Below are positions 1-64,000 of a DNA stretch of 64,000 nt, in pieces; position 1 is the stretch's first letter; each line of letters starts with the position of its first letter. Below the pieces are notes generated by a model. The model saw only the letters and a program-made list of their open reading frames with translations. It searched no databases and was not told where the DNA came from. Source of the DNA: Thermoplasmata archaeon (GTDB lineage Archaea > Thermoplasmatota > Thermoplasmata > Lutacidiplasmatales > UBA184); the NCBI GenBank assembly GCA_027315455.1, contig DAHUXZ010000009.1:2714-66713 (forward strand), given 5' to 3'. The position numbers were made by a program, and so were the translations under genes.

Positions 1-312
1 GGCGAAGATGAAGACCGTCCCCGAGCTCGCTGAGGAAGTGACCGCTATCTGATCGATGCTAGGGGAGGGGAACCACGCGACGCTGAGCGCGGAACTGACG
101 CTCGCTGTATGGGTCACCGTGTTCGTGGAACCCGAGATGACCGAGACGGTTCCCGCACCGCTGTCGGTGACGTAAATGTAGTTGTGCGTCGGGTCGAACG
201 CGACCGCTTGAACGCACGATGCCCCACCCTGGGTTCCGACGGTGATCGTGGTCGTCACCGAGTTGCTCGCTGTGGAGACCACCGAGACCGTGTCAACAGA
301 CGGTGACCACAA
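1..312 (-). pseudogene. YVTN-type beta-propeller repeat fragment; runs off the window, no N-terminal signal peptide seen
   Basis: Manual minus-strand translation (not in ORF track): VDTVSVVSTASNSVTTTITVG...AVAFDPTHNYIYVTDSGAGTVSVISGSTNTV. Repeat-like sequence begins abruptly near 300. In-frame TTG at 312 and ATG at 411. Confidence 0.6.
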
Positions 313-409
313 CCGAACTTCGACGGATGACCGACGGCTGACGCCAAACTCCTCATCCTCTTCCGCCCGACACGATGGAGGACCCCGACGCCTACGGCGA
401 GCCCGTTCC

Positions 410-568
410 ATGGGCGGAGACGCGAACGGCTCAACCGAGGTCCATTGCCTTCGATGTGACTACCGGTGGACGCCTCCCGGAAGGACCCCGAAGGTGTGCC
501 CACGGTGTGAGTCCTACCGGTGGAGCGAGGAGATGCCGGCCCGTAATCGGCCCCGAGAACCGACATGA
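410..568 (+). CDS. Small double-CxxC zinc-finger protein (52 aa)
   Basis: ATG at 410 in ORF 242..568. CLRCDYRW...PKVCPRCESYRW pattern. Confidence 0.6.
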   Translation: MGGDANGSTEVHCLRCDYRWTPPGRTPKVCPRCESYRWSEEMPARNRPREPT

Positions 569-778
569 GCCGAAGCGGAACGGGGGCTCCAAGTTGGAGT
601 TCGGCGTCCAAAAGGACCCCGGGGGTCGAGAGCGTCTGCTAATGACACTTTTCGAAAGAAATCAACACCATGCCTCTCGGACCGGCGGCGTTCCGAGAGA
701 CGCGTTGTCCCCTCAGTGGCAGACAGCACACCTCGCCGAAACTGAGCAGTTGATTCCTTTCCACCTGGGTCATTAGGA

Positions 779-1153
779 TTGACACGGGGCGAACCGAGCC
801 CGACGGAGTGCGGGCTCGATGGGACCCCGCTCGTGGAAGGTCTCCGTCCGTGGCCCGAGGAGGGCGCCGGGCTCCACCCGGCCCGCAAGTGCCCCAAGTG
901 CGGGCTCATCTACCGAACCCGGGACGTGGCGAGGTGGCTCCTCGAGGACGTGGACCGCGGGAAGGGGAAGTGGGGCACCCCGGTCGGAGGACAAGGCCTT
1001 CTACCCCTACCCCCTCACCCACCCCTCGATCGGGAGAAACGGGGTTGGGCCTTGGGGAAAAGACTTGAACCAAGGTGGGACTCCATGCCCCGCTATCTCG
1101 TTCCTTGTGCTGCTCCCTCCGCCGGGGGACCCCATGGACCTGACCGTCGGTAG
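779..1153 (+). CDS. Hypothetical protein with CPKCG motif, possibly degraded
   Basis: ORF with C..D and CPKCG motifs. C-terminal half looks non-coding. Confidence 0.3.
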   Translation: MTRGEPSPTECGLDGTPLVEGLRPWPEEGAGLHPARKCPKCGLIYRTRDVARWLLEDVDRGKGKWGTPVGGQGLLPLPPHPPLDREKRGWALGKRLEPRWDSMPRYLVPCAAPSAGGPHGPDRR

Positions 1154-1165
1154 GCGGGGAGCACC

Positions 1166-1576
1166 GTGACGGGCGGGGCCGGCCGCAAGGCCCGCGGACC
1201 GGTGCCGCGCGAGCTCTCCTGCATGATCTCGCTCGACGGGCGGGACTACTGCATCGACCCGGTCGGGGGCCTCGCCGAGGCGCTGGGCAAGAAATGGACC
1301 CTGCCGCTGATCGGGGTCCTCGGCAACCGCGAGGTGAACCGGTTCGGGGACCTCCTCCGTTCCCTCGAGGGGATCGGCTCGAAGGCGCTCGCGGACCGGT
1401 TGAAGGACCTCCAGACGCTCGGCCTGGTCAGTCGCCACGTCTTCGCCGAGGTGCCCTCCCGGGTCGAGTACCGGCTCACCTCCCGAGGGGCGTCGTTCCG
1501 TCGTGCGCTGGTGCCCCTCCTCTCCTGGGCCGCGACCGACGCGACGCTGGCCCCGTCGAGCGCGTCCCGGCGGTAA
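1166..1576 (+). CDS. HxlR-family winged-helix transcriptional regulator
   Basis: KKWTLPLI...RFGDL..SLEGIGSKALADRLKDL...GLVSR....VPSRVEYRLT motif. Confidence 0.9.
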   Translation: MTGGAGRKARGPVPRELSCMISLDGRDYCIDPVGGLAEALGKKWTLPLIGVLGNREVNRFGDLLRSLEGIGSKALADRLKDLQTLGLVSRHVFAEVPSRVEYRLTSRGASFRRALVPLLSWAATDATLAPSSASRR

Positions 1577-1579
1577 GGC

Positions 1580-2137
1580 TCAGCCCTTCGTGCGCGGGGT
1601 CCGCTTGCGCGGCGTCCGGGGGCGCGGGGCGGGCGTCGGTTCGGGCTTCGGCTCGTCGACCGTCGCCGCGGCGGCCGGCGACGGGTTCGCCGGTCCATCG
1701 CTCGTCTCCTCGGTCGCGGTCGCCGCCGTCGGCTCGGGGTCCTCGGGCTCCGGCTCCGGCGGTGCGGGGGCGGGAGCCGGCACCGTCGGAAGGGAGTCCG
1801 GTTCGCCTGGGGGGGGCGCGACGACGGGAACGGTGGGGGCCGTCGGCGCGGTCGGTGGCGGCGCTGGGGCGAGGGGGGGAGCCGGCGCCTCGTTCTTCGC
1901 CGAGGCCTTCCCGGCGATGGGGATGAACTCGCCGGGTCGCCACGTGTGCGGTTGGTGGAGGACCGTGATATCCCGGAGGAACAGGTCGGCGTGGCCGCAC
2001 GACCGGCAGATCCGCGTACCGAGCGGGATCTCCCCCCGCGAGCGCAGCGAGAGGCCGCCGCTCCCCGTCAGGCCGGTCTTGAGGTCATTGGCCCAGACGA
2101 AGTCGGAACTTCCGCAGTTGCTGCACACCGGTGCCAC
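1580..2137 (-). CDS. Zinc-ribbon protein with Pro/Ala/Glu-rich, basic-ended tail
   Basis: CSNCGS and CRSCGHADLF pairs, followed by a low-complexity tail. Confidence 0.7.
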   Translation of the reverse strand: MAPVCSNCGSSDFVWANDLKTGLTGSGGLSLRSRGEIPLGTRICRSCGHADLFLRDITVLHQPHTWRPGEFIPIAGKASAKNEAPAPPLAPAPPPTAPTAPTVPVVAPPPGEPDSLPTVPAPAPAPPEPEPEDPEPTAATATEETSDGPANPSPAAAATVDEPKPEPTPAPRPRTPRKRTPRTKG

Positions 2138-2287
2138 AGTGCTTCCTCGCGATGGCCAGTAGGCCCTTAGGGTCCATTATAGTTTGTTCGAGGACCCGTG
2201 CGATCGGCCCCGGTTCGGCCCCGGCCCGATCGCGCCCTCGACGAAACGGCCATGTAGCGGTGGGCGCCTTGGGACCCGGGAACGAAG

Positions 2288-2746
2288 ATGTTCGAGCGGA
2301 TCGTGGTCGCGGTGGACGGCTCGCCGTATGCCGAGCAGGCCCTCACGCATGCCCTCGACCTCGCGCGGAAGTACGCGAGCGAGCTCACGGTGCTCTCGGT
2401 CGCCCCCCTCGTCCCGATCTACGTGGCGACGGCGGAGCCGTACGTCCCGACGGAACTGATCGAGAGCGAGGGCAAGTACTACCGCGGGGTCACCGATGCG
2501 GCCGTCGCCCGGGCCCAGAAGGAAGGGCTCTCCCGAGTCAGCGGCGTCTGCCTCGAGGGCGTCATCGTCGACGAGATCCTCGGGTTCATCGAGCGGCACC
2601 CCACGGACCTTCTCGTCATGGGCTCGCGGGGACTCTCGACGGCGAAGCGGCTGTTCCTCGGCAGCGTCTCCGAAGCGGTCCTGCACCACGTCGGGTGCCC
2701 GGTATTGATCGTCCGGGGCCTCCCGGCGTCTACGCCGAAGAGCTGA
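2288..2746 (+). CDS. Universal stress protein (UspA family)
   Basis: IVVAVDGS...DLLVMGSRG......LGSVSEAVLHHVGCPVLIVR. Confidence 0.95.
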   Translation: MFERIVVAVDGSPYAEQALTHALDLARKYASELTVLSVAPLVPIYVATAEPYVPTELIESEGKYYRGVTDAAVARAQKEGLSRVSGVCLEGVIVDEILGFIERHPTDLLVMGSRGLSTAKRLFLGSVSEAVLHHVGCPVLIVRGLPASTPKS

Positions 2747-3233
2747 TCAGGAGCCGGGTGGGCATCGGCAGCTTGTGGGCCGCCTTGCGGAGGGCCTCCT
2801 TGGCCGTCTCCGCATGGTCCGGCGTCGTGTAGATCGTCAAGAGCTCGCTCCCGATCTGGGCCCGGACCGCGTGCGAGACGGGCTTGCCGAACGCGCGGCG
2901 CATCCCGTCGGAGATACGGTCGGCGCCGGCCCCCGTCGCCATCTTGTGCTCGCGCAGGATCTGGTGGGGGTAGCGGCGGACCTTGAGCCGGAAGGCGTTG
3001 GGCGCGCCCTTCTCGAGCACGCGCACCGCGCTGACCCGGGCCGCCTCGAGCGCGATGTCGCGGACCTGGGCCGCCTCCTCGGCGCCCAGCGTGAACCGGA
3101 GCGGGAAGCTCTCCTTGAGGTTGCCGGTGTCGAACTGCGTGATGCGGCACGCCGGAATGCCGCCCATGTACTCCTGCCGGGTGTAGACCTGCCCCTCGAT
3201 CTTGCGGTACATCCGGGCGGGCTTACGGGTCAT
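2730..3233 (-). CDS. rpl10e: 50S ribosomal protein uL16 (L10e)
   Basis: RKPARMYR...YTRQEYMGG, LREHKMATGAGADRISDGMRRAFGKP. Confidence 0.97.
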   Translation of the reverse strand: MTRKPARMYRKIEGQVYTRQEYMGGIPACRITQFDTGNLKESFPLRFTLGAEEAAQVRDIALEAARVSAVRVLEKGAPNAFRLKVRRYPHQILREHKMATGAGADRISDGMRRAFGKPVSHAVRAQIGSELLTIYTTPDHAETAKEALRKAAHKLPMPTRLLISSSA

Positions 3234-4189
3234 GGGGAGCGGCCGAGCCGGGTTCGAGGTAAAAGCCTTTCCCTTGCGGTCTCCGCGACGACCCGAGCGC
3301 CCATCGGCGACGCCCCGAGCTCCACGGTCCGAACGCCGGCACGCGAGAGCCGGCGGAGGACGGCCCGGCGGGAGGCCGGCCCACGGGGAACCGCGAAGAA
3401 GCTGTGGCCGAACATCGCCTGAGCGGCCCGGGCGCCGTCGGACCGGAGCCCGCGGATCAGGCGGGCCAACGGGGCCGGGGCGAATCCCATCTCGTCGGTG
3501 AACCGCTCCGCCTCGGCGAGGAACGCCGCCGGGGTCGGCCGCGCCCCGAGACGGTCGAGGGCCCCCGCGCTCGCCGCGCGGACGCGGTCGAGGAAGACGG
3601 CGTCGGTCAGGAGGCGGGGCGACGGGATCGGTGGTCCCGTCACCCCGAGGAGGACCGGACGGGGGAACGGAAGGTGACGAATGCGGCCCCGGGGCGGGAT
3701 CCCGGGCCGCTCGCGGACCTCGAGCCCGCCGCCGAGGATGGCGGCGACGCCGCCGAGGCCCCCGCCCCCAAAGAGGTCGGCAAGGTGGGCGACCTCGATC
3801 GCCCGGGCGCGCGGGAGGTCCAGAAGGCGCGCGACGGCGAGCGCCGTGGCGAGCGCCCCCGCGGCGCTCGTCCCGAACCCCTGGCCGATCGGCACGTCGT
3901 GCAGGAGGTGGACGGTGAGCGCGAACGGCCGATCCCCGAGCAGACGGACCGCGGTCTCCTCGGAGATCGGCATCGGTCCCCGGGGGACAGCGCGGACAAC
4001 GACGGCGGGCCGGCGGGCCGGTGCGAGCGCGACGCGGGCGCGGACCCCCGCATCGAGGACGACCCCGGCGCCTATCGAGCCCCGGCCGCGCGGGTCGCGG
4101 CTGACGGCGGCGGGGGAGAAGACACCCGTCACGTGCGCCGGGGCGAACGCCTCCACGACGGCGCGCGAGAAGGCGCCCACCGCCGGCAT
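3230..4189 (-). CDS. Pantoate kinase (GHMP kinase family)
   Basis: AFAPAHVTGVF, GSIGAG, PIGQGFGTSAA GHMP motif, AHLADL..GGGLG, QAMFG. Start placed at ATG 4189, downstream of the TATA box at 4212. Confidence 0.85.
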   Translation of the reverse strand: MPAVGAFSRAVVEAFAPAHVTGVFSPAAVSRDPRGRGSIGAGVVLDAGVRARVALAPARRPAVVVRAVPRGPMPISEETAVRLLGDRPFALTVHLLHDVPIGQGFGTSAAGALATALAVARLLDLPRARAIEVAHLADLFGGGGLGGVAAILGGGLEVRERPGIPPRGRIRHLPFPRPVLLGVTGPPIPSPRLLTDAVFLDRVRAASAGALDRLGARPTPAAFLAEAERFTDEMGFAPAPLARLIRGLRSDGARAAQAMFGHSFFAVPRGPASRRAVLRRLSRAGVRTVELGASPMGARVVAETARERLLPRTRLGRSP

Positions 4190-4211
4190 CAGGTCGGCCG
4201 AACCGCGACTT

Positions 4212-4219
4212 CTTATAAG
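4212..4219. promoter_or_regulatory. Palindromic TATA box CTTATAAG between divergent pantoate kinase and pan
   Basis: AT-rich palindrome in GC-rich DNA, 23-30 nt upstream of the ATG at 4189. Confidence 0.6.
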
Positions 4220-4280
4220 GTGGGGCGCCTTACAACGCCGTGGACTCGCCCGGTTCACCTCCGAAAGGGAGCTTGTTCTC

Positions 4281-5486
4281 ATGAGCGAACCGGAAGCGCC
4301 ACCGGCCGGCCGAGACGCGTTCGAGCGGGTGAACTTCCTCGAGCTCAGGAACAACCAGCTCGCCGAGTCGATCAAGCGGGTCGAGAGCGAGCGCCACTAC
4401 ATGGAGGCCGAGATCCTCCGCCTTCAGCGCGAGGTCAAGCGGCTCAAGACCGAGCTCGACCGCCTGCGCTATCCCCCCCTCATCGTCGGAAGCGTCCGGG
4501 ACGTCCTCACCGACGGCCGGGTCGTCGTGAAGTCCTCGACGGGGCCGGACTTCGTCGTGAACGCCGCCGAGACCGTCGAGCACGACAAGATCACCGTCGG
4601 CTCGCGCGTCGCGCTCAACAAGCAGACCCTCGCCGTGATGGGCGTCCTGCCCGCGTCGCTCGACCCGCTCGTCGCCGCGAGCGAGATCGTCGACAAGCCG
4701 AACGTCACCTACGCGGAGATCGGCGGGCTGACCGAGCAGATCCGCGAGATCCGCGAGGCCGTCGAGTACCCCCTCCTGCGCTCGGAGCTCTACCGCAAGG
4801 TCGGCGTCGAACCGCCGAAGGGCGTCCTCCTCATCGGGTCGCCGGGGACCGGCAAGACGATGGTCGCGAAGGCCGTCGCGCACCACACCCACGCGACCTT
4901 CGTCCGCCTCGTCGGCAGCGAGCTCGTCCAGAAGTACATCGGTGAGGGCGCGCGGCTCGTCCGCGAGCTGTTCCAGCTCGCCCGCGAGAAGGCGCCGACG
5001 ATCATCTTCATCGACGAGGTCGACTCGATCGGGGCAAAGCGCCTCGAGGTGGCGACCAGCGGGGACCGCGAGGTCCAGCGCACCCTGATGCAGCTCCTCG
5101 CCGAGATGGACGGGTTCGAGCCGCTCTCGAACGTCAAGATCATCGCGGCGACCAACCGGCCGGACATCCTGGACGACGCGCTCCTGCGTCCCGGGCGCTT
5201 CGACCGGATCATCGAGGTCCCGGTCCCGACCTTCACGGGTCGGGCGGAGATCTTCAAGATCCACTCGAAGGGCATGGCGCTCAAGGAGGCGATCGACTTC
5301 GAGGCGCTCGCGGGCCGTTGCGAGGGCGCGACCGGCGCCGACATCAAGGCGATCTGCACCGAGGCCGGGATGTGGGCGATCCGCGAGGAGCGCGATCAGG
5401 TGACCAGCGCGGACTTCGACCGGGCGATCGAAAAGGTCGTCGGGGAGGAGGAGCTGCGCAAGGAATCGGTCACGATGTTCGCCTAG
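4281..5486 (+). CDS. pan: Proteasome-activating nucleotidase
   Basis: N-terminal coiled coil, PPLIVG OB domain, GSPGTGKT, IIFIDEVD, SGDREVQRTLMQLLAEMDGF, C-terminal MFA (HbYX-like). Confidence 0.97.
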   Translation: MSEPEAPPAGRDAFERVNFLELRNNQLAESIKRVESERHYMEAEILRLQREVKRLKTELDRLRYPPLIVGSVRDVLTDGRVVVKSSTGPDFVVNAAETVEHDKITVGSRVALNKQTLAVMGVLPASLDPLVAASEIVDKPNVTYAEIGGLTEQIREIREAVEYPLLRSELYRKVGVEPPKGVLLIGSPGTGKTMVAKAVAHHTHATFVRLVGSELVQKYIGEGARLVRELFQLAREKAPTIIFIDEVDSIGAKRLEVATSGDREVQRTLMQLLAEMDGFEPLSNVKIIAATNRPDILDDALLRPGRFDRIIEVPVPTFTGRAEIFKIHSKGMALKEAIDFEALAGRCEGATGADIKAICTEAGMWAIREERDQVTSADFDRAIEKVVGEEELRKESVTMFA

Positions 5487-5493
5487 GGCCGCC

Positions 5494-5730
5494 TCACGCG
5501 ACCCCGGCCGCGGAGAACATCTCGATCCGCCCGCACGCCGGGCACCACGCGAGCTCGACCAGCAGCGCGCCGTCAGAGATCCCCTCGCCCCCCGCCGTGC
5601 GTAGCCGCTGGCGGCCGAGCGGCGTGAGGGCGCCGTCGCAGCCGGCGCACCGACGGACGGCCCGGCGCGCGACGAGGTCACCGGGCTCGGGGACCCGTGG
5701 GGCGGGCGGCAGCGTCACGACCCACCGCAA
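5494..5730 (-). CDS. Small zinc-ribbon protein
   Basis: CAGCDG...WCPACGRIEMF. Confidence 0.65.
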   Translation of the reverse strand: MRWVVTLPPAPRVPEPGDLVARRAVRRCAGCDGALTPLGRQRLRTAGGEGISDGALLVELAWCPACGRIEMFSAAGVA

Positions 5731-5750
5731 CGGGGTCGTCCCTCAAAAGG

Positions 5751-6695
5751 TCAGACGGTCGCGGCAAGCGTGAGGCGCGCCGCGATGCGGGGGCCCCCCG
5801 GGGGCGTCAGGTCCGCGAGCAGCGCCGCGTCGCCGGGCTCGAAGACAACGGGACGGTCGGCCTCGAGCTCGAAGGCGTCCGCATCGAAGCGGCGGACCTC
5901 GACCGGTACGAACTGCAACCCGATGAGGGCGTGGAGGTGGGCCCCCGCCCGGAGCGAGCCGCGGAAGTAGCGGCAGAGCGCGCGGTCGCGGCCGACCAGC
6001 CGCTCGGAGACGGTGAGCGAGCCGGGCGGCGCGAGGACCTGGCCGCGGCCGAGCTCGTCGGCGTCGGCCCCCTTGAGGGCGACCCCGACGCGCGAGCCGG
6101 TCCCGGCCTCCCGGACCTCGATGTCGTGGACCTGGATCGACCGGGCCTCGACCTCCCTCTCGGTGGGGAAGAGGCGCAGCCGGTCGTGCGCGCGCAGGGT
6201 GCCCCGGCGCACGACGCCGAGGGCGACGGCGCCGACGCCCTTCACGGGAAAGGCGTGGTCGATCGGGACGCGGACCGGCCCGTCGCGTGGCGGGGCCGTC
6301 CACCCCTCGACCTCGGCCCGCAGGGACAGAAGGTCGAGCGGGGCCATCGCCAGCGTCTCGAGGCGGGTCCCCCGGAACGCCCGGCGAACCTCCTCCTCCC
6401 CGACCCCGGGCCCGAGGCGGATCGTCGTCGGGACCGCCACGAGGTCGAGGACCGCGGCCATCTCGGCGACCTCGCGCGAGAGCCCCGGCACGACCAGGAG
6501 GACGTGGTCGGCCATGGCGATGGCGTAGAGGAGCGGGGGGAGCTTCTCGGGGAACTGGGTCGGCTCGACCAGCGTGAGGGCGTGGTCGTCCCGCACGGCG
6601 TTGTAGAGGGTGAGGTCGCTCGAGGTCCCCTTCTTCGCGAGCTCCTTCGCGAGGTCGGCGGCCCCCAGGACCGCCACGGTCACCGCTCCGCCCAT
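5751..6695 (-). CDS. SelB-like/EF-Tu domain II-III protein with degenerate G domain
   Basis: KKGTSSDLTLYN, IDHAFPVKGVGAVALG, RSIQVHD, GSRVGVALKG..ADELGRG. No GxxxxGK[ST] P-loop. Confidence 0.85.
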   Translation of the reverse strand: MGGAVTVAVLGAADLAKELAKKGTSSDLTLYNAVRDDHALTLVEPTQFPEKLPPLLYAIAMADHVLLVVPGLSREVAEMAAVLDLVAVPTTIRLGPGVGEEEVRRAFRGTRLETLAMAPLDLLSLRAEVEGWTAPPRDGPVRVPIDHAFPVKGVGAVALGVVRRGTLRAHDRLRLFPTEREVEARSIQVHDIEVREAGTGSRVGVALKGADADELGRGQVLAPPGSLTVSERLVGRDRALCRYFRGSLRAGAHLHALIGLQFVPVEVRRFDADAFELEADRPVVFEPGDAALLADLTPPGGPRIAARLTLAATV

Positions 6696-6702
6696 CCCTT
6701 CC

Positions 6703-9315
6703 TCACCGGGCCGTTACCATCGGCGCCTCGGGCGTGACGGCGAGCTCGATGTGATCGCCCCGGACCTCGACGCGGACCGACGCGCCGTCGCGCACCTCCC
6801 CGGCGAGGATGCGGACGGTCAGCGGGTCGACGACGAGGCGCTGGACGGTCCGCCGAAGGGGCCGCGCCCCGAACTGCGGGTCGAACCCTTCCTCGGCGAG
6901 GCGCTCGCGCGCCTCCGGCGTGATCGTCACCTGGATGCGGCGGTCGCGCAGGCGCCCCTGGACCTGGCGGATCTGGAGATCGACGATCTGCTCGATCTCG
7001 GCCTTCCCGAGGGTGTGGAAGACGACGATGTCGTCGAGCCGGTTGAGGAACTCCGGTCGGAAGTACGAGCGCAGCGCCCCGTCGATCACCGAGCGGCGCT
7101 CCTCGTCGGTCTTCGCCGACGCGAGGAGGTCGGTACCGAGGTTGCTGGTCATGATCACGAGGGTGTTGCGGAAGTCGACGGTCCGGCCCTGGCCGTCGGT
7201 AAGGCGGCCTTCGTCGAGAAGCTGGAGGAGGACGTTGACGACGTCCGGGTGCGACTTCTCCACCTCATCGAAAAGGATGACGGTGTACGGATGGGTCCGG
7301 ACCGCCTCGGTGAGCTGGCCCCCCTCCTCGTACCCGACGTAGCCCGGCGGCGCCCCGATGAGGCGCGCGACGGTGTGCTTTTCCATGTACTCGCTCATGT
7401 CGAGGCGCACGAGCGCCTTCTCGCTGTGGAAGAGGAAGCCCGCGAGCGCCTTCGCGAGCTCGGTCTTCCCGACGCCCGTCGGGCCGACGAAGAGGAACGC
7501 GCCCATCGGCCGGTTCGGGTCGGCGAGACCGCTGCGCGAGCGGCGGACGGCGCGGGCCACGGCCTCGACGGCCTCGTCCTGCCCGATGACCCGCTCCTTG
7601 AGCTCGTCCTCCATCCGGAGCAGGCGCTGGGTCTCGCCCTCGAGCATGCGGCTGACGGGGACGCCGCTCCACTTCCCGATCACCTCGGCGATGTCGTCCT
7701 CGCCGACCTCCTCGCGCAGGAGGGTCCCCTCGGGGCTCTCGGCGGCGAGGGATTGGGTCTTCTCGGCGATCTGCTTCTGCAGCTCGGGGATCGCCCCGTA
7801 GCGGAGCCGCGCCGCCCCCTCGAGGTCGCCGGAGCGCTCGGCCTCCTCTTCCTGGCCCTTCGTCTGCTCGAGCCGCTTCCGCAGCTCGCGCACCTCCTCG
7901 ATGCGGTCCTTCTCCCGCTTCCATCGGGCGAGGAGCGCCCCCTCGCGCTCCTTGAGGTTGGCCACCTCCTTGTCCAGCTTGCGGAGGCGGTCGGCCGAGG
8001 CGGGGTCGGTCTCGCGCTTGAGCGCCGCGCGCTCGATCTCGAGCTGGCGGAGCCGGCGCGAGAGCTGGTCGAGCTCGGGCGGGCGGGAGTCGAGGGCGAG
8101 GCGGACCATCGAGGCCGCCTCGTCGACGGCGTCGATCGCCTTGTCCGGAAGGTGGCGGTCGGTGATGTAGCGGGACGAAAGGGTCGCGGCGGCCACGAGC
8201 GCCGCATCGTGGATGCGGACCCCATGGTGGATCTCGTAGCGCTCGCGGAGGCCGCGCAGGATCGAGATCGTGTCCTCGACGGACGGCTCGGTCACGTAGA
8301 CGGGCTGGAACCGCCGCTCGAGCGCGGCGTCCTTCTCGATGTACTTGCGGTACTCCTGGATCGTCGTCGCCCCGATCGCATGGAGGCTGCCGCGGGCGAG
8401 CGCCGGCTTGAGCAGGTTCGAGGCGTCCATCGCGCCGCCTTCGGTCGACCCGGCGTGGACAAGGGTGTGGAGCTCGTCGATGAACAGGACGATGCCGCCC
8501 TCCGACCGTTCGATCTCCTTGAGGACGGCCTTGATCCGCTCCTCGAACTCGCCGCGGAACTTCGCGCCGGCGAGCAGCGCCCCGAGGTCGAGGGCGAAGA
8601 CCTTCCGGTTGCGGAGCGAGTCCGGCACGTCCCCGGCGGTGATGCGGAGCGCGAGGCCCTCGGCGATCGCGGTCTTCCCGACGCCCGGGTCCCCGACGAG
8701 CACCGGGTTGTTCTTCGTGCGGCGGGAGAGGATCTGGATCACGCGCCGGATCTCGTCGTCCCGGCCGATCACCGGGTCGAGCTTGCGCTCCCGGGCGAGC
8801 GCCGTGAGGTCCCGGGCGTAGCGCTCGAGCGCGCGGTACTCCTGCTCCTCCTGGCGGCTCTCGACCCGGCGGCCCGCGCCCCGGACCGACTCGAGCGCGG
8901 CCTCGACGGCGGCCCGACGGACGTCGACCTCCTCGAGGAGCTCCTTGGCCTTCGACTTCGCGCTCAGGAGCCCGAGGAAGAGCTCCTCGACGCTCGTGTA
9001 GCGGTCCTTTCGCTTCTGCGCCTCGGCCTCGGCGGACTCGATGACGGCCGCCAGCGGGCGGGAGACGTACTGGTCCGTCGGGGCGACGTGGTCGGCCGTC
9101 GGCAGGCGGGCGAGGTGCTCCTCGAGGAGCCCTTCGAGCTTGGGGAGGGGGACCGAGAGGGCCTTGAGGACCTGGACCGTCGGGCCGTCGGGGTCCGAGA
9201 GAAGGGCCGCGAGCAGGTGCTCCGGCTCGACGGAGGCGTGGCGGAGCTCGGCCGCACGGGAGAACCCCTTCTCGAGCGCCGTGCGGGCCGCATCGGTCAG
9301 TCGGTCCAGCCGCAT
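6703..9315 (-). CDS. clpB: Chaperone ClpB (Hsp100)
   Basis: Clp N domain, [21 protein letters not shown], coiled-coil middle domain, [22 protein letters not shown]. Start taken at MRLDRLT (9315); 9327 is an alternative. Confidence 0.95.
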
Positions 9316-9337
9316 CGGGGTTTTCATCGTCTATACC

Positions 9338-9345
9338 GATATAAG
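9338..9345. promoter_or_regulatory. Shared TATA element (GATATAAG) between divergent clpB and pyrD
   Basis: Single AT-rich box lying 23-30 nt from both start codons (9315 and 9368). Confidence 0.55.
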
Positions 9346-9367
9346 CGGATGCCCTGTGCGCGGACCG

Positions 9368-10315
9368 GTGGCGGACCTTTCCACGCGCGTCGCGGGCCTC
9401 GCGCTGCGCAACCCGTTCCTCCTCGCCTCGGGGATCTGGGGCGAGACGGGGGAGTCGCTGCGCGGCGCCTATGAGGCCGGGGCCGGCGGGGTCATCACGA
9501 AATCGATCGGCCGCGCGCCTCGGACCGGCTATCCGAACCCGACCGTGGAGATGTACGACCGCTGGGGGTTCCTCAACGCGATGGGGCTCCCGAACCCCGG
9601 CATCGGGGAGTACCCGCGCGAGATCGCGATCGCCCGCGCCGCGGGCGCCCCGGTCATCGGCTCGGTCTTCGGACACGACGCGGAGGAGTTCGCCGAGCTC
9701 GCCGAGGCGATGGAGGGGGCCGGGGTCGCGGCGCTCGAGCTCAACCTGAGCTGCCCCCACGCCGAGGGTCTGGGCGCGGAGATCGGGTCGGAACCCGAGG
9801 CGGTCGAACGCATCACCCGCGCCGTCGTCAGCCGGACGCGGCTCCCCGTGATCGCGAAGCTCACGCCGAACACCCACGACATCGCCGCGCTCGCCCGCGC
9901 CGCCGAGCGGGGGGGCGCGAGCGCGGTGAGCGCGATCAACACCGTGCGCGGGATGGCGATCGACGTGCACCTTCGGCGCCCGACGCTGGCCCACGGCATG
10001 GGGGGTCTGAGCGGCCCGGCGATCAAGCCGGTCGGGCTCGCCTGCGTCTTCCAGATCCACCGCGCGGTCCGGATCCCTGTGATCGGGGTCGGCGGGATCG
10101 TCACCGCCGAGGACGCCCTCGAATACCTCCTCGCGGGGGCCCGCGCCGTTCAGATCGGGACCGCCGTCGCCTTGGACGGGATCGGGGTCTTCGGGACCCT
10201 GGTCCGGGACCTGGGCCGGCGCCTGGACGAGCTCGGGGTCGCCGGCCTCGAAGAGCTCATCGGGGCGGCCCACCGGACCGAGGCCGCGTCTTCGGGGACC
10301 GGCGACGCGTTATAG
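9368..10315 (+). CDS. pyrD: Dihydroorotate dehydrogenase 1B catalytic subunit
   Basis: NPFLLASG, GYPNPT, NAMGLPNPG, ELNLSCPH, KLTPN, INT, GGLSG. GTG start at 9368. Confidence 0.95.
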   Translation: MADLSTRVAGLALRNPFLLASGIWGETGESLRGAYEAGAGGVITKSIGRAPRTGYPNPTVEMYDRWGFLNAMGLPNPGIGEYPREIAIARAAGAPVIGSVFGHDAEEFAELAEAMEGAGVAALELNLSCPHAEGLGAEIGSEPEAVERITRAVVSRTRLPVIAKLTPNTHDIAALARAAERGGASAVSAINTVRGMAIDVHLRRPTLAHGMGGLSGPAIKPVGLACVFQIHRAVRIPVIGVGGIVTAEDALEYLLAGARAVQIGTAVALDGIGVFGTLVRDLGRRLDELGVAGLEELIGAAHRTEAASSGTGDAL

Positions 10316-10336
10316 GGCGTCGGGCCTCGACCGGCC

Positions 10337-11110
10337 GTGCGCCGCATCGTCCCTGTCTCGGATCGGACCGTGGAGACGCCGAGCACCGTGACGCTGCGCT
10401 TCGTGGACGACCGGCCGGCGGCCCCCGGGCAGTTCGTGATGCTTTGGGTCCCCGGGGACGACGAGATCCCGATGTCGCTGTCCTACGTCGGACCGCGCAA
10501 AGGGGTCACGGTCAAGGTGATGGGGGCGACCAGCCGCCACATCCAGGGGATCTCCCCCGGCACCCCCCTCGGCATCCGGGGCCCGTACGGGAACGCCTTC
10601 GACCTGACCCCCCACCGCGTGCTCCTCGTCGCGGGCGGCTCCGGCGCGGCGGTCCTCGCTCCCGCCGCGGAGGCGCTTGGCGCCCGGGGCGGCGAGGTCG
10701 AGGTCGCCCTCGGGGCGACGACCGCCTCCGAGCTGCTCTTCGAGGAACGGTTCGCGGCGATGGGGGCGGCGGTCCACGTGGCGACCGACGACGGCTCTCG
10801 CGGGGAGCGGGGATTCGTGACCCGGCTCGTCGGCGGGCTCCTCGATCGCGGGCGGTTCGACGCGGTCTGGACCTGCGGGCCCGAGGTGATGATGCAGAAG
10901 GTGATCGCCGCCGCGCAGGGGAGCGGGGTCCCCGTCGTCTGCTCGGTCGAGCGCTGGATGAAGTGCGCTCTCGGCCTCTGCGATGCGTGCGCGCTCGGCC
11001 CGTTCCACGTGTGTGTGGACGGTCCGGTCTTCCCCGCCGAACGCCTCTCCCCGATCCCCGAGTTCGGCCACACGAAGCACGACGCCGCCGGCCGGCGGGT
11101 CCCGGGGTAG
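10337..11110 (+). CDS. pyrK: Dihydroorotate dehydrogenase electron transfer subunit
   Basis: PGQFVMLWVPG, IRGPYGNAF, CGPEVM, MKCALGLCDAC...VCVDGPVF. Confidence 0.93.
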   Translation: MRRIVPVSDRTVETPSTVTLRFVDDRPAAPGQFVMLWVPGDDEIPMSLSYVGPRKGVTVKVMGATSRHIQGISPGTPLGIRGPYGNAFDLTPHRVLLVAGGSGAAVLAPAAEALGARGGEVEVALGATTASELLFEERFAAMGAAVHVATDDGSRGERGFVTRLVGGLLDRGRFDAVWTCGPEVMMQKVIAAAQGSGVPVVCSVERWMKCALGLCDACALGPFHVCVDGPVFPAERLSPIPEFGHTKHDAAGRRVPG

Positions 11111-11159
11111 CCCCGGGCCCAGAGCAAGGTCTTTTGACCGCCGCCCGCTAAGGGGGCCG

Positions 11160-11819
11160 ATGCGTCGGGGCCGGTTTGTCATCGGGATCGTTCTTCTGCT
11201 GATCGGCCTGGTCCTGGTGGTCCTGCCCTTCGTCGCGACGACGACGGAGTCGGTCGCCCCGAGCCAGGTGCTGACCCTGACGCCGGCGTTCGTCGGCTCG
11301 GGCACGGTCACGGTCAGCTGGTCGGGGGCGCCGACCTCGACCTTCGTCAAGCTCTATTCCTGCGCGACGTCGGTCTGCGACTCCGGTTCGACGGTCGCCA
11401 CCGGCCAGGGCGGCTCGGGGTCGTTCTCCGCCTCGCTCTCCTCCGGTCAGACCTACGGGATCCAGGTCACGGGGACCGGGAGCGCCGCGGTCACCCTCAC
11501 CCTTCGGACCCTCGGTCTCACGATCCCGATGATCGCCGGCATCGTCCTCCTCCTGGTGGGGATCGTGGTCGTCGCGCTGAGCTTCCGCCGCCCGGCCCAC
11601 GACGCGACGCCCGGCGGTGAGGCGCCGCCCGCTCCGCAGGGAGCCGCCGAGGGGGCGCCGGCCCCTGAGCCCGAGGAGACGGTCGCGTCCCCGACCCCCA
11701 CCCCGCCCGCCGCGGGAGGCAGTCGGCCGCCCCTCACCTGCGCGCACTGCGGCGCCGTCAACGAGGTCTGGCTGACGAACTGCCGCACCTGTAAGCGCCC
11801 GCTCAAGACGACGGGGTAG
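11160..11819 (+). CDS. Membrane protein: N-terminal TM/signal, Ser/Thr-rich domain, TM, Pro-rich linker, C-terminal C4 zinc finger
   Basis: Two hydrophobic segments; CAHCGAVNEVWLTNCRTC at the C-terminus. ATG at 11160. Confidence 0.75.
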   Translation: MRRGRFVIGIVLLLIGLVLVVLPFVATTTESVAPSQVLTLTPAFVGSGTVTVSWSGAPTSTFVKLYSCATSVCDSGSTVATGQGGSGSFSASLSSGQTYGIQVTGTGSAAVTLTLRTLGLTIPMIAGIVLLLVGIVVVALSFRRPAHDATPGGEAPPAPQGAAEGAPAPEPEETVASPTPTPPAAGGSRPPLTCAHCGAVNEVWLTNCRTCKRPLKTTG

Positions 11820-11912
11820 TTCGCTCCGGACGGGGCCGGCGACCGCCCGCGACGCGGGCGCCGGGCGCTGACTTTAAGGTCGGACCCCGCTACCAGCGCG
11901 GGGGGGAGCGGT

Positions 11913-13547
11913 GTGAAGGTCATTGTCGTGAGCGGGGGCGTGATCTCGGGCTTGGGCAAGGGGATCACGACCTCGTCGCTCGGGCGCCTGCTCAAGGCGC
12001 GCGGCATCCCCGTCACGATCCTCAAGATCGACCCCTACCTCAACGTCGACGCCGGCACGATGAACCCCTACCAGCACGGCGAGGTGTTCGTGCTGGACGA
12101 CGGGACCGAGGCCGACCTTGACCTCGGCAACTACGAGCGCTTCCTCGGCCAGAGCCTGGTCGGGACGCACAACCTCACCACGGGGAAGATCTACCGCTCC
12201 GTCATCGAGAAGGAGCGGCGGGGCGATTACCTGGGCAACACCGTCCAGATCATCCCGCACGTCACCGGGGAGATCAAGCGGACGATCCGGGAGGTTGCCC
12301 AGGCCTCGGGGGCCGAGGTCGTCCTGGTCGAGGTCGGGGGGACCGTCGGCGACATCGAGTCGATGCCGTTCCTGGAGGCGTTGCGGGAGCTCTCCTACGA
12401 GCTCGGCGAGGGGCACGTCGCCTTCGTCCACACCACGCTCGTCCCGGTCGTCGGTCCCGTCGGCGAGGCGAAGACGAAGCCGACGCAGCACTCGGTGCGT
12501 GAGCTGAGGGCGATCGGCATTCGCCCCACGATGATCATCGCCCGCGGGCCGACGCCCCTCGCGCCGGACATCAAAGCGAAGATCTCCCTCTTCTGCGATG
12601 TCGCGCCCGAGGCCGTCATCTCCGTCCCGGACCAGTCGATCATCTACGAGGTCCCCCTCGTCCTCGAGGCGCAAGGCGTCGGAACCCACCTCACCCGCCT
12701 CCTCGGCCTGCCGGACCGCGAGCCCGACTACGCCGCGTGGAAGGAGTTCCTCGCGACGTACCGGCGCGAGGAGGGCTCGGTGGAGGTCGCCGTCGTGGGG
12801 AAGTACACGGACCTGCGGGACGCGTATCTCTCCCACATCGAGGCGTTCCACCACGTCCAGGGCCGGCTCGGCTGCGCGATCCGCCTCCAGTGGTACGACG
12901 CGGAGGACCTTCCGCGCAACCCGGGGGCCCTCGGCCGCCTGAAGCGGTCCGACGCCATCCTCGTCCCGGGTGGCTTCGGGACCCGCGGGGTGGAGGGCAA
13001 GGCCCAGGCGATCGAGATCGCGCGGACGGACGGGATCCCCTTCCTCGGCATCTGCTACGGCTTCCAGATGGCGGCCGTCGAGTTCGCCCGCCACGCCCTG
13101 AACCTTCCCTCGGCCAACACGACCGAGGTCGACCCCCACACCCCCGACCCCGTCGTCTGCCTCCTCGAGGAGCAGAAGGCGCTCACGGGCCTCGGCGGGA
13201 CGATGCGTCTCGGCGCCCAGCGGGTCGTCCTCACGGAGGGCTCGCGCGTCGCCCACGCCTACGGCCGTACCGAGGTCTGGGAGCGCCACCGTCACCGCTA
13301 CGAGATCAACCCGAGCTACCTCGAGCGGTTCCGCGAGCACGGGCTCGTCGTCTCCGGCCGGGCCGTGGACGGCCGTGTCGAGGTCCTGGAGCTCGAGACC
13401 CATCCCTTCTTCCTCGGGGTGCAGTACCACCCCGAGTTCCTCTCCCGACCCGAGGCCCCCCACCCGCTCTTCCTCGAGCTCGTCCGGGCGGCGCTCGCAC
13501 GCAAGGAGGTGCCCGCCCCTGTCGTTGCCCCGCCGGCTGGCGCGTGA
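11913..13547 (+). CDS. pyrG: CTP synthase
   Basis: [51 protein letters not shown]. Confidence 0.98.
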
Positions 13548-14829
13548 GCTCAGCGCGCTCGACGGAACGGTCGTCCGGATCGGCGGCCACCTCGAGGACT
13601 ACCGCGCGCTCGGCGGCGTCGCGTTCGCGATCGTCCGGGACGGCTCCGGGACGGTCCAGGTCACCCTCAAGAAGGGCTCGACCGACCCCGCGCTGTTCGC
13701 CCTCCTCGAGACCCTGCCGCGGGAGTCCGTTCTCCGCGTCGACGGGACCGTTCGCCGGTCGGAGAAGGCCCGGCGGGGGGTCGAGCTCGTCCCGAGCGCG
13801 ATCGAGGTGCTGAGCGCGGCCGAGGTGCCGCTGCCCCTCGGGGTCGTCGACAAGGTCGGCGCCGAGCTGGACACTCGCCTCAACCACCGCGTCCTCGACC
13901 TGCGTAAGCCCGGGGTCCGGCAGGTCTTCGAGCTCCGGAGCGCGCTGCTCGCAGGGCTCCGTCACGCCTTCCGGGCGCGGGGGTTTCTCGAGGTGGAGAC
14001 GCCGAAGCTCCTCCGTCAGGGCGCGGAGGGCGGGGCGACGCTCTTCCCCGTCGAGTACTTCGAGGAGCGCGCCTACCTCGCCCAGAGCCCCCAGCTCTAC
14101 AAGCAGATGCTGATGAGCGCGGGGTTCGAGCGCGTGTTCGAGATCGCCCCCGCGTTCCGGGCCGAGCCGTCGGACACCGTGCGCCACATCACCGAGTTCA
14201 CGAGCCTCGACGCGGAGATGGCCTACATCGATTCCGCCGACGACCTCCGGACGGCCCTCGAGGGGATCCTGGCGGACGCGATCGGTGAGGCCCGGGGCGC
14301 CCTCGCGGGCCTCGGCCACCCCCTCGCCGCCGCGCTCCCCGAGGTGCGAACGCCGTTCCCGCGGTTCCCTTTCCGCGAGGTCGAAGGCTGGCTGGGACGA
14401 CCGGGGGCGGACCGGGACCTCTCGACCGAGGACGAGAAGAAGGTCGGGGAGGTCGCGGAGAAGGAGCACGGGGCCTCCTTCTACTACATCACCGAGTTTC
14501 CGACGGCCGTCAAGATCGCGACCTTCTACGCCCGGCGCCAGGACGACCACCCGGACCTCACGGGCTACTTCGACCTCGGCTATCGGGGCCTCGAGCTCGC
14601 GAGCGGGGGCCCGCGCGAGCACCGTCTCGCCCGCCTCCTCGACAACTTCCGGGCCGCGGGGGTCGACACGGCCGGCTTCGCCGGCTACCTCGAGGCGTTC
14701 CGGTTCGGCATGCCGCCGCACGGGGGATGGGGGCTCGGCCTCGACCGCCTCGTCTGGGTCCTCGCGGGGGTCGCCAACATCCGTGAGGCACGATTATTCC
14801 CTCGCGACCGTTACCGCCTGGAGCCGTAG
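13525..14829 (+). CDS. aspS: Archaeal-type aspartyl-tRNA synthetase
   Basis: OB fold, [48 protein letters not shown] start at 13525 is inferred. Confidence 0.9.
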
Positions 14830-14841
14830 GAGGACGCTCAG

Positions 14842-16953
14842 ATGGTCGCCGCCGGCCGCACCCTTCCCGCGGGCCCCGAGCTCGTGGGGCGATGGGTCCA
14901 GGTCCTCGAGGAGGAGGTGCTGCGCCCCCGCATCCTGGAGATCGCGGACCGCTACCCGGAGGAGCGCTCCCTCGAGGTCGCGTTCGGACGCATCGAGGGG
15001 GTCGACACGGCGCTCGCCGACCTGCTCCTCGAGCGACCGGAGGAGGTCCTCGGGGCCGGCTCGCGGGCGATGCGCGAGCTCGTCCCCGTCGCCGGGCCCG
15101 AGGCCGAGGGCCTGCGGATGCGGATCACGGGCCTCCCGACGACCGTGCGGCGGCTGATCCGCTCGATCCGGGAGACCGACCTCAACCGATTCCTGGCCGT
15201 CGACGGGATCGTGCGCAAGGCGACGGAGGTCCGCCCGCAGATCCGGGACGCGGTGTTCAACTGCCTCGCCTGCCGCCAGGACATCCACGAGATCCAGGAC
15301 GACGGGGCGCTGATGCTGCGCGAGCCGAACGAGTGCCCGCACTGCGGCAAGCCCGTGGGCCGCACCCGCTTCCGCCTTCTTCCCGAGAAGTCCACCTACA
15401 TCGACTCGCAGCGCATCGAGGTCCAGGAGAACCCGGAGAACCTCAAGGGGGGCGCCCACCCGCAGGGGCTCACCGTCCTCCTGACCGAGGACCTCACGGG
15501 CCGGGTGATCCCCGGCAACCGCGTCGTCGTCAACGGCGTCCTCAAGAGCCAGCAGCGGGCGTCGGCGTCGCGGACCGGGCTCCTCCGCTCGACGACGTTC
15601 GACCTCATGCTCCTCGGCAACTCGCTCGAGTACAAGCAGCAGGAGTACGAGGAGATCGCGATCTCCGAGGAGGAGGAGCAGCTCATCCTGCGCTTCCGCG
15701 GCGACCCGACGGTCGTCGACACGATCGTGCTGTCGCTCGCCCCGACGATCAAGGGGATGGAGGACGAAAAGGAGGCGATCGCCCTCCAGCTCTTCGGGGG
15801 GGTCGAGAAGCGGCACTCCGACGGCGTCCGCATCCGCGGCGACATCCACGTCCTCCTCATCGGGGACCCGGGGACGGCGAAGAGCCAGCTCCTCCGCTAC
15901 ATCGCCGACGTGGCCCCGCGCGGGATCTACACGAGCGGCAAGGGGGCGACCGCCGCCGGGCTGACGGCCGCCGCGGTCAAGGACGACTTCGCCGGCGGCC
16001 GGTGGGTCCTCGAGGCGGGGATGCTCGTCCTCGCCGACGGGGGGATCGCCGTGGTCGACGAGCTCGACAAGATGACCCCCGAGGACCGCTCGGCGATGCA
16101 CGAGGCTCTCGAGCAGCAGACGGTCTCCGTCGCGAAGGCCGGCATCACGGCGACGCTCAACGCCCGTTGCCCCGTCCTCGCCGCGGCGAACCCGAAGTGG
16201 GGCCGATTCAACACCGAGAAGTTCATCAGCGAGCAGATCGACCTTCCCCCGACCCTCCTCTCGCGCTTCGACGTGATCTTCTCGATCCAGGACCGGCCCG
16301 ACCACGAGCGCGACCGGATCCTCGCGAACCGCATCCTCCTCTCGCACCAGGAGGGCGAGCACCGCGAGGTGATGCGTGGCGCCGGCGAGACCCCCGGCGC
16401 CGGCGACGCGCCGTTCTCCCCGGAGTTCCTGCGCAAGTTCATCGCGTACGCCCGGCGCACCGTCCGCCCGGTCCTGTCGAACGAGGCGCTCCAGGCCCTC
16501 GAGGACTTCTACGTCAAGGTCCGGGGCAAGGGGGAGGAGCCGAACTCCCCGGTCCCGATCACCGCCCGCCAGCTCGAGGCGCTCGTGCGCCTGAGCGAGG
16601 CCGCGGCCAGGGCGCGGCTCTCGCCGGTGGTGAGCCTCGCCGACGCCGAGCGGGCGACCCGGCTGTTCCAGAAGTTCCTCGACCGCATCACCCCGCCGAA
16701 CGAGAAGCTCGACATCGACGTCGTCACGACCGGCGTCTCGCGCAGCCAGCGCGAGCGCATCGACATCGTCCAGGGGGTGATGCGCCGCCTCCAGGAGGAG
16801 GGCGGCGGATCCTTCACCCTGGCGGAGGTCAGGGACGCCGCCGAGCGCGAGGGGGTCCCCGGCGGCCGGACCGAGGCGCTCTTCCAGATGCTCCGCAACC
16901 AGGGCGAGCTCATCGAGGTCCGCCCCGACCGCTGGCAGCTCGTGCGCTTCTGA
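14842..16953 (+). CDS. mcm: Replicative helicase MCM
   Basis: Zn finger CLAC..CPHC, RGDIHVLLIGDPGTAKSQ, DELDKM, AAANP, LLSRFD, ITARQLE. No intein seen. Confidence 0.97.
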   Translation: MVAAGRTLPAGPELVGRWVQVLEEEVLRPRILEIADRYPEERSLEVAFGRIEGVDTALADLLLERPEEVLGAGSRAMRELVPVAGPEAEGLRMRITGLPTTVRRLIRSIRETDLNRFLAVDGIVRKATEVRPQIRDAVFNCLACRQDIHEIQDDGALMLREPNECPHCGKPVGRTRFRLLPEKSTYIDSQRIEVQENPENLKGGAHPQGLTVLLTEDLTGRVIPGNRVVVNGVLKSQQRASASRTGLLRSTTFDLMLLGNSLEYKQQEYEEIAISEEEEQLILRFRGDPTVVDTIVLSLAPTIKGMEDEKEAIALQLFGGVEKRHSDGVRIRGDIHVLLIGDPGTAKSQLLRYIADVAPRGIYTSGKGATAAGLTAAAVKDDFAGGRWVLEAGMLVLADGGIAVVDELDKMTPEDRSAMHEALEQQTVSVAKAGITATLNARCPVLAAANPKWGRFNTEKFISEQIDLPPTLLSRFDVIFSIQDRPDHERDRILANRILLSHQEGEHREVMRGAGETPGAGDAPFSPEFLRKFIAYARRTVRPVLSNEALQALEDFYVKVRGKGEEPNSPVPITARQLEALVRLSEAAARARLSPVVSLADAERATRLFQKFLDRITPPNEKLDIDVVTTGVSRSQRERIDIVQGVMRRLQEEGGGSFTLAEVRDAAEREGVPGGRTEALFQMLRNQGELIEVRPDRWQLVRF

Positions 16954-17008
16954 GCCGCCGAGAAGGGTGATAACCCCCTCCCCCTTCCTTCGGGCAGGAG
17001 CGGGGCCC

Positions 17009-17323
17009 GTGGCCGAGGACGGGATCGTCATGCGCATCCACCGGGTCCGCGCCGAGGTCGTCGTCGCCGCCTGCGATTGCGAGCTCGTCGGGCAGGACCT
17101 CCCCGTCGGGGCCGCCGGGCGGACGGTCCGCATCTCGGCCGACTTCTACGGCGAACGGGTCGTCTCCCGCGAGGAGCTCCTCTGGGCGCTGCGGCGGGCG
17201 ACGGTCGTGAACCTCTTGGGCCGCCGGGTCATCGAGGTCGCGCGGAGTGAAGGGCTCGTCGCCGACGGGGGGCTCGGGAGCCTCGGCGGGCACCCCCACG
17301 CCGAGGTCTTCGCGATGCTATAG
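17009..17323 (+). CDS. DUF424 family protein
   Basis: VVVAACDCELVG...ADFYG...ATVVNLLG...GGHPHA. GTG 17009 follows AGGAG. Confidence 0.85.
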   Translation: MAEDGIVMRIHRVRAEVVVAACDCELVGQDLPVGAAGRTVRISADFYGERVVSREELLWALRRATVVNLLGRRVIEVARSEGLVADGGLGSLGGHPHAEVFAML

Positions 17324-17334
17324 TGAGGGGCGAC

Positions 17335-18147
17335 ATGTCCGGGGAGTTCTGCGTCGTCTGCGGGCGGACGGACGTCCCCCTCGAGGAGGGGGTCTGCCCG
17401 GACTGCTTCGCCGCCCGCCACGTCCTCGTCGACGCCCCGGGGCGCCCGACGGTCGTCCTCTGCCCGACGTGCGGGGCGCGCAAGGTCGGCGAGCACTGGG
17501 AGCGGGCCGGGGCGAGCCCGACCCTCCTTGCCGCCGAGGACCTCACTCCGCTGCTGCGGATCTTCCCCGATGTGGCCGTGCGTCGGGTCCGCTGGCAGGA
17601 GGTCAGCGAGGACAAGATCCTGCGGGAGTACCACGGCGAGGCCGACGTCCGCTTCCGGGGGACGGAGCGGACCGTGGCCTTCGCTCTCCGCCTCAAGGTC
17701 CAGCACCGGACGTGCCCGGAGTGCTCGCGCCTCTCGGGGCGGTTCTTCACCGCGATCCTCCAGCTCCGCGGCCCCGAGGGCCGCCAGCGCCTGCCCCCGC
17801 GGGAGCTTCGGGCCGCGCTGGGGTCGCCGTTCGACTCGATCGTCGCCGAGACCCCGAAGGCGTGGCGGCAGGCGCTCTCGTGGAAGGAGGCGCTCCCCGA
17901 AGGGTGGGACTACTACCTCACCGACACCACCAGCGCGCGCGCGCTCGCCCGGCACCTCAAGGTGAGGCTCGGGGCGACCTTGAGCGAGTCCGCGACCCTC
18001 TGGGGCCGCAAGGATGGCCGCGACGTCTACCGGGTCACCTTCTGCCTGCGGCTGCCGGTGGGGACCCGCCGCCGCCCGGCGACGGCCGGGGGGGCGGAGG
18101 ACGGGGACGGACGGCCGGCCCCTCGGCGAGTCGAACGGCATGCTTAA
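17335..18147 (+). CDS. NMD3-family ribosome biogenesis protein
   Basis: CVVCG..CPDC, CPTCG, CPECSRLSGRFFTAILQLR, EGWDYYL, LWGRKDGRDVYRVT. Confidence 0.88.
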   Translation: MSGEFCVVCGRTDVPLEEGVCPDCFAARHVLVDAPGRPTVVLCPTCGARKVGEHWERAGASPTLLAAEDLTPLLRIFPDVAVRRVRWQEVSEDKILREYHGEADVRFRGTERTVAFALRLKVQHRTCPECSRLSGRFFTAILQLRGPEGRQRLPPRELRAALGSPFDSIVAETPKAWRQALSWKEALPEGWDYYLTDTTSARALARHLKVRLGATLSESATLWGRKDGRDVYRVTFCLRLPVGTRRRPATAGGAEDGDGRPAPRRVERHA

Positions 18148-18192
18148 GAAGCGACCCCCCCTCCAAACCGGCAGGCCCGGGGAGACCCCACG

Positions 18193-18573
18193 ATGCTGAG
18201 CAGAAAAGGGATCCTTCGACGACACCATGGCGCCGACACCCTCGAGGAGGGCACGTTCCTCGACCTCGGGACGATGCCGTTCGAGGACGAGGCCGCGGGC
18301 CTCGCCGGCGCGAAGAGCAATGTCCGGCTGGTCGAGATCCTCCGCTTCGAGGACCTCCACCACGCGACGAAGCTCGCCTACCAGGGTGACATCGTGATCC
18401 TCGACTACACCTCGATCGCCAACGACCAGGTCGCCGTCCGGCGGATGAGCCTCGACCTGAAGAACGTCGCGAAGGACACCGGCGGCGACGTCGCCGGGAT
18501 CGCGAAGAACCTGCTCGCGCTCACGCCCGCCGGCATCCGGATCGACCGGCAGAAGATCCGGCCGTCGTTCTGA
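18193..18573 (+). CDS. sepF: Cell division protein SepF (archaeal type)
   Basis: YQGDIVILD...LKNVAKDTGGDVAGI..NLLALTPAGIRIDR. Confidence 0.85.
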   Translation: MLSRKGILRRHHGADTLEEGTFLDLGTMPFEDEAAGLAGAKSNVRLVEILRFEDLHHATKLAYQGDIVILDYTSIANDQVAVRRMSLDLKNVAKDTGGDVAGIAKNLLALTPAGIRIDRQKIRPSF

Positions 18574-18593
18574 ACCGGTCCGGGGAACGGGCG

Positions 18594-20117
18594 GTGAAGC
18601 TCGGCCTGGACCGGCGCGACGCCGGTGTGGTCAGCGTCGATGCCGTCGTGAGCGGCGTCTTCGAGCGGGGCGAGAAGGACGACACCCTCCCGCGGTCGCT
18701 CGCCAAGGACGGCGAGGCCGTCCCGGGCCACCTCACGGCCGCGTGGGAGCGCCGGGAGATCCGGGGCCGGCGCAAGGAGATCACCGTCCTGCATCGGCCC
18801 GCCGGCAAGGGGCGCATCGTGCTCGTGGGTCTCGGCCCGCGCAGCGACTACGGCGCCGACCTCACCCGCCGGGCGGCCGCCGAGGCGGTCCGCGCCCTGC
18901 GCGGGCGCGGGGCCCGCACCCTCGCCTTCCGCCTCGCCACGTTCGTCACCGAGGCCGTCCCGGCCGACCTCGCGGTACGGGGGCTCGCCGACGGGGCGGT
19001 GTTGGGCGGCTACGAGTTCCTGCGGTACCGTTCGTCCCACGACGCGGGCGTCGAGGAGGGGACGATCTGCCTCGGCGAGGAGCACGCCCGCGAGGAGGCC
19101 GCGCTCCGCCGCGCCCTGGACGAGGAGGACGTCCTCCTGGAGAGCGTGGTCCGCACGCGCGAGATCGTCAACACCCCGGCCGACACCGCGACCCCCGAGT
19201 GGCTCGCCGAAGAGGCGCGGCGGGTCGGCAAGGAGGTCGGGGTCAGGGTCACCGTCTACGACGAGAAGAAGCTCGCCGAGATGCACTGCGGCGGCCTGCT
19301 GGCCGTGGGGGGCGGCAGCGCGCATCCGCCGCGCCTCATCGTCCTGGAGTACGGCGGCGGGGCCCGTGGCGGCCGGACGATCGCCGTCGTCGGGAAGGGG
19401 ATCACGTTCGACTCCGGCGGCATCTCGATCAAGCCGGCGGAGGCGATGGCCGACATGAAGTTCGACAAGGCCGGGGCCTGCGCGGTCCTCGGCATCGTTC
19501 GGGCGGCGGCGCTGCTCAAGGCCCCTCCGCGCGTCATCGGGGTGATGGCGTGCGCCGAGAACCTCCCGAGCGGCTCGTCGTACCGGCCCGGGGACCTCGT
19601 CCGGACCTACAACGGCCGCACGATCGAGGTCCTCAACACCGACGCCGAGGGCCGGGTCGCCCTGTCCGACGCCCTCGGGTTCGTCGTCGATCGCTTCCAT
19701 CCGGACGAGGTCATCGACCTCGCGACCCTCACCGGCGCGTGCGTGACGGCGCTCGGGGACGACACGGCCGGCCTCATCGCGACCGATGACCGGCTCGCCG
19801 CCGGGCTCCTCGCCGCGTCGGCGGCGACGGGGGAGCCGCTCTGGCGCCTGCCGCTCACCGACTACCACCGCGAGCTGGTCAAGAGCGACATCGCCGACGT
19901 GCGCAACCACACCGAGATGAAGATCGCCGGGGCCCTCACGGCCGCCGCGTTCCTCGAGACGTTCGTCGGGCGCGTGCCGTGGGCCCACCTCGACATCGCC
20001 GGCCCGTCCTTCACCACCCCGACGACGCGCAAGTGGCAGCCGGCGTACCAGAACATCGGGGCGACGGCGTTCGGGGTGCGGCTCGTCACCCGCTACCTCC
20101 TCGACGGCGGGAAGTAG
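18594..20117 (+). CDS. pepA: Leucyl aminopeptidase (M17)
   Basis: GKGITFDSGG, MKFDKAG, NTDAEGR, ATLTG, WAHLDIAG. Confidence 0.95.
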   Translation: MKLGLDRRDAGVVSVDAVVSGVFERGEKDDTLPRSLAKDGEAVPGHLTAAWERREIRGRRKEITVLHRPAGKGRIVLVGLGPRSDYGADLTRRAAAEAVRALRGRGARTLAFRLATFVTEAVPADLAVRGLADGAVLGGYEFLRYRSSHDAGVEEGTICLGEEHAREEAALRRALDEEDVLLESVVRTREIVNTPADTATPEWLAEEARRVGKEVGVRVTVYDEKKLAEMHCGGLLAVGGGSAHPPRLIVLEYGGGARGGRTIAVVGKGITFDSGGISIKPAEAMADMKFDKAGACAVLGIVRAAALLKAPPRVIGVMACAENLPSGSSYRPGDLVRTYNGRTIEVLNTDAEGRVALSDALGFVVDRFHPDEVIDLATLTGACVTALGDDTAGLIATDDRLAAGLLAASAATGEPLWRLPLTDYHRELVKSDIADVRNHTEMKIAGALTAAAFLETFVGRVPWAHLDIAGPSFTTPTTRKWQPAYQNIGATAFGVRLVTRYLLDGGK

Positions 20118-20125
20118 GCGCCGCC

Positions 20126-21586
20126 TCAGTTCTCGACGATCTTCACCGACTCGCCGCCGTGGCGCGTCGCGCGGGGGCGGACCTCGCAGAACAGCGGGGT
20201 GTGGTAGCCGCCGCCGGTGACGAGGGCGGTCCCGACGGGGAGCGACTGGATCATCTCGGTCATCCCGTTCGTGAGCCCCTCGATCGACTGGGCGATCGCC
20301 TTGAGGTCGAGGGGGTTCGTGACCTGGAGGATCAGCTGGGTGTTGCACTGCGAGAGCACGCTCTTGTCGATGCGCGCGGCCCGCTGGGTGACGCAGCACA
20401 GCCCGAGGCCGAACTTCCGGCCCTCGCTCGCGATGTTCTTCAGGACCCGCGAGCAGGCCGCCGTCCCCTGCTGCGGGGCGAAGTTGTGCGCCTCCTCGAT
20501 CACGAGGAACAAGGGCGGGACCTTCCCCTTCTTGCGGAACTCGAAGAGGTTGGAGGCGATCCGCGCGACGACGAGCTCCTGGACGTCCGGCGCGACCCCG
20601 CGCAGGTTGATGAGGGTCGCCGAGCCCTTCTCGACGAGCTCGTTGAGGCTCGTCCCCTTCGGTCCGAGGAGCTTCGTCTGCTCGACGTACTCGAGCCGCT
20701 CGTGGAGGACCTCGGCGACGGCGCCCTCGCCGCGCTCGGCGGCGCGGACGAGGTCGCGGACCGTGAACTCGGGGTTCGCGGCGCTCACCTCCTCGAGGAG
20801 CGCCTTGAGGGGGGCGAGGTACTGCTTGATGTTCGTGAGCCCCATGAACACGAGCAGGTCCCGCGGTTCGAGGTTCCGCAGCGAGAAGGTGAGCGGCCGG
20901 GCCGTGGGATTGAGGGTCACGTCCGGGGAGAACTCGAGGACCTGCTTCGGGAACCCCTGCGTCTCGACCATGAAGCGGCCGTGGACCCCGTTCTTTTCCC
21001 CGGCCTGGCGGAGCGAGCCGTACTCCCCGTGCGGGTCGATGATGACGCACGTGACGTGGTGGCGGAGGAGCTCCTCGATGAGGACGCCGAGGAGGTAGCT
21101 CTTGCCGCCCCCCGTCTTCGCGAGGACGCTCACGTGGCGCTGGACGAGCTGGTTGATGTCGAGCTCGATCCGGAGCGAGTGGTTCCGCAGCAGGCCGACG
21201 TAGGCGCCGGTGTTTCCGTGGTGCTTGAGGCCGAGGACCTCGGCGATGAGCGGTTCCTCGGCGCGGAAGACCTTCGCCCCGGGGCGGAACGGGATCGTCG
21301 GGAGCTTGACGAGCCCCTGGTGGTCGCGGAAGCCGATGATGCGCGCGATGCCGAGGAGGTTCTCGTGGATCAGCGTCTCCGCGCCGTGCCCGAGCTCGTC
21401 GGCCCGCACGAGGTCGAGGTCGCTCTTCCGCCTAAGGTCGTCCAGTTGGCAGAGGACCGGCCCGTGGGCCTCGTCCTCGACGGCGAGGTAGTCGCCGCGC
21501 TCCACGGCCTGCGTGAGGCTCAGGTGGAACACCCCGAGGCCCACGTCGCCGTAGATGCGTCCCACGTCCTCCACGAACGCGTTCAT
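20126..21586 (-). CDS. HerA/FtsK-superfamily ATPase (DUF87-type)
   Basis: HAS-barrel-like N-terminus, AKTGGGKS, IIDPHGEY, LVIEEAH, EGRKFG, SQCNT. GTG at 21574 is an alternative start. Confidence 0.88.
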   Translation of the reverse strand: MNAFVEDVGRIYGDVGLGVFHLSLTQAVERGDYLAVEDEAHGPVLCQLDDLRRKSDLDLVRADELGHGAETLIHENLLGIARIIGFRDHQGLVKLPTIPFRPGAKVFRAEEPLIAEVLGLKHHGNTGAYVGLLRNHSLRIELDINQLVQRHVSVLAKTGGGKSYLLGVLIEELLRHHVTCVIIDPHGEYGSLRQAGEKNGVHGRFMVETQGFPKQVLEFSPDVTLNPTARPLTFSLRNLEPRDLLVFMGLTNIKQYLAPLKALLEEVSAANPEFTVRDLVRAAERGEGAVAEVLHERLEYVEQTKLLGPKGTSLNELVEKGSATLINLRGVAPDVQELVVARIASNLFEFRKKGKVPPLFLVIEEAHNFAPQQGTAACSRVLKNIASEGRKFGLGLCCVTQRAARIDKSVLSQCNTQLILQVTNPLDLKAIAQSIEGLTNGMTEMIQSLPVGTALVTGGGYHTPLFCEVRPRATRHGGESVKIVEN

Positions 21587-21737
21587 CGGGGGGGCCGTTT
21601 ATTAGCGTGACCCCGCATGCGAACGTCGTTGCCGCGGCCGGCGCACCGGCACGCGCCGGGGGCCGGCACCGACACGCCCCCGCGCGGAAGTCTTTTTATA
21701 CGCTCCCAATGTCGAACGTTCCCTCCGCGCGCCGGGA

Positions 21738-22625
21738 ATGGGCGCGGGGAGAAGCGCTTTGACCGACGCCGCCGAGGAACTGGAACGCAAGCGCGCCGAG
21801 CTCAATGTCCGGGCCGATGAGCACCGTGCCCGGCGCGACAAGCTCAACACCGAGGCGCGCAGCCGCGCCGAGGAGCGCGGCCTGATCCTCGACGAGCTCC
21901 ACGCGAAGAGCGCCGAGGCGCAGGACCATCGCCGCCACCGCGACGACCTCAACGACCAGGTCCGCGAGGCGAAGCGGCTGCGCGAGGAGTGGAACCGCAA
22001 GCTCCAGGAGACGAGCGACCGCGTCGCCGATCTCAAGCGCGCGCGCGTCCCCCGCCCCGGGGCGGTCCCGGTCTGGCGGCTGAGGAAAGAGCTGCGCGAG
22101 CTCGAGTTCCGCCACATGACCACCGCCCTCACCGGCGACCAGGAGAAGCGGCTCGTCGAGGAGATGAAGCGCCTCGAATCCGCGATCCGCGAGCAGGACG
22201 AGGCGCTCCACCAGGACCCGGAGATCGATCAGGCCCTCGCCGCGCTGAACGAGGCGCGGACCGAGGCCGAGAAGCACCACGCCGCCGTCGGAGGGCTCGC
22301 CGAGGAGGCGCAGCGCGAGCACGAGGAGATGGTCCGCCTTTTCGAGGCCGTCGACGAGCTGCGGCGCCGCGCCGACGAGGTCCAGGCCAAGCTCATCGAG
22401 GTCAAGGCGGCGGCCGACGAGGCGCACCGCGCCCACATTTCCGCGATCGAGGAGGTCCGGGACGTGGAGAAGATGCTCTACGCCGCACGCGGCGGCCGCG
22501 CCCCCGCGGCCTGGGCCGGCGAGACCGAGCCGCCCAAGGAGGAGGACTTCCTCGCGCGCCTCAAGAAAGGCGAGAAGGTCTCGACCGAGGACCTCCTCGA
22601 GCTGCAGAAGACCGGCCGCGGATAG
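21738..22625 (+). CDS. Archaeal coiled-coil protein (COG1340-like)
   Basis: Continuous heptads; LEFRHMT..L...EKRLV and C-terminal KKGEKVSTEDLL. Confidence 0.8.
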   Translation: MGAGRSALTDAAEELERKRAELNVRADEHRARRDKLNTEARSRAEERGLILDELHAKSAEAQDHRRHRDDLNDQVREAKRLREEWNRKLQETSDRVADLKRARVPRPGAVPVWRLRKELRELEFRHMTTALTGDQEKRLVEEMKRLESAIREQDEALHQDPEIDQALAALNEARTEAEKHHAAVGGLAEEAQREHEEMVRLFEAVDELRRRADEVQAKLIEVKAAADEAHRAHISAIEEVRDVEKMLYAARGGRAPAAWAGETEPPKEEDFLARLKKGEKVSTEDLLELQKTGRG

Positions 22626-22631
22626 GCGACC

Positions 22632-23399
22632 GTGAGCGTTGCGTCCTCCCCGCCGCGTCGCGCGGTCCTCTTCGACCTGGACGACACGCTCGTCCCCTGG
22701 CACACCGTGGCCCACTGGCAGTGGGCGTGGCGCCCCCAGGGCCCCGTCCTTTCCGAGCGGCATACCCAGGCCGCGATCCGCCGCTCGCTCCACCACTGGG
22801 ACCGTCGGCGCTGGGAGGGGCTCGTCGGCGCCGGGCCGCCGACGACGGCCGACGACCTGCGGGAGGCGCTGCGCGCCGAGCTGTTCGCCATCGCCGCGCA
22901 CCCCCTGCCGACCGCCGAGACCGAGGCGGTCGTCGACCGGTTCCTGCGGCCGGCGGGCGAAGGGGAGGCGTTCGCCGATGCGGCGCCGACCCTCGCCGCC
23001 CTCGCCGAGCGCGGGGTCCGCCTCGGGGTCGTCACCGATCTGCCCTTGGCGTCGGCGCGCCGCGCGCTCGCCCGCGCCGCGCTCCCCGAGGACCTCCTGG
23101 TCCTCCACGGGGACGACGCCGAAGCCCGCCTGCCCAGCGCGGCGGCGTTCCGCCTGGCCGCGGCGCGCCTCGACGTCAAGCCGCGCGGGTGCCTCTATGT
23201 CGGGGACCTGTTCTGGAGCGACGTCCGCGCGGCGGCGCGCGCCGGGTTCGCTTCGGTCCTCCTCGACCGCACCGATGCCCTGGCGCGGGTCACCGGCACG
23301 AGGGTCCGCTCGCTCGCCGAGGTGCCCGGCCTCCTCGCCGCCCCCGCGCCGGCGTCCGCGATGCCGGGGCCCGACGCGGCCGCGGGGACCGGACCGTGA
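22632..23399 (+). CDS. HAD-superfamily hydrolase
   Basis: FDLDDTL motif I; YVGD...SDV motif IV. Confidence 0.85.
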   Translation: MSVASSPPRRAVLFDLDDTLVPWHTVAHWQWAWRPQGPVLSERHTQAAIRRSLHHWDRRRWEGLVGAGPPTTADDLREALRAELFAIAAHPLPTAETEAVVDRFLRPAGEGEAFADAAPTLAALAERGVRLGVVTDLPLASARRALARAALPEDLLVLHGDDAEARLPSAAAFRLAAARLDVKPRGCLYVGDLFWSDVRAAARAGFASVLLDRTDALARVTGTRVRSLAEVPGLLAAPAPASAMPGPDAAAGTGP

Positions 23400-23468
23400 C
23401 GGTCCGACGCACGCCGGCCCGTTTCGAAGGAACGCCTATATATGCCGACCGCAGGTGACTCCGTGTCG

Positions 23469-23870
23469 ATGCGCTACGTCAAGCTCAATCAGTCGGAGCT
23501 CCACAAGATCAAGGAGCTCTACGAGGGCGTGATGAGCCATGCCTGCCACGGCCTGTTCTTCAAGGAGGGTTCCGTCGTCGGGTCCGACATGGCGGAGGAG
23601 GCCCTCAAGGACCGGGCCCACTTCCACCAGCGTGCCGGCGAGATCCTCAAGGAGCGCGGCTGGGTCGACGAGATCTCCTTCAAGGACGGCGAGGTCGTCG
23701 TCAAGGGGTCGATCGAGGTCGTCCCGAGCGATATCCCGACCTGCCACCGGCTTCGGGGCATCCTTCGCGAGTTCTACGAACGTTTTAAGGGCTCTCGCGT
23801 CAAATGTACCGAGGAGGCGTGCGCTTCCGTCGGACAGGCCGAGTGTCGTTTCCGTATCGAGGAGATGTAG
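23469..23870 (+). CDS. V4R-domain protein
   Basis: RGW, GSIE, PTCH..RG, EEACASVG..ECRF. Start 23469 chosen from TATA at about 23437 and AGGTGA. Confidence 0.8.
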   Translation: MRYVKLNQSELHKIKELYEGVMSHACHGLFFKEGSVVGSDMAEEALKDRAHFHQRAGEILKERGWVDEISFKDGEVVVKGSIEVVPSDIPTCHRLRGILREFYERFKGSRVKCTEEACASVGQAECRFRIEEM

Positions 23871-23883
23871 GGGCTCCGGGTAG

Positions 23884-24243
23884 ATGATGGCGACGGGTAG
23901 CGTAGGCGCGGTGATCAAGGACCTCAAGAGCCGGATCGGCGGGATCGCGACAGCCCTCGTCTCCCGCGACGGGCTCGTGCTGTACGCCGACGTCCCCGCG
24001 GGGGTTTACACCGAGACGTTCGCCATCATGTGCGCGACGATCCTCGGTGCCGCCGCCACGGCGAACACCGAGCTCAACCGCGCTCCCCCCGAGCGCATCG
24101 TGATCGAGGGGAACGACTCGAAGACGATCATCGTCGGGAGCGGGAAGAAAGCGCTCCTCGTCGCGGTCGTCGACCAGAGCGCCGAGGCCAACCGCGTCCT
24201 CGCCGAGGTCGCGAAGGTCGCGGAGCTGCTCAAGACGACGTAA
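23884..24243 (+). CDS. Roadblock/LC7-domain protein
   Basis: GIATALVSRDGLVL...FAIMCATILGAA......EL......IVIEG. Confidence 0.88.
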   Translation: MMATGSVGAVIKDLKSRIGGIATALVSRDGLVLYADVPAGVYTETFAIMCATILGAAATANTELNRAPPERIVIEGNDSKTIIVGSGKKALLVAVVDQSAEANRVLAEVAKVAELLKTT

Positions 24244-24285
24244 CCGGCCCTCCGGGCCGTCCCCTGCGCGCGGCGCGGGGATTCG

Positions 24286-25194
24286 CTAGCTGCCGGGTCC
24301 GCGGGCACCGGCCCGCTCGGCGGCGGTCGCTCCTGTGGAGGCCGGCTCGCCCTCGGGGAGGGCGGACTTCGCCGGGACGGGAGAGAGCCGCCGACCGGCC
24401 CCGGTGAAGACCCGCGTGAGGTAGCCGGCGAGGGCGGCGACGAGGCGGGCCCAGGCGATGACGGTGCGCTGGGTCTCGACGAGCCGGCGGACGCGGTAGC
24501 TGCCCCAGAGGGTGCCGTGCTTCTCGGTGAGCTGCTTACGGCCATAGCCGTTCCAGAACGCCTGGTAGAGGAACCGGATCAGGTTCGGGCGCATCGCGTG
24601 GTAGACGAGCGCCCCGGGATGGTGGAAGATCCGCGCGCCGTGCTGGACGGCGCGCAGGTTGAGGTCGATGTCCTCGGCGGTGATGAAGCGCGGGTCGAAC
24701 CCGCGCAGCTCGTCGAAGCGCGCGCGCCGGTAGCCGAGGTTGCAGGACGGGTAGGTCACGTCGCTGCCCCGCCGGAACAGCTCGACCCGGTCGAGGGCGC
24801 CGTACTGGGGGCTCCCGACGGCGACGGTCGTGCCGGCGACGATGTCGCTCGTCGCGAAGCCCTCGCGAAGGGCGTGCAGCCAGGCGGAGTCGGCGAAGCA
24901 GTCGCCGTCGATGAAGGCGACGAACTCCCCCTTCGAGGCGCCGACGCCCGCATTGCGCCCGATCCCGCGCGAGCCGAACCGCTGGAAGGCGTGGAACCGC
25001 TCCGGATAGCGCGCCGCGAACTCCCCCGCGATAGCGAAGGTCGCATCGGTCGAGAGGGCGTCGACGACGACGACCTCGTAGGGCTCCTCCTGGGCGAGGA
25101 GGCTCTCGAGGAGCCGGCGGAGGTGCCGCCCCTCGTTCTTGACGGTGATGACGACGGAGACGAACGGGCGGGTTTGCGCGGCGCTACTTCCCAA
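24286..25194 (-). CDS. Glycosyltransferase family 2
   Basis: VSVVITVKNE, VVVDALSTD, GRNAG, FIDGD, AEDIDL. Confidence 0.92.
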   Translation of the reverse strand: MGSSAAQTRPFVSVVITVKNEGRHLRRLLESLLAQEEPYEVVVVDALSTDATFAIAGEFAARYPERFHAFQRFGSRGIGRNAGVGASKGEFVAFIDGDCFADSAWLHALREGFATSDIVAGTTVAVGSPQYGALDRVELFRRGSDVTYPSCNLGYRRARFDELRGFDPRFITAEDIDLNLRAVQHGARIFHHPGALVYHAMRPNLIRFLYQAFWNGYGRKQLTEKHGTLWGSYRVRRLVETQRTVIAWARLVAALAGYLTRVFTGAGRRLSPVPAKSALPEGEPASTGATAAERAGARGPGS

Positions 25195-25426
25195 GTTCCA
25201 TCACGACGACGTCCTTGACCGCGCGCATGCTCTTGAAGGGGAGCACCAGGCGGCCGGACCCGTCGATCTGGAACAGGCGCGGCTCGACGTCCTCGCTCGG
25301 CGTGACCAGGACATGGGCGATGCCCCCGGTCTGGGTGTCCACGACGAAGTTCTCGATCATCCCGAGGATCTGGCCGTCATTGGTCATCACGGTCTTTCCC
25401 CGGAGCTCGGTCAGGAACTTGCGCAT
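25184..25426 (-). CDS. PRC-barrel domain protein (CdpB-like candidate)
   Basis: LRGKTVMTNDGQILGMIENFVVDTQTGGI...VRAVKDVVV-type pattern. Confidence 0.85.
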   Translation of the reverse strand: MRKFLTELRGKTVMTNDGQILGMIENFVVDTQTGGIAHVLVTPSEDVEPRLFQIDGSGRLVLPFKSMRAVKDVVVMELGK

Positions 25427-25623
25427 GGCGTCCTCGCCGGCGGATGGCGGACGTCGCTATTTAATCGTTATCGGCGGCGGGAAATCGTTCCGGCCCACCG
25501 GCCGCTTCCCCCGCACGGTCGTGCGCGGGGCCTCGCGGAGGCTCGTACGCGCGCCCGCCGCGCGCCGCGTGCTGCCGCCGGCGGCAAGCCTTATATGAAG
25601 CACCCGGGTCGAGGCCCTCCCGC

Positions 25624-25989
25624 ATGCTTCGCACCATCCGCAAGGACAATCCGGAGCTCCGGCGTATGCTCATCGAGCTGCGTCGCGCCGCCCGAGCGCA
25701 CGAGGCCCCGATCTGGGGCGCGGTCGCCGAGAAGCTCGCCCGTCCCCGGCACGCCGCCCCCGCGGTGAACGTCGGTCACCTCGACCGCCTCGCCAGCGAG
25801 GGGGAAACGCTGGTCGTCCCGGGAAAGCTCCTCGCCGACGGCCGGCTTTCCAAGCCGCTCACCGTCGCCGCGTTCCAGTACTCGCGAGAGGCGCGGGAGA
25901 AGATCCACGGGGCCGGTGGCACCGCCCTGACCCTCGACGAGCTGCTCAAGGCCAAGCCGAACGGCGCGGGGGTGCGTCTCTTTGCCTGA
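25624..25989 (+). CDS. rpl18e: 50S ribosomal protein eL18
   Basis: KDNPEL, APIW..VA..L, VNVGHL, VVPGKLL, A..KI..AGG. Confidence 0.95.
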   Translation: MLRTIRKDNPELRRMLIELRRAARAHEAPIWGAVAEKLARPRHAAPAVNVGHLDRLASEGETLVVPGKLLADGRLSKPLTVAAFQYSREAREKIHGAGGTALTLDELLKAKPNGAGVRLFA

Positions 25990-26665
25990 CGAGGCCGACT
26001 CCCCCGCCGCCCCGGCCGCCGAGAAGAAGCCGGCCGCACCGAAGGCTCCCCGGGCCCCCCGCGCGCCCCGGACCGTGACGGCGCCGGCCGAGAAGGGCGA
26101 GACGCCCGCGGCCGCCCGGCCGTCGGCGGCGAAGCCCGCGACCACGACCCCCGCCGCCGGGACTGCGGCTCCGGCCCAGAAGGCCCCCACGCCTCCGGCC
26201 CAGAAGGCCCCCACGCCTCCGGCGCCCGCCCCCGCGGCCGTGCCGAAGGGGACGGTCGTGGACGCGAGCGGTCTCGTCCTCGGCCGCGCCGCGAGCGTCA
26301 TCGCCCAGCGCCTCCTGCGCGGGGAGCTCATCGTCGTCGTCAACGCCGAGAAGAGCGTCGTGACGGGTTCCCGCGCGTCGGTCCTCGGCCACTACCGCGA
26401 GAGCCGCGCCCGTGGCTCGGTCCGCAGCGGCCCGCACTTCCCCCGCTACCCGGACCGCATCTTCCGCCGCACGGTCCGGGGGATGCTACCGCATCTCAAG
26501 ACCCGCGGCAAGGAGGCGCTCGACCGCCTCACGGTGCACATCGGCGTGCCCCCCGAGCTCTCGGGGGTCGCCCGCGTCTCGATCGACCAGGCCCGCGTGC
26601 GCCCCGCGCTCCGGGCCCCGACGACCCTCCAGGAGATCAGCCGCCTGCTCGGAGCCCGTGTATGA
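25982..26665 (+). CDS. rpl13: 50S ribosomal protein uL13 with long Pro/Ala/Lys N-terminal extension
   Basis: VDASGLVLGRAASVIA, VNAEK, GPHFPRYPDRIFRRTVRGMLP. Position between eL18 and uS9. Confidence 0.93.
   Translation: MPDEADSPAAPAAEKKPAAPKAPRAPRAPRTVTAPAEKGETPAAARPSAAKPATTTPAAGTAAPAQKAPTPPAQKAPTPPAPAPAAVPKGTVVDASGLVLGRAASVIAQRLLRGELIVVVNAEKSVVTGSRASVLGHYRESRARGSVRSGPHFPRYPDRIFRRTVRGMLPHLKTRGKEALDRLTVHIGVPPELSGVARVSIDQARVRPALRAPTTLQEISRLLGARV
26169..26223 (+). repeat. 24-bp tandem repeat (about 2.3 copies) encoding PAQKAPTP
   Basis: CTCCGGCCCAGAAGGCCCCCACGC twice, plus a partial copy. Confidence 0.9.
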
Positions 26666-27069
26666 AGGCCCCCGTCATCGTCCAGGCGACCGGCAAGCGG
26701 AAGGAGGCGATCGCCCGCGCGACGATCCGCAAGGGCGCCGGGCGCGTCTGGATCAACCGCCGCCCGCTCGAGATCGTCGAGCCCGAGACGGTCCGCCAGA
26801 AGATCCAAGAGCCGCTCCTCATGGTCGGCGACCGCTGGCACGCGCTCGACATCAGCGTCGACATCCAGGGCGGCGGGATCATCGGCCAGGCCTCGGCGGC
26901 CCGGACCGCGGTCGCGCGCGGCCTCCTCGCCTGGCTCAAGGACCCCGCCCTCACGGACATGTTCAAGCGCTACGACCGGTCGCTGATCGTCAACGACCCC
27001 CGCCGCAAGCTTCCGAAGCGGCCGGGCGGGCGTGGCGCCCGCAAGCGGCGGCAGAAGTCGTACCGCTGA
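26662..27069 (+). CDS. rps9: 30S ribosomal protein uS9
   Basis: GKRKEAIARA, GGGIIGQ, YDRSL..DPRR, GARKRRQKSYR. Confidence 0.97.
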   Translation: MKAPVIVQATGKRKEAIARATIRKGAGRVWINRRPLEIVEPETVRQKIQEPLLMVGDRWHALDISVDIQGGGIIGQASAARTAVARGLLAWLKDPALTDMFKRYDRSLIVNDPRRKLPKRPGGRGARKRRQKSYR

Positions 27070-27085
27070 GGAAGGAAGGCCGTCG

Positions 27086-27283
27086 ATGACGATGATGGTG
27101 CCCGTGCGCTGCTTCACCTGCGGCGCCGTGATCGGCCAGAACTGGGACGAGTACCGAGAACGGACCGCGCGGGGCGAGAACGCGGGCGAGGTACTGACCG
27201 CCCTCGGCCTCAGCCGCTACTGCTGCCGCCGGATGCTCCTGACCCACGTCGACCTCCTGGACGAGGTCGGCCCCTACGGGTAG
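27086..27283 (+). CDS. rpo10: RNA polymerase subunit N (Rpo10)
   Basis: MMVPVRCFTCG...RYCCRRMLLTHVDL. Confidence 0.96.
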   Translation: MTMMVPVRCFTCGAVIGQNWDEYRERTARGENAGEVLTALGLSRYCCRRMLLTHVDLLDEVGPYG

Positions 27284-27289
27284 GGCGCT

Positions 27290-27438
27290 CCCGCGTCGTG
27301 CGTAGCCCACCGGGCGCTCTCCTTGGGCCGTGGCGCCCCTTGGGCGGCCCTACGGCGGCCCGAGACTCCTTGGAGGACGAGAACCGCTCCGGGCGCCCCT
27401 TGCGGGGCGACCGGAGACGTGGGGAATAGGTTCGCGGG
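27290..27438. other. Multi-stem structured intergenic element with four CYCCTTG (minus strand CAAGGRG) motifs; candidate ncRNA or bidirectional terminator
   Basis: Nested inverted repeats CCCGCG/CGCGGG, CCCAC/GTGGG, GGGCCG/CGGCCC, CTCC-TT-GGAG, and CTCCGG-GCGCCCC-TTGC-GGGGCG-A-CCGGAG. Confidence 0.45.
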
Positions 27439-27458
27439 TACGGCCGATCCCGGCCGCC

Positions 27459-30400
27459 CTACTCTTCGTCGTCCTCTTCGTCCTTCTTGGACGACCGCTC
27501 GAGGCCGGCCTTCCCGGTGCTCGAGCTCGACGCCTTCCCGGTGCTCGAGCTCGACGGCTTGGCCTTCGAGGAGGGGGTCCCGCCCATCCCGCGGCGGCGG
27601 TAGAAGAACACCGCGAGCAGGATCAGGACGACGGCAGCGCCCCCGACGGCCCCGTAGATGATGTACTGGCTCGTGGGGTTCGGGTTGAGGGTCACCTGCA
27701 CGTGCGCCTGGTTCGCCCCAGCGGTGTAGTCGCCCACGAACTCGTTCGTGGCCGTCGCGTTCGCCCAGAGGTCCCACGTCCCCGTGCGGCCGGGGTTGAA
27801 GGAGATCTGCGCGCGCACCGTGTGGTTGTACGGGAGGTTCACGACCCCCGCCCACGGCGAGGTCGCGACGACCCCGCTGCTCGAGTAGTTGTAGTAGCTC
27901 ACGGTGCCGCCGATCCCGATCTGGGAGCCGCCCCCGCCCGGCGAGAGCAGGTAGAAGCGCACGGCGAGCGCCTCGGCCGTCGAGTTCTTCCCGATCGTGT
28001 TGGTGACGTTGACCCAGACCGTGTAGGACGTCCCCTCGGTCATCGTCGTGGGGGTGGTGAGGTTCGACACGGAGAGGACGGGCCGCTGGCTCGTGTTGAT
28101 GCTCACGGTCAGCTGGCTCGTCGTGTAGGCGGTGTTGCCCGCGCGGTCCGTGACGGTCAGGTTCACCGTGTAGGGCTTCGACTGGGGGGCCAGCCACAGC
28201 TGAGGCTTCGCCGGGAGCTTGAATCCCGGCTGGACCGCGGGCTGGGAGATCGTGCGGTTCGCCGAGCGGTTCACCGGGTTGGTGATGTTCCAGAAGTACG
28301 ACGCGATCGAGCCGTTGTGCGGGTCGGTCGAGTTCGTCGCCACGAGCACCACGTCGGCGGTGCCGTTCGACCCCTCGATGATGCCCGAGCTCGAGATCGT
28401 CCGACCGGCGGAGTCCTGGATCGCCAGGACGGGCGTCGGCTTCTCGGTGTCGTTGACCAGGACGACGAGCGTGGCCGAGGCGAGATGGCCCGCGCCGTCC
28501 CAGACCTTGAGCGAGACGTTGTACTCCCAGCCGTAGAAGGTCGCGGCGAACGGGAACGGCAGGGTGCCGTTCGTGTAGTAGTCGCCCGCCCCGAGGAACG
28601 TCAGCGTGAGGTTCCGCTGGGACGGGTTCGTGACGCCGCTGCTCGCCGTGTAGTTCGCGGTCGTCTGGTAGCCGCCCGCGCTCGTGATGTTCCACGAGGC
28701 GATCGACAGTATCCCGTGGACCGGCGCGCCGGAGTAGACCGTGTCCGAGCTCAGGGACGCGTTGAAGTGCAGCGTCCGCGACCAGTTCACCCAGACGTAG
28801 GAAACGCTACCCGAGCTGAGCACGGTCGCGTTCGTGCTGATCTGCGCCGTCGGCGGGACATTGTCCGTATAGACGGTGAAGGCCGTCGCGCTCGTGCGGC
28901 CGCCGCTCGACGTCACCGTCAGCGAGCCCGCGTAGCTCTGGGCCCCCGTGTAGGTGTGGTAGGTGGTCGGGCTCGAGGTGTTGGTGAACGTCCCGTCGCC
29001 CCACGCCCACTGGTAGAGGGTCCCGTTGGTCCCGGCGGGGAACGTCGAGTTCAGCGCGCTGAACGTCGCGTTCTCGCCGGAGCCGATGATGACCTCGTAG
29101 TGGCCGCGGGTCTGGTTGAGGACGTTCGCCTTCGAGAAGGCGAAGTTCGAGGTCGTCACGTTGACGATCGCCGTCACGTTGGCGTAGCGGACGACCGAGA
29201 ACGTCGCGGTCGAGCTCGGCGAGGCGCTCGGGAGCGAGACCAGCGTGAAGCTCGTCCAGGTCCCACCGGGTCCCGCGGGGGCGAGGCGGCTCTGCGCGGG
29301 AACGGGGTTGCCCGCGGCGAGGACGTAGCCCGAGGGGAGGACGACGGTGTAGTTGAACACCTGGCCGTTGGTCGGGTGGCGGAAGTTGAACGACACGGTG
29401 TAGTTCTTCGCGCTCGCGGCGAGGGAGCCCGTCACGTTGTAGGCCTGGGCCCAGTAAAGGTCGAGCGACGCGCTCGAGGTGAGGCCGCAGGTCGCCGTGC
29501 AGGTCGTCGTGTTGGTGAAGGTGTAGTTCGTCGGCTGGCCGAACCCGACCGCCCCGCCCGCGGCGGCGACGGCGAGGTTGCTCTGGCCGGCGGCGAAGAA
29601 CGGTCCGCTCGCGTTGATCCAGCCGAGGACGTGCGTCAGGTTCGCCGCGTCGAAGGCGAGGTTGTGCTGCCAGTCGAGCGCGAGCTGCGCCCAGAGCTGG
29701 CCGACGGAGGCGTTCGTGAGGTCGGGGAAGACGGAGTCGTTGCCCAGCGTCGCCTGGGTCGCCACCGCCACCTTGCCGAACCCGCTCGAGAAGTTGAGGG
29801 TCGTCAGGTACTGCGCGGGGGGCACCTGCGGGCGCGAGAGGACGATGTGGGGGTTCGGCCCCGAGCCGTTCGGGCTCGCCGCCGAGATCGTCACCGGGTA
29901 GCTCACCGTCTGCCAGCCCACGGGGGCGAGGACGACCTCGAAGGTCCGTGCGCCGGTGCCGGTGAAGCCGGCCGGGTACGCCCCGAAGCTGTAGTAGCCG
30001 CCGGCCGGGGTCGGAGCGCTGTAGATGTAGCTGGTCGAGGTGTCGACCACCGTCACGTTGCCGCCGGCCGGGATGTGGGCCGACGGGTTCGCGACCTGGT
30101 TGACCCAGCCCCAGACCATGTAGTTCGCGACGACCGGGTTCACCGTCTGCTTCGCGGAGTTGACCGTCACCTGAAGGAGGCTGTAGTGGTTCGGGTTGCC
30201 GGGAACGATCGTCTCGAGGACCCAGGTCCCGTAGGGGACCGAGAGGGAGAACTCCCCGACCACGGTGGTGTTCGTCGCCTTCGCGACGGTCGTGTTGTTG
30301 GCGTAGACGAACCCGCTGATCGTGGGCTGGAGCAGCTCGACGAGCGCGCCGCCCTGCGGCTGGCCGTTGTAGGTGACGTTGCCCCAGATCGTCGCGTTGT

Positions 30401-30851
30401 ACGCGGCGAGGGCGACGCCCGTGACCGTGACGGGGTTGGCCGTCGGGTTCGTCAGGGCCGACGAGCTCTCCCAGTAGTACTGGGGGTTCGGGTTCTGGGG
30501 GATGACGGCGCAGGGGTTGCAGCCGTAGAGGTGGGCGTGGGCTTGGGGAGGGACCCAGACGCCCCACCAGCCGGGGGCGAGGCCGCCCGCGGTGTTGGCG
30601 GCGGTGAAGCTGAACTGGCCGCTCAGCGAGGCCGTCGTGGTAGCGGAGACCTGGTGGGTCGCGGACGAGATCAGGTTCACGGTGACCCCCGCAGGAACCG
30701 GCGGCGGCGACCCGCCGCCTGCCTGGTCGACGTACCCCAGTAGGGTATAGGTCGGTCCGGCCGCTCGCGCCCCCGGCACCGAGGCCAGCGAACCCGCCAG
30801 CACCAGCACGACGAGGGCCCACAACGCGGCTCGCGGTAGCCCGTTAACCAT
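27459..30851 (-). CDS. Large cell-surface glycoprotein with Ig-like/PKD domains and C-terminal membrane anchor
   Basis: Signal peptide, Thr/Ser/Asn-rich beta repeats, YQWAWGDG PKD motif, many NxS/T sequons, C-terminal TM followed by RRR. Confidence 0.85.
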   Translation of the reverse strand: MVNGLPRAALWALVVLVLAGSLASVPGARAAGPTYTLLGYVDQAGGGSPPPVPAGVTVNLISSATHQVSATTTASLSGQFSFTAANTAGGLAPGWWGVWVPPQAHAHLYGCNPCAVIPQNPNPQYYWESSSALTNPTANPVTVTGVALAAYNATIWGNVTYNGQPQGGALVELLQPTISGFVYANNTTVAKATNTTVVGEFSLSVPYGTWVLETIVPGNPNHYSLLQVTVNSAKQTVNPVVANYMVWGWVNQVANPSAHIPAGGNVTVVDTSTSYIYSAPTPAGGYYSFGAYPAGFTGTGARTFEVVLAPVGWQTVSYPVTISAASPNGSGPNPHIVLSRPQVPPAQYLTTLNFSSGFGKVAVATQATLGNDSVFPDLTNASVGQLWAQLALDWQHNLAFDAANLTHVLGWINASGPFFAAGQSNLAVAAAGGAVGFGQPTNYTFTNTTTCTATCGLTSSASLDLYWAQAYNVTGSLAASAKNYTVSFNFRHPTNGQVFNYTVVLPSGYVLAAGNPVPAQSRLAPAGPGGTWTSFTLVSLPSASPSSTATFSVVRYANVTAIVNVTTSNFAFSKANVLNQTRGHYEVIIGSGENATFSALNSTFPAGTNGTLYQWAWGDGTFTNTSSPTTYHTYTGAQSYAGSLTVTSSGGRTSATAFTVYTDNVPPTAQISTNATVLSSGSVSYVWVNWSRTLHFNASLSSDTVYSGAPVHGILSIASWNITSAGGYQTTANYTASSGVTNPSQRNLTLTFLGAGDYYTNGTLPFPFAATFYGWEYNVSLKVWDGAGHLASATLVVLVNDTEKPTPVLAIQDSAGRTISSSGIIEGSNGTADVVLVATNSTDPHNGSIASYFWNITNPVNRSANRTISQPAVQPGFKLPAKPQLWLAPQSKPYTVNLTVTDRAGNTAYTTSQLTVSINTSQRPVLSVSNLTTPTTMTEGTSYTVWVNVTNTIGKNSTAEALAVRFYLLSPGGGGSQIGIGGTVSYYNYSSSGVVATSPWAGVVNLPYNHTVRAQISFNPGRTGTWDLWANATATNEFVGDYTAGANQAHVQVTLNPNPTSQYIIYGAVGGAAVVLILLAVFFYRRRGMGGTPSSKAKPSSSSTGKASSSSTGKAGLERSSKKDEEDDEE
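27508..27555 (-). repeat. 24-bp tandem duplication in the cytoplasmic tail (SSSSTGKA x2)
   Basis: GCCTTCCCGGTGCTCGAGCTCGAC twice. Confidence 0.85.
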
Positions 30852-30963
30852 CGCGTTTCACGACTCCCTGTAAGTGTTCCCTATCGGGAAACTCGGCGCC
30901 GAACCTTGCCCCCCTACATATAGCTTGCCGACCGCGGGGGCGCCCCCCACCCGCGGCCCTGCG

Positions 30964-33186
30964 CTACCGGTAGATCGCCTGGACGGGCTCCTCGCGGCGG
31001 CGCCCGACGCGCTCGCGGGAGAGCTGGCGTTGGAAGTCCTCGTAGAACTTGAGCATCTCCGGGTCGCAGGAGGGGTGGACGAGCTTGAACGCCTCGTCGA
31101 AGTGGGCCATCGTCACTTTCGACGCCTTCAGGTTCTCCCGGATCGCGACCAGGCCCGCCTCGCGGGCGAGGGCGGCGAGGTCGCTCCCGACGAACCCGTC
31201 GCTCCGCTGGGCGAGCTCGCTCAACGAGACGTCCTCGAGGGGCATCTTCCGCGTGTGGACCTTCAGGATCTCGAGCCGACCGGCCGTGTTCGGCGGCTCG
31301 ACGTACAGGAGCCGGTCGAAGCGGCCGGTCCGCGTGAGCGCCTCATCGAGGATGTCGGGACGGTTCGTCGCCGCGAGGACCAGGACCCGCTCGAGCGACT
31401 CGAGGCCGTCGATGCTGGTGAGGAGCTGGTTGACGATCCGCTCGGTGACCCCGCTCGACGTCTGGAGGCCCCGCCTCGGTGCGATGGCGTCGATCTCGTC
31501 GATGAAGACGATCGCGGGCGACGCCTGGCGGGCCTTCTTGAAGATCATCCGGATCGCCTTCTCGCTCTCGCCCACCCACTTGCTCATCACCTCGGGGCCC
31601 TTGACCGAGATGAAGTTCGCCTGGCTCTCCGTGGCGGCCGCCTTCGCGAGGAGGGTCTTCCCCACGCCCGGGGGCCCGTAGAGGAGGATCCCGCGCGGCG
31701 GCTCGATGCCGATGTGGCGGTAGACGGCCGGGTTGCGGAACGGCAGCTCGACGGACTCCTGGAGCGACTGCTTGATCCCATCGAGGCCGCCGACCTCGGC
31801 CCAGCGGACCGTCGGGATCTCGATGGTGACGTCCCTTAGGCTGGAGGGCTCGATCTGCTTGAGCGCCTCCTTGAAATCGCGCTCGGTGACCTTCATCCGT
31901 TCGAGAAGCGACAGCGGGATCGGCTTGTCGAAGTCGATCTCGGGCAGGTAACGGCGCAGCGCCCGCATCGCCGCCTCCCGCCCGAGGGCGGCGAGGTCGG
32001 CCCCGACGAAGCCGTGGCTGAGACCGGCGAGCTCGCGCAGGATGCGGTCGCGGTCCCGGTCCGAGCCTTCGATCGGCATGCCGCGGGTGTGGATCATGAG
32101 GATCTCGAGGCGCCCGGCCTGGGTCGGGACGCCGATCTCGATCTCCCGGTCGAAGCGGCCGGGGCGGCGGAGGGCGGGGTCGATCGCCTCCTCGCGGTTC
32201 GTGGCCGCGATGACGATGACGTTGCCGCGGCCGGAAAGTCCGTCCATCAGGGTGAGGAGCTGGGCGACGACGCGCCGTTCGACCTCCCCCACCACCTCGT
32301 CCCGCCGGGGCGCGATCGAGTCGAGTTCGTCGATGAAGACCACCGACGGGGCGTTCTTCTCGGCCTCCTCGAACTTCTCGCGGAGCTCCTTCTCGCTCTC
32401 GCCGTAGTACTTCGAGATGATCTCGGGGCCCTGGATCCCGATGAAGTGGGCCCCGGCCTCGTTCGCGACGGCCTTCGCGATCAAGGTCTTCCCGGTTCCC
32501 GGCGGCCCGTAGAGGAGCACGCCCTTCGGGGGGGAGATGGCGAGCCGGTCGAACAGCTCCGGGTGCTTGAGCGGCAGCTCGATCATCTCGCGGACGCGGC
32601 CGAGCTTCTCCTTGAGCCCCCCGATGTCCTCGTAGGAGACGCGCGGGGCGGCGACCTCGGTCTCGGTGACCGTCTCGTCCTTGATCGTGATGAGGGTCGT
32701 CGGCCCGACCTGGACCGTTCCCTTCGGCTGGGTCGAGACGACCATGAACGGGAGCGACCCGCCCATGAGGAAGACCCCGGGGATCACGAAAACGTCCCCC
32801 CGGACGAACGGCCGGCGCGACAGCGCCTTCGAGACGAACGACTCGAGGCCGGGCCCGAGGTCCATCTTCGCCGAGCCGGAGTAGATCGGCGCGATCGTCA
32901 CCGCGTCGGCGATCGGACAGTCGATCCGCTGGACGAGGACCCGGTCGCCGATGCTGACGCCGGCGTTGCGACGTACGACGGCCTCGACACGGACGAGGCC
33001 CTTGCCCTCGTCGTCCTGCTGGGCGCGGTTCACGACGGCCGCCGTCGTCTTTCGGCCGCGGATCTCGATGATGTCGCCGACACCGACCTTGAGGCGCTGG
33101 CGGGTCCCGACGTCGAGCCGCGCGGTCCCGAGCCCGATGTCCTGCTGGAACGCCTCGGCGACCCGGAGGGTGACGGCCTCCCCCAT
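30964..33186 (-). CDS. cdc48: CDC48/VAT AAA+ ATPase
   Basis: N domain ([14 protein letters not shown]), two AAA modules GPPGTGKT and GPPGVGKT, C-terminal IYR. Confidence 0.96.
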
Positions 33187-33270
33187 CGATGCGCACCGTT
33201 GCACCCGGGAGCGCGATATATACGTTGCTCTCGGGCCCCGCCGGCCGGCGAGCCGGGAGCGCGGTCCCGC

Positions 33271-34071
33271 TCAGAGGGTGCGCTGGCCCGGCTCGCGCGC
33301 GGCGGCCGTGAGGTCGGCCGGGGGGACCCCGAGGACCTCCTGGAGGAGCTCGGCCGTCCCGGGCCCGAAGCCCATGAAGTGGTTGTTGACGAGGAGGAAC
33401 GCGTCGCGCGCGGCCGCGCCCTCGTGCTCGAGGTGGGTCCGCATCGCTTCCATCGCCGGACGGCCTTCCCGCTGGATGCCATCGAAGCGGGTCAGGGCCC
33501 GGTCGCCGACGAAGCGGCCGTAGAGGAAATCCCCGGGGACCCAGTACGGCGGCGCGAGCCCCGGGTAGACCGTCCAGACGAGCGCCGCGCTCCGCCGCTC
33601 GAGGAGGGCGCGCGTCGCGGGGACCCACCACGATCGGTGGCGCAGCTCGACGGCGAGCGCAAGGTCCGCCGGGAACGCCGCGAGGATCTCCTCGAGGCGC
33701 CCCGCGTCCTTCTCCCGACGGAACGACGCGGCGAACTGCGCCACGACCGGCCCGAGCTTTCCGGCCTCGCGCAGCGGGCGCAGCGCCTCGACGAACGGAC
33801 CCACCGATTCCGCGAGCGGCGGGCCGACCGGCGCGTGCGTGATCGCCTTCGGGACCTTGAGGGCGAAGAGGAAGCCCGACGGGGTCAGGGCGGCCCAGCG
33901 TCGGACCAGGAAGGGGCTGGGCGACCGGTAGAACGACGAATCGACCTCCACGAGGTCGAAGACCCGCGCGTACCGGCGGAGGTACTCCCCCGGTGGCGTC
34001 CCCTCCGGGTAGAAGACGCCGCGCCAGTCGTCGTAGGACCAGCCGGTGCACCCGACGCGGACGTGCGGCAT
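33271..34071 (-). CDS. DUF72 family protein
   Basis: VGCTGWSYDDWRGVFYP, VEVDSSFY, FALKVP..ITH, ELRHRSW, NNHF.G. Confidence 0.92.
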   Translation of the reverse strand: MPHVRVGCTGWSYDDWRGVFYPEGTPPGEYLRRYARVFDLVEVDSSFYRSPSPFLVRRWAALTPSGFLFALKVPKAITHAPVGPPLAESVGPFVEALRPLREAGKLGPVVAQFAASFRREKDAGRLEEILAAFPADLALAVELRHRSWWVPATRALLERRSAALVWTVYPGLAPPYWVPGDFLYGRFVGDRALTRFDGIQREGRPAMEAMRTHLEHEGAAARDAFLLVNNHFMGFGPGTAELLQEVLGVPPADLTAAAREPGQRTL

Positions 34072-34163
34072 GCCGACCCCCACCCGGACGCGGCGGATTG
34101 AGGGTTTCGGCGGCCCGGGAACCCCACGGAAGACAGATAATCCTCCGTTCGCTCGATGGGACG

Positions 34164-35084
34164 ATGGCCCCCGTCACCTCGACGACCTCTGTGCTGCGAC
34201 GCCTGTTCGAGGCCGCGGGCTACCGGCTCGAGGACCGGCCGAGCGGCCTCAAGGCGATCCGCAGCCGGGACCACCGCGCCGTTCTCGTGGTATGGGGCCT
34301 GCCGTCCCCCGTGGAGGTAGAGTCCGAGTTCCCCGGGGATGCCGTGCACCGAACGCTCGTCTACGCCGAGGACCCGGGCACCGTCGCCCGGTCGATCGCC
34401 TCCGAGCGGAGCATCGAGGTCCTGGGCCCGGCGACCCTCGGCCCGGCCCTCGGCGAGCTCCTCCTCCCCCCGCCCCCGGCGCCCGGGGAGAGCGAGACGG
34501 AGTCCGAGGAGAGCCCTCTCGAGCCGCCGGCGACCCTCTTTCCGGAAGGCGAGCGGGTCGTGCGGCCCCGGCTCGGGCAAGCGGAGGCCGAGGCGCTCGC
34601 CGGTATCGACCAGGCCCACTACGCCCTGCGCCTCGTCCCGTTCTACGTGACCCCCTATCGGGTCCGCGTCCGGGGCGCCCACGGCGGCCCGGGCCCGACC
34701 TCGGACCACCTGATCGCGGTCAACGCGATCTCCGGCCGCGCCGAGGTCTGGGACCCCGGCGACCGGGAGATCGCGAGCGAGCTCGACGTCCCGACGCAGA
34801 AGGTCGATGCGTCGCTGAGCGAGGGGGACAGCCGGCAGATCGCCGAGGAGGCGGTCCGCAAGCGCCACACGGTGAGCGTCGACCACTCCGAGCAGCACGG
34901 CGGGGCGCTCGTCATCGAGCGTCGCCGCCTGCCCCCCGGTCCCGACGACCTCCGGCTCGGGCCGACGGTCCTCCTCTACGTGCCGTACTGGTACGTCGAA
35001 GGGCTGCAGGGTCGCGTCGTCCTGGACTCCGTGACGGGGACCCGCACGCTTCCGGACGACCCGGAGATCGACGCGGTTCGCTGA
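34164..35084 (+). CDS. Hypothetical protein, possible degenerate restriction-endonuclease-like N-terminal domain
   Basis: Good codon usage. LFEAAGY... and A.ERSIEVL....L...LGE resemble an Mrr-like fold; internal duplication VPFY..VNAISG / VPYW..LDSVTG. Confidence 0.65.
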   Translation: MAPVTSTTSVLRRLFEAAGYRLEDRPSGLKAIRSRDHRAVLVVWGLPSPVEVESEFPGDAVHRTLVYAEDPGTVARSIASERSIEVLGPATLGPALGELLLPPPPAPGESETESEESPLEPPATLFPEGERVVRPRLGQAEAEALAGIDQAHYALRLVPFYVTPYRVRVRGAHGGPGPTSDHLIAVNAISGRAEVWDPGDREIASELDVPTQKVDASLSEGDSRQIAEEAVRKRHTVSVDHSEQHGGALVIERRRLPPGPDDLRLGPTVLLYVPYWYVEGLQGRVVLDSVTGTRTLPDDPEIDAVR

Positions 35085-35123
35085 CCCCCTGTCCGTCAAA
35101 TAGCGCCCCCGCTTCGCGCGGGC

Positions 35124-35735
35124 GTGCTCCTCGAGCGGTTCGCCGTCGGACCGTACCAGAACTTCACCTACCTCGTAGCGGACCGGGAGGGCGGAGAGGG
35201 CGTCGTCATCGACCCGTCGTTCGGGATCGACCCGGTCCTGCACGCGATCGACTCGCGGTCCGTGAAGGTCCGTTTCATCCTCAACACCCACAGCCACCCC
35301 GACCATGTCGCCGGCAACGGCGAGATCCGCGAGCGGACCGGGGCGAAGGTCGTCGCGCACCGTCGGGCCCCGCTGAACCAGGAGATGCCCGTCGACGACG
35401 GCGACGTCGTCGAATCCGGGCGGATCCGTTTCGAGGTCCTCTACACCCCCGGTCACACTCCCGACTCCGTCCTCTACCGCTTCGAGGGCCACCTCGCGAC
35501 CGGCGACACCCTCTTCGTGGGCGAGTGCGGCCGGACCGACCTCCCCGGCGGCGACCCGTCGGCGATGTACGACTCGCTCCTCGGCCGCGTCGTGAAGCTC
35601 GACGATGCGCTCATCGTCCTCCCCGGCCACGACTACGGCGTGACCCCGACCTCGACGATCGGGCGCGAGAAGCAGGAGAACTACGTCCTGAAGCCCCGCT
35701 CGCGCGAGGAATTCATCCGCTTCCTCCGGGAGTAG
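35124..35735 (+). CDS. MBL-fold metallo-hydrolase (glyoxalase II / persulfide dioxygenase-like)
   Basis: NTHSHPDH, TPGHT, TGDTLF..CGRTDL, PGHDY, STIGREK. Confidence 0.9.
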   Translation: MLLERFAVGPYQNFTYLVADREGGEGVVIDPSFGIDPVLHAIDSRSVKVRFILNTHSHPDHVAGNGEIRERTGAKVVAHRRAPLNQEMPVDDGDVVESGRIRFEVLYTPGHTPDSVLYRFEGHLATGDTLFVGECGRTDLPGGDPSAMYDSLLGRVVKLDDALIVLPGHDYGVTPTSTIGREKQENYVLKPRSREEFIRFLRE

Positions 35736-35739
35736 GCCG

Positions 35740-36312
35740 TTGTCCCCCATCCCGCCGACGGAGAGCCGGACCCTCCTGGCCGTCGGGGCCCGCCGGCGCG
35801 AAGCCGGTCGGCCGGACCGCGGCGAGATCGTCCAGACCCTCCGCCGCCTCGGGGGGGAGGGCGGCGGGCTGGTCGCGCTGTTCGACGCCCGGGCGATCGC
35901 CGGGGAGCGCCACCTCCTCTCCGCCTGGGCGCATCTCGGTCGCGCTCGCGCACGGGGCGAGGAGCGCCTGCGCGACCGGGGGGCCGAGTTCGCGCTGTTC
36001 GTCGCGGGGGACGACCAGCTCCCGAAGGCGCTCGGGAAGGTCGGCGTCGCGGCCGACACGGACCGCTTCGTCCTCGTCGTCGAGCGGCCGCGCACGATCG
36101 CCGATACCCTCGCCGCCTTCGGTCTCGAGGAGGACGCCACGGCCTACCCGGTCGGGCCCACCGCGAGGACCCTCGAGCGTCTCGGCATCTCCGCCGAGGA
36201 GCACGGGAGCGTCCCCCCGTCGGCGTGGGAGGGGCTCGTCCTCGAGCGCATCGCCCTGGTCGAGCTCGCCGGCGCCCATGCCGCCCCGGCCCGGTCGACC
36301 CCAAAGCATTAG
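35740..36312 (+). CDS. cgi121: KEOPS complex subunit Cgi121
   Basis: FDARAIAGERHL.SA, E..LFVAG..Q...AL.KVG, LVLERIAL. Confidence 0.8.
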   Translation: MSPIPPTESRTLLAVGARRREAGRPDRGEIVQTLRRLGGEGGGLVALFDARAIAGERHLLSAWAHLGRARARGEERLRDRGAEFALFVAGDDQLPKALGKVGVAADTDRFVLVVERPRTIADTLAAFGLEEDATAYPVGPTARTLERLGISAEEHGSVPPSAWEGLVLERIALVELAGAHAAPARSTPKH

Positions 36313-36352
36313 GCACGGGCGCCGGTGGCGGCGCGTCCGGCGGGGACGCGCT

Positions 36353-36457
36353 GCAGGCGTAATCTAGCGGTAGGATGTCAGCCTTCCAAGCTGACTACCC
36401 GGGTTCGAATCGCCGACGCGCCCGCGGGCGCGCGGCGCGGACGTCCCGGCGCCTGCA
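36353..36457 (+). tRNA. tRNA-Gly(TCC) with a 34-nt intron at position 59/60 (36410..36443)
   Basis: Acceptor GCAGGCG/CGCCTGC+A; anticodon arm TCAGC-CTTCCAA-GCTGA; T stem CCGGG/CCCGG with the TTCGAA^T loop interrupted by a BHB-bounded insert. CCA not encoded. Confidence 0.92.
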
Positions 36458-36482
36458 TCGCCCTCCGCCGGTCCGCCTCAGG

Positions 36483-36488
36483 TTTAAG
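36483..36488 (+). promoter_or_regulatory. TATA box (TTTAAG) for tRNA-Ser
   Basis: 25-30 nt upstream of the tRNA 5' end. Confidence 0.6.
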
Positions 36489-36512
36489 GCCGCGCTCGCT
36501 GCTCCGTACGCT

Positions 36513-36596
36513 GCTGAGGTAGCCTAGCCCGGCAAGGCGCCAGCCTTGAAAGCTGGTGGCGGCAACGCCCCGGGAGTTCAAATCTCCCCCTCAGCG
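36513..36596 (+). tRNA. tRNA-Ser(TGA)
   Basis: Acceptor GCTGAGG/CCTCAGC+G; anticodon arm CCAGC-CTTGAAA-GCTGG; long variable arm GGCG-GCAA-CGCC; T arm GGGAG-TTCAAAT-CTCCC. Confidence 0.96.
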
Positions 36597-36658
36597 TCCC
36601 TCCCGTCGCTCGCCCCCGCCGAACGATTATATCCCGCGGCTCGCTCGCTCGTCCTCCG

Positions 36659-39272
36659 ATGCCCGAGCCCGTGGTCGTGACTCCCCTCATGGAGCAGTAC
36701 GAGGGGGTCAAGGCCCGCTATCCGGGACATCTCGTCCTGTTCCGGGTCGGGGACTTCTACGAAACGTTCGGGGACGACGCGAAGCTGCTCTCCCGGGAGG
36801 TCGAGGTCGTCCTGACCGCCCGGGCCGCGGACGGCCGCGGCGAGCGGATGCCGATGGCCGGCGTCCCCCACCATGCCGTGGACACCTACCTGGGACGGCT
36901 CGTGAGGAAGGGGTTCAAGGTCGCGATCTGCGACCAGGTCGAGGACCCGAAGGCCGCGCGCGGGCTCGTGCGGCGCGAGGTGACGCGCGTCGTCACCCCC
37001 GGAACCGTCGTCGAGGACCGTATCCTGCCCGGGCCCGAGCACAACTTCCTCGCGAGCGTCGTCCTCCCGGCGGAGGGGCCTCCCGCCGTCGCCGCCGTCG
37101 ACATCACCACGGGGGAGTGGTTCCACGGGCTCGCCCCGACGTCGGGAGCGGACGGGGTCCTGCAAGGGCTCGTCCCGTTCGCGCCGAGCGAGGTGCTCCT
37201 CGCGCTTCCGCCCGACCCGTCGCGCCGGCGGGAGGTCGAGTCCGCCCTCCGCCGGGAGTTCCCGAGGGCCCGTCTCGAATCCGCGCCGCCGGCCGCGGCC
37301 GAGCTTCCCCCCTCGCTCGCGGCCGAGGCGACGGAGCCGCTCGTCGGCGAGGCGGACCGACGCCTGGCGGCGTACGTCGGCCAGACCCAGCCGCGCCTGC
37401 TCCCCTACCTGGAGGTCGTGCCGATCACCGCGGGGCGACGGCGGATGCACGTCGACGCGAAGACCCTGCGCCATCTCGAGATCGCGCGGCCGATGAACCC
37501 CGACGACCCGTCCGGCCCGACCCTCCTGTCGGTGTGGGACGCGACCGTGACCGCACCGGGACGGCGGACGATCGGGTTCTGGCTGCGGAACCCGCTCGCC
37601 GACGCCGCCGCGATCCGGGAGCGCCTCGACGCCGTCGACGCGCTGCGGGCGCGGGGGGCCGCCCTCCTCGAGCTGCGGGAGCGGCTCGGGCCCGTCGCCG
37701 ACCTCTCGCGGATCGCCTCCCGGGTCGTCGGCCGGCTCGTGCGCCCGCCCGAGCTCGCGGCGCTGCGGTCGAGCCTCCACGCCATGGCGGCCGTCGCCGA
37801 GGCCCTCGGGGAGGCCCCGACGGGTCTCCTCGGCGGAGGCCCTCGCCGGCCGGCTCGACCCGCTGCCCCGCCTTTGCGAGCGGCTCGCCACCGCCCTCCC
37901 CGAGGAGCCCCCTCCCACCGCCGACCACGGCGGGCTCTTCCGGGCGGGCTTCTCCCCGGCGCTCGACGCCCTTGTCGCGGAGGAGCAGGGGGGTCTTGCC
38001 GAGCTCGAGGCGCTCGAGCGCCGTGAGCAGGAGGCGAGCGGGATACGCACGCTCAAGGTCGGGTACAACCAGGTCTTCGGCTACTACTTCGAGATCACGC
38101 GGCCGAACCTGGGCCGGGTCCCCGCGCACTTCCGGCGGAAGCAGACCCTCTCGGGCGGGGAGCGGTTCACGACGGAGGAGCTCGCGCGGATCGAGGAGCG
38201 GGTCCTCGCCGCCCGCGCCGCGCTCGGCTCCGCGGGGGCGGAGGCGTGGGAAGGGTTGCTGGCCGAGATCGACCCGTGGGTGCCCGCGCTCCACCGGCTC
38301 TCCCGGGCCGTCGGGGAGCTCGACACCCTCGCCGCGTTCGCCCTGCTCGCCCAGGAGCGGAACCTCGTCCGGCCCGAGGTCGACGAGGGCACGGCGCTCG
38401 TCATCCGGGATGGACGCCACCCCGTCCTCGACCGCACCCTCGGCCGTCGCTTCGTGCCGAACGACACCGACCTCGATGCCGACGGTGACCGCCTCCTGGT
38501 CCTCACCGGGCCGAACATGTCCGGCAAGTCGACCTACATGCGGCAGGTCGGCCTCCTCGTCCTCCTCGCCCAGGCCGGCTCGTTCGTGCCGGCGCGGTTC
38601 GCCCGGGTCGGGGTCGCCGACGCGGTGTTCACGCGGATGGGGTTCACCGACGAGATCGGCCGCGGGAAGTCGAGCTTCATGGTCGAGATGAGCGAGGTCG
38701 CCGAGATCCTCCGCTCGGCCGGCCCCCGGTCGCTCGTCCTCCTGGACGAGGTCGGGCGGGGCACGAGCACGTTCGACGGCCTCGCGATCGCGTGGTCGGT
38801 CCTCCGCCATCTCTGCGAAACCGTCCGATGCCGGACCCTCCTCGCCACGCACTACCACCAGCTCACCGAGCTCGTCGAGCCCCTCGCCGGCGCCCGGAAC
38901 GCCCACCTCGCCGTCGATGAATCGGGCGGCGAGATCGCGTTCCTCCACCGGCTCGTCCCCGGGAGCACGGACCGCAGCTACGGCCTCCACGTCGCGCGGC
39001 TCGCCGGCCTTCCCCCGGCGCTGCTCTCCGAAGCCGACCGGCTCCTGGGCCGCCTCGAGTCCGAGGGGGTCCGGCTCGCCCCGGGCCGCCGGCGCGGCGC
39101 GCCGACGCGCTACACGCAGGGGATCCTGCTTCCCGCCCCGTCGGCCGGCCCCTCTCCTTTCGAGTCCGCCCTCCTCGCGCTCGACCCCGACCGGATGGCC
39201 CCGATCGACGCGCTCGCCTTCCTGGCCGAGTGGCGCCGGCGGCTCGGCGAGGGAGCGCCGCCCCCGCCGTGA
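36659..39272 (+). pseudogene. mutS: DNA mismatch repair protein MutS (MutS1), frameshifted near 37832 (real or assembly error)
   Basis: TPLMEQY, GDFYETF, AICDQ in the first frame. After ...CTC CTC G GCG GAG the next frame gives AEALAGRLDPLPRL..., LKVGYNQVFGYY, TGPNMSGKSTY, SSFMVEM, DEVGRGTST, SYGLHVA. Confidence 0.9.
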
Positions 39273-41044
39273 GCGCGCCGTCGGCCCCGCGGGCGATCCG
39301 CCGCCTCGACGAGGGCACGGTCCAGCGGATCGCGGCGGGCGAGGTCGTCGAGCGCCCCGCGTCCGTCGTCAAGGAGCTCGTCGAGAACGCCGTGGACGCC
39401 GGGGCGCGCGACGTCCGCGTGCGGCTCGAGGGCGGCGGGCTCGAGCTCATCGCCGTGGAGGACGACGGGGCCGGGATCGCCGGGGGGGACCTCCCGCTCG
39501 CCGTCGAGCGCCACGCGACCAGCAAGCTCGAGCGGGTCGAGGACCTCGCGGCGATCGCGACGCTCGGCTTCCGGGGCGAGGCGCTCGCGTCCATCGCGGC
39601 GGTCTCGCGCCTGCGCCTTCTCTCGCGGGTCGCGGGCGCGCCCGCGGCGAGCGGCATCTCCGTGGTCGCCGGCCAGGTCGTCGGCACGTTCGTCGAGGGC
39701 CGCGCCCCCGGCACGACGGTCGAGGTGCGCGACCTCTTCTTCAACACGCCGGCGCGGCGGAAGTTCCTCCACGCGCCCGCCGCCGAGCAGCTCGAGGTCC
39801 TCGCGATGGTCGAGCGGCTCTACCTCGCGCGGCCGGCCGTCGGGCTGGCCGTCGACAACGAGCGGGGGGAGCTCGCCCGCTACCCCCCCGTCCGCTCGCT
39901 GCGCGAGGCCGCCGGCCGCGTCTTCGGCCCGGAGTTCCTCGGCCAGTCGTTCGCCGTCGCGGCCCGGCCGGCGGAGGGGATCGCAATCCAGGCCGTCCTC
40001 GCCCGGCCCGCGATCAGCCGATCGACCTCGAGCTCGCTCTTTCTCGCGCTCAACGGCCGCGCCATCGCCTCGCGTCCCCTCGCCCAGGCGGTCCGGATCG
40101 CCTACGCTGACCACCTCCCCCGGACCCGCCACCCGGTCGGCGCCATCCACCTCGAGGTCGACCCGTCCCGGGTCGACGTGAACGTCCACCCGACGAAGCG
40201 CGAGGTCCGCATCGCCCACGAGCGCGACCTCGCCGACGAGCTGCGCCGGGCCGTGCGGGAGGCGCTCCTCGGGACGCCGCAGGTCGCCGACCGGGCCGGA
40301 GCGGTCGGGAGACCGACCGGATTCCTTCCCCCCGCCCCGTCCTCCCCCGTCGGGCCTCTCCCGCCGCTCGCGGCGCTCCCGCGCGCGGCCGAGGAGTCGC
40401 CCCACGCCGTCCAGCGGACCCTGGGCGAGCCGCCGGCCCCGGTGACCGTGGCCGCGACGGCCCGGCGGCCGCGCCTCGCGTTCGTCGGCCAATTGTTCCG
40501 CGTGTACTGGGCCGCCGAGAGCGGCGAGGACCTCCTCCTGGTCGACCAGCACGCGGCGAGCGAGCGGGCGATCTTCACCGCGCTGCGCCGGGACGGCCGG
40601 CTCGCCCACCAGGAGCTCGTCGACCCCCTGCGGTTCGAGCTCACCCCCCGCCAGGCGCTGACGCTCTCGACCCACGGCGAAGCGATCGCGCGTTCGGGCT
40701 TCCGCGCTGCGCCGTTCGGCGGGAACGTCGTCCGCATCGAGGCGGTACCCTCCTACCGGGGGCGGCGCGCCCGCGCCGAGGCGTTCCCCGGCCTCCTCGA
40801 CGAGCTCGCCGTCGGCGGGCGGCCGACGGTCCCCGACGGCCTCGCCGAGCGCACCGACGCGACGCTCGCCTGCCACAGCGCGGTGCGCGCGGGAGACCTC
40901 CTCTTAGCCGAGGAGCTCGCGCGGATCGTCGAGGCGCTCGACGCCGACCCCGAGGGGGCGTACACCTGCCCCCACGGGCGCCCGATCCTGGTCCGGATCC
41001 CGCGGGCGCGAATCGACCGCTGGTTCCTGCGGAGCGGGCCGTGA
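39269..41044 (+). CDS. mutL: DNA mismatch repair protein MutL
   Basis: IAAGEVVERPASVVKELVEN, HATSK, GFRGEAL, DVNVHPTK, DQHAASER, ACH, CPHGRP. GTG overlaps the mutS stop. Confidence 0.95.
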   Translation: MSAPSAPRAIRRLDEGTVQRIAAGEVVERPASVVKELVENAVDAGARDVRVRLEGGGLELIAVEDDGAGIAGGDLPLAVERHATSKLERVEDLAAIATLGFRGEALASIAAVSRLRLLSRVAGAPAASGISVVAGQVVGTFVEGRAPGTTVEVRDLFFNTPARRKFLHAPAAEQLEVLAMVERLYLARPAVGLAVDNERGELARYPPVRSLREAAGRVFGPEFLGQSFAVAARPAEGIAIQAVLARPAISRSTSSSLFLALNGRAIASRPLAQAVRIAYADHLPRTRHPVGAIHLEVDPSRVDVNVHPTKREVRIAHERDLADELRRAVREALLGTPQVADRAGAVGRPTGFLPPAPSSPVGPLPPLAALPRAAEESPHAVQRTLGEPPAPVTVAATARRPRLAFVGQLFRVYWAAESGEDLLLVDQHAASERAIFTALRRDGRLAHQELVDPLRFELTPRQALTLSTHGEAIARSGFRAAPFGGNVVRIEAVPSYRGRRARAEAFPGLLDELAVGGRPTVPDGLAERTDATLACHSAVRAGDLLLAEELARIVEALDADPEGAYTCPHGRPILVRIPRARIDRWFLRSGP

Positions 41045-41562
41045 GAGAGTCCGACCTCATCGCCCCGGTCGAGGCCCATCTGGCCCGCCGGGGCTACCGC
41101 GTCTGGGCCGCGCCGGACGGCGCCGACTACTTCGACATCGTGGCGCGGCGGGGCCCCGAGATCGGCCTGGTCGAGCTCAAGCTCTCCGACTGGCGCAAGG
41201 TCTTCGCGCAGGCCGTCCGCCGCCGGGCCTGGGCCGACTGGGTCGCCGTCGCCCTGCCCCGGGAGTCGCTCGCCCGGCGGCTGTTGGACCGCCCCGAGGC
41301 GCCCCGCGCCCAGCGCGTGGGCGTCTGGGTCGTCGAGGACGGCGCGGTCCGCGAGCTGCGGCCGGCGCGTCCCCTCGTCGCCGCGGGAGAGGCCGACCCC
41401 TTCGCGGAGAGCCGGGCGCGCTTGGCGGCCCGGCTCGACGAGCTCGAGGCCGGGGCGCTGCCGGCCGGGGCGCGGTGGCTCGTCCCCGGACGCCCGTCGG
41501 TGGGCGGGTCGCGGCGGACGACGCGCGACTGGCGCCTCGAGGAGTTCCCCGACGGGAGCTAG
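41041..41562 (+). CDS. Putative PD-(D/E)xK nuclease (DUF2161/MmcB-like)
   Basis: RESDL..PV..HL...GY.V...FDIVARR...LVELK......AQAVRR...D.V.VALP. GTGA overlap with mutL. Confidence 0.7.
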   Translation: MRESDLIAPVEAHLARRGYRVWAAPDGADYFDIVARRGPEIGLVELKLSDWRKVFAQAVRRRAWADWVAVALPRESLARRLLDRPEAPRAQRVGVWVVEDGAVRELRPARPLVAAGEADPFAESRARLAARLDELEAGALPAGARWLVPGRPSVGGSRRTTRDWRLEEFPDGS

Positions 41563-42710
41563 CCCAGGGTCGGGGCGATCGCCTTCTCGAACCGGTCGGC
41601 CATCCGATCGAAGCTGAACCCGTCGGCGTAGCGCTTGCCGGCCTCCCCGATCGACCGCCGAAGGGCGGGGTCGGCGAACAGCTCGGCGAGCTCGCTCGCG
41701 TAGGCCCCGGCGTCGTCGGACGGCACGACGCGGACGGCGGTCTTGGGGTCGATCCCGTCCAGGGGCAGGTGCGCGCTCACCACGGCGGGGACCCCGTAGC
41801 GCATCGCCTCACGGGGGGCGAGGCCGAAGCCCTCGTAGCGCGTCGGGAAGAGGAAGACATCGGCGGCGCGGAGGACGCGGGCCTTCATCGGCTCGTCGAC
41901 GGGCCCGAGCGAAAGGACCCCCGGCTCCGTCGGGACCGAGGAGCCGGCGACGATGCACCGCGCGCCGGGGAACAGCACCCGGATCCGTCGGAACGCGTCG
42001 AGCGCGATCGGGAGGCCCTGGCGCTCCGGGGTCCGTCCGAGGAACGCGACCACCGGGACGTCGAGCGGGATGCGGAGGGCGCGGCGGGCGTCCTCGCGCG
42101 TCCCGACCTCGAGCGGGTCCGGGACCCCGAGAGGGAGGAGCGTCACGCGGGCGGCCGGGACCCGGTAGTAGCGCTCGAGGAGCTGGCGGTTGAGCTCGGA
42201 GCCGGCGAAGACGACGCGGGCCCGGTCGAGGGCGTGGCCCTCGAGGCGGAGGAGCGCGCGGCGGTCGACCCAGTTGCCGAGGCGCTGGCGGACCCCGCGT
42301 CCCGGCTCGAGGGGGCGCAGGGTGTCGAACGTGTGGAGGGCGACGTCGTGGACGAACATCGCGAAGACCGGGCGGCCCGCGCGCCCCGCGCCGAGGGCGC
42401 CGATCGCCCCGGCCTTCTCGTCGTTGCCCACGACGAGGTCGGCGTTCGGGTCGAACAGGCCCGTCGCGTTGCGTCCGATCGCGATGTCGCGGGCGAACGG
42501 CCGGCGGCCGGCGCCCCGGAACGGGACCGGCACCGCCTCGACGCCGGGCACGGGGGTCAGGGCGGCGCCGGCCTCGGCCGGGTAGAGGACACGCACCCGG
42601 TGGCCCAGGGTCCCGAGCGACGCGGCGAGCTGCCAGACGACCCGCGACAGCCCGCTGGACGTCTCCTCGACGGGCGCCGTCGCGAGGAACTCGATCCGCC
42701 AGGCGGCCAT
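41559..42710 (-). CDS. Glycosyltransferase family 4
   Basis: LGHRVRVL, FLGR....QG, ADVFLFPTRYEGFGLAPREAM..GVP. Confidence 0.9.
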   Translation of the reverse strand: MAAWRIEFLATAPVEETSSGLSRVVWQLAASLGTLGHRVRVLYPAEAGAALTPVPGVEAVPVPFRGAGRRPFARDIAIGRNATGLFDPNADLVVGNDEKAGAIGALGAGRAGRPVFAMFVHDVALHTFDTLRPLEPGRGVRQRLGNWVDRRALLRLEGHALDRARVVFAGSELNRQLLERYYRVPAARVTLLPLGVPDPLEVGTREDARRALRIPLDVPVVAFLGRTPERQGLPIALDAFRRIRVLFPGARCIVAGSSVPTEPGVLSLGPVDEPMKARVLRAADVFLFPTRYEGFGLAPREAMRYGVPAVVSAHLPLDGIDPKTAVRVVPSDDAGAYASELAELFADPALRRSIGEAGKRYADGFSFDRMADRFEKAIAPTLG

Positions 42711-42720
42711 GGGCGGCGCG

Positions 42721-44229
42721 CTAGCCCTCCACGGTGCCGAAGCGGTCCGCGAAGGAGCGGCCGGCCATCGCCTCGGGGATCGGCGCACCCATCGCGCTCA
42801 GGATCGTCGGGGCGAGGTCGAGGAGGGAGAACGGTTCGCTCCGCCGCTCCGGCTGGATCCCGACCCCGCTCGCGATGAGGATGCCGTCCATGCGGTGGAC
42901 CCCGGTTCCGTAGAAGTAGCCCGGTCGGTCCTTGAGCATCGGGCGGGGGTAGCTGAAGTCCATCCGCGGCTCCGTCGCGAGCCCATCGATCCGCAACAGG
43001 AGCGCGGGGGCGTTCTCGAGCCGGTCCCCGCGGTAGAGCTCCGCGGGGCTCAGGACCTCGATCCGGGCCCCGGGGAACGTCTCGAGGCGGCGGCGGATCT
43101 CGTCGAGCGCGGCCCGGGCGGCCTCCGGGCGCAGCGAGGAGTTGTAGCGGTTGAGGTAGATCCCCTCGGGAACGGGGTAGGAGTAGGCGACGGTCCGCTC
43201 CCAGTCGATGCGGGGGGCCACGGCCTCGAACGTCGCGACCCCGCCGACGGCCGTCGAGAGCGCCTCGATGCGGGGGCTCGAGCGCAGCCGGTCGGCGAGC
43301 GGTCGCAACAGCCGTCGGCCCCCGGGGATACGGTCGAGGGTGACGAGGAGCCGCGAGAGCAGGTCCCGCCGGCGGTCGATCCCGCCGTTGCGGAAGCGCA
43401 GGAACCCCTCCGCCTCGAGCCAGCGGTTGGTGAAGAAGTCCGACCGGGCGTCCCCGTGGCCGTGGTCGGAGATGATGAGCGTGGCGACGGGGGACACCGC
43501 GGCGCGGAACGCCGCGTCGATCCGCGCGAGGGCGCGGTCGACCTCCCGCCAGAACCCGCGCAGGTCCTCCCCGACCTTCGGGGGCGGGCCGGTGAGCTCG
43601 CTCCAATGCTGGTGCTGGATCCGGTCGGTCTCGCGGAAGAGGACGAAGAGGAAGTCCGGGTGGTGGGCGCGGATGAGCGCCTCCGTCGCCCGGGCGCGCT
43701 GCCCCACGGCGCGGGTCGCGAGCGCCATCCACTCGGCCCGGTGGGCCTCCCGGTAGGGCGGGAGCTCGGGGATGAGCGGCTCGCCGAGGGCGCGCTCGAC
43801 CTCGTCGCGCAAGCCCTCGGGGTAGGTCGGCGGCCGGTCCGAGAGCATCCCCGGCAGGACGAAGCCGTTGAGCGCGTGGCCGGCGCGCATCGGGAAGTTG
43901 ACGACGCCGACCGAGTGGCCGAGCCGGCTCAGCCGGTCCCAGATCGCCTCCGAGGGACGGTACGTCTGGACGAGCCGGCTCTTCCCCGGCCCCCCGTCCG
44001 GCTCGGTGAAGCCGAAGATCCCGAGGGCCCCGGGGTCGAGCCCGGTCGCGAAGGAGTACCAGGCGGGGATCGTCTTCGGCGGGTAGACCGAGGCGAGGGG
44101 CGCGCGCAGCCCCGCGGCGGCGGTCCGGGCAAGGAACGGCAGCTCGCCGGAGGCCATCAGCGGGTCGAGGAGGTCGAAGGTGGCCCCATCGAGGCCCAGT
44201 ACAAGGAACCGCCGGGACACCGAACTCAT
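42721..44229 (-). CDS. Alkaline-phosphatase-superfamily protein (nucleotide pyrophosphatase/phosphodiesterase-like)
   Basis: LGLDGAT, SVYPPKTIPAW (Thr nucleophile), DRIQH, ISDHG, G.HRMDG, DLAPTIL. Confidence 0.88.
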   Translation of the reverse strand: MSSVSRRFLVLGLDGATFDLLDPLMASGELPFLARTAAAGLRAPLASVYPPKTIPAWYSFATGLDPGALGIFGFTEPDGGPGKSRLVQTYRPSEAIWDRLSRLGHSVGVVNFPMRAGHALNGFVLPGMLSDRPPTYPEGLRDEVERALGEPLIPELPPYREAHRAEWMALATRAVGQRARATEALIRAHHPDFLFVLFRETDRIQHQHWSELTGPPPKVGEDLRGFWREVDRALARIDAAFRAAVSPVATLIISDHGHGDARSDFFTNRWLEAEGFLRFRNGGIDRRRDLLSRLLVTLDRIPGGRRLLRPLADRLRSSPRIEALSTAVGGVATFEAVAPRIDWERTVAYSYPVPEGIYLNRYNSSLRPEAARAALDEIRRRLETFPGARIEVLSPAELYRGDRLENAPALLLRIDGLATEPRMDFSYPRPMLKDRPGYFYGTGVHRMDGILIASGVGIQPERRSEPFSLLDLAPTILSAMGAPIPEAMAGRSFADRFGTVEG

Positions 44230-44278
44230 GCGACTCGCGGAACCCGTGGCTCCGGCCCCGACAGGAACCGGGCCCGTT

Positions 44279-44304
44279 AAAAAAGGGTGTCGCGGAAGCG
44301 ACCC
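44279..44304 (-). terminator. Hairpin plus U6 tract immediately after aCPSF1
   Basis: Minus strand reads GGGTCGC-TTCC-GCGACACCC-TTTTTT, 3 nt after the stop codon. Confidence 0.6.
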
Positions 44305-44307
44305 GGG

Positions 44308-46212
44308 CTAGAGCAGCCGGACCGCCTCGAGGTTGTACGGCACCCGGCTTTCCAGGTTGAAGCGCTTGTGCAGGCTTGTGGAGAGGTCCAGGGCCTTCGA
44401 CTCCTCCCCGTGGCAGAGGACGACCCGCTGCGGCCGGGGGTCGAGCGTCGCGACGTAGTTCATCAGCTGGACCCGGTCGGAGTGGCCGCTGAACCCCTCG
44501 ATCGTCGCCACCTCGAGGCGGACCGGGACCGTGATCTGGCGGCCGTTGTCCATGAACGTCGCCTCGCTGAGCCCGCGCTGGAGCCGCCGCCCGAACGTCC
44601 CCTCGGCCTGGTAGCCGACGAAGAGGATGCCGTTCTTCTCGTCGGGGGCCCACGAGCGGAAGTACTCCATCACGGGCCCGCCGCTCATCATCCCGGAGGT
44701 CGCGAGGACGATGCACGGCTCCTTGCCGTCGACGACGTCGCTGCGCATCGAGGACGAGTCGACCCGGTGGAACACGTCCGAAAGGAACGGATTGTCGCCC
44801 TGCTGGAAGATCTGGGTCCGCAGCTGGCTGTTGAGATACTCGGGGTAGGCGGTGTGGATCGCCGTCGCCTCGAAGATCATCCCGTCGAGGTAGACCGGCA
44901 CCCGGGGGATCTTCCCCTCGCGCATCCGCTCCTCGAGGACGAGCATGGCCTCCTGGGAGCGGCCGACGGCGAAGACCGGCACGACGAGCTTGCCGCCCCG
45001 GCCGACGACCTTCGATGCGAGGCGCGAGAAGTCCTCCGTCGCCTGCCCCCGGCTGGGCTGGACGTCGCGGTAGCCGCCGTAGGTCGACTCCATGATGAGG
45101 GTCTCGAGGCGGGGGAAGCGGTTCGCGGCGGGGTTGAACAGCCAGCTGCGCTCGAACTTGATGTCCCCGGTGTAGGCGAGGTTGTAGTCGCCGTCCCCGA
45201 GGTGGAAGTGCGCGATCGACGAGCCGAGGATGTGGCCGGCGTTGTGGAGCGTGAGGCGCATGTCCGGGGCGATGTCCGTCGTCTCCCCCCAGCGCAGCGG
45301 GATCGTGCGGGAGACCATGTCGCGCACGTGCGAGGAGTCGTAGAGGCCCCGACGCGCCTCCTGCGCGGTGACCTTGATCGCGTCGAGGAGCATGAGGGTC
45401 ATGAGGTCGCGGGTCGGGGCCGTGCAGTAGATCGGCCCGTGGTAGCCGTACTTGAGCAGCACCGGGATGAGGCCGCAGTGGTCGAGATGCGCGTGGGTGA
45501 CGACCACGGCGTCGAGGCTGTCGAGCGGCAGGAGCTCGGGGGCGTTGAAGAACGGCGTCCGGTCCGAGCCGGGGTCGATGCCACAGTCGATCAGGATCTT
45601 GGAGTTCTGGGTGGAGAGGAGGTGCGCGCTCCGCCCGACCTCGCGGTAGCCGCCGAGGGCCGTGTTGCGGGCCCAGATCTTCTCGGGAAGGCGGTCGCGG
45701 GCGATCTTGACGCCGACCTTCTTCAGGAACGAGCGCCGGTCCTCGAAGTGGTGGCGGAGGTGGATGCGCACCTCCTCGACGGTCTTCGAGGGGATGGGGG
45801 GCGTGCGGACGACCGTGGGGACCCAGCCGATCCTCCGCTTGAGCTCGTTGAGGACGGAACCCTGGCGCCCGATCGCCGCACCGGGATTGGCCGCCTCGAT
45901 CGTCACCTCGCCGGTTTCCGGCTCGAAGAACAGCGCGCTGATCTCCGCCTCGACCGGGATGAGCTCCCGGATCGCGGCCTCGGCCTCCTTCGGCTCGCTC
46001 AGGATCGCGGGGTCGCTGCGGACCAGGACGCGGCGGCGCAGGCGCTGGGCGATCTGGCGCAGGTAGTCGCCGCCGGAGAGGAAGGCGTCGAGCTGCTTGG
46101 TGTAGAGGACGATGTGCGGACCCTCGAGCTCGATGTCGGTGACCTCGATGGCCTCCGGTAACACCTCGGCCAATGCCTGCTTGGTCTGCTCAATGAGCGA
46201 GTCGAAACTCAT
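44308..46212 (-). CDS. fttA: Beta-CASP ribonuclease / transcription termination factor aCPSF1 (FttA)
   Basis: Two KH domains, LGGYREVGRS, THAHLDH, NAGHILGS, ESTYG, GFSGHSD, HGE. Confidence 0.96.
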   Translation of the reverse strand: MSFDSLIEQTKQALAEVLPEAIEVTDIELEGPHIVLYTKQLDAFLSGGDYLRQIAQRLRRRVLVRSDPAILSEPKEAEAAIRELIPVEAEISALFFEPETGEVTIEAANPGAAIGRQGSVLNELKRRIGWVPTVVRTPPIPSKTVEEVRIHLRHHFEDRRSFLKKVGVKIARDRLPEKIWARNTALGGYREVGRSAHLLSTQNSKILIDCGIDPGSDRTPFFNAPELLPLDSLDAVVVTHAHLDHCGLIPVLLKYGYHGPIYCTAPTRDLMTLMLLDAIKVTAQEARRGLYDSSHVRDMVSRTIPLRWGETTDIAPDMRLTLHNAGHILGSSIAHFHLGDGDYNLAYTGDIKFERSWLFNPAANRFPRLETLIMESTYGGYRDVQPSRGQATEDFSRLASKVVGRGGKLVVPVFAVGRSQEAMLVLEERMREGKIPRVPVYLDGMIFEATAIHTAYPEYLNSQLRTQIFQQGDNPFLSDVFHRVDSSSMRSDVVDGKEPCIVLATSGMMSGGPVMEYFRSWAPDEKNGILFVGYQAEGTFGRRLQRGLSEATFMDNGRQITVPVRLEVATIEGFSGHSDRVQLMNYVATLDPRPQRVVLCHGEESKALDLSTSLHKRFNLESRVPYNLEAVRLL

Positions 46213-46262
46213 CCATCGCGGAAGGGGTTGCCGGAACGGGTTGGGGGAAGCGGCGGATCGGA

Positions 46263-46931
46263 TCAGGCGAGCGCGGGCGGGAGCGGGATCTTGAGCGCCT
46301 TGAGGCGCTTGTTGATCTCGTCCTCGCCGAACTCCTTGTACTCTCGGGAGGTGATGACGTGGACGATATACCCATCGCCGCTCGCGCTGTCGCGCTTCAT
46401 GGCCGCGGTGAGCCCCCGGAGGGCGAGGTCGACGCCGTCGGAGACGCTCATGTCCCGGGAGTAGCCCTCCTCGAGGATGCCGTAGGCGAACGTCGAGCCG
46501 CTGCCGACGGAGACGAACCGGTCCTCGATCGAGCCACCGGCGGGGTCGACGGAGAAGACGTGACCGCCCTTCCCGTCGACGCCCCCGAGGATCATCCAGG
46601 CGTAGTAGGGGAACATCCGGTTGCCGTTGAGGATGTTCGCGAGGAGCGTCGCCGCGCCCTCGGCGCTGAGGGTTCCGCCCCGACGAAGGCGGTAGAGGGA
46701 GACCTCGGCGCGGAGGTAGCGGGCGAGGACCTGGGCATCGCCGACGAGCCCCGCGACGGTGACGCCGATGTTCGTGTCGATCTTGAACAGCTTCTGGGTC
46801 GTCTTGTTCGCGATGAGATTGCCCGCCGTCGCGCGGCGCTCCGTCGCCAGTACGACGCCGTCCTTGCAGACGATCCCGATGGTCGTCGTGCCCTTGAGCA
46901 ACTCCTGCTCCCGCGAACTACCAGCGTGCAT
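46263..46931 (-). CDS. psmB: Proteasome beta subunit
   Basis: Propeptide ending LKG/TTTIG, GLVGDAQ, VGSGS..AYG, RDSASG. Confidence 0.97.
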   Translation of the reverse strand: MHAGSSREQELLKGTTTIGIVCKDGVVLATERRATAGNLIANKTTQKLFKIDTNIGVTVAGLVGDAQVLARYLRAEVSLYRLRRGGTLSAEGAATLLANILNGNRMFPYYAWMILGGVDGKGGHVFSVDPAGGSIEDRFVSVGSGSTFAYGILEEGYSRDMSVSDGVDLALRGLTAAMKRDSASGDGYIVHVITSREYKEFGEDEINKRLKALKIPLPPALA

Positions 46932-47090
46932 CGGCTCCCCGGAAAGGTGGGAAAACGGAAGGGGTGACTAAGGGGGGGTATATAACCGCTCCGAGGAGAG
47001 TGGTGTCCGCGCCACCGTGCGGGGGGTACGCGCCGGGCCGCACCCCCGCCCGCCGATAGGTTCAAGTCCGAGGGGACGGTCACGCGGGCC

Positions 47091-47900
47091 ATGTTCCGTC
47101 GTCGCACGGTCGCCGGTACCCTCGGGCTCGCGGTCCTTGCGGTCGCCCTGGTCGTGATGTCGCCCCTCGCCGCGGCCGCCGGTTCCGGCTACAACCTGAG
47201 CTACACCCGCGCCCCCGGGAGCACCTCCAACGCCAACATCGACCTCACCTCCGTCAGCTCGACGGATTCGGGCGGCGCGACGATCAGCGTGACGTTCCAG
47301 GTCTCCGGGCATCTCGTCCTGAACTCCGGTGACTACGTCTACTGGGTCTGGTTCGGCGGCTCCACCTCCTCCAACGCGACCGGCTACGCGTCCTTTTCGA
47401 ACAACACGACCGCGGGCCAGTGGTTCAGCAGCTCGGGCGGGGGGTACGGCTACGGGAGCGTCGTCTACTCGATCGGCGGCGGCGGCTCGTCGCTCACCTT
47501 CGCGATGAACAAGACCTCCGTCGGTCCGGACACGAGCTTCGGGGTGAACGTCGAATCGATCTACTCCACGTCCGCCGGCGCCGGCGGGATCAGCTGGCTC
47601 GGGACGAACTACCAGGGAGCCCTCAACTGCGGCCCGACCGGATGCACGGGCCCGGTCGTCAGCGCCGCGATGAGCGCGTTCTGGCTCTACGTCATCATCG
47701 GGGTCGTCCTCCTCGTCGTCATCGTGGTCGTCGTAGTGGTCGTCGTGGTCGTCGTCGGACGCCGCCGCCGGGCCCCGCCGATGGGCGGCGTGATGCCGCC
47801 CGCGATGGCGCCCCCGACGGGAGGTTACCCGGCCGCCTCGCCTCCGCCCCCTCCGCCCCCTCCACCGCCCCCCTCGCCTCCCGCGCCCGGGGCCCCGTAG
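47091..47900 (+). CDS. Single-pass membrane protein with extracellular Ser/Gly-rich domain and poly-Pro cytoplasmic tail
   Basis: Signal peptide, CGPTGC, very long Val-rich TM, RRRR, then an 11-proline run. Confidence 0.75.
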   Translation: MFRRRTVAGTLGLAVLAVALVVMSPLAAAAGSGYNLSYTRAPGSTSNANIDLTSVSSTDSGGATISVTFQVSGHLVLNSGDYVYWVWFGGSTSSNATGYASFSNNTTAGQWFSSSGGGYGYGSVVYSIGGGGSSLTFAMNKTSVGPDTSFGVNVESIYSTSAGAGGISWLGTNYQGALNCGPTGCTGPVVSAAMSAFWLYVIIGVVLLVVIVVVVVVVVVVVGRRRRAPPMGGVMPPAMAPPTGGYPAASPPPPPPPPPPPSPPAPGAP

Positions 47901-47968
47901 GGAAACCGTTTCCGACTCCGGCGGGAGCCGACACGGCTCCCGCCGGCCCGCCCCGTGCGGGGGGCGGG
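47901..47968. terminator. Three back-to-back inverted repeats, including a perfect 13-bp stem
   Basis: GGAAAC-C-GTTTCC; CCGGCGGGAGCCG-ACA-CGGCTCCCGCCGG; CCCGCCCC-GTGCGG-GGGGCGGG. Confidence 0.45.
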
Positions 47969-48032
47969 AACGGCCCGCGGGGACCGCGAAGGATTTTAGG
48001 TCCTCGACGTACGGGCGGCGAGGTTTCTCGAA

Positions 48033-49706
48033 ATGCAGCGCCATGACGTGGTCGTGGTCGGCGCCGGACTCGCCGGCCAGCGGGCGGCGCTGGCGGCCCT
48101 ACAGGCCGGTCGGGACGTCGCGATCGTCTCGAAGCTGCACCCGCTCCGCTCCCATTCGGGTGCCGCCCAGGGCGGGATCAACGCGGCCGTGGGCAAGGAG
48201 GACTCCGTCGAGACCCACATCTACGACACGGTCAAGGGGTCCGACTATCTGGGGGACCAGGACGCGATCGAGTTCTTCTGCAAGGAGGCCGGCCCGACGG
48301 TGGTCGAGATGGAACACTTCGGGACGATCTTCAGCCGGGCCGACGACGGCTCGCTCGCCCGCCGTCCCTTCGGCGGGGCCGGCTTTCCCCGGACGATCTA
48401 CGCCGCCGACCGGACGGGCCTCGCGCTCCTCCAGGCGCTCTGGGAGCACCTCGGCCAGGAGAACCTCACGCTCTACGAGGAGTGGGACCTCACGCGCATC
48501 GTCGTGGACGAGGGCCGGGCCCAGGGGATCGTCGCCTTCGACCGTCGGAGGGGGGACCTCGCCCAGATCGCCGCGAAGGCCGTCGTGATCGCGACCGGCC
48601 CCGCGGGCCGGATCTACGGGCGGACGACCAACGCCCACTCCTGCACCGGGGACGGCGTCGCCGCCGCGTACCGCGCGGGGGCCTTCCTCAAGGACATGGA
48701 GTTCGTCCAGTTCCATCCGACGGCCCTCCTCGAGTCGTCGATCCTCATCACCGAGGGCGCCCGCGGGGAGGGCGGCATCCTCAAGAACGCGAAGGGCGAG
48801 CGGTTCATGTCCCGCTACGCCCCCCATGTCCTCGACCTCGCCTCGCGGGACGTGGTCTCCCGGGCCATCTTCACCGAGGTCCGGGAGGGTCGCGGGTTTC
48901 CCGGCGACTATGTCCACCTCGAGCTGATGCATCTCGGCCGGGAGCGGATCGAGTCCCGGCTCCAGGAGATCTGCGACTTCTCCCGCAACTTCGCCGGCAT
49001 CGACCCGGTGACCGAGCCGATCCCGGTGATGCCGGCCCAGCACTACATGATGGGGGGCATCTCGACCAATGCCCGGGGCGAGACGAACATCCCCGGACTG
49101 TTCGCGGCCGGCGAGGCGGCGTGCGTCTCCATCCACGGGGCGAACCGGCTCGGCGGCAACTCGCTGCTCGAGACCCTCGTCTTCGGCAAGCAGGCCGGGA
49201 TCGCCGCGGCGGCCTACGCCGAAGGCGCTCCGACACCGGTCCTGCGCGCCGACGACCTCGACCGCGAAACGACGGCCGTTCGGGCGATGGGCGACCGGAC
49301 CGAGGGCGAGGAGCCTCAGCACCTGCGCATCGAGATGCAGCGGACGATGGATACCCTGGTCGGGATCTACCGCAATGCCGCGGAGCTGAAGCAGGCCCTC
49401 GCCCAGATCGTCGCCCTCAAGGTCCGCTACGAGAAGGTGCGGGTCGTCGACCGCGCGAAGACCTACAACATCAATCTCACCGACGCGCTCGAGACCGGGC
49501 ACATGCTCGCCCTCGCCGAGGTCATCGTCGCGGGGGCGATCGCCCGGACCGAGAGCCGGGGCGCGCACGCCCGCACCGACTTCCCGAAGCGGGACGATGC
49601 GAACTGGATGAAGCACACCCTGGCGGCGTACTCGCCGCAGGGCCCCCGCCTCTCCTACGGCCCGGTCGCCTACACGCGGTGGGAGCCGAAGGAGCGGGTG
49701 TACTGA
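48033..49706 (+). CDS. sdhA: Succinate dehydrogenase/fumarate reductase flavoprotein
   Basis: [16 protein letters not shown] (covalent FAD His), [36 protein letters not shown]. Confidence 0.95.
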
Positions 49707-50677
49707 TGTCCGGCGAGCTCATCTCCGTCCCGATCGACGTCTACCGCTTCGACCCGAGCCACGACTCGGCCCCCCGCTACCAGCGCTACACCCTCGAGCT
49801 CCCGCGCCACACCCCGGTGCTGAGCGCGCTGCTCAAGATCCGCACCGACCTCGACCCGTCGCTCTCGCTGCGCTACTCCTGCCGCAGCTCGATCTGCGGC
49901 TCGTGCGCGATGGTCATCAACTCGAAGAGCCGCCTCGCCTGCCAGACCCCGGTCGGCCCGGAGGTGGAGCGCCACGGCCGCATCGTCATCGACCCGATGC
50001 GGAACCTGCCCGTCCTCCGCGACCTGGTCGTCGAGATGGCGCCGTTCTGGGGCCGGTACCGCAAGCTCGAGCCCCACCTCATCCCGGACCCGAACCGCCC
50101 GATGCCCGTCGACCGGGAGAACCCCATGACCCCGGCCGAGGTCGAGCGGTTCAAGACGACCCCCCGCTGCATCGCCTGCGGGTCGTGCTACTCGGCGTGC
50201 CCGGCCGTCGAGCACGACCCGGAGTTCCCGGGCCCGATGGCGCTCGCCAAGCTCTACCGGTTCGTCGTCGACCCGCGGGACGGCGCGCGCCAGGACCGCC
50301 TCGTCCGCATCCAGGCGGAGGGCCTCTGGCTGTGCCTGCGCTGCCACCTCTGCACCGAGTCCTGTCCGAAGGAGGTCGAGCCGTCGGAGCGGATCCGTGA
50401 CCTCAAGGAGATGGCGATCGCCGTCCAGGGAGGGACGGAGCACGGCTCGCGCCACGCCGTCGGGTTCAAGGACAACATCCGCGAGCGCGGCATCCTCAAC
50501 GAGCTCAAGCTCGTCCGGCAGACCTACAACCCCCTGGAGGCGCTCGCCCAGCTCCCCCAGGGCCTCAAGATCGCCCGCAAGAAGCCCGAGACCCTCCACG
50601 CCCCGCGCAAGATCGAGGGGCAGGCCGAGGTCGAGGCGCTCTACGTGGCGCTCGACGATTCGAAGGAGACGCCGTGA
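49706..50677 (+). CDS. sdhB: Succinate dehydrogenase iron-sulfur subunit
   Basis: [42 protein letters not shown] overlap with sdhA. Confidence 0.93.
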
Positions 50678-51561
50678 AGCTGGCTTACTACCCCGGGTGC
50701 GTCGCGCAGGAGTCCGGCCGCGAGCTCGACCAGTCGACGCGCTGGGTCGCCCAGCGCCTCGGGATCGAGCTGGTCGAGTTCCCGAGCTTCTCCTGCTGCG
50801 GCTCCGGCTTCGTCGACGAGGCCAACAGCACGCTCAACGTCGCCCTTAACGCCCGGAACCTCGCCCTCGCCGAGAAGGCCGGCCTCGACCTCCTCACGAT
50901 CTGCTCGACCTGCCAGGGGATGCTCTCGCTCGCCAACCATCGCCTCAAGGACCCCGCCGTCCGCGCCCGGGTCGACCCCGCGCTCGCGAAGATCGGCGTC
51001 GCCTACCGCGGGTCCGTCCGGGTCAAGCACCTGCTCGAGGTCGTGACGCGCGACCTCGGTGTAGACGCCATCGCGAAAAAGGTGACCCGCCCGCTGCGCG
51101 GGCTCAAGGTCGGCGCCTTCTACGGCTGCCATCTCCTGCGCCCCGCGGGCGAGGTCGGCGGCGAGAGCGGCGAGGAGCCGCGGTCCTTCGAGAACCTCAT
51201 CGCCGCCCTCGGGGCGACCCCCGTGCTCTACCGCGGCCGCGTGATGTGCTGCGGATTCCCGATCCTCTTCGTCCGCGAGGGGACGGCGAACCGCATCGCC
51301 GCGACGCAGATCGACGACGCGCGGGCCCATGGGGCCGACGCCCTCGCGACGCCCTGCCCGCTCTGCCACATCTCCCTCGACTCGTTCCAGAACAAGGCCG
51401 CGAAGGCGGTGGGGCACGCGCTCGACATGCCGATCTTCCACCTCCCCCAGCTGATCGGGCTCGCCCTCGGCGCCTCGCCGGAGGAGCTCGGGCTCCCCCG
51501 CCATCTCGTGGCCACCGACGCGGCGCTCGCCAAGATCGGCCAGGTCTCCGTCCCCGCGTAG
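50674..51561 (+). CDS. HdrB-like CCG-domain subunit (SdhE-type)
   Basis: YYPGC, SCCG, CSTC, FYGCHL, MCCG, CPLCH. Confidence 0.9.
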
Positions 51562-51568
51562 GGCCGAG

Positions 51569-52132
51569 ATGACGGACCTCGGCGCGATCGCCCCGGGGCT
51601 CCTCGTGCTCGGGCTCGTCGCGGTCGTGGTGGCGATCCGGTCGATCCGGATGGCGCGGGGCGCCCCCGTCAGCGGGGCGCGGCTTTTCGCCTACGGCGCG
51701 GTCTACGTCCTCCTCCTCGCGTTCGTCCTGCTCGCCGACGCGGCGTGGCGGCCCGTCTACGGGTACGCGCTCGACGCCCTCGCCCTCGGGGCCGCGTTCG
51801 CGCTGTCGGTCCCCTACGTCGCCGGGCGCGTCGCGCTCTCTCGGCGCGCGGACGGGCAGTGGGTCTACCGGCTCGGCTGGTCGCTCCCCGTCATCTACCT
51901 CGCCCTCTTCTTCGCCCGGTTCGCCCTGGACCTCCTCGTCCTCGGGCCGTCGGCCTACGCGGGCGCGCCCGTCGCCTCCCCCTCCGCGCTCCCGCCGGGG
52001 TCGGTCGACGCCCTCCTCCTCGTCGATGCGCTCTTCTCGGCGAGCGCGGGGCTCCTCCTCGGACGGAACGTCGCCGTCTACCTCGCCTACCGCCGGCGAT
52101 CGGCCGCCGCGCCGCCGACCGCCAATCCTTAA
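51569..52132 (+). CDS. Integral membrane protein (CcdC/DUF1453-like)
   Basis: About five hydrophobic helices; DGQWVYR..W.....YL.LF.AR pattern. Confidence 0.65.
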   Translation: MTDLGAIAPGLLVLGLVAVVVAIRSIRMARGAPVSGARLFAYGAVYVLLLAFVLLADAAWRPVYGYALDALALGAAFALSVPYVAGRVALSRRADGQWVYRLGWSLPVIYLALFFARFALDLLVLGPSAYAGAPVASPSALPPGSVDALLLVDALFSASAGLLLGRNVAVYLAYRRRSAAAPPTANP

Positions 52133-52155
52133 GCCGAACCGTCGTGGCCGTTCCG

Positions 52156-52881
52156 ATGGAGCCCGCGGCGGCGGCCGGCCCCGGGGGGCCGGACGCCACG
52201 GTGGACGACGAGCTCGGCGGGAGCGACCTCGGCCGGATCATCGCGCTGAGCGACGGGATCTTCGCCTTCGCGATGACCCTCCTTGCCCTCAGCCTGACGG
52301 TGCCGGTCTTCCGCAACGCCCAGGGGGTGCCGCTCGACCCGGGCACGATCCCCTCCCCAGAGCTCGCCCACGCGCTCCTCGGCGAGGGGTCGGCGTTCCT
52401 CACCTACGCCTTCGGGTTCTTCATCATCGCGTTCTGGTGGGAGGCCCACCATCGGATCTTCGCGCATGTCCACCGCTGGGACCGGCGGGTCCTTTCCTTC
52501 AACCTCGCCTTCCTGCTGATGATCGCGGTGACGCCGTTCCTCGTGAGCCTCTACGCCCAGTTCGGCGCCGACCAGGCCGCGCTCGTCCTCTATGCCGGGG
52601 CCCAGGGCCTCGGCGGGCTCGTGCTGGCCGCCCTCTGGGAGCACGCGACCCGCGCGCCCGGGCTCACCGGACCCGACCTCCCCGGGACCCTCGTCGCGCG
52701 CTACCGGGCCCGCCTATTCGGCAGCTCGGCGATCTTCGGCGCCTCGATCCTCGTGTCGTTCGTGAACGTCCGGGCGGCCGAGTTCGTCTGGCTGACGGTC
52801 TTCTTCCTCGGCTGGCTCCAGACGACCCGCCTACGGCGCTCGCGCGGGCGGACCCGCCCGACCGCGGTCAGCCGGGCGTAG
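52156..52881 (+). CDS. TMEM175-family potassium channel
   Basis: RIIALSDGIFAFAMTLL, W..HH..F, NL.FL..I...PF. Confidence 0.88.
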   Translation: MEPAAAAGPGGPDATVDDELGGSDLGRIIALSDGIFAFAMTLLALSLTVPVFRNAQGVPLDPGTIPSPELAHALLGEGSAFLTYAFGFFIIAFWWEAHHRIFAHVHRWDRRVLSFNLAFLLMIAVTPFLVSLYAQFGADQAALVLYAGAQGLGGLVLAALWEHATRAPGLTGPDLPGTLVARYRARLFGSSAIFGASILVSFVNVRAAEFVWLTVFFLGWLQTTRLRRSRGRTRPTAVSRA

Positions 52882-53146
52882 CGTTCTCGCCGGCCCGGGC
52901 GGCCGCGATCAGCTCGCGCGCCCCGGCGCCCTTCGTCACGTGGAGATGCAGCGCGTCGCACATCCCGCGGAAGTAGGCTTCTCCGCTTCCCCGCGCGTAG
53001 GTCTCGGCGAGATCCTCGGCCAGACGGTCCTCGGGGTGCGACGGGTCGACCCGCGGGCTGAACATGCAGCGGAAGACGAGGAACCGCTCCCCCTCGAGGT
53101 CGATCCGCGCCGTCTCGGGGGCGCCGCAGAACGGGCAGGCGAGCAC
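52868..53146 (-). CDS. Small Cys/His-containing hypothetical protein
   Basis: CPFCG...FRCMF...MCDALH; good codon usage. Confidence 0.6.
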   Translation of the reverse strand: MLACPFCGAPETARIDLEGERFLVFRCMFSPRVDPSHPEDRLAEDLAETYARGSGEAYFRGMCDALHLHVTKGAGARELIAAARAGENATPG

Positions 53147-53187
53147 GTCCGGGGCGACGGGGAACGGCAGGATAACGGTGACGGCGC

Positions 53188-53436
53188 TCAGTCGATGTAG
53201 CCGAGCGAGCGCAGCTGGTCCTTGAGGCGCCGCTCGTCCTCCTCGGAGAACGGGGTGCCGTCGGTGCGGTCGAGGAGGCGGGCGAGGACGTAGGCGACGA
53301 ACGCGTCGAGGGTCGGGAACGCGCTCGACCGCAGGCGCTCCTCGAGGCGCCGGGCGGTCTCCTCGGGGATCACGAGGCGCCGCTCGGAGGCCCCCTCGGT
53401 CGGCGGGGGGGCCGCCGGTAAAGGCTCGTCGGTCAT
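53188..53436 (-). CDS. Small CopG/RHH-like protein ending in LRSLGYID
   Basis: LVIPEE....L......F...DAFVAYVL..., EEDE..LKDQLRSLGYID. ATGA overlap with the guaA stop. Confidence 0.75.
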   Translation of the reverse strand: MTDEPLPAAPPPTEGASERRLVIPEETARRLEERLRSSAFPTLDAFVAYVLARLLDRTDGTPFSEEDERRLKDQLRSLGYID

Positions 53437-54380
53437 TCCCACTCGATCGTCGCGGGCGGCTTGTCGGTCACGTCGTAGAGGACCCGGGTCACCGTGCCAA
53501 AGAGGGCGCGGGTGATCCGCTCGGCGATCGTGCGGAGGAGCTCGGGGGGCACGGCCATCGCCGTCGCGGTCATCGCGTCGACCGACTCGACGATACGCAC
53601 GCTCACCGCCTCGCCCGCGACGCGGTTGTCGCCCATCACGCCGACCGTCGCGACCGGCAGCAGGACCGCGAAGTACTGCCAGGGGCGCGGGATCTGGCTC
53701 CGGGCGATCGCGCGCTCGACCTCCTCCTCGACGATCGCGTTCGCGACCCGGGCGCGCGCGACGCGCTCCCGGGAGACCGGCCCCGCGACCCGCACGGCGA
53801 GGCCCGGGCCGGGGAACGGCTGGCGCTCGGGCTCGGGGACCTTGAGGTGGTGCGCGAGCTGGCGCACCTCGTCCTTGTAGAGGTCGCGCAGCGGCTCGAC
53901 GATCTTCAGGGTGAGGTCCGCCGGCAGGCCGCCGACGTTGTGGTGGGTCTTGATCGTGTCCCGCAGTTGGCCGCCGCTCTCGATCCAGTCCGGGGCGATG
54001 GTGCCCTGGATGAGGGTGTCGGCCCCGCTGCGCGCGGCCTCCTCCTCGAAGAGGCGGACGAACGCCGTCCCGATCCGGCGGCGCTTCTCCTCCGGGTCGG
54101 TGACGTCATGCAGGGCGGACAGGAAGCGGTCCTCCGCGGAGAGGACCTCGAAGGACAGGCGGCTCGCCCGGAAGAACGCGCCGACCCGCTCGACCTCGCC
54201 CTGCCGCAGCAGGCCGGTGTCGACGAACAGCGCGCGGGCGCGATCCCCGATCGCCTCCTGGACGAGGAGGGCCGCCACCGTGCTGTCGATCCCCCCGCTC
54301 GCGGCGACGATCGCGCGACCGGGTACGTCGGCGCGGAGCCGGCGGATGGCCTCGACACGGAACGTTTCGGCGTCCCTCAC
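53433..54380 (-). CDS. guaAB: GMP synthase subunit B (ATP pyrophosphatase)
   Basis: ASGGIDS, DTGLLR, DPEEKR, QGTIAPDWIES, IKTHHNVGG, PFPGPGLA, KPPATIEWE. Confidence 0.95.
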   Translation of the reverse strand: MRDAETFRVEAIRRLRADVPGRAIVAASGGIDSTVAALLVQEAIGDRARALFVDTGLLRQGEVERVGAFFRASRLSFEVLSAEDRFLSALHDVTDPEEKRRRIGTAFVRLFEEEAARSGADTLIQGTIAPDWIESGGQLRDTIKTHHNVGGLPADLTLKIVEPLRDLYKDEVRQLAHHLKVPEPERQPFPGPGLAVRVAGPVSRERVARARVANAIVEEEVERAIARSQIPRPWQYFAVLLPVATVGVMGDNRVAGEAVSVRIVESVDAMTATAMAVPPELLRTIAERITRALFGTVTRVLYDVTDKPPATIEWE

Positions 54381-54835
54381 GGGGACCCCGCGGGGGCCGA
54401 CGGTTCCTCGTGCCAGCGGCGCCGGTACGCCTCAAGGCGCGGGACGAGCTCGGGATACTTGAGCGCCAGGATCTCCGTCGCGAGCAGTGCCGCGTTCTCG
54501 GCGGCGTCGAGCCCGACGGCGGCGACGGGGACCCCGGGCGGCATCTGCACGACGCTCAGGAGGCTGTCGAGGCCGAGGCCGCGGTGGAGCGGGACGCCGA
54601 TCACCGGCTTGAGGGTGCGCGCCGCGACGCTCCCGGGAAGGGCGGCGGAGAGGCCGGCCATCGCCACGAAGACGTCGGTCGCCGGGTCGGCGGCGAGGCG
54701 GTCGACCTTCTCCGGCGTGCGGTGGGCGGAGGCGACGTGGACCTCGCACGCGACACCGAATTCGGTCAGGCGCGTGCGGACCTTCTCGGCGACCTCGAGG
54801 TCCGACTTGCTCCCGACGAGGACGGCCACCTTCAT
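54377..54835 (-). CDS. purE: N5-CAIR mutase / AIR carboxylase
   Basis: GSKSDL, SAHRTP, AGLSAALPG, PVIGVP, VQMPPGVPVA, NAA. Confidence 0.95.
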   Translation of the reverse strand: MKVAVLVGSKSDLEVAEKVRTRLTEFGVACEVHVASAHRTPEKVDRLAADPATDVFVAMAGLSAALPGSVAARTLKPVIGVPLHRGLGLDSLLSVVQMPPGVPVAAVGLDAAENAALLATEILALKYPELVPRLEAYRRRWHEEPSAPAGSP

Positions 54836-54907
54836 GGTCCGTGGGAGGAGCGCAGGGAAAAAAGGATTCCCGGGCCGGCCCAAAGGCTCACTACCCGGGG
54901 CGGCTCC

Positions 54908-55579
54908 GTGCCGCCGGTGACGATCCGTCTCCACCGCGGCGGCCGGTGGCGGTCGTGGCTCGGCCGACGGCTCGGCGGCGACGCGGCGCTCGGCGACCGC
55001 GTCTGGCGCCGCTGCCTCCACTTCGCCGGCGCGTCCGTCCTCCTGTACTACCTCCTCCCGCCCGGCGCCTTCCTCGTCGTCCCGACGACGACGGTCCTGC
55101 TCGCCGCGCTCGCGGCCGTCCTGGTCCTCGAGGCGCTCCGGCTCGCCGCCGGTCTCGAGCTGCCGACGATCCGGCCGTACGAGCGGCGGCGCCTCGCGAG
55201 CTACGCCTACTACGCCGTCGGCCTCACGCTCGCCGTCCTCCTCTTCCCGAGGCCGATCGCCGTCGCCGTGGTGCTCGGCACGGCGCTCGTCGACCCGCTC
55301 ATCGGGGAGCTGCGGCTGAGCGGGCGGTGGCGGCCGCTCTACCCGGCCCTTCCGGTCGCCGTCTGGGCCGTGCTCGGCTTCGCCGCGTTCCTTCTCGTCG
55401 GCGCCTGGACCATCCCGGCGGCGGCCATCGCGGCCCTCGCCGGCGCCGGGCTCGCCGTCGCCGCGGAGCGCCCGCGCATGGCCGGCATCGACGACGACCT
55501 CGTCATGACCCTCGTCCCGGCGCTCGCGCTCACGGGCCTCCTCCTCGTCGTCCCGGGGTTCCCCGGGCTCGCCGGATAG
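54908..55579 (+). CDS. Dolichol/phytol kinase-like membrane protein
   Basis: RRCLHF, LEALR, R.YE, DPLIGE, IDDDL; multiple TM helices. Confidence 0.7.
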   Translation: MPPVTIRLHRGGRWRSWLGRRLGGDAALGDRVWRRCLHFAGASVLLYYLLPPGAFLVVPTTTVLLAALAAVLVLEALRLAAGLELPTIRPYERRRLASYAYYAVGLTLAVLLFPRPIAVAVVLGTALVDPLIGELRLSGRWRPLYPALPVAVWAVLGFAAFLLVGAWTIPAAAIAALAGAGLAVAAERPRMAGIDDDLVMTLVPALALTGLLLVVPGFPGLAG

Positions 55580-55585
55580 ACGGCC

Positions 55586-57130
55586 TCAGACGATCGGGGT
55601 CAGGCGCGCGTGGGGGGCGCCCTTCTCCGGGTCGTAGGAGATCGAGTAGATGGTCGTCCGCGGCCGGATCCCGTAGATGCACGGGGCGTTGTCGATGTTG
55701 ATGATCCGGAAGTACGTGTCCATCATGTTCAGGATCTCGCTGGACACGAGCAGCCCGGGCTTGAGGAGGCCGATGCCGAGGTTGCCGACGAGCTTCGTCC
55801 GCTGGACCCCGTGGAAGTACATCCGGATCGCCACCTGGTCGCCCATCAGGCTCTCGAGGGTGTCGAACGCGGTGTACTCGAGGAACGGCTTCTGCTCGGG
55901 GCCGCGGGCCGCCTTCTCGGCGGTGACCATCGCGCGCATCGCCTCGTCCCGGCCGAAGCGGGCCATCGGGACGATGTAGCTCTGCTCGGTCTCGTTCGCG
56001 GTGTAGTCGGCGATGCGGACGCGGGTGTCGAAGACGTTGGGCGGGGTATGGCGCACGAGGGTCTCCCTGAGCTTCTCGTGCGACTCGCCCGCCGCGAGGA
56101 CGGCGATGATCCCGCGCGACTGGGTCAGGAAGTTGAGCAGCGTCGGCGTGAAGAGCATGTAGTAGTCGTCGATCCCGACGTTGACGTCGACCTCGAAGGC
56201 GTTGAAGCTCCCCCGGCGGAACCCCCCGCCGAGGAGGGCATCGAAGTCGGGGATCCCCGAGGAGTAGAAGCGGTCCGGGTCGGCGATCGGCTTCCACTGC
56301 GGCGGGTTGGCCGAGGGCGAGGTCGTGACGGGGACGCCGAGCGCCTCGAACCGTCCGCCGTTGAGCGTCACCGCGTAGCGCGGGCGCTGGATGTGGGTCG
56401 CGCGGAGCTTTTCCAGGCGCATGTGGCGCACGCGCCGCTCGTCGAGCTCCTCGCGCTGGATCGACAAGAGGCCGTCGACGAGGTACTCGATCCCGCCCGC
56501 CTCGGGCTTCTCGAGGATCATGACCACGTTGGTGTTCGACGCCTCCACGAGGTCCTTCTGGAGGGCCATCACGAACTCCTCCATCTCGAGACCGTACTTG
56601 TGGGTCACACCCTCGAGGGAGTCGATGACGAGGAGCGACTTCTCCGGCAGCGCCTGTTCGATGCGGTTGTAGACGTTCTCGACCTCCGGCATCGGGTTGC
56701 GCTTGAGCAGCGCCGTGAGGTGCGTACGGTCGACGCGCGTGGGGGGGCCGCGCTCGTCGGCGAACGTCCGCATCATCTCCCGGGCGGCCTGGATCTTCTT
56801 CTTCTCGACCTCGGGAAGATCCGGGGCGACGTTCCGGGTCGAGGCGTTGACCGCGTCGAGGAAGAGCTTGCCCGCATCGAGGATGCGCGCGCGCATCTCG
56901 CTGGCCTTGAGCCAGGGGAACTGGCGGTAGAGCGCCTCGTCGCCGACGCGGGTCGAGAGGTAGTAGGACTGCTGGGGCCGCCCGATCCGTTCGAGCAGCT
57001 CGAGCCCGAAGGTCGTCTTGCCGGTACCGGCGCCGCCCTTCACGATGAGGGAGCGGCCGCCGCGGCCGCTCAGGAAGGTGATGACCTCCGTCGGGACGCC
57101 GCCCGGAGCGGCCCCGTTGTTCTCGGTCAC
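55586..57130 (-). CDS. GvpD/KaiC-like RecA-fold ATPase (active N domain plus degenerate second domain)
   Basis: KGGAGTGKTT, YLSTR, LVIDS, YLVDG, LEKLR. Second domain SSGIPDFDALLGGG lacks Walker A. GTG start after GGAGG. Confidence 0.82.
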   Translation of the reverse strand: MTENNGAAPGGVPTEVITFLSGRGGRSLIVKGGAGTGKTTFGLELLERIGRPQQSYYLSTRVGDEALYRQFPWLKASEMRARILDAGKLFLDAVNASTRNVAPDLPEVEKKKIQAAREMMRTFADERGPPTRVDRTHLTALLKRNPMPEVENVYNRIEQALPEKSLLVIDSLEGVTHKYGLEMEEFVMALQKDLVEASNTNVVMILEKPEAGGIEYLVDGLLSIQREELDERRVRHMRLEKLRATHIQRPRYAVTLNGGRFEALGVPVTTSPSANPPQWKPIADPDRFYSSGIPDFDALLGGGFRRGSFNAFEVDVNVGIDDYYMLFTPTLLNFLTQSRGIIAVLAAGESHEKLRETLVRHTPPNVFDTRVRIADYTANETEQSYIVPMARFGRDEAMRAMVTAEKAARGPEQKPFLEYTAFDTLESLMGDQVAIRMYFHGVQRTKLVGNLGIGLLKPGLLVSSEILNMMDTYFRIINIDNAPCIYGIRPRTTIYSISYDPEKGAPHARLTPIV

Positions 57131-57233
57131 GCGATTTCCTCCGGACGAGCGCCGGTGGCTGTCGCACCGCTCATTGACCAATACCGACAAGCAAGATGGG
57201 AGGGTCCTGAAGGTAAAGCTTTCGCCGGGACCG

Positions 57234-59810
57234 TCACGCGGGTGGGCCGCTCGCGAGGTCCCGGGCGCTCTCCGAGGCGGCGCGGAGCGCCGCGCGCAGC
57301 GCGGCACCCGGCTCGCCGACCGCCTGGGCGCTCTGGGGGTTGCCCCCTCCCCGTCCCCCGAACGCCGCCCGCGCGGCGTTGAGGACCTGGGAGGCACTGA
57401 CGGCGGGCCAGGTCGATCCGATGAACAGCGCTCCCTTGCCTTCGACCTCGACCGCCAGGACGGCGACCCGGTCGGGGGCGGCGGTCAAGGCCCGCGAGAG
57501 CTCCCGAAGGCCCGCGAGGTCGTGGCCTTCCACCTCGGCGGTCGTGATGCGGCCCGCCCCGACGGCGACGGACCGCTCGGGGTCCGCGAGGAGGGCCGCG
57601 GCGAGCCCGCGGAGATCGGACTTCGCCTGGGCCTTCTCCTTCTGGCGGGTCGCCTCGACCCGCTCCACGAGGCGGTCGACCCCCTCGAGGAGGCGGTCGG
57701 CGGGTACCCCGAGGCGACGGGCGGCCTCGTCGACGGCGGCCCGCCGGGCCTCGACCAGGTCGAGCGCCCGCTCCCCCGCAGCGTAGGTGAGGCGCACGAT
57801 GCCGTCCTGGATCCGCTCGGTCCCGAGGACCATCACGAGGCCGACCTCGCTGGTATGGGTGCAGTGGGTACCCCCGCACGCCTCGACGTCGAACCCCGGG
57901 ACCTCGATGATGCGGAGCTCCTTGCCCGGGACCGCCCCGCCCTGGTAGAGGGTGAAGCCGAAGCGCCGCTCGGCCTCGGACCGCGACTCGAAGTAGCTCT
58001 TCACGGGGCGGTCCTCGCGGACGATCTCGTTGACGCGGCGCTCGACGGCGCGGACCTCCGCCGGCGAGAGCGCGCGGAAGTGCGTGATGTCGATCCGCGC
58101 GGCGTCGACGCCCTTGTACGCCCCCGCCTGCCACACGTGCGGCCCGAGGAGCTCCCGGAGCGCCCCGTTGAGCAGATGGGTCGCGGTGTGGTGCTGCATG
58201 AGCTGGGTGCGACGCGCCCCGTCGATCGTGCCGTGGACGCGGTCGCCGGGGTGGAGCGGCGCCGGCGCGTCGAGCCGGTGGAGGATCCAGCGACCCCGGC
58301 GCGCGACCTCGACGACCGCATGGTCGCCGAGGCGCCCGGTGTCCGTGATCTGTCCGCCCCCGGTGGGGTAGAAGTAGGTCCGGTCGAGGACGACGAACGG
58401 CCCGTCGACGAAGAGGACATGGGCGTCGAACGCGCGCGTGTACGGATCGAGGTAGTAGAGGACCTCGGTCTCGGGGACCTCCGGCGGCACGGTGGGGAGC
58501 CCCTGGGTCCGGTCGGCGTAGTCGGTCTCCGGCGCCTCCCGCTCGTGGCGGGCGGCGAGGCGGACGTAGAAGTCCTCGGGGATCGCGGGGGGGTGGGCGA
58601 GCTCCTGGACGGCGACGTCCGGGGGGAGGCCGAGCGAGTCGTACCACGCCACGAGGTCGTCCGAGGTGATCCGTCCGCCCGCGCGGACGACGCGCTCCTC
58701 CTGGCGGCGCACCTGCTCGCGCGCCCGGCCGATCGACTCCTCGAACCGCTCGAGCTCCGCCGAGACGACGCGGTGGAGGTCGTCCCGGTGGGCGCCGATC
58801 TCGGGGAAGTCGTGGGCGAGGTCGCGCCCCACGCGGTCGAAGACGGCGAGGAGCGGCGGCGCCTCGGGCGCGCGCGCGAGGACGCGGACCATGCGCCGAA
58901 GGAGCAGCCGCGCGAAGTAGCCGTCCTTGCTGTTGGACGGCACCACGCCGTCGGTGAGGAGGAAGTTGAGCGCGCGCGCGTGGTCGATGAGGACCGCGGC
59001 CTCCCGGGGCGGGAACGTGGCCCGCAGCTCCTCGTAGGCTCCCGCGAAGACGGCCTCGTAGGCGGTCTTCGTCCCCTGCGAGGCCCACACCAGCCGCTCG
59101 AGGCCGTAGCCGGTGTCGACGACCGTGAGCGGCATCGGCTCGAGGCGGTCGCCCGCGCGGACGTACTCCATGAAGACGAGCGTCGCGACCTCGAGCCCGG
59201 AGATGCCGACGCTCAGCGACGGGCCGAGGTTCCCGCCGCCTTCCCATTCCTCCTCCTTGTAGGAGATCGCACGGGGGTCCGCCCCGAGCTCGCCGGTCAG
59301 CAGCTCGTGGCAGAGCGCGACGCACCGCTCCTTGAAGTAGACCTCGTGGCCGGGCCGGTTGAAGGCGTGGTGGGCGAGCATCTCGAATAGCGTGAAGTGC
59401 CGCCCGCTCCGCCCGACCTCCTCGAGGTCGATGAAGCGCAGCGACGGCTGGCTGATCGTGAGCGGGTTCGCCGGCGGGGGGATCGCCCCGCTCGTCACCC
59501 ACGGCTGGAAGTCGTAGATGCTCGCCTGCGTGAAGAAGACGTCGTTGCGCCATCGCGCGACGGTCGGGTAGCGACGGATGCGGCTGTGCCCCCGCCGCTC
59601 GAAGAAGGTGAGGTAGGTCTCCCGCATCTCCGCGAGCGCGCGGGGGCGGGAGAAGACGGGACGGCCGACGAACCCGTACGGGGTGCACGGGGCCTCCTGG
59701 CACCGGTCCATCTCGCCGAGGGTCCAGAAGGCGTGGCCGCAGGAGGCGCAGCTCCTCCGGGCGAACCCGTTCGACCGGAAGAACGCAAGGTCGTACTCCG
59801 CGGCGTCCAT
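57234..59810 (-). CDS. alaS: Alanyl-tRNA synthetase (archaeal type)
   Basis: N-terminal Zn motif, ASIYDFQP, GRHFTLFEM.AHH, DTGYGLER, editing HTATH and CGGTH, GGRGGG. Confidence 0.97.
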   Translation of the reverse strand: MDAAEYDLAFFRSNGFARRSCASCGHAFWTLGEMDRCQEAPCTPYGFVGRPVFSRPRALAEMRETYLTFFERRGHSRIRRYPTVARWRNDVFFTQASIYDFQPWVTSGAIPPPANPLTISQPSLRFIDLEEVGRSGRHFTLFEMLAHHAFNRPGHEVYFKERCVALCHELLTGELGADPRAISYKEEEWEGGGNLGPSLSVGISGLEVATLVFMEYVRAGDRLEPMPLTVVDTGYGLERLVWASQGTKTAYEAVFAGAYEELRATFPPREAAVLIDHARALNFLLTDGVVPSNSKDGYFARLLLRRMVRVLARAPEAPPLLAVFDRVGRDLAHDFPEIGAHRDDLHRVVSAELERFEESIGRAREQVRRQEERVVRAGGRITSDDLVAWYDSLGLPPDVAVQELAHPPAIPEDFYVRLAARHEREAPETDYADRTQGLPTVPPEVPETEVLYYLDPYTRAFDAHVLFVDGPFVVLDRTYFYPTGGGQITDTGRLGDHAVVEVARRGRWILHRLDAPAPLHPGDRVHGTIDGARRTQLMQHHTATHLLNGALRELLGPHVWQAGAYKGVDAARIDITHFRALSPAEVRAVERRVNEIVREDRPVKSYFESRSEAERRFGFTLYQGGAVPGKELRIIEVPGFDVEACGGTHCTHTSEVGLVMVLGTERIQDGIVRLTYAAGERALDLVEARRAAVDEAARRLGVPADRLLEGVDRLVERVEATRQKEKAQAKSDLRGLAAALLADPERSVAVGAGRITTAEVEGHDLAGLRELSRALTAAPDRVAVLAVEVEGKGALFIGSTWPAVSASQVLNAARAAFGGRGGGNPQSAQAVGEPGAALRAALRAASESARDLASGPPA

Positions 59811-59868
59811 CGGCGGGCCCGGGACCGCCCTCGGGACAAAAGGGCTTCGGGAGCGGCCCCCCGGCCCG

Positions 59869-60642
59869 TCAGCGGGAGCGCCGGCCGGCCGCGCCGCGGG
59901 ATTGGCGGGAGGGTCCGCCGCGCCGCGCGGGCGTGCGCGGCGGCCGGCGCGCGGGCGGGGCGTCCTCGGGCCTCGGGGGCCGACGGCCGTTGCGGAGCGC
60001 CCGCCCCGTCGCGCAGTGTTCCGCGATCGGACAGCGTCCGCACTGGGGCCGATGGGGGCGGCAGAGGTTCTGGCCGTGCTGGACGAGGAGGGGGTTGAGC
60101 GGGATCCAGTAGCGCTGCGGGACCGTTGCGCGCAGGCGCTCCTCCGTATCCTCGGGAGTGCGGGTCCGCACGACCCCCAAGCGGTTCGCGATGCGGTGGA
60201 CGTGGGTGTCGACGGGCACCCCGGGGATCCCGTATCCGAAGACGAGGACGCAGTTCGCCGTCTTGGGGCCGACCCCGGGGAGCGTGAGGAGCGGCGCGAG
60301 CTCCCGGGGGACCTCGCCCCCGAACCGCCCGAGGAGCTCGCGGGCCGTCGCGACGATCACCCTCGCCTTCACCCGGTAGAACCCGGTCGCGCGGATCAGC
60401 GGCTCGACCTCGGAAGGTCGGGCGCGCGCGAGGGAGGGGGCGTCCGGGAAGCGGGCGAAGAGCGCGAGCGACGCCCGGTCGGTGTTCGCGTCGCGGGTGC
60501 GCTGGGAGAGGATCGTCCCGATCAGGACCTGGAACGGGCTCTCGGCATGGTCGCGGAGGTACGGGACGCGCCAGTCGCCGGCCCGGTACTGCGCGCTCAG
60601 GGCGTCCAGGACGGCCTCCCAGTCGAACGGACGCCGGCTCAC
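59869..60642 (-). CDS. nth: Endonuclease III (HhH-GPD, 4Fe-4S)
   Basis: PFQVLIGTILSQRT, GFYRVKA, LPGVGPKTA, VDTHVHRI, C....PQCGRC...HC. Confidence 0.93.
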   Translation of the reverse strand: MSRRPFDWEAVLDALSAQYRAGDWRVPYLRDHAESPFQVLIGTILSQRTRDANTDRASLALFARFPDAPSLARARPSEVEPLIRATGFYRVKARVIVATARELLGRFGGEVPRELAPLLTLPGVGPKTANCVLVFGYGIPGVPVDTHVHRIANRLGVVRTRTPEDTEERLRATVPQRYWIPLNPLLVQHGQNLCRPHRPQCGRCPIAEHCATGRALRNGRRPPRPEDAPPARRPPRTPARRGGPSRQSRGAAGRRSR

Positions 60643-62024
60643 CGCGCCCCGCCCCCCTCCGCCGCGGCCGAAACGCCCGGGTCGGAGAGGTCCGGTTCGT
60701 CGCTCCCGACGCCCTCCCGGCGCCGAAGGAGGTCCCCGATGAGGTAGTCGCTGCCGAGGGCGAGGGTGAATCCGTCCGCGCCGGTCGCGGCCCGGGCGAC
60801 GGCGAGCCCGGTCTCGGCGTCCTCGGCCTGCACGACCCACGGGAATCGCCCCGTCCCGGCCCGCCGCAACGCCTCGACGGCCGCCCCCCGGGCACTTCGG
60901 ACGGGGACGACGACCAGGGTGCGCGCGAGGGGCGCCAGCGCCTCGAGCATCTCCCCGGCGCGCTTGTCGGCGAGGCAGCCGAAGACGACCGCGTTGTCCG
61001 CCGGGTCCGCGAACGGCAGCATCTCGGCGAGGCTGACGGCCACGGCCCGCGCGCTCTCCGGTGTGTGGGCGACGTCGAAGAAGAGGTCCGGCCGCCGCGC
61101 GACCCGCTCGAGCCGGCCGCGCCAGCGCACCGAGCGCAGCCCCTTGCGGATCGCCTCCTCGGAGAGCGGCAGGCCGACCGCCCGCGCGTACGCCTGGCTC
61201 GCCGCGACGGCGAGGGCCGCGTTCGACGCCTGGAACGTCCCGAAGAGGGGCAGCTCGGCGTCGGCGACCTCCCCCGCGGGGGTGACGAGGGTCACGCGCT
61301 GGCCGCGGGGGCCGAGGGTGCGCCCCGCGACCCGGATCTCGCGGCCGAGACGTTCGAGGGGCACCCCCAGGGCGGCGGCCGACCGCCCGATCTCGCGGAG
61401 CGGCTCGTCCGTCACCTCGCCGACGACCCCGCGCATCCCGGGATGGAGGATGCCGGCCTTCTCGCGCGCGACGTCGGTGAGCGTCGGGCCGAGGACATCG
61501 GTGTGCTCGAGCTCGATCGTGGTGAGGACCCCCACCGGGGCGCGAAGGACGTTCGTTGAGTCGAGCCGTCCGCCGAGGCCGACCTCGATGACGGCGTGCC
61601 GGACCCCTTCGGCGCAGAACCAGTCGAAGGCGAGGGCGGTCGTGAGCTCGAAGAACGTCGGCTCCCGCGCGAGGGTTCCCGTGGCCAGGCCGCGCGCCGC
61701 GGCCCGTTCGAGGCGCCCGATCCCCCGTACGACGGCCGAGCGCGGGATCGTCCGCGACCCGATGCGGATCCGCTCGCGATAGCTCACGAGGTGGGGGGAG
61801 GTGAACAGCCCGACGCGCTCCCCGGTCGCCGTAAGGATCGACGCGGCGAGCGCCGAGACCGACCCCTTGCCCTTGCTGCCGGTGACGTGGATGGCGGAGA
61901 ACGAACGCTCGGGGTGGCCGACGGCGCCGAGGAGCTCCTCGATCACCTCGAGCCCGGGGCGCATGCCGAAGCGCCGCCGGGCGTAGAGGTCCATCAGGGT
62001 CGCGCGGTAGCCGTCGTCGCCCAC
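60639..62024 (-). CDS. folC: Folylpolyglutamate/dihydrofolate synthase
   Basis: HVTGSKGKGS, FTSPHL..YRERI, TFFE..TA, EVGLGGRLDSTNV, EKAGI, W.GRLE, DVAHT. Confidence 0.92.
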   Translation of the reverse strand: MGDDGYRATLMDLYARRRFGMRPGLEVIEELLGAVGHPERSFSAIHVTGSKGKGSVSALAASILTATGERVGLFTSPHLVSYRERIRIGSRTIPRSAVVRGIGRLERAAARGLATGTLAREPTFFELTTALAFDWFCAEGVRHAVIEVGLGGRLDSTNVLRAPVGVLTTIELEHTDVLGPTLTDVAREKAGILHPGMRGVVGEVTDEPLREIGRSAAALGVPLERLGREIRVAGRTLGPRGQRVTLVTPAGEVADAELPLFGTFQASNAALAVAASQAYARAVGLPLSEEAIRKGLRSVRWRGRLERVARRPDLFFDVAHTPESARAVAVSLAEMLPFADPADNAVVFGCLADKRAGEMLEALAPLARTLVVVPVRSARGAAVEALRRAGTGRFPWVVQAEDAETGLAVARAATGADGFTLALGSDYLIGDLLRRREGVGSDEPDLSDPGVSAAAEGGGAR

Positions 62025-62073
62025 GGTGCGGAAGAGCGGGGTCTGCGGCCTCTTAACGCTGGCCCGGACCCCC

Positions 62074-63801
62074 TCAGTACATGGAGCGTTCGCGGTAGGT
62101 TCCGAGGACGTCCTGGAACGCGTGGACGATCTCGCCGAGGGTCGCACGGGCGCGAAGCGCGTCCAGGACCGCCGGCATCGTGTTCCCGTCCTCGGTCCGC
62201 GCGACGGCGCGCAGCCGCTCGAGGGCCCGGGCGTGGGCCGGGCGGTCGCGGCGCGCGCGCAGCTGGGCGAGCCGCCGGGACTGGGCGCGCCGGGCGGACT
62301 CGGAGATCTTGAGCCGCGGCACCCGGATCGGCTCGTCGGTGCGGTAGGCGTTGACGCCGACGACCTTCTGCGCTCCGGCCTCGACGTCGCGCTGGTAGCG
62401 GAACGACGCCTCCTGGATCTCCCGCTGGAAGAAACCGCGTTCGATCGCCGGCACGACCCCGCCGAGCTCGTCGATCCGGTCGAAGTAGCGCCGCGCTTCC
62501 TCCTCGAGACGGTCGGTGAGCCACTCGACGTAGTAGCTGCCCCCGAACGGGTCGACGGCGTCGGCGACCCCCGACTCGTGGGCCAGGAGCTGCTGGGTCC
62601 TCAGCGCGATGCGGACGGCGTCCTCGGTGGGCAGCTGGAGCGCCTCGTCGTAGGAGTTCGTGTGGAGCGACTGGGTCCCCCCGAGGACGGCGGCGAGCGC
62701 CTGGACCGTCGTGCGGACCACGTTGAGCTCGGGCTGCTGGGCGGTGCACGAGCAGCCCGCGGTCTGGGTGTGGAAGCGCATCCAGAGGCTGCGCTCCTTC
62801 TTCGCGTGGAAGCGCTCCCGCATCACGGAGGCCCAGAGCCGCCGCGCGGCCCGGAACTTCGCGATCTCCTCGAAGAAGTCGTTGTGGGAGTTGAAGAAGA
62901 ACGACAGGCGGGGGGCGAAGTCGTCGACGTCGAGCCCGCGCGCGATCGACGCCTCGACGTAGGCGAGGCCGTCGGCCAGCGTAAAGGCGAGCTCCTGGGC
63001 GGCCGTCGAGCCCGCCTCGCGGATGTGGTAGCCCGAGATCGACACCGGGTTCCAGCGGGGAAGGTGGCGGGTGGCGTACTCGATCGTGTCGACCACGAGC
63101 CGCAGCGCCGGGCCGGGTGGATAGAGGAACTCCTTCTGGGCGATGTACTCCTTGAGGATGTCGTTCTGGGTCGTGCCGCCGAGCCGCTCCGGCGCGACGC
63201 CCTGGCGTTCCGCGGCGAGCAGGTACATCCCCCAGACGATGTTCGCGGGGCCGTTGATCGTCATGCTCGTCGTCACGTCGGCGAGCGGGATGCGGTCGAC
63301 GAGGCGTTCCATGTCCTCGAGCGAGGAGACGTTGACCCCGCACTTGCCGACCTCCCCGAGCGCCTCGGGGTCGTCGGCGTCGATCCCGTAGAGGGTCGGG
63401 TCATCGAACGCGATCGACAGTCCGCTCTCCCCGTGCTGGAGGAGGTAGTGGAAGCGCCGGTTGGTATCCTCGGGGGTGCCGAACCCCGAGAACATCCGCA
63501 TCGACCAGACCCGGCCGCGGTACATCGTCGGGTGGACCCCGCGGGTGTACGGGTACTCGCCCGGGTAGCCGATGCGGCCAAAATCGACCGGGTGCCGGGA
63601 GGGCGTGTAGAGGCGCTCGACGGGGATCCCCCCGAGGGTCGTGAACCTCTCCCGCCGCTCGGGGGAGCGCGCGAGCGCCGGAGCGAGGACCTCGGCCTCC
63701 CACCGCCCCTCGGCCTCGGCGATGGGCCCCCGGCGTGACGCCGGCCGCGTCCGGCGTCCCCCGGCGGCTCGCGGGTGCTCTCCTGCGCGGCCGGACGCCA
63801 T
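62074..63801 (-). CDS. B12-dependent acyl-CoA mutase large subunit, isobutyryl-CoA mutase-like
   Basis: [62 protein letters not shown]. No B12-binding domain. Confidence 0.9.
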
Positions 63802-63882
63802 CGCCCGGGGATGAGCGGGCACGGTTTAAATCTCCACCCCGGCCGGCCACGCCTTTTACCCGCGCGCGGCCTCGCCGGGAGC

Positions 63883-64000
63883 GTGGCGGAGCCGGACGTC
63901 GCGGTGGTCGGTGCCGGGGTGGTCGGACTCGCGATCGCGCGCGCCCTCGCCGAGGGGGGGCGCTCGGTCACGGTGCTCGAGCGGCACGAACGCCCCGCCC
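63883..64000 (+). CDS. FAD-dependent oxidoreductase, N-terminal part only (LhgO/DAO-like)
   Basis: Manual translation [34 protein letters not shown] (GxGxxG Rossmann motif); truncated by the window end. Confidence 0.8.

Follow-up and report, generated by a model that had tools for sequence, protein, structure and literature searches.

The tRNA-Gly(UCC) gene analysed here is very probably a working gene, the sole one for this tRNA in its genome, with a 34-nt intron between tRNA positions 59 and 60 that is cut by EndA and whose flanking exons are joined by RtcB. Genomes of the family have about 14 such T-loop introns each, this one included. The host is an uncultured soil archaeon, represented by an assembly of 1.98 Mb in 87 contigs with a GC content of 72% and a completeness of 94%. 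The gene lies in a 64,000-nt stretch of one contig, which is referred to as the window. Taken alone, this single gene is an ordinary example of a known intron type. Less ordinary are the family-wide pattern and the enzyme context in which it occurs, as well as the lineage, which is an unexpected one.

The features of the locus are collected in Table 1. No CCA is encoded in the gene. Its 5' exon comprises the acceptor 5' strand, the D arm, the anticodon arm, the variable region, the 5' strand of the T stem and the T-loop bases 54-59. The acceptor stem is formed by GCAGGCG (36353-36359) and CGCCTGC (36450-36456) and is followed by the discriminator A at 36457. The D stem reads ATCT/GGAT, the anticodon arm reads TCAGC / CTTCCAA / GCTGA with the anticodon TCC at 36385-36387, and the variable region counts 4 nt. 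The two strands of the T stem, CCGGG (36399-36403) and CCCGG (36445-36449), are separated by TTCGAA, 34 bases and a T. The pairs between TTCG and CGGA are U-A, U.G, C-G and G-C, and this 4-bp helix stands between two opposite 3-nt bulges, which makes the intron a strict 3-4-3 hBHBh' (bulge-helix-bulge, BHB) motif in the definition given in PMC3239211. The outer flanking helix is the 5-bp T stem. The inner one consists of 5 + 6 bp, namely CGCCG (36411-36415) paired with CGGCG (36433-36437), a one-base bulge and then CGCGCC paired with GGCGCG around the loop CGCG. Excision of 36410-36443, with a cut after the second base of each bulge, gives a 71-nt tRNA with the T-loop TTCGAAT and the exon junction TTCGAA/T (the slash marks the joint), which falls between positions 59 and 60. 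As 36410 and 36444 are both T, a cut one base later would yield the identical product.

Table 1. Coordinates of the tRNA-Gly(UCC) gene, its intron and associated features (window positions; loci of other families by locus and genome).
Feature	Position	Strand	Basis or remark
tRNA-Gly(UCC) gene with intron, 105 nt	36353..36457	+	Sequence, in-silico splicing (ARAGORN), partial Rfam match, orthologues
5' exon, tRNA positions 1-59	36353..36409	+	Sequence, MFE fold; nearly invariant in 81 orthologues
Central BHB helix, 5' strand TTCG (T54 T55 C56 G57)	36404..36407	+	Pairs with 36438-36441
5' bulge AAT; predicted cut after 36409	36408..36410	+	Sequence, MFE fold
34-nt intron at 59/60	36410..36443	+	Sequence, MFE fold, in-silico splicing
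Intron inner helix and loop	36411..36437	+	MFE fold, compensatory changes, RNAalifold
Central BHB helix, 3' strand CGGA, within the intron	36438..36441	+	Sequence, MFE fold, covariation count
3' bulge CGT with T36444 as position 60 after splicing; predicted cut after 36443	36442..36444	+	Sequence, MFE fold, orthologues
3' exon: T60, T stem 3' strand, acceptor 3' strand, discriminator A	36444..36457	+	Sequence
Intron-less tRNA-Ser(UGA), 55 nt downstream of the Gly gene	36512..36599	+	ARAGORN; Rfam 60.4 bits
T-loop introns in other families	L198 (G182), L199 (G259), L200 (G033), L194 (G272), L201 (G226)		Arg(UCU) or Lys(UUU)

The surroundings of the gene show some features of their own. An 8-bp inverted repeat, GCGCGTCC ... 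GGACGCGC, lies directly upstream (window 36331-36352), and the A/T-rich AAAGCATTAGG about 40 nt upstream (36303-36313) could be a TATA box. In two RNA runs, a tRNA-Gly 5' exon and tRNA-Ser(UGA) share one contig with a different spacer, so that relatives seem to have kept the Gly-Ser neighbourhood.

The MFE fold of the 105 nt (-57.1 kcal/mol; z -3.30) recovers the central helix, both bulges and the inner helix, and none of 200 shuffles was as stable. In the centroid fold, the weak 4-bp central helix is left unpaired. ARAGORN called two genes in the window, and the tRNA-Gly(UCC) gene was not among them. The Rfam tRNA model gave a partial match at 36357-36419, with 32.5 bits against a gathering score of 29 and spanning model positions 5-66 of 71. 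The expectation of the initial annotation that standard scans miss the gene is thus borne out for ARAGORN and only in part for the Rfam model. Upon in-silico splicing, the 71-nt product is called tRNA-Gly(tcc) by ARAGORN, and its final 28 nt (T arm and acceptor) are identical to those of the intron-less Gly(UCC) gene of a genome from another family (G039). Elsewhere in the window, ARAGORN calls a tRNA-Ser with anticodon ACT at 30691-30774 (-). It finds no Rfam tRNA match in the window or genome search and is probably a false call in GC-rich sequence.

Across the 94%-complete genome, no second Gly(UCC) gene was detected by Infernal, by BLAST with the gene or by two intron scans; at E ≤ 10, the Infernal tRNA search of the whole genome gave 40 matches. 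The initial annotation had named an intron-less Gly(UCC) gene elsewhere, combined with a missing spliced product, as what would refute its reading; no such gene is among those found by these searches. A 79-nt 'Gly tcc' call of ARAGORN on contig C19 was rejected, as Infernal does not match it at E ≤ 10 and no T-loop is present. The 102 calls of ARAGORN with unlimited introns, mostly spurious in a genome of 72% GC, were set aside. The other glycine tRNAs of the genome carry the anticodons GCC and CCC. The codon GGA accounts for 1497 of 204,184 codons in 391 long ORFs, which were picked by composition (GC3 > 0.88, GC2 < 0.55). The gene is the only Gly(UCC) gene found in the genome, and it is real and needed.

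The intron is present in the Gly(UCC) gene of all relatives examined from the same genus (24/24, or 23/23 without the unpublished genome G019). Together with the window copy, all 25 genus sequences can be read with the intron at the identical site, its length being 30-34 nt. It also occurs in five out of five further genera of the family (genus g19 not among them). When one genome of each GTDB species was scanned with a sequence pattern, at least 119 stretches matched and, among the matches listed, 80 out of 80 public MAG loci carry the intron at the same place. Nearly all of these 80 loci are labelled 'Thermoplasmata archaeon', with one Candidatus Lutacidiplasma silvani and one Candidatus Lutacidiplasmatales. 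Adding the window copy to the 80 listed public loci resulted in an orthologue set of 81 distinct sequences. The arrangement is kept in every one of them, with the central helix fully paired (4/4) in 70 and paired at three of four positions in 10. The 3-4-3 geometry is found in 80 of the 81, the exception being a 4-nt 3' bulge, and the intron length ranges from 28 to 34 nt. The first intron base, which is the third of the 5' bulge, is T in 35, A in 29, C in 10 and G in seven sequences. Because it is A, C or G in 46 of the 81, the cut is fixed at 59/60, and of the two candidate T residues it is the 3' one that is retained.

The exons are nearly invariant across the 81 orthologues, but part of this is fixed by the search pattern: it sets the T stem, TTCRAA, T60 and the acceptor 3' strand, so that their invariance is uninformative. 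Only the 3' strand of the central helix and the inner helix were free to vary under the pattern. Over the 81-sequence alignment, 96.5% of the cells are paired (96.9% for the central helix), compared to only 36-45% in controls with slid partners. Compensatory double changes occur in all seven counted pairs of the inner helix, and none of 500 shuffles reached the observed values. The RNAalifold consensus of these orthologues predicts the acceptor stem, the anticodon stem, 4 bp of the T stem and the inner helix; the central helix and the D stem are not predicted in it. Bases, MFE fold, orthologues and covariation agree on the gene, its anticodon, the 59/60 position, the intron limits and the strict BHB motif, all as initially annotated. 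As a separate observation, position 33 is C rather than the near-universal U in 52 of the 81 orthologues (loop CCTCCAA), while the window gene has U33 (36384).

Within the same genome, 59/60 introns were found in 16 genes for 14 tRNA species: Ala-GGC, Arg-TCG, Arg-TCT, Asn-GTT, Asp-GTC, Gln-CTG, Glu-CTC, Gly-TCC, His-GTG, Leu-TAG, Lys-TTT, Ser-CGA, Ser-GCT and Ser-GGA. Three sources were pooled for this inventory, namely weak Infernal matches inspected by eye, a BHB scan (66,163 candidates, 12 of which yield a tRNA across the joint) and a T-arm-anchored scan (2069 candidates, 34 ARAGORN calls). Two of the 16 genes are second copies on the 543-bp contig C74. The His, Asn and Asp genes among them are the sole genes found for those tRNAs. 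With about 41 tRNA species counted in the genome, an approximate figure, roughly a third carry a 59/60 intron, and nearly all non-canonical introns of the genome sit at this one position. All 16 genes fit the BHB motif. The central helix is paired 4/4 in eight of them and 3/4 with A57.G in the other eight: where base 57 is G, the opposite base is C, and where it is A, the opposite base is G, with Glu-CTC (opposite T) as the exception. The 3' bulge reads ACT in 13 of the 16 genes and CGT in Gly. A recent transposition of introns was considered and rejected. Compared with each other, the inner parts of the 14 introns show no more similarity than shuffled sequence does (the best pair, 0.44, was reached in 17 of 200 shuffles and the mean similarity in 10 of 200). 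Nothing points to recent copying. Apart from these introns, tRNA-Arg(GCG), Lys(UUU) and Leu(UAG) seem to contain a further insertion of about 30 nt in the D-loop, for Lys and Leu on top of the 59/60 intron (C16:8015-8081 (-), C30:9413-9501 (-) and C12:8416-8560 (-), with a second copy on C74).

The distribution of T-loop introns was mapped with a covariance model, R1, built from the 16 T arms of the genome itself, in which it scores the 16 genes at 46-63 bits and the next match at 21.6 bits. All 24 genus relatives contain 7-14 matches. In the same survey of relatives, three out of 10 other families showed one or two matches, and in f2 and f3, the order's two sister families, R1 recorded no T-loop intron of any tRNA in six genomes. 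Over the order, for genomes at least 80% complete and with 40 candidates scored per genome, all 132 family genomes from seven genera have 3-14 matches (129/129 without the three unpublished genomes G019, G148 and G149), as against 0 of 6 genomes in the sister families. Over the class, the family is positive in 18/18 genomes (17/17 without the unpublished G148). One to three matches occur in genomes of f6 (16/18), f27 (5/6), f24 (2/5), f25 (1/2), f26 (1/3) and f11 (1/6), and the other 20 families have no match in any genome searched. By eye, the f6 matches are tRNA-Arg(UCU) genes with a canonical intron at 37/38 and another of about 22 nt at 59/60, and those of f27 are tRNA-Lys(UUU) genes with a 59/60 intron. 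The presence of Arg(UCU) and Lys(UUU) introns in other families implies that T-loop introns in these two tRNAs predate the family.

Conversely, Gly(UCC) is intron-less with a normal T-loop in all five other Thermoplasmata families examined. In the sister families f2 and f3, no Gly(UCC) gene was located; their matches turned out to be a Gly(CCC) gene and one for another tRNA, in each of which the T arm is intact and a long intron sits at 37/38, and were discarded. The 37/38 intron of f2 tRNA-Gly(CCC) itself varies from about 19 to about 95 nt in L180-L182 (G029, G025 and G027; 41-48% GC), and the longer ones contain repeated AAAGAAAGG units. Judged from this distribution of sequences, the Gly(UCC) intron was very probably gained at or before the family ancestor. 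A few T-loop introns are older than the family, which then added many more, Gly(UCC) included.

As to the splicing machinery, RtcB is encoded in the genome (PF01139, 578.8 bits, G000 C18:5775-7079). EndA was found neither with Pfam PF01974 at E ≤ 0.01 nor by tblastn with the EndA of the relative G011 at E ≤ 10 in the 94%-complete assembly. It was not found although at least 20 tRNA genes of the assembly need splicing. By synteny with the nearest relative (G018), the flank of the EndA gene matches C4:1102-1856 at 84% identity and the similarity ends where EndA would begin. We take the absence to reflect a probable assembly gap. EndA is present in 23 out of 24 genus relatives (22/23 without the unpublished G019) as a single ORF with two tandem PF01974 domains. 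In these 23 relatives, no second PF01974 gene was found at E < 0.01; extra matches had E > 0.1 or were pieces of the same EndA gene. The 347-aa ORF of G011 aligns with residues 52-292 of the alpha'2 EndA of A. fulgidus (1R0V; E 8e-30), and over its whole length the M. jannaschii enzyme can be aligned with the C-terminal unit of this ORF. The Tyr, His and Lys of the catalytic triad are aligned. Judging by these alignments, the relatives' enzyme is of the two-unit alpha'2 type and co-linear with A. fulgidus EndA. Into the latter, the Crenarchaea-specific loop (CSL), which bears a lysine and lies beside the active site, has been inserted at residues 174-178, replacing E174-L178 (Hirata et al. 2011, PMC3241643). 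At the CSL site, the EndA of the relatives reads YGSRVGDRLELSL, compared to YGSEKGDLVTLSL in A. fulgidus, with no CSL-like insertion. Neither was any family-specific indel of more than two residues found when five family enzymes were compared to 11 of other Thermoplasmata families.

According to PMC5829648, only (alpha-beta)2 and epsilon2 EndA cleave non-canonical introns and alpha'2 enzymes are narrow, and the share of disrupted tRNA genes is described to follow the EndA type (PMC3239211, PMC5829648). Wild-type A. fulgidus EndA hardly cut a D-loop BHB intron in the experiments of PMC3241643. T-loop introns in combination with the alpha'2 EndA of the relatives therefore place the family outside the published enzyme rule. 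Nevertheless, the family's motifs are of the strict kind that is said to suit all EndA types: the strict 3-4-3 motif is reportedly cut by every type (PMC3239211), and archaeal EndA is described to read the secondary structure of the RNA, not the tRNA body (PMC12397907). These two reports weigh against the best surviving alternative, in which another nuclease or an unrecognised EndA partner, and not the alpha'2 EndA of the relatives, removes the intron. The described narrowness of alpha'2 enzymes, the failure to find EndA in this assembly and the lack of an insertion in the family EndA relative to sister families without T-loop introns do favour such an agent. We nonetheless consider it distinctly improbable, also because no second PF01974 gene was seen in the relatives at E < 0.01 and because T-loop introns, one to three of them, occur as well in other Thermoplasmata families whose enzyme is of the same type.

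With EndA as the cutting enzyme and RtcB as the ligase, the following course is proposed. In the precursor, the T stem would continue into the 4-bp helix formed by the T-loop bases 54-57 and the last intron bases, which would be flanked by the two 3-nt bulges and closed by the GC-rich intron hairpin. EndA would cut after the second base of each bulge, i.e., after 36409 and after 36443, whereupon RtcB would join the exons to a 71-nt tRNA with the T-loop UUCGAAU. The CCA would be added after exon ligation. As bases 54-57 are paired in the precursor, T-loop modification and formation of the elbow would have to wait for splicing. We infer that cleavage and ligation happen and that the alpha'2 enzyme performs the cut.

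The joint 36409/36444 was not seen in the contigs of four metatranscriptome runs, taken from six RNA runs that share short words with the stretch, although such contigs cannot show absence. The intron-containing form of relatives occurs in two RNA runs (X16 record 2, X17 record 8) and may represent precursor RNA or carried-over DNA, while other pieces from the RNA runs come from other organisms, whose unrelated tRNA-Gly genes have no intron. Spliced RNA not being seen in these contigs, EndA not being found in the assembly, the missing ARAGORN call and the partial Rfam match would all suit a pseudogene, i.e., a Gly gene in which a permanent 34-nt insertion has destroyed the function, with GGA being read in some other way. 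Such a gene would hardly be the sole Gly(UCC) gene found in a genome that uses GGA codons, nor keep nearly invariant exons and an intron structure maintained by compensatory changes in 81 orthologues. Thirteen other tRNA species moreover share the design, including the only His, Asn and Asp genes found, which renders a pseudogene even less probable than a different nuclease. Least probable of all is an RNA that is functional without splicing and has an enlarged T arm, as in some aberrant organellar tRNAs, for which reading the lack of a direct sign of splicing in the metatranscriptome contigs could be cited, since the conserved feature is the geometry read by EndA (4-bp helix and 3-nt bulges in 80 of 81 orthologues) and not the sequence or length of the extra arm, the elbow cannot form with bases 54-57 paired, and intron-less orthologues have a normal T-loop.

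The reading of a spliced 59/60 intron can be set beside known systems. It resembles the canonical 37/38 introns in its 3-4-3 motif, the predicted cut, the ligation by RtcB and the alpha'2 enzyme (A. fulgidus 1RLV/2GJW, T. acidophilum 2OHC; PMC6379350). It differs in that the outer helix is the T stem instead of the anticodon stem and that the exon bases of the central helix are the T-loop bases 54-57. BHB introns at 59/60 were described in 2011 for ARMAN-2, with a strict motif in Pro-GGG and a relaxed one in Cys-GCA that was cleaved in vitro (PMC3239211). Position and protein-spliced BHB kind are the same there, and many tRNA genes are disrupted as well (56% in ARMAN-2; PMC3239211). ARMAN-2, however, belongs to another phylum-level lineage, its introns occur at many positions rather than nearly all non-canonical ones at 59/60, and its EndA is of the three-unit epsilon2 type and has a specificity loop of its own, in contrast to the two-unit alpha'2 enzyme of the relatives without a CSL-like insert.

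Other Thermoplasmata families share the position and the motif in their Arg(UCU) and Lys(UUU) introns, as well as the 3' end GAAAC/T (GAAAG/T in G226; the slash marks the cut). Yet, they have only one to three T-loop introns per genome and none in Gly(UCC) (5/5 examined). In the Thermoproteales, 59/60 is among the intron positions. Crenarchaeota, above all the Thermoproteales, are similar in that BHB introns outside 37/38 affect many tRNAs per genome and were gained within the lineage, but their EndA is a heterotetrameric (alpha-beta)2 enzyme with CSL that is broad and handles often relaxed motifs (PMC3241643), whereas the relatives studied here have an alpha'2 enzyme and motifs that are strict or close to it. 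Our literature search found no earlier work on non-canonical tRNA introns in Thermoplasmatota, with the caveat that '59/60' itself is not searchable. The paper that named Lutacidiplasmatales ran tRNAscan-SE in archaeal mode, and the word 'intron' has zero occurrences in its main text (PMC9287336). For annotation, this means that a third of the family's tRNA species are invisible or partial to finders that do not consider non-canonical introns. As such finders miss genes with T-loop introns, genomes could wrongly seem to be without some tRNAs, among them those for Gly(GGA), His, Asn and Asp.

For tRNA biology, the point of interest is that all 132 family genomes searched have matches to T-loop introns and that the relatives have a plain alpha'2 EndA, co-linear with that of sister families without such introns. 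We tentatively propose, at somewhat less than an even call, that this family of soil Thermoplasmata of the Lutacidiplasmatales type as a whole keeps a BHB intron at a sole non-canonical site, 59/60, in roughly one out of three tRNA species, and does so with only a plain alpha'2 EndA that lacks a specificity loop. If true, this would have three consequences. The textbook link between EndA type and non-canonical introns would fail, and alpha'2 enzymes would be able to process T-loop introns in vivo. Position 59/60 would be a hot spot, first for the old Arg(UCU) and Lys(UUU) introns shared with other Thermoplasmata families and then, in the family ancestor, for about twelve more tRNAs including Gly(UCC). 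The gained introns would then have been kept, possibly by breaking up the T-arm attachment site of integrating elements, in line with the proposal of Randau and Soll that introns disrupt such sites (reviewed in PMC4090602).

Follow-up and report, generated by a model that had tools for sequence, protein, structure and literature searches.

The mutS-mutL operon of an uncultured Thermoplasmata archaeon ends in a third gene, here called ORF3, and it raises the question of what a small nuclease is doing at the end of a mismatch-repair operon. The window, a stretch of 64,000 nucleotides, had been given an initial annotation in which the three genes form a candidate archaeal mismatch-repair variant and ORF3 encodes a dedicated partner nuclease, a functional analogue of MutH or Vsr. 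The reading that we favor, with about as much confidence as doubt, is that ORF3 is a dispensable, lineage-specific, probably PCNA-tethered accessory nuclease that is co-expressed with MutL and is not a MutH-like substitute.

The features of the locus are summarized in Table 1. The GTGA overlaps that join mutS to mutL (39269-39272) and mutL to ORF3 (41041-41044) were confirmed in the sequence, as was the TATA box, TTATAT at 36627-36632, which lies 27-32 nt before the mutS ATG. Its equivalent is conserved in related loci, with an AT-rich 7-mer (at least six of seven positions A/T) upstream of mutS in 44/60 of them, mostly at -34 to -30. This spacing, as read from the sequence, implies a putatively leaderless or near-leaderless mRNA. 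Two tRNAs had been noted upstream of the operon; one was identified by both ARAGORN and Rfam and the second by Rfam alone, with ARAGORN reporting no tRNA at 36357-36419. The operon ends with ORF3, whose stop codon is overlapped by that of a convergent glycosyltransferase gene.

Table 1. Features of the mutS-mutL-ORF3 locus, with positions counted from the first nucleotide of the window.
Feature	Position	Strand	Evidence or remark
Second tRNA-like gene	36357..36419	+	RF00005 (Rfam), 32.5 bits against a gathering score of 29; covers model positions 5-66 of 71
tRNA-Ser, anticodon TGA	36512..36599	+	ARAGORN; Rfam 60.4 bits
TATA-like box ATTATAT	36626..36632	+	Sequence; ~27-33 nt upstream of mutS ATG at 36659
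mutS 5' part	36659..37836	+	Frame 2; MutS_I E 2e-41, MutS_III E 3e-22 (Pfam); N-terminal part of III
mutS frameshift site	37834..37841	+	4-nt surplus in window relative to related loci and run contigs
mutS 3' part	37837..39272	+	Frame 0; MutS_V E 4.5e-75, MutS_IV E 7.5e-25 (Pfam); C-terminal part of III
mutL, 591 aa, GTG start	39269..41044	+	TIGR00585 E 4.6e-136 (NCBIfam); DNA_mis_repair and MutL_C (Pfam)
MutL endonuclease motif DQHAASERAIFT, residues 426-437	40544..40579	+	D426, H428, A429, E432 unchanged across 42 sequences
MutL clamp-binding-type motif QELVDP, residues 448-453	40610..40627	+	Q448, L450 invariant
MutL metal-site motifs ACH (534-536) and CPHGRP (567-572)	40868..40984	+	A534, C535, H536, C567-P572 invariant in 42 sequences
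ORF3, 173 aa, GTG start	41041..41562	+	Predicted PD-(D/E)xK nuclease; 114 homologues; AF2 model; 3dnx fold match
ORF3 catalytic hairpin D32 ... E45-L-K47	41134..41181	+	Invariant in 37/37; at least 90% in wider family
ORF3 C-terminal motif DWRLEEF, residues 163-169	41527..41547	+	Candidate PCNA-binding peptide; low-confidence tail
GT4 glycosyltransferase, convergent	41559..42788	-	Glycos_transf_1 E 5.5e-19 (Pfam)

ORF3 is a genuine gene that is kept by purifying selection. Its 114 homologues (E 4e-91 to 3e-28) are all unnamed or 'hypothetical', and the motifs reported for it are present as E3, D32-x12-E45-L-K47 and Q57. The catalytic residues do not vary among homologues: D32, E45, K47 and Q57 are identical in 37/37 aligned sequences, where D26 and R61-R62 are likewise invariant, and in the wider family alignment E3, D32, E45, K47 and Q57 are each at least 90% conserved. 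The D ... (D/E)-x-K residues fall on strands 2 and 3 and are joined by an acidic residue from helix 1, as in PD-(D/E)xK enzymes. The AF2 model (pLDDT 84.9, pTM 0.81) has the alpha-beta-beta-beta-alpha-beta core of that superfamily (H4-16, E20-23, E33-37, E40-46, H51-64, E67-72). Its best structural match is 3dnx (Z 11.5, rmsd 3.3, 126 residues aligned over model residues 1-144; Foldseek E 2.7e-5), followed by the PD-(D/E)xK nucleases PaqCI (Z 9.7), AF2093 (7.4), NucS (6.6) and Hjc (4.8), and nearly all top matches are PD-(D/E)xK enzymes. MutH is absent among the best 50 listed matches, which is still compatible with a shared fold. In the Pfam search no family scored above cut-off, and PF06319, MutH, Vsr, NucS_C (PF01939) and DUF2161 were unmatched at E values up to 10. 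The comparison suggested with DUF2161, MmcB, NucS and MutH places the fold closest to MmcB-like 3dnx and yields no Pfam match to any of the four. The initial annotation knew of no description of such a nuclease, and none of the ORF3 family was found in the literature searched. On the basis of its sequence, ORF3 is a small predicted nuclease in which the PD-(D/E)xK active site is intact, and its family is named in no library; with its conserved catalytic residues and shared orientation, its description as a nuclease gene tightly coupled to mutL stands.

The known systems nearest to ORF3 each share part of its architecture. Like ORF3, the DUF1052/MmcB-like proteins are small, consist of a single PD-(D/E)xK domain and have a link to DNA repair, and 3dnx (SPO1766), assigned to DUF1052/PF06319 in PMC3424549, matches the nuclease core of ORF3 together with the following hairpin and helix. 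However, ORF3 has no PF06319 sequence match, is only 18-20% identical to 3dnx, and differs in being archaeal, mutL-linked and equipped with a PIP-like tail. MmcB-like proteins are described as almost exclusively alphaproteobacterial and as associated with mitomycin C damage and translesion synthesis, with a link to mitomycin C tolerance and not to mismatch repair (PMC13705206). This closest fold lends weight to an alternative in which ORF3 functions independently as a replication or repair nuclease, sharing the mutS-mutL transcript without a mechanistic tie to mismatch repair. It might, for example, process bulky or cross-link lesions as MmcB does, or cut branched DNA at the replication fork.

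NucS/EndoMS is an archaeal PD-(D/E)xK nuclease that acts on mismatches and has been reported to interact with PCNA. Its nuclease domain superposes with ORF3 (Z 6.6 to 2vld), but it has two domains (PF01939 and an N-terminal domain) against the single domain of ORF3. NucS_C has no match in the whole 94%-complete genome, and NucS is typical where MutS and MutL are absent (PMC5290159). Hjc has the same core as ORF3 (Foldseek/VIA matches, Z 4.1-4.8), to which ORF3 adds a hairpin, a helix and a tail; a separate Hjc gene lies elsewhere in the genome (G000:C8:18454-18714). The D-x12-E-x-K spacing of ORF3 is also that of Pyrococcus Hjc. DUF2161 (PF09929) is carried by 5/37 scanned distant relatives, whose N-terminal ~100-130 residues align to the ORF3 nuclease domain; the Pfam model covers their C-terminal half, which ORF3 lacks.

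The likeness originally proposed was to MutH, which in the E. coli MutHLS system is the PD-(D/E)xK nuclease acting alongside MutS and MutL. ORF3 would then be a MutH- or Vsr-like strand-nicking partner, required since the endonuclease of MutL itself is impaired. A PD-(D/E)xK gene joined to the end of mutL, and a Thr in place of the last Glu of the DQHA motif in the window, would fit such a partnership. MutH, however, partners a MutL without endonuclease motifs, whereas the MutL encoded with ORF3 has them; mutH is not known to be encoded in the mutS-mutL operon. The consensus of endonuclease-type MutL is DQHA(x)2E(x)4E, of which the D, H and central E are present here. The Thr at the last position is true of the window but is a local substitution: among the 80 ORF3-linked loci this position is E in 54, D in 16, A in 5 and S, T and G in one each, with two loci not covered, so that E or D occupies it in 70/78 covered loci. 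MutLs without ORF3 show the same E/D. Both ACH and CPHGRP, which MutL had been said to keep, are found alongside DQHAASERAIFT; they correspond to the ACR-type and C(P/N)HGRP motifs of endonuclease-type MutL, and the tail WFLR to its C-terminal FxR. ACH, CPHGRP and WFLR are invariant or nearly so in 42 sequences. QELVDP has the form Q-x-L-x-x-P, which we take to be a clamp-binding motif, the name coming from the Bacillus subtilis MutL literature.

With the DQHA core, ACH, CPHGRP, Q-x-L-x-x-P and WFLR all in place, the suggestion of a MutL with a weakened nuclease is not supported, and the MutL of this operon appears nuclease-competent by motif. Since this MutL retains its own endonuclease and clamp motifs, ORF3 would have an accessory role; a MutH-like replacement of the MutL nuclease is not supported. 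The invariance of the remaining MutL motifs, the lack of a Pfam match to MutH or Vsr, and the use of mutS-mutL without ORF3 by sister genera make a MutH- or Vsr-like partner extremely unlikely.

The linkage of ORF3 to mutL is strict within a narrow range of hosts. In 80/80 related loci mutL is directly upstream on the same strand, and in 65/80 the mutL stop and an in-frame ORF3 start share 4 nt (GTGA 44, ATGA 19, TTGA 2), the rest having short gaps (10/80) or gaps of 0.9-1.3 kb (5/80). Linkage across archaea, as had been envisaged, was borne out in these loci and not beyond them, as strong orthologues occur in one Thermoplasmata family only, a family of uncultured acid-soil and mine-drainage archaea that includes Candidatus Lutacidiplasma. 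Synteny is near-universal across the 80 loci (orf363, MBL, Cgi121, mutS, mutL, ORF3, convergent GT4, phosphodiesterase, aCPSF1), so that the adjacency of ORF3 and mutL is in part inherited with the lineage and does not count as independent evidence. Two loci with inserted genes were read (L023, L024), and the insertions appear GNAT-like and GT2-like from their translations, read without a family search.

Several features of this distribution bear on the alternative of an independent nuclease on a shared transcript. An unrelated gene separates mutL from ORF3 in 5/80 loci, and no ORF3 homologue was found in 114 other MutL-bearing genomes of the class Thermoplasmata; both count against an accessory role. 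Nor is a general archaeal variant supported, as two nested genera lack ORF3 although their mutS-mutL genes lie in the same synteny. In one of them, g7 (three loci read, five genomes sampled), mutL is followed directly by the glycosyltransferase gene. A quick MutL tree nests g7 and g2 among ORF3-positive lineages (key branches SH-aLRT 98-100), and the fewest ORF3 changes on this tree are three, for example one gain and two losses. ORF3 is dispensable, because these two genera lost it and kept mutS-mutL. Distant homologues of the nuclease domain were found in 43 sampled genomes from seven other families, with MutL_C in 0/43, and the eight genomic contexts read, which were varied, contained no repair genes; the ancestral function was therefore MutL-independent. 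One PIP-bearing relative comes immediately after the gene of an MCM helicase, on a metagenome contig where ORFs without a Pfam match abound. Against an independent nuclease, the 4-nt overlap with mutL persists across ORF3 identities down to ~41-45%, and MutL_C is present in 61/61 ORF3-positive genomes of the sampled family, in which ORF3 without MutL was never seen. In addition, a conserved C-terminal extension and tail set the mutL-linked clade apart from free-standing relatives, in which both are absent. We regard an independent nuclease as possible, if somewhat doubtful.

The same MCM-adjacent relative, together with the patchy distribution of ORF3 across the class, could also point to a mobile-element nuclease, domesticated or still selfish, that sits at the 3' end of the operon without a repair role. 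An Atlas result, taken as a lead only, is a DUF2161-bearing cluster labelled 62% viral (score 0.89). Such an origin is at odds with the one fixed position of ORF3 in 80/80 loci and with vertical inheritance that mirrors MutL. Immunity, methylase and integrase partner genes were not found nearby among the window genes searched with Pfam, and two scans of viral contigs bearing relatives found nothing. We consider a mobile-element nuclease very unlikely.

For the accessory nuclease that we favor, the link to PCNA comes from the C-terminal tail. Four of its residues, W164, R165, L166 and E168, are conserved at 90% or more, in a region of low model confidence (AF2 pLDDT 44-54), and DWRLEEF occurs in 102/136 close relatives. 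Tails ending in Qxx[LIMV]xx[FYW] were found in 10/124 more distant relatives, all among the 18 nearest (P0142-P0159), compared with a mean of 1.3 and a maximum of 5 for shuffled tails. DWRLEEF aligns with the QAVLEEF and QKLLEEF of PIP-bearing distant relatives, and the FEN1 of the genome itself ends in QTLIEAFGGDAP. The canonical PIP form, Qxx[LIMV]xx[FYW][FYW], is found in those 10 distant relatives but is absent from ORF3 and from its close relatives (0/136); the ORF3 tail has no Gln and one aromatic only, and its likeness to a PIP consists of position and L-x-x-F spacing. Its position and its relatives suggest that the tail may bind PCNA.

An accessory nuclease of this kind would have been acquired at the base of the host family and joined a mutS-mutL operon that is otherwise canonical, as its final gene, translationally coupled and produced together with MutL. 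Its tail, as a derived PIP-like peptide, would tether it to PCNA-loaded DNA where MutL nicks, and there it might cut a repair intermediate, for instance a strand that is nicked, flapped or displaced. A more far-reaching proposal, which we think unlikely, is that mismatch repair in this family is a three-protein machine in which PCNA-tethered ORF3, co-translated with MutL, makes a second incision or removes the error-containing strand. In bacteria and eukaryotes the equivalent step is performed by separate exonucleases or by repeated MutL nicking. If the three-protein proposal is true, ORF3 would be the first case of a nuclease dedicated to partnering a MutL that is itself endonuclease-proficient.

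The mutS gene, for which the initial annotation mentioned no frameshift, is broken in the window, as 36659-39272 spans 2614 nt, not a multiple of three. Domain I and the start of domain III are in frame 2 up to ~37817, and the rest of III with domains IV and V is in frame 0 from ~37857. Alignment with the closest relative, which is in frame there, gives the window a 4-nt surplus at ~37834-37841, and the same four nucleotides are absent at the break from the Logan contigs of 4/4 public runs (one study). These contigs differ from the window further at 37825 and 37828, and the mutS predicted from them is in frame, at 2610 nt. The frameshift is probably an assembly or strain artefact; both halves of mutS share one frame in 64/67 related loci.

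ORF3, which closes the mutS-mutL-ORF3 operon and encodes 173 aa, is conserved, as is the overlap of its start with the mutL stop, and its PD-(D/E)xK site is intact. The residues invariant across 37 sequences are G18, D26, D32, G42, L43, E45, K47, Q57, A58, R61, R62, D66 and W67; the constancy of D32, E45, K47 and Q57 bears out the catalytic site proposed in the initial annotation. The AF2 model (pLDDT 84.9, pTM 0.81) comprises a PD-(D/E)xK core followed by a beta-hairpin (residues 94-107), a helix (122-136) and a low-confidence tail. Among solved structures, the model is closest to 3dnx (Foldseek E 2.7e-5; Z 11.5 over 126 residues), the DUF1052/MmcB-like representative according to PMC3424549. 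The next structural matches come from the same superfamily: PaqCI (9.7), AF2093 (7.4), AF1548 (7.0), NucS (6.6), and Hjc (4.8). By its mode of action, ORF3 is predicted to resemble small repair nucleases such as Hjc, NucS and MmcB.

By sequence, ORF3 belongs to an unnamed family. None of its 114 homologues carries a functional name, and the protein falls outside MutH, NucS, MmcB-like and DUF2161 proteins by their respective sequence models. The sole Pfam match, to VpsR, is sub-threshold (E 7e-4; 19.7 bits, cut-off 23.7), no meaningful match was found in the NCBIfam search, and the ORF3 profile matched no PDB sequence under E 0.18. Because the fold of the model is PD-(D/E)xK, the VpsR match and weak response-regulator matches among PDB sequences (E 0.18-0.47) were treated as noise. 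The UPF0102 protein 3fov aligned with the profile at the D..E.K residues (E 0.32), which is a hint only. The host, a Thermoplasmata-type archaeon with a GC content of about 72-77%, has one ORF3, one MutS, and Hjc at a separate site; its genome, 94% complete, gave no NucS_C match.

The wider family is defined mainly by its N-terminal part. A profile search of 1.84 billion representatives recovered 650 proteins at E <=1e-3, only 24 of them at E <=1e-30; the remaining proteins share approximately the N-terminal 100 residues with ORF3. These relatives keep E3, D32, E45, K47 and Q57. DUF2161 was detected in the C-terminal half of five of 37 scanned relatives, and an ESM Atlas search with the homologue P0093 returned only ‘hypothetical’ Thermoplasmatota clusters plus a lead (0.89) to a DUF2161 cluster. 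No repair genes were found near the ORF3 relative in eight contexts of MutL-less Thermoplasmata. In two of these eight, both from family f27 (loci L093, ~5420-7980, and L100, ~450-2780), a free-standing relative is flanked by the gene for phosphoglycerate kinase (PGK) and one encoding a DnaA-type ATPase domain. The product of the latter gene in L093 also carries DUF835; a bacterial-type DnaA domain is odd for an archaeon.

The initial annotation raised the question of whether ORF3 homologues consistently follow mutL. All 80 species-level loci with a homologue have mutL immediately before it in the same orientation, and in 65 of them a 4-nt overlap joins the mutL stop to an in-frame ORF3 start; short gaps separate the genes in ten loci and gaps of 0.9-1.3 kb in five. 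The linkage thus holds, but it is confined to one family (f1, which includes Candidatus Lutacidiplasma), and the adjacency is partly inherited, since the whole operon neighbourhood is syntenic in nearly all 80 loci. Five related loci have an extra gene between mutL and ORF3. Judged by eye from the translations, the inserted gene is GNAT-like in locus L023 (6069-7004), where the last 4 nt of its frame overlap the ORF3 start, and GT2-like (glycosyltransferase-2) in locus L024 (5863-6873). Our literature search turned up no report of a nuclease gene following mutL in archaea; the paper on Lutacidiplasmatales mentions mutLS alone, and its supplements may list gene content.

ORF3 is restricted to a single family and has been lost there repeatedly while mutS-mutL was kept. 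The survey covered 401 genomes from the class with a completeness of 80% or more, and its tallies include the unpublished G082, G188 and G266. Within f1, a strong orthologue is present in 61 of 75 genomes (58/72 minus the three unpublished), all 61 with MutL_C; the 14 genomes without ORF3 have MutL_C in 11 cases, giving 72/75 for the family. Weak homologues limited to the N-terminal region (E 1e-14 to 1e-4) occur in 43 genomes of seven other families, none with MutL_C, and MutL_C is found in all 114 genomes outside f1 that have no ORF3 homologue. The 11 f1 genomes with MutL and without ORF3 include all members of two genera, g2 (4/4) and g7 (5/5). Three g7 loci retain the same synteny, with a glycosyltransferase gene directly 3' of mutL. 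In a MutL tree from a quick IQ-TREE search with midpoint rooting, g7 and g2 fall inside the ORF3-positive diversity, and families f2 and f3 outside (SH-aLRT: f1 clade 99, inner clade 98, g7 100, g2 99). The minimum number of changes on this tree is three, e.g. one gain and two losses.

These ORF3-less sister genera, together with intact MutL motifs, argue against the earlier proposal that ORF3 substitutes for MutH. The mutL gene is of the standard endonuclease type (TIGR00585, E 4.6e-136), and its product in the window carries DQHAASERAIFT, ACH, CPHGRP, QELVDP, and a WFLR tail. MutL alone would be expected, from its motifs, to nick with PCNA. The initial annotation had noted that the endonuclease motif ends in Thr. 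Across the 80 ORF3-linked loci, this position is E in 54, D in 16, A in five, and S, T and G in one each, with two not covered; it is E or D in eight ORF3-less MutLs. As E and D dominate with or without ORF3, and the remaining motif residues are invariant in 42 sequences, we interpret the Thr as a local substitution rather than a lineage-wide loss.

The C-terminal tail provides a further lead to function. In the nearest outgroup relatives (P0138-P0159), the C terminus is a canonical PIP box, for example QAVLEEF, QKLLEEF, QLSLEIF, or QSTLSLF. Such ends occur in ten of 124 more distant relatives, all ten among the 18 nearest; shuffled tails gave 1.3 on average and 5 at most. The tail of ORF3 carries a conserved DWRLEEF, found in 102 of 136 close relatives, with the same terminal position and L-x-x-F spacing as the outgroup boxes. 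FEN1 of the same genome ends in QTLIEAFGGDAP. ORF3 would be co-translated with MutL, be tethered to PCNA via its tail, and act on a repair intermediate that arises once MutL has initiated the process. As the chief alternative, ORF3 would be a nuclease acting independently at forks or lesions and sharing no more than a transcript with mutS-mutL. The inherited synteny can be set beside this reading and the recurrent 4-nt overlap beside a MutL-coupled role; if a mere passenger, ORF3 would be a clean case of conserved synteny mimicking functional linkage. A complex prediction with full-length MutL scored 0.00 in two runs without controls and carries no weight either way.

No confirmed locus came from scanning viral contigs with two sets of PIP-bearing relatives, and a metagenome scan with alignment A5 yielded one locus, L104. 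There, on a 73.6-kb contig, positions 3942-6951 hold an MCM helicase gene and, immediately 3' of it, a PIP-box-bearing relative of ORF3. The contig, on which almost no other ORF has a Pfam match, may be an archaeal virus or an integrated element. As a single locus, the MCM-adjacent relative is only a lead.

To our knowledge, it is poorly understood how bacterial-type MutS-MutL operates in archaea, and the nuclease that removes the error strand downstream of the MutL nick is still unsettled. In Halobacterium, loss of MutS and MutL produced no mutator phenotype, according to PMC2816208. The family-wide translational coupling of a nuclease gene to mutL offers a concrete, clonable candidate; the host organisms are uncultured, and the proteins are small and clonable. 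The finding also suggests that archaea and their mobile elements hold a wider family, as yet unnamed, of small PD-(D/E)xK nucleases with PIP tails.

Features of the operon and its surroundings in the window
Feature	Position	Strand	Basis or remark
tRNA-Ser, unusual anticodon ACT	30691-30774	-	ARAGORN
363-aa ORF	33993-35084	+	no Pfam or NCBIfam match
Second tRNA-like match	36357-36419	+	Rfam, 32.5 bits, model positions 5-66 of 71; no ARAGORN call
tRNA-Ser(TGA)	36512-36599		ARAGORN
TTATAT	36627-36632		sequence; upstream of mutS
mutS	36659-39272	+	
GTGA overlap, mutS-mutL	39269-39272		sequence
mutL	39269-41044	+	
GTGA overlap, mutL-ORF3	41041-41044		sequence
ORF3	41041-41562	+	

Of 60 related loci, 44 have an AT-rich 7-mer (at least 6/7 A/T) equivalent to the TTATAT box, in most cases between positions -34 and -30 relative to the mutS start. 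This recurrence indicates that the box is not there by chance, and its spacing to the start suggests a leaderless mRNA. The claim of two neighbouring tRNAs stands, since the Rfam match adds to the tRNA-Ser(TGA); it may be an atypical, intron-bearing or truncated tRNA. The 363-aa ORF, upstream of the MBL-Cgi121-mutS block, keeps its syntenic position in most related loci.

The mutS span of 2614 nt is interrupted by a frameshift. One frame encodes domains I and III (N-terminal part), another III (C-terminal part), IV and V; among 67 related loci, 64 have both halves in the same frame. Compared with L001, its closest relative (88% identity in ORF3), the window contains a 4-base surplus near 37834-37841. 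Logan contigs from four of four public runs, otherwise nearly identical to the window, lack these 4 nt and have substitutions at 37825 and 37828; the runs are not independent, as all are from one study that possibly includes the source sample. The frameshift looks like a local mis-assembly or strain artefact, and the mutS of the population is probably intact at 2610 nt.
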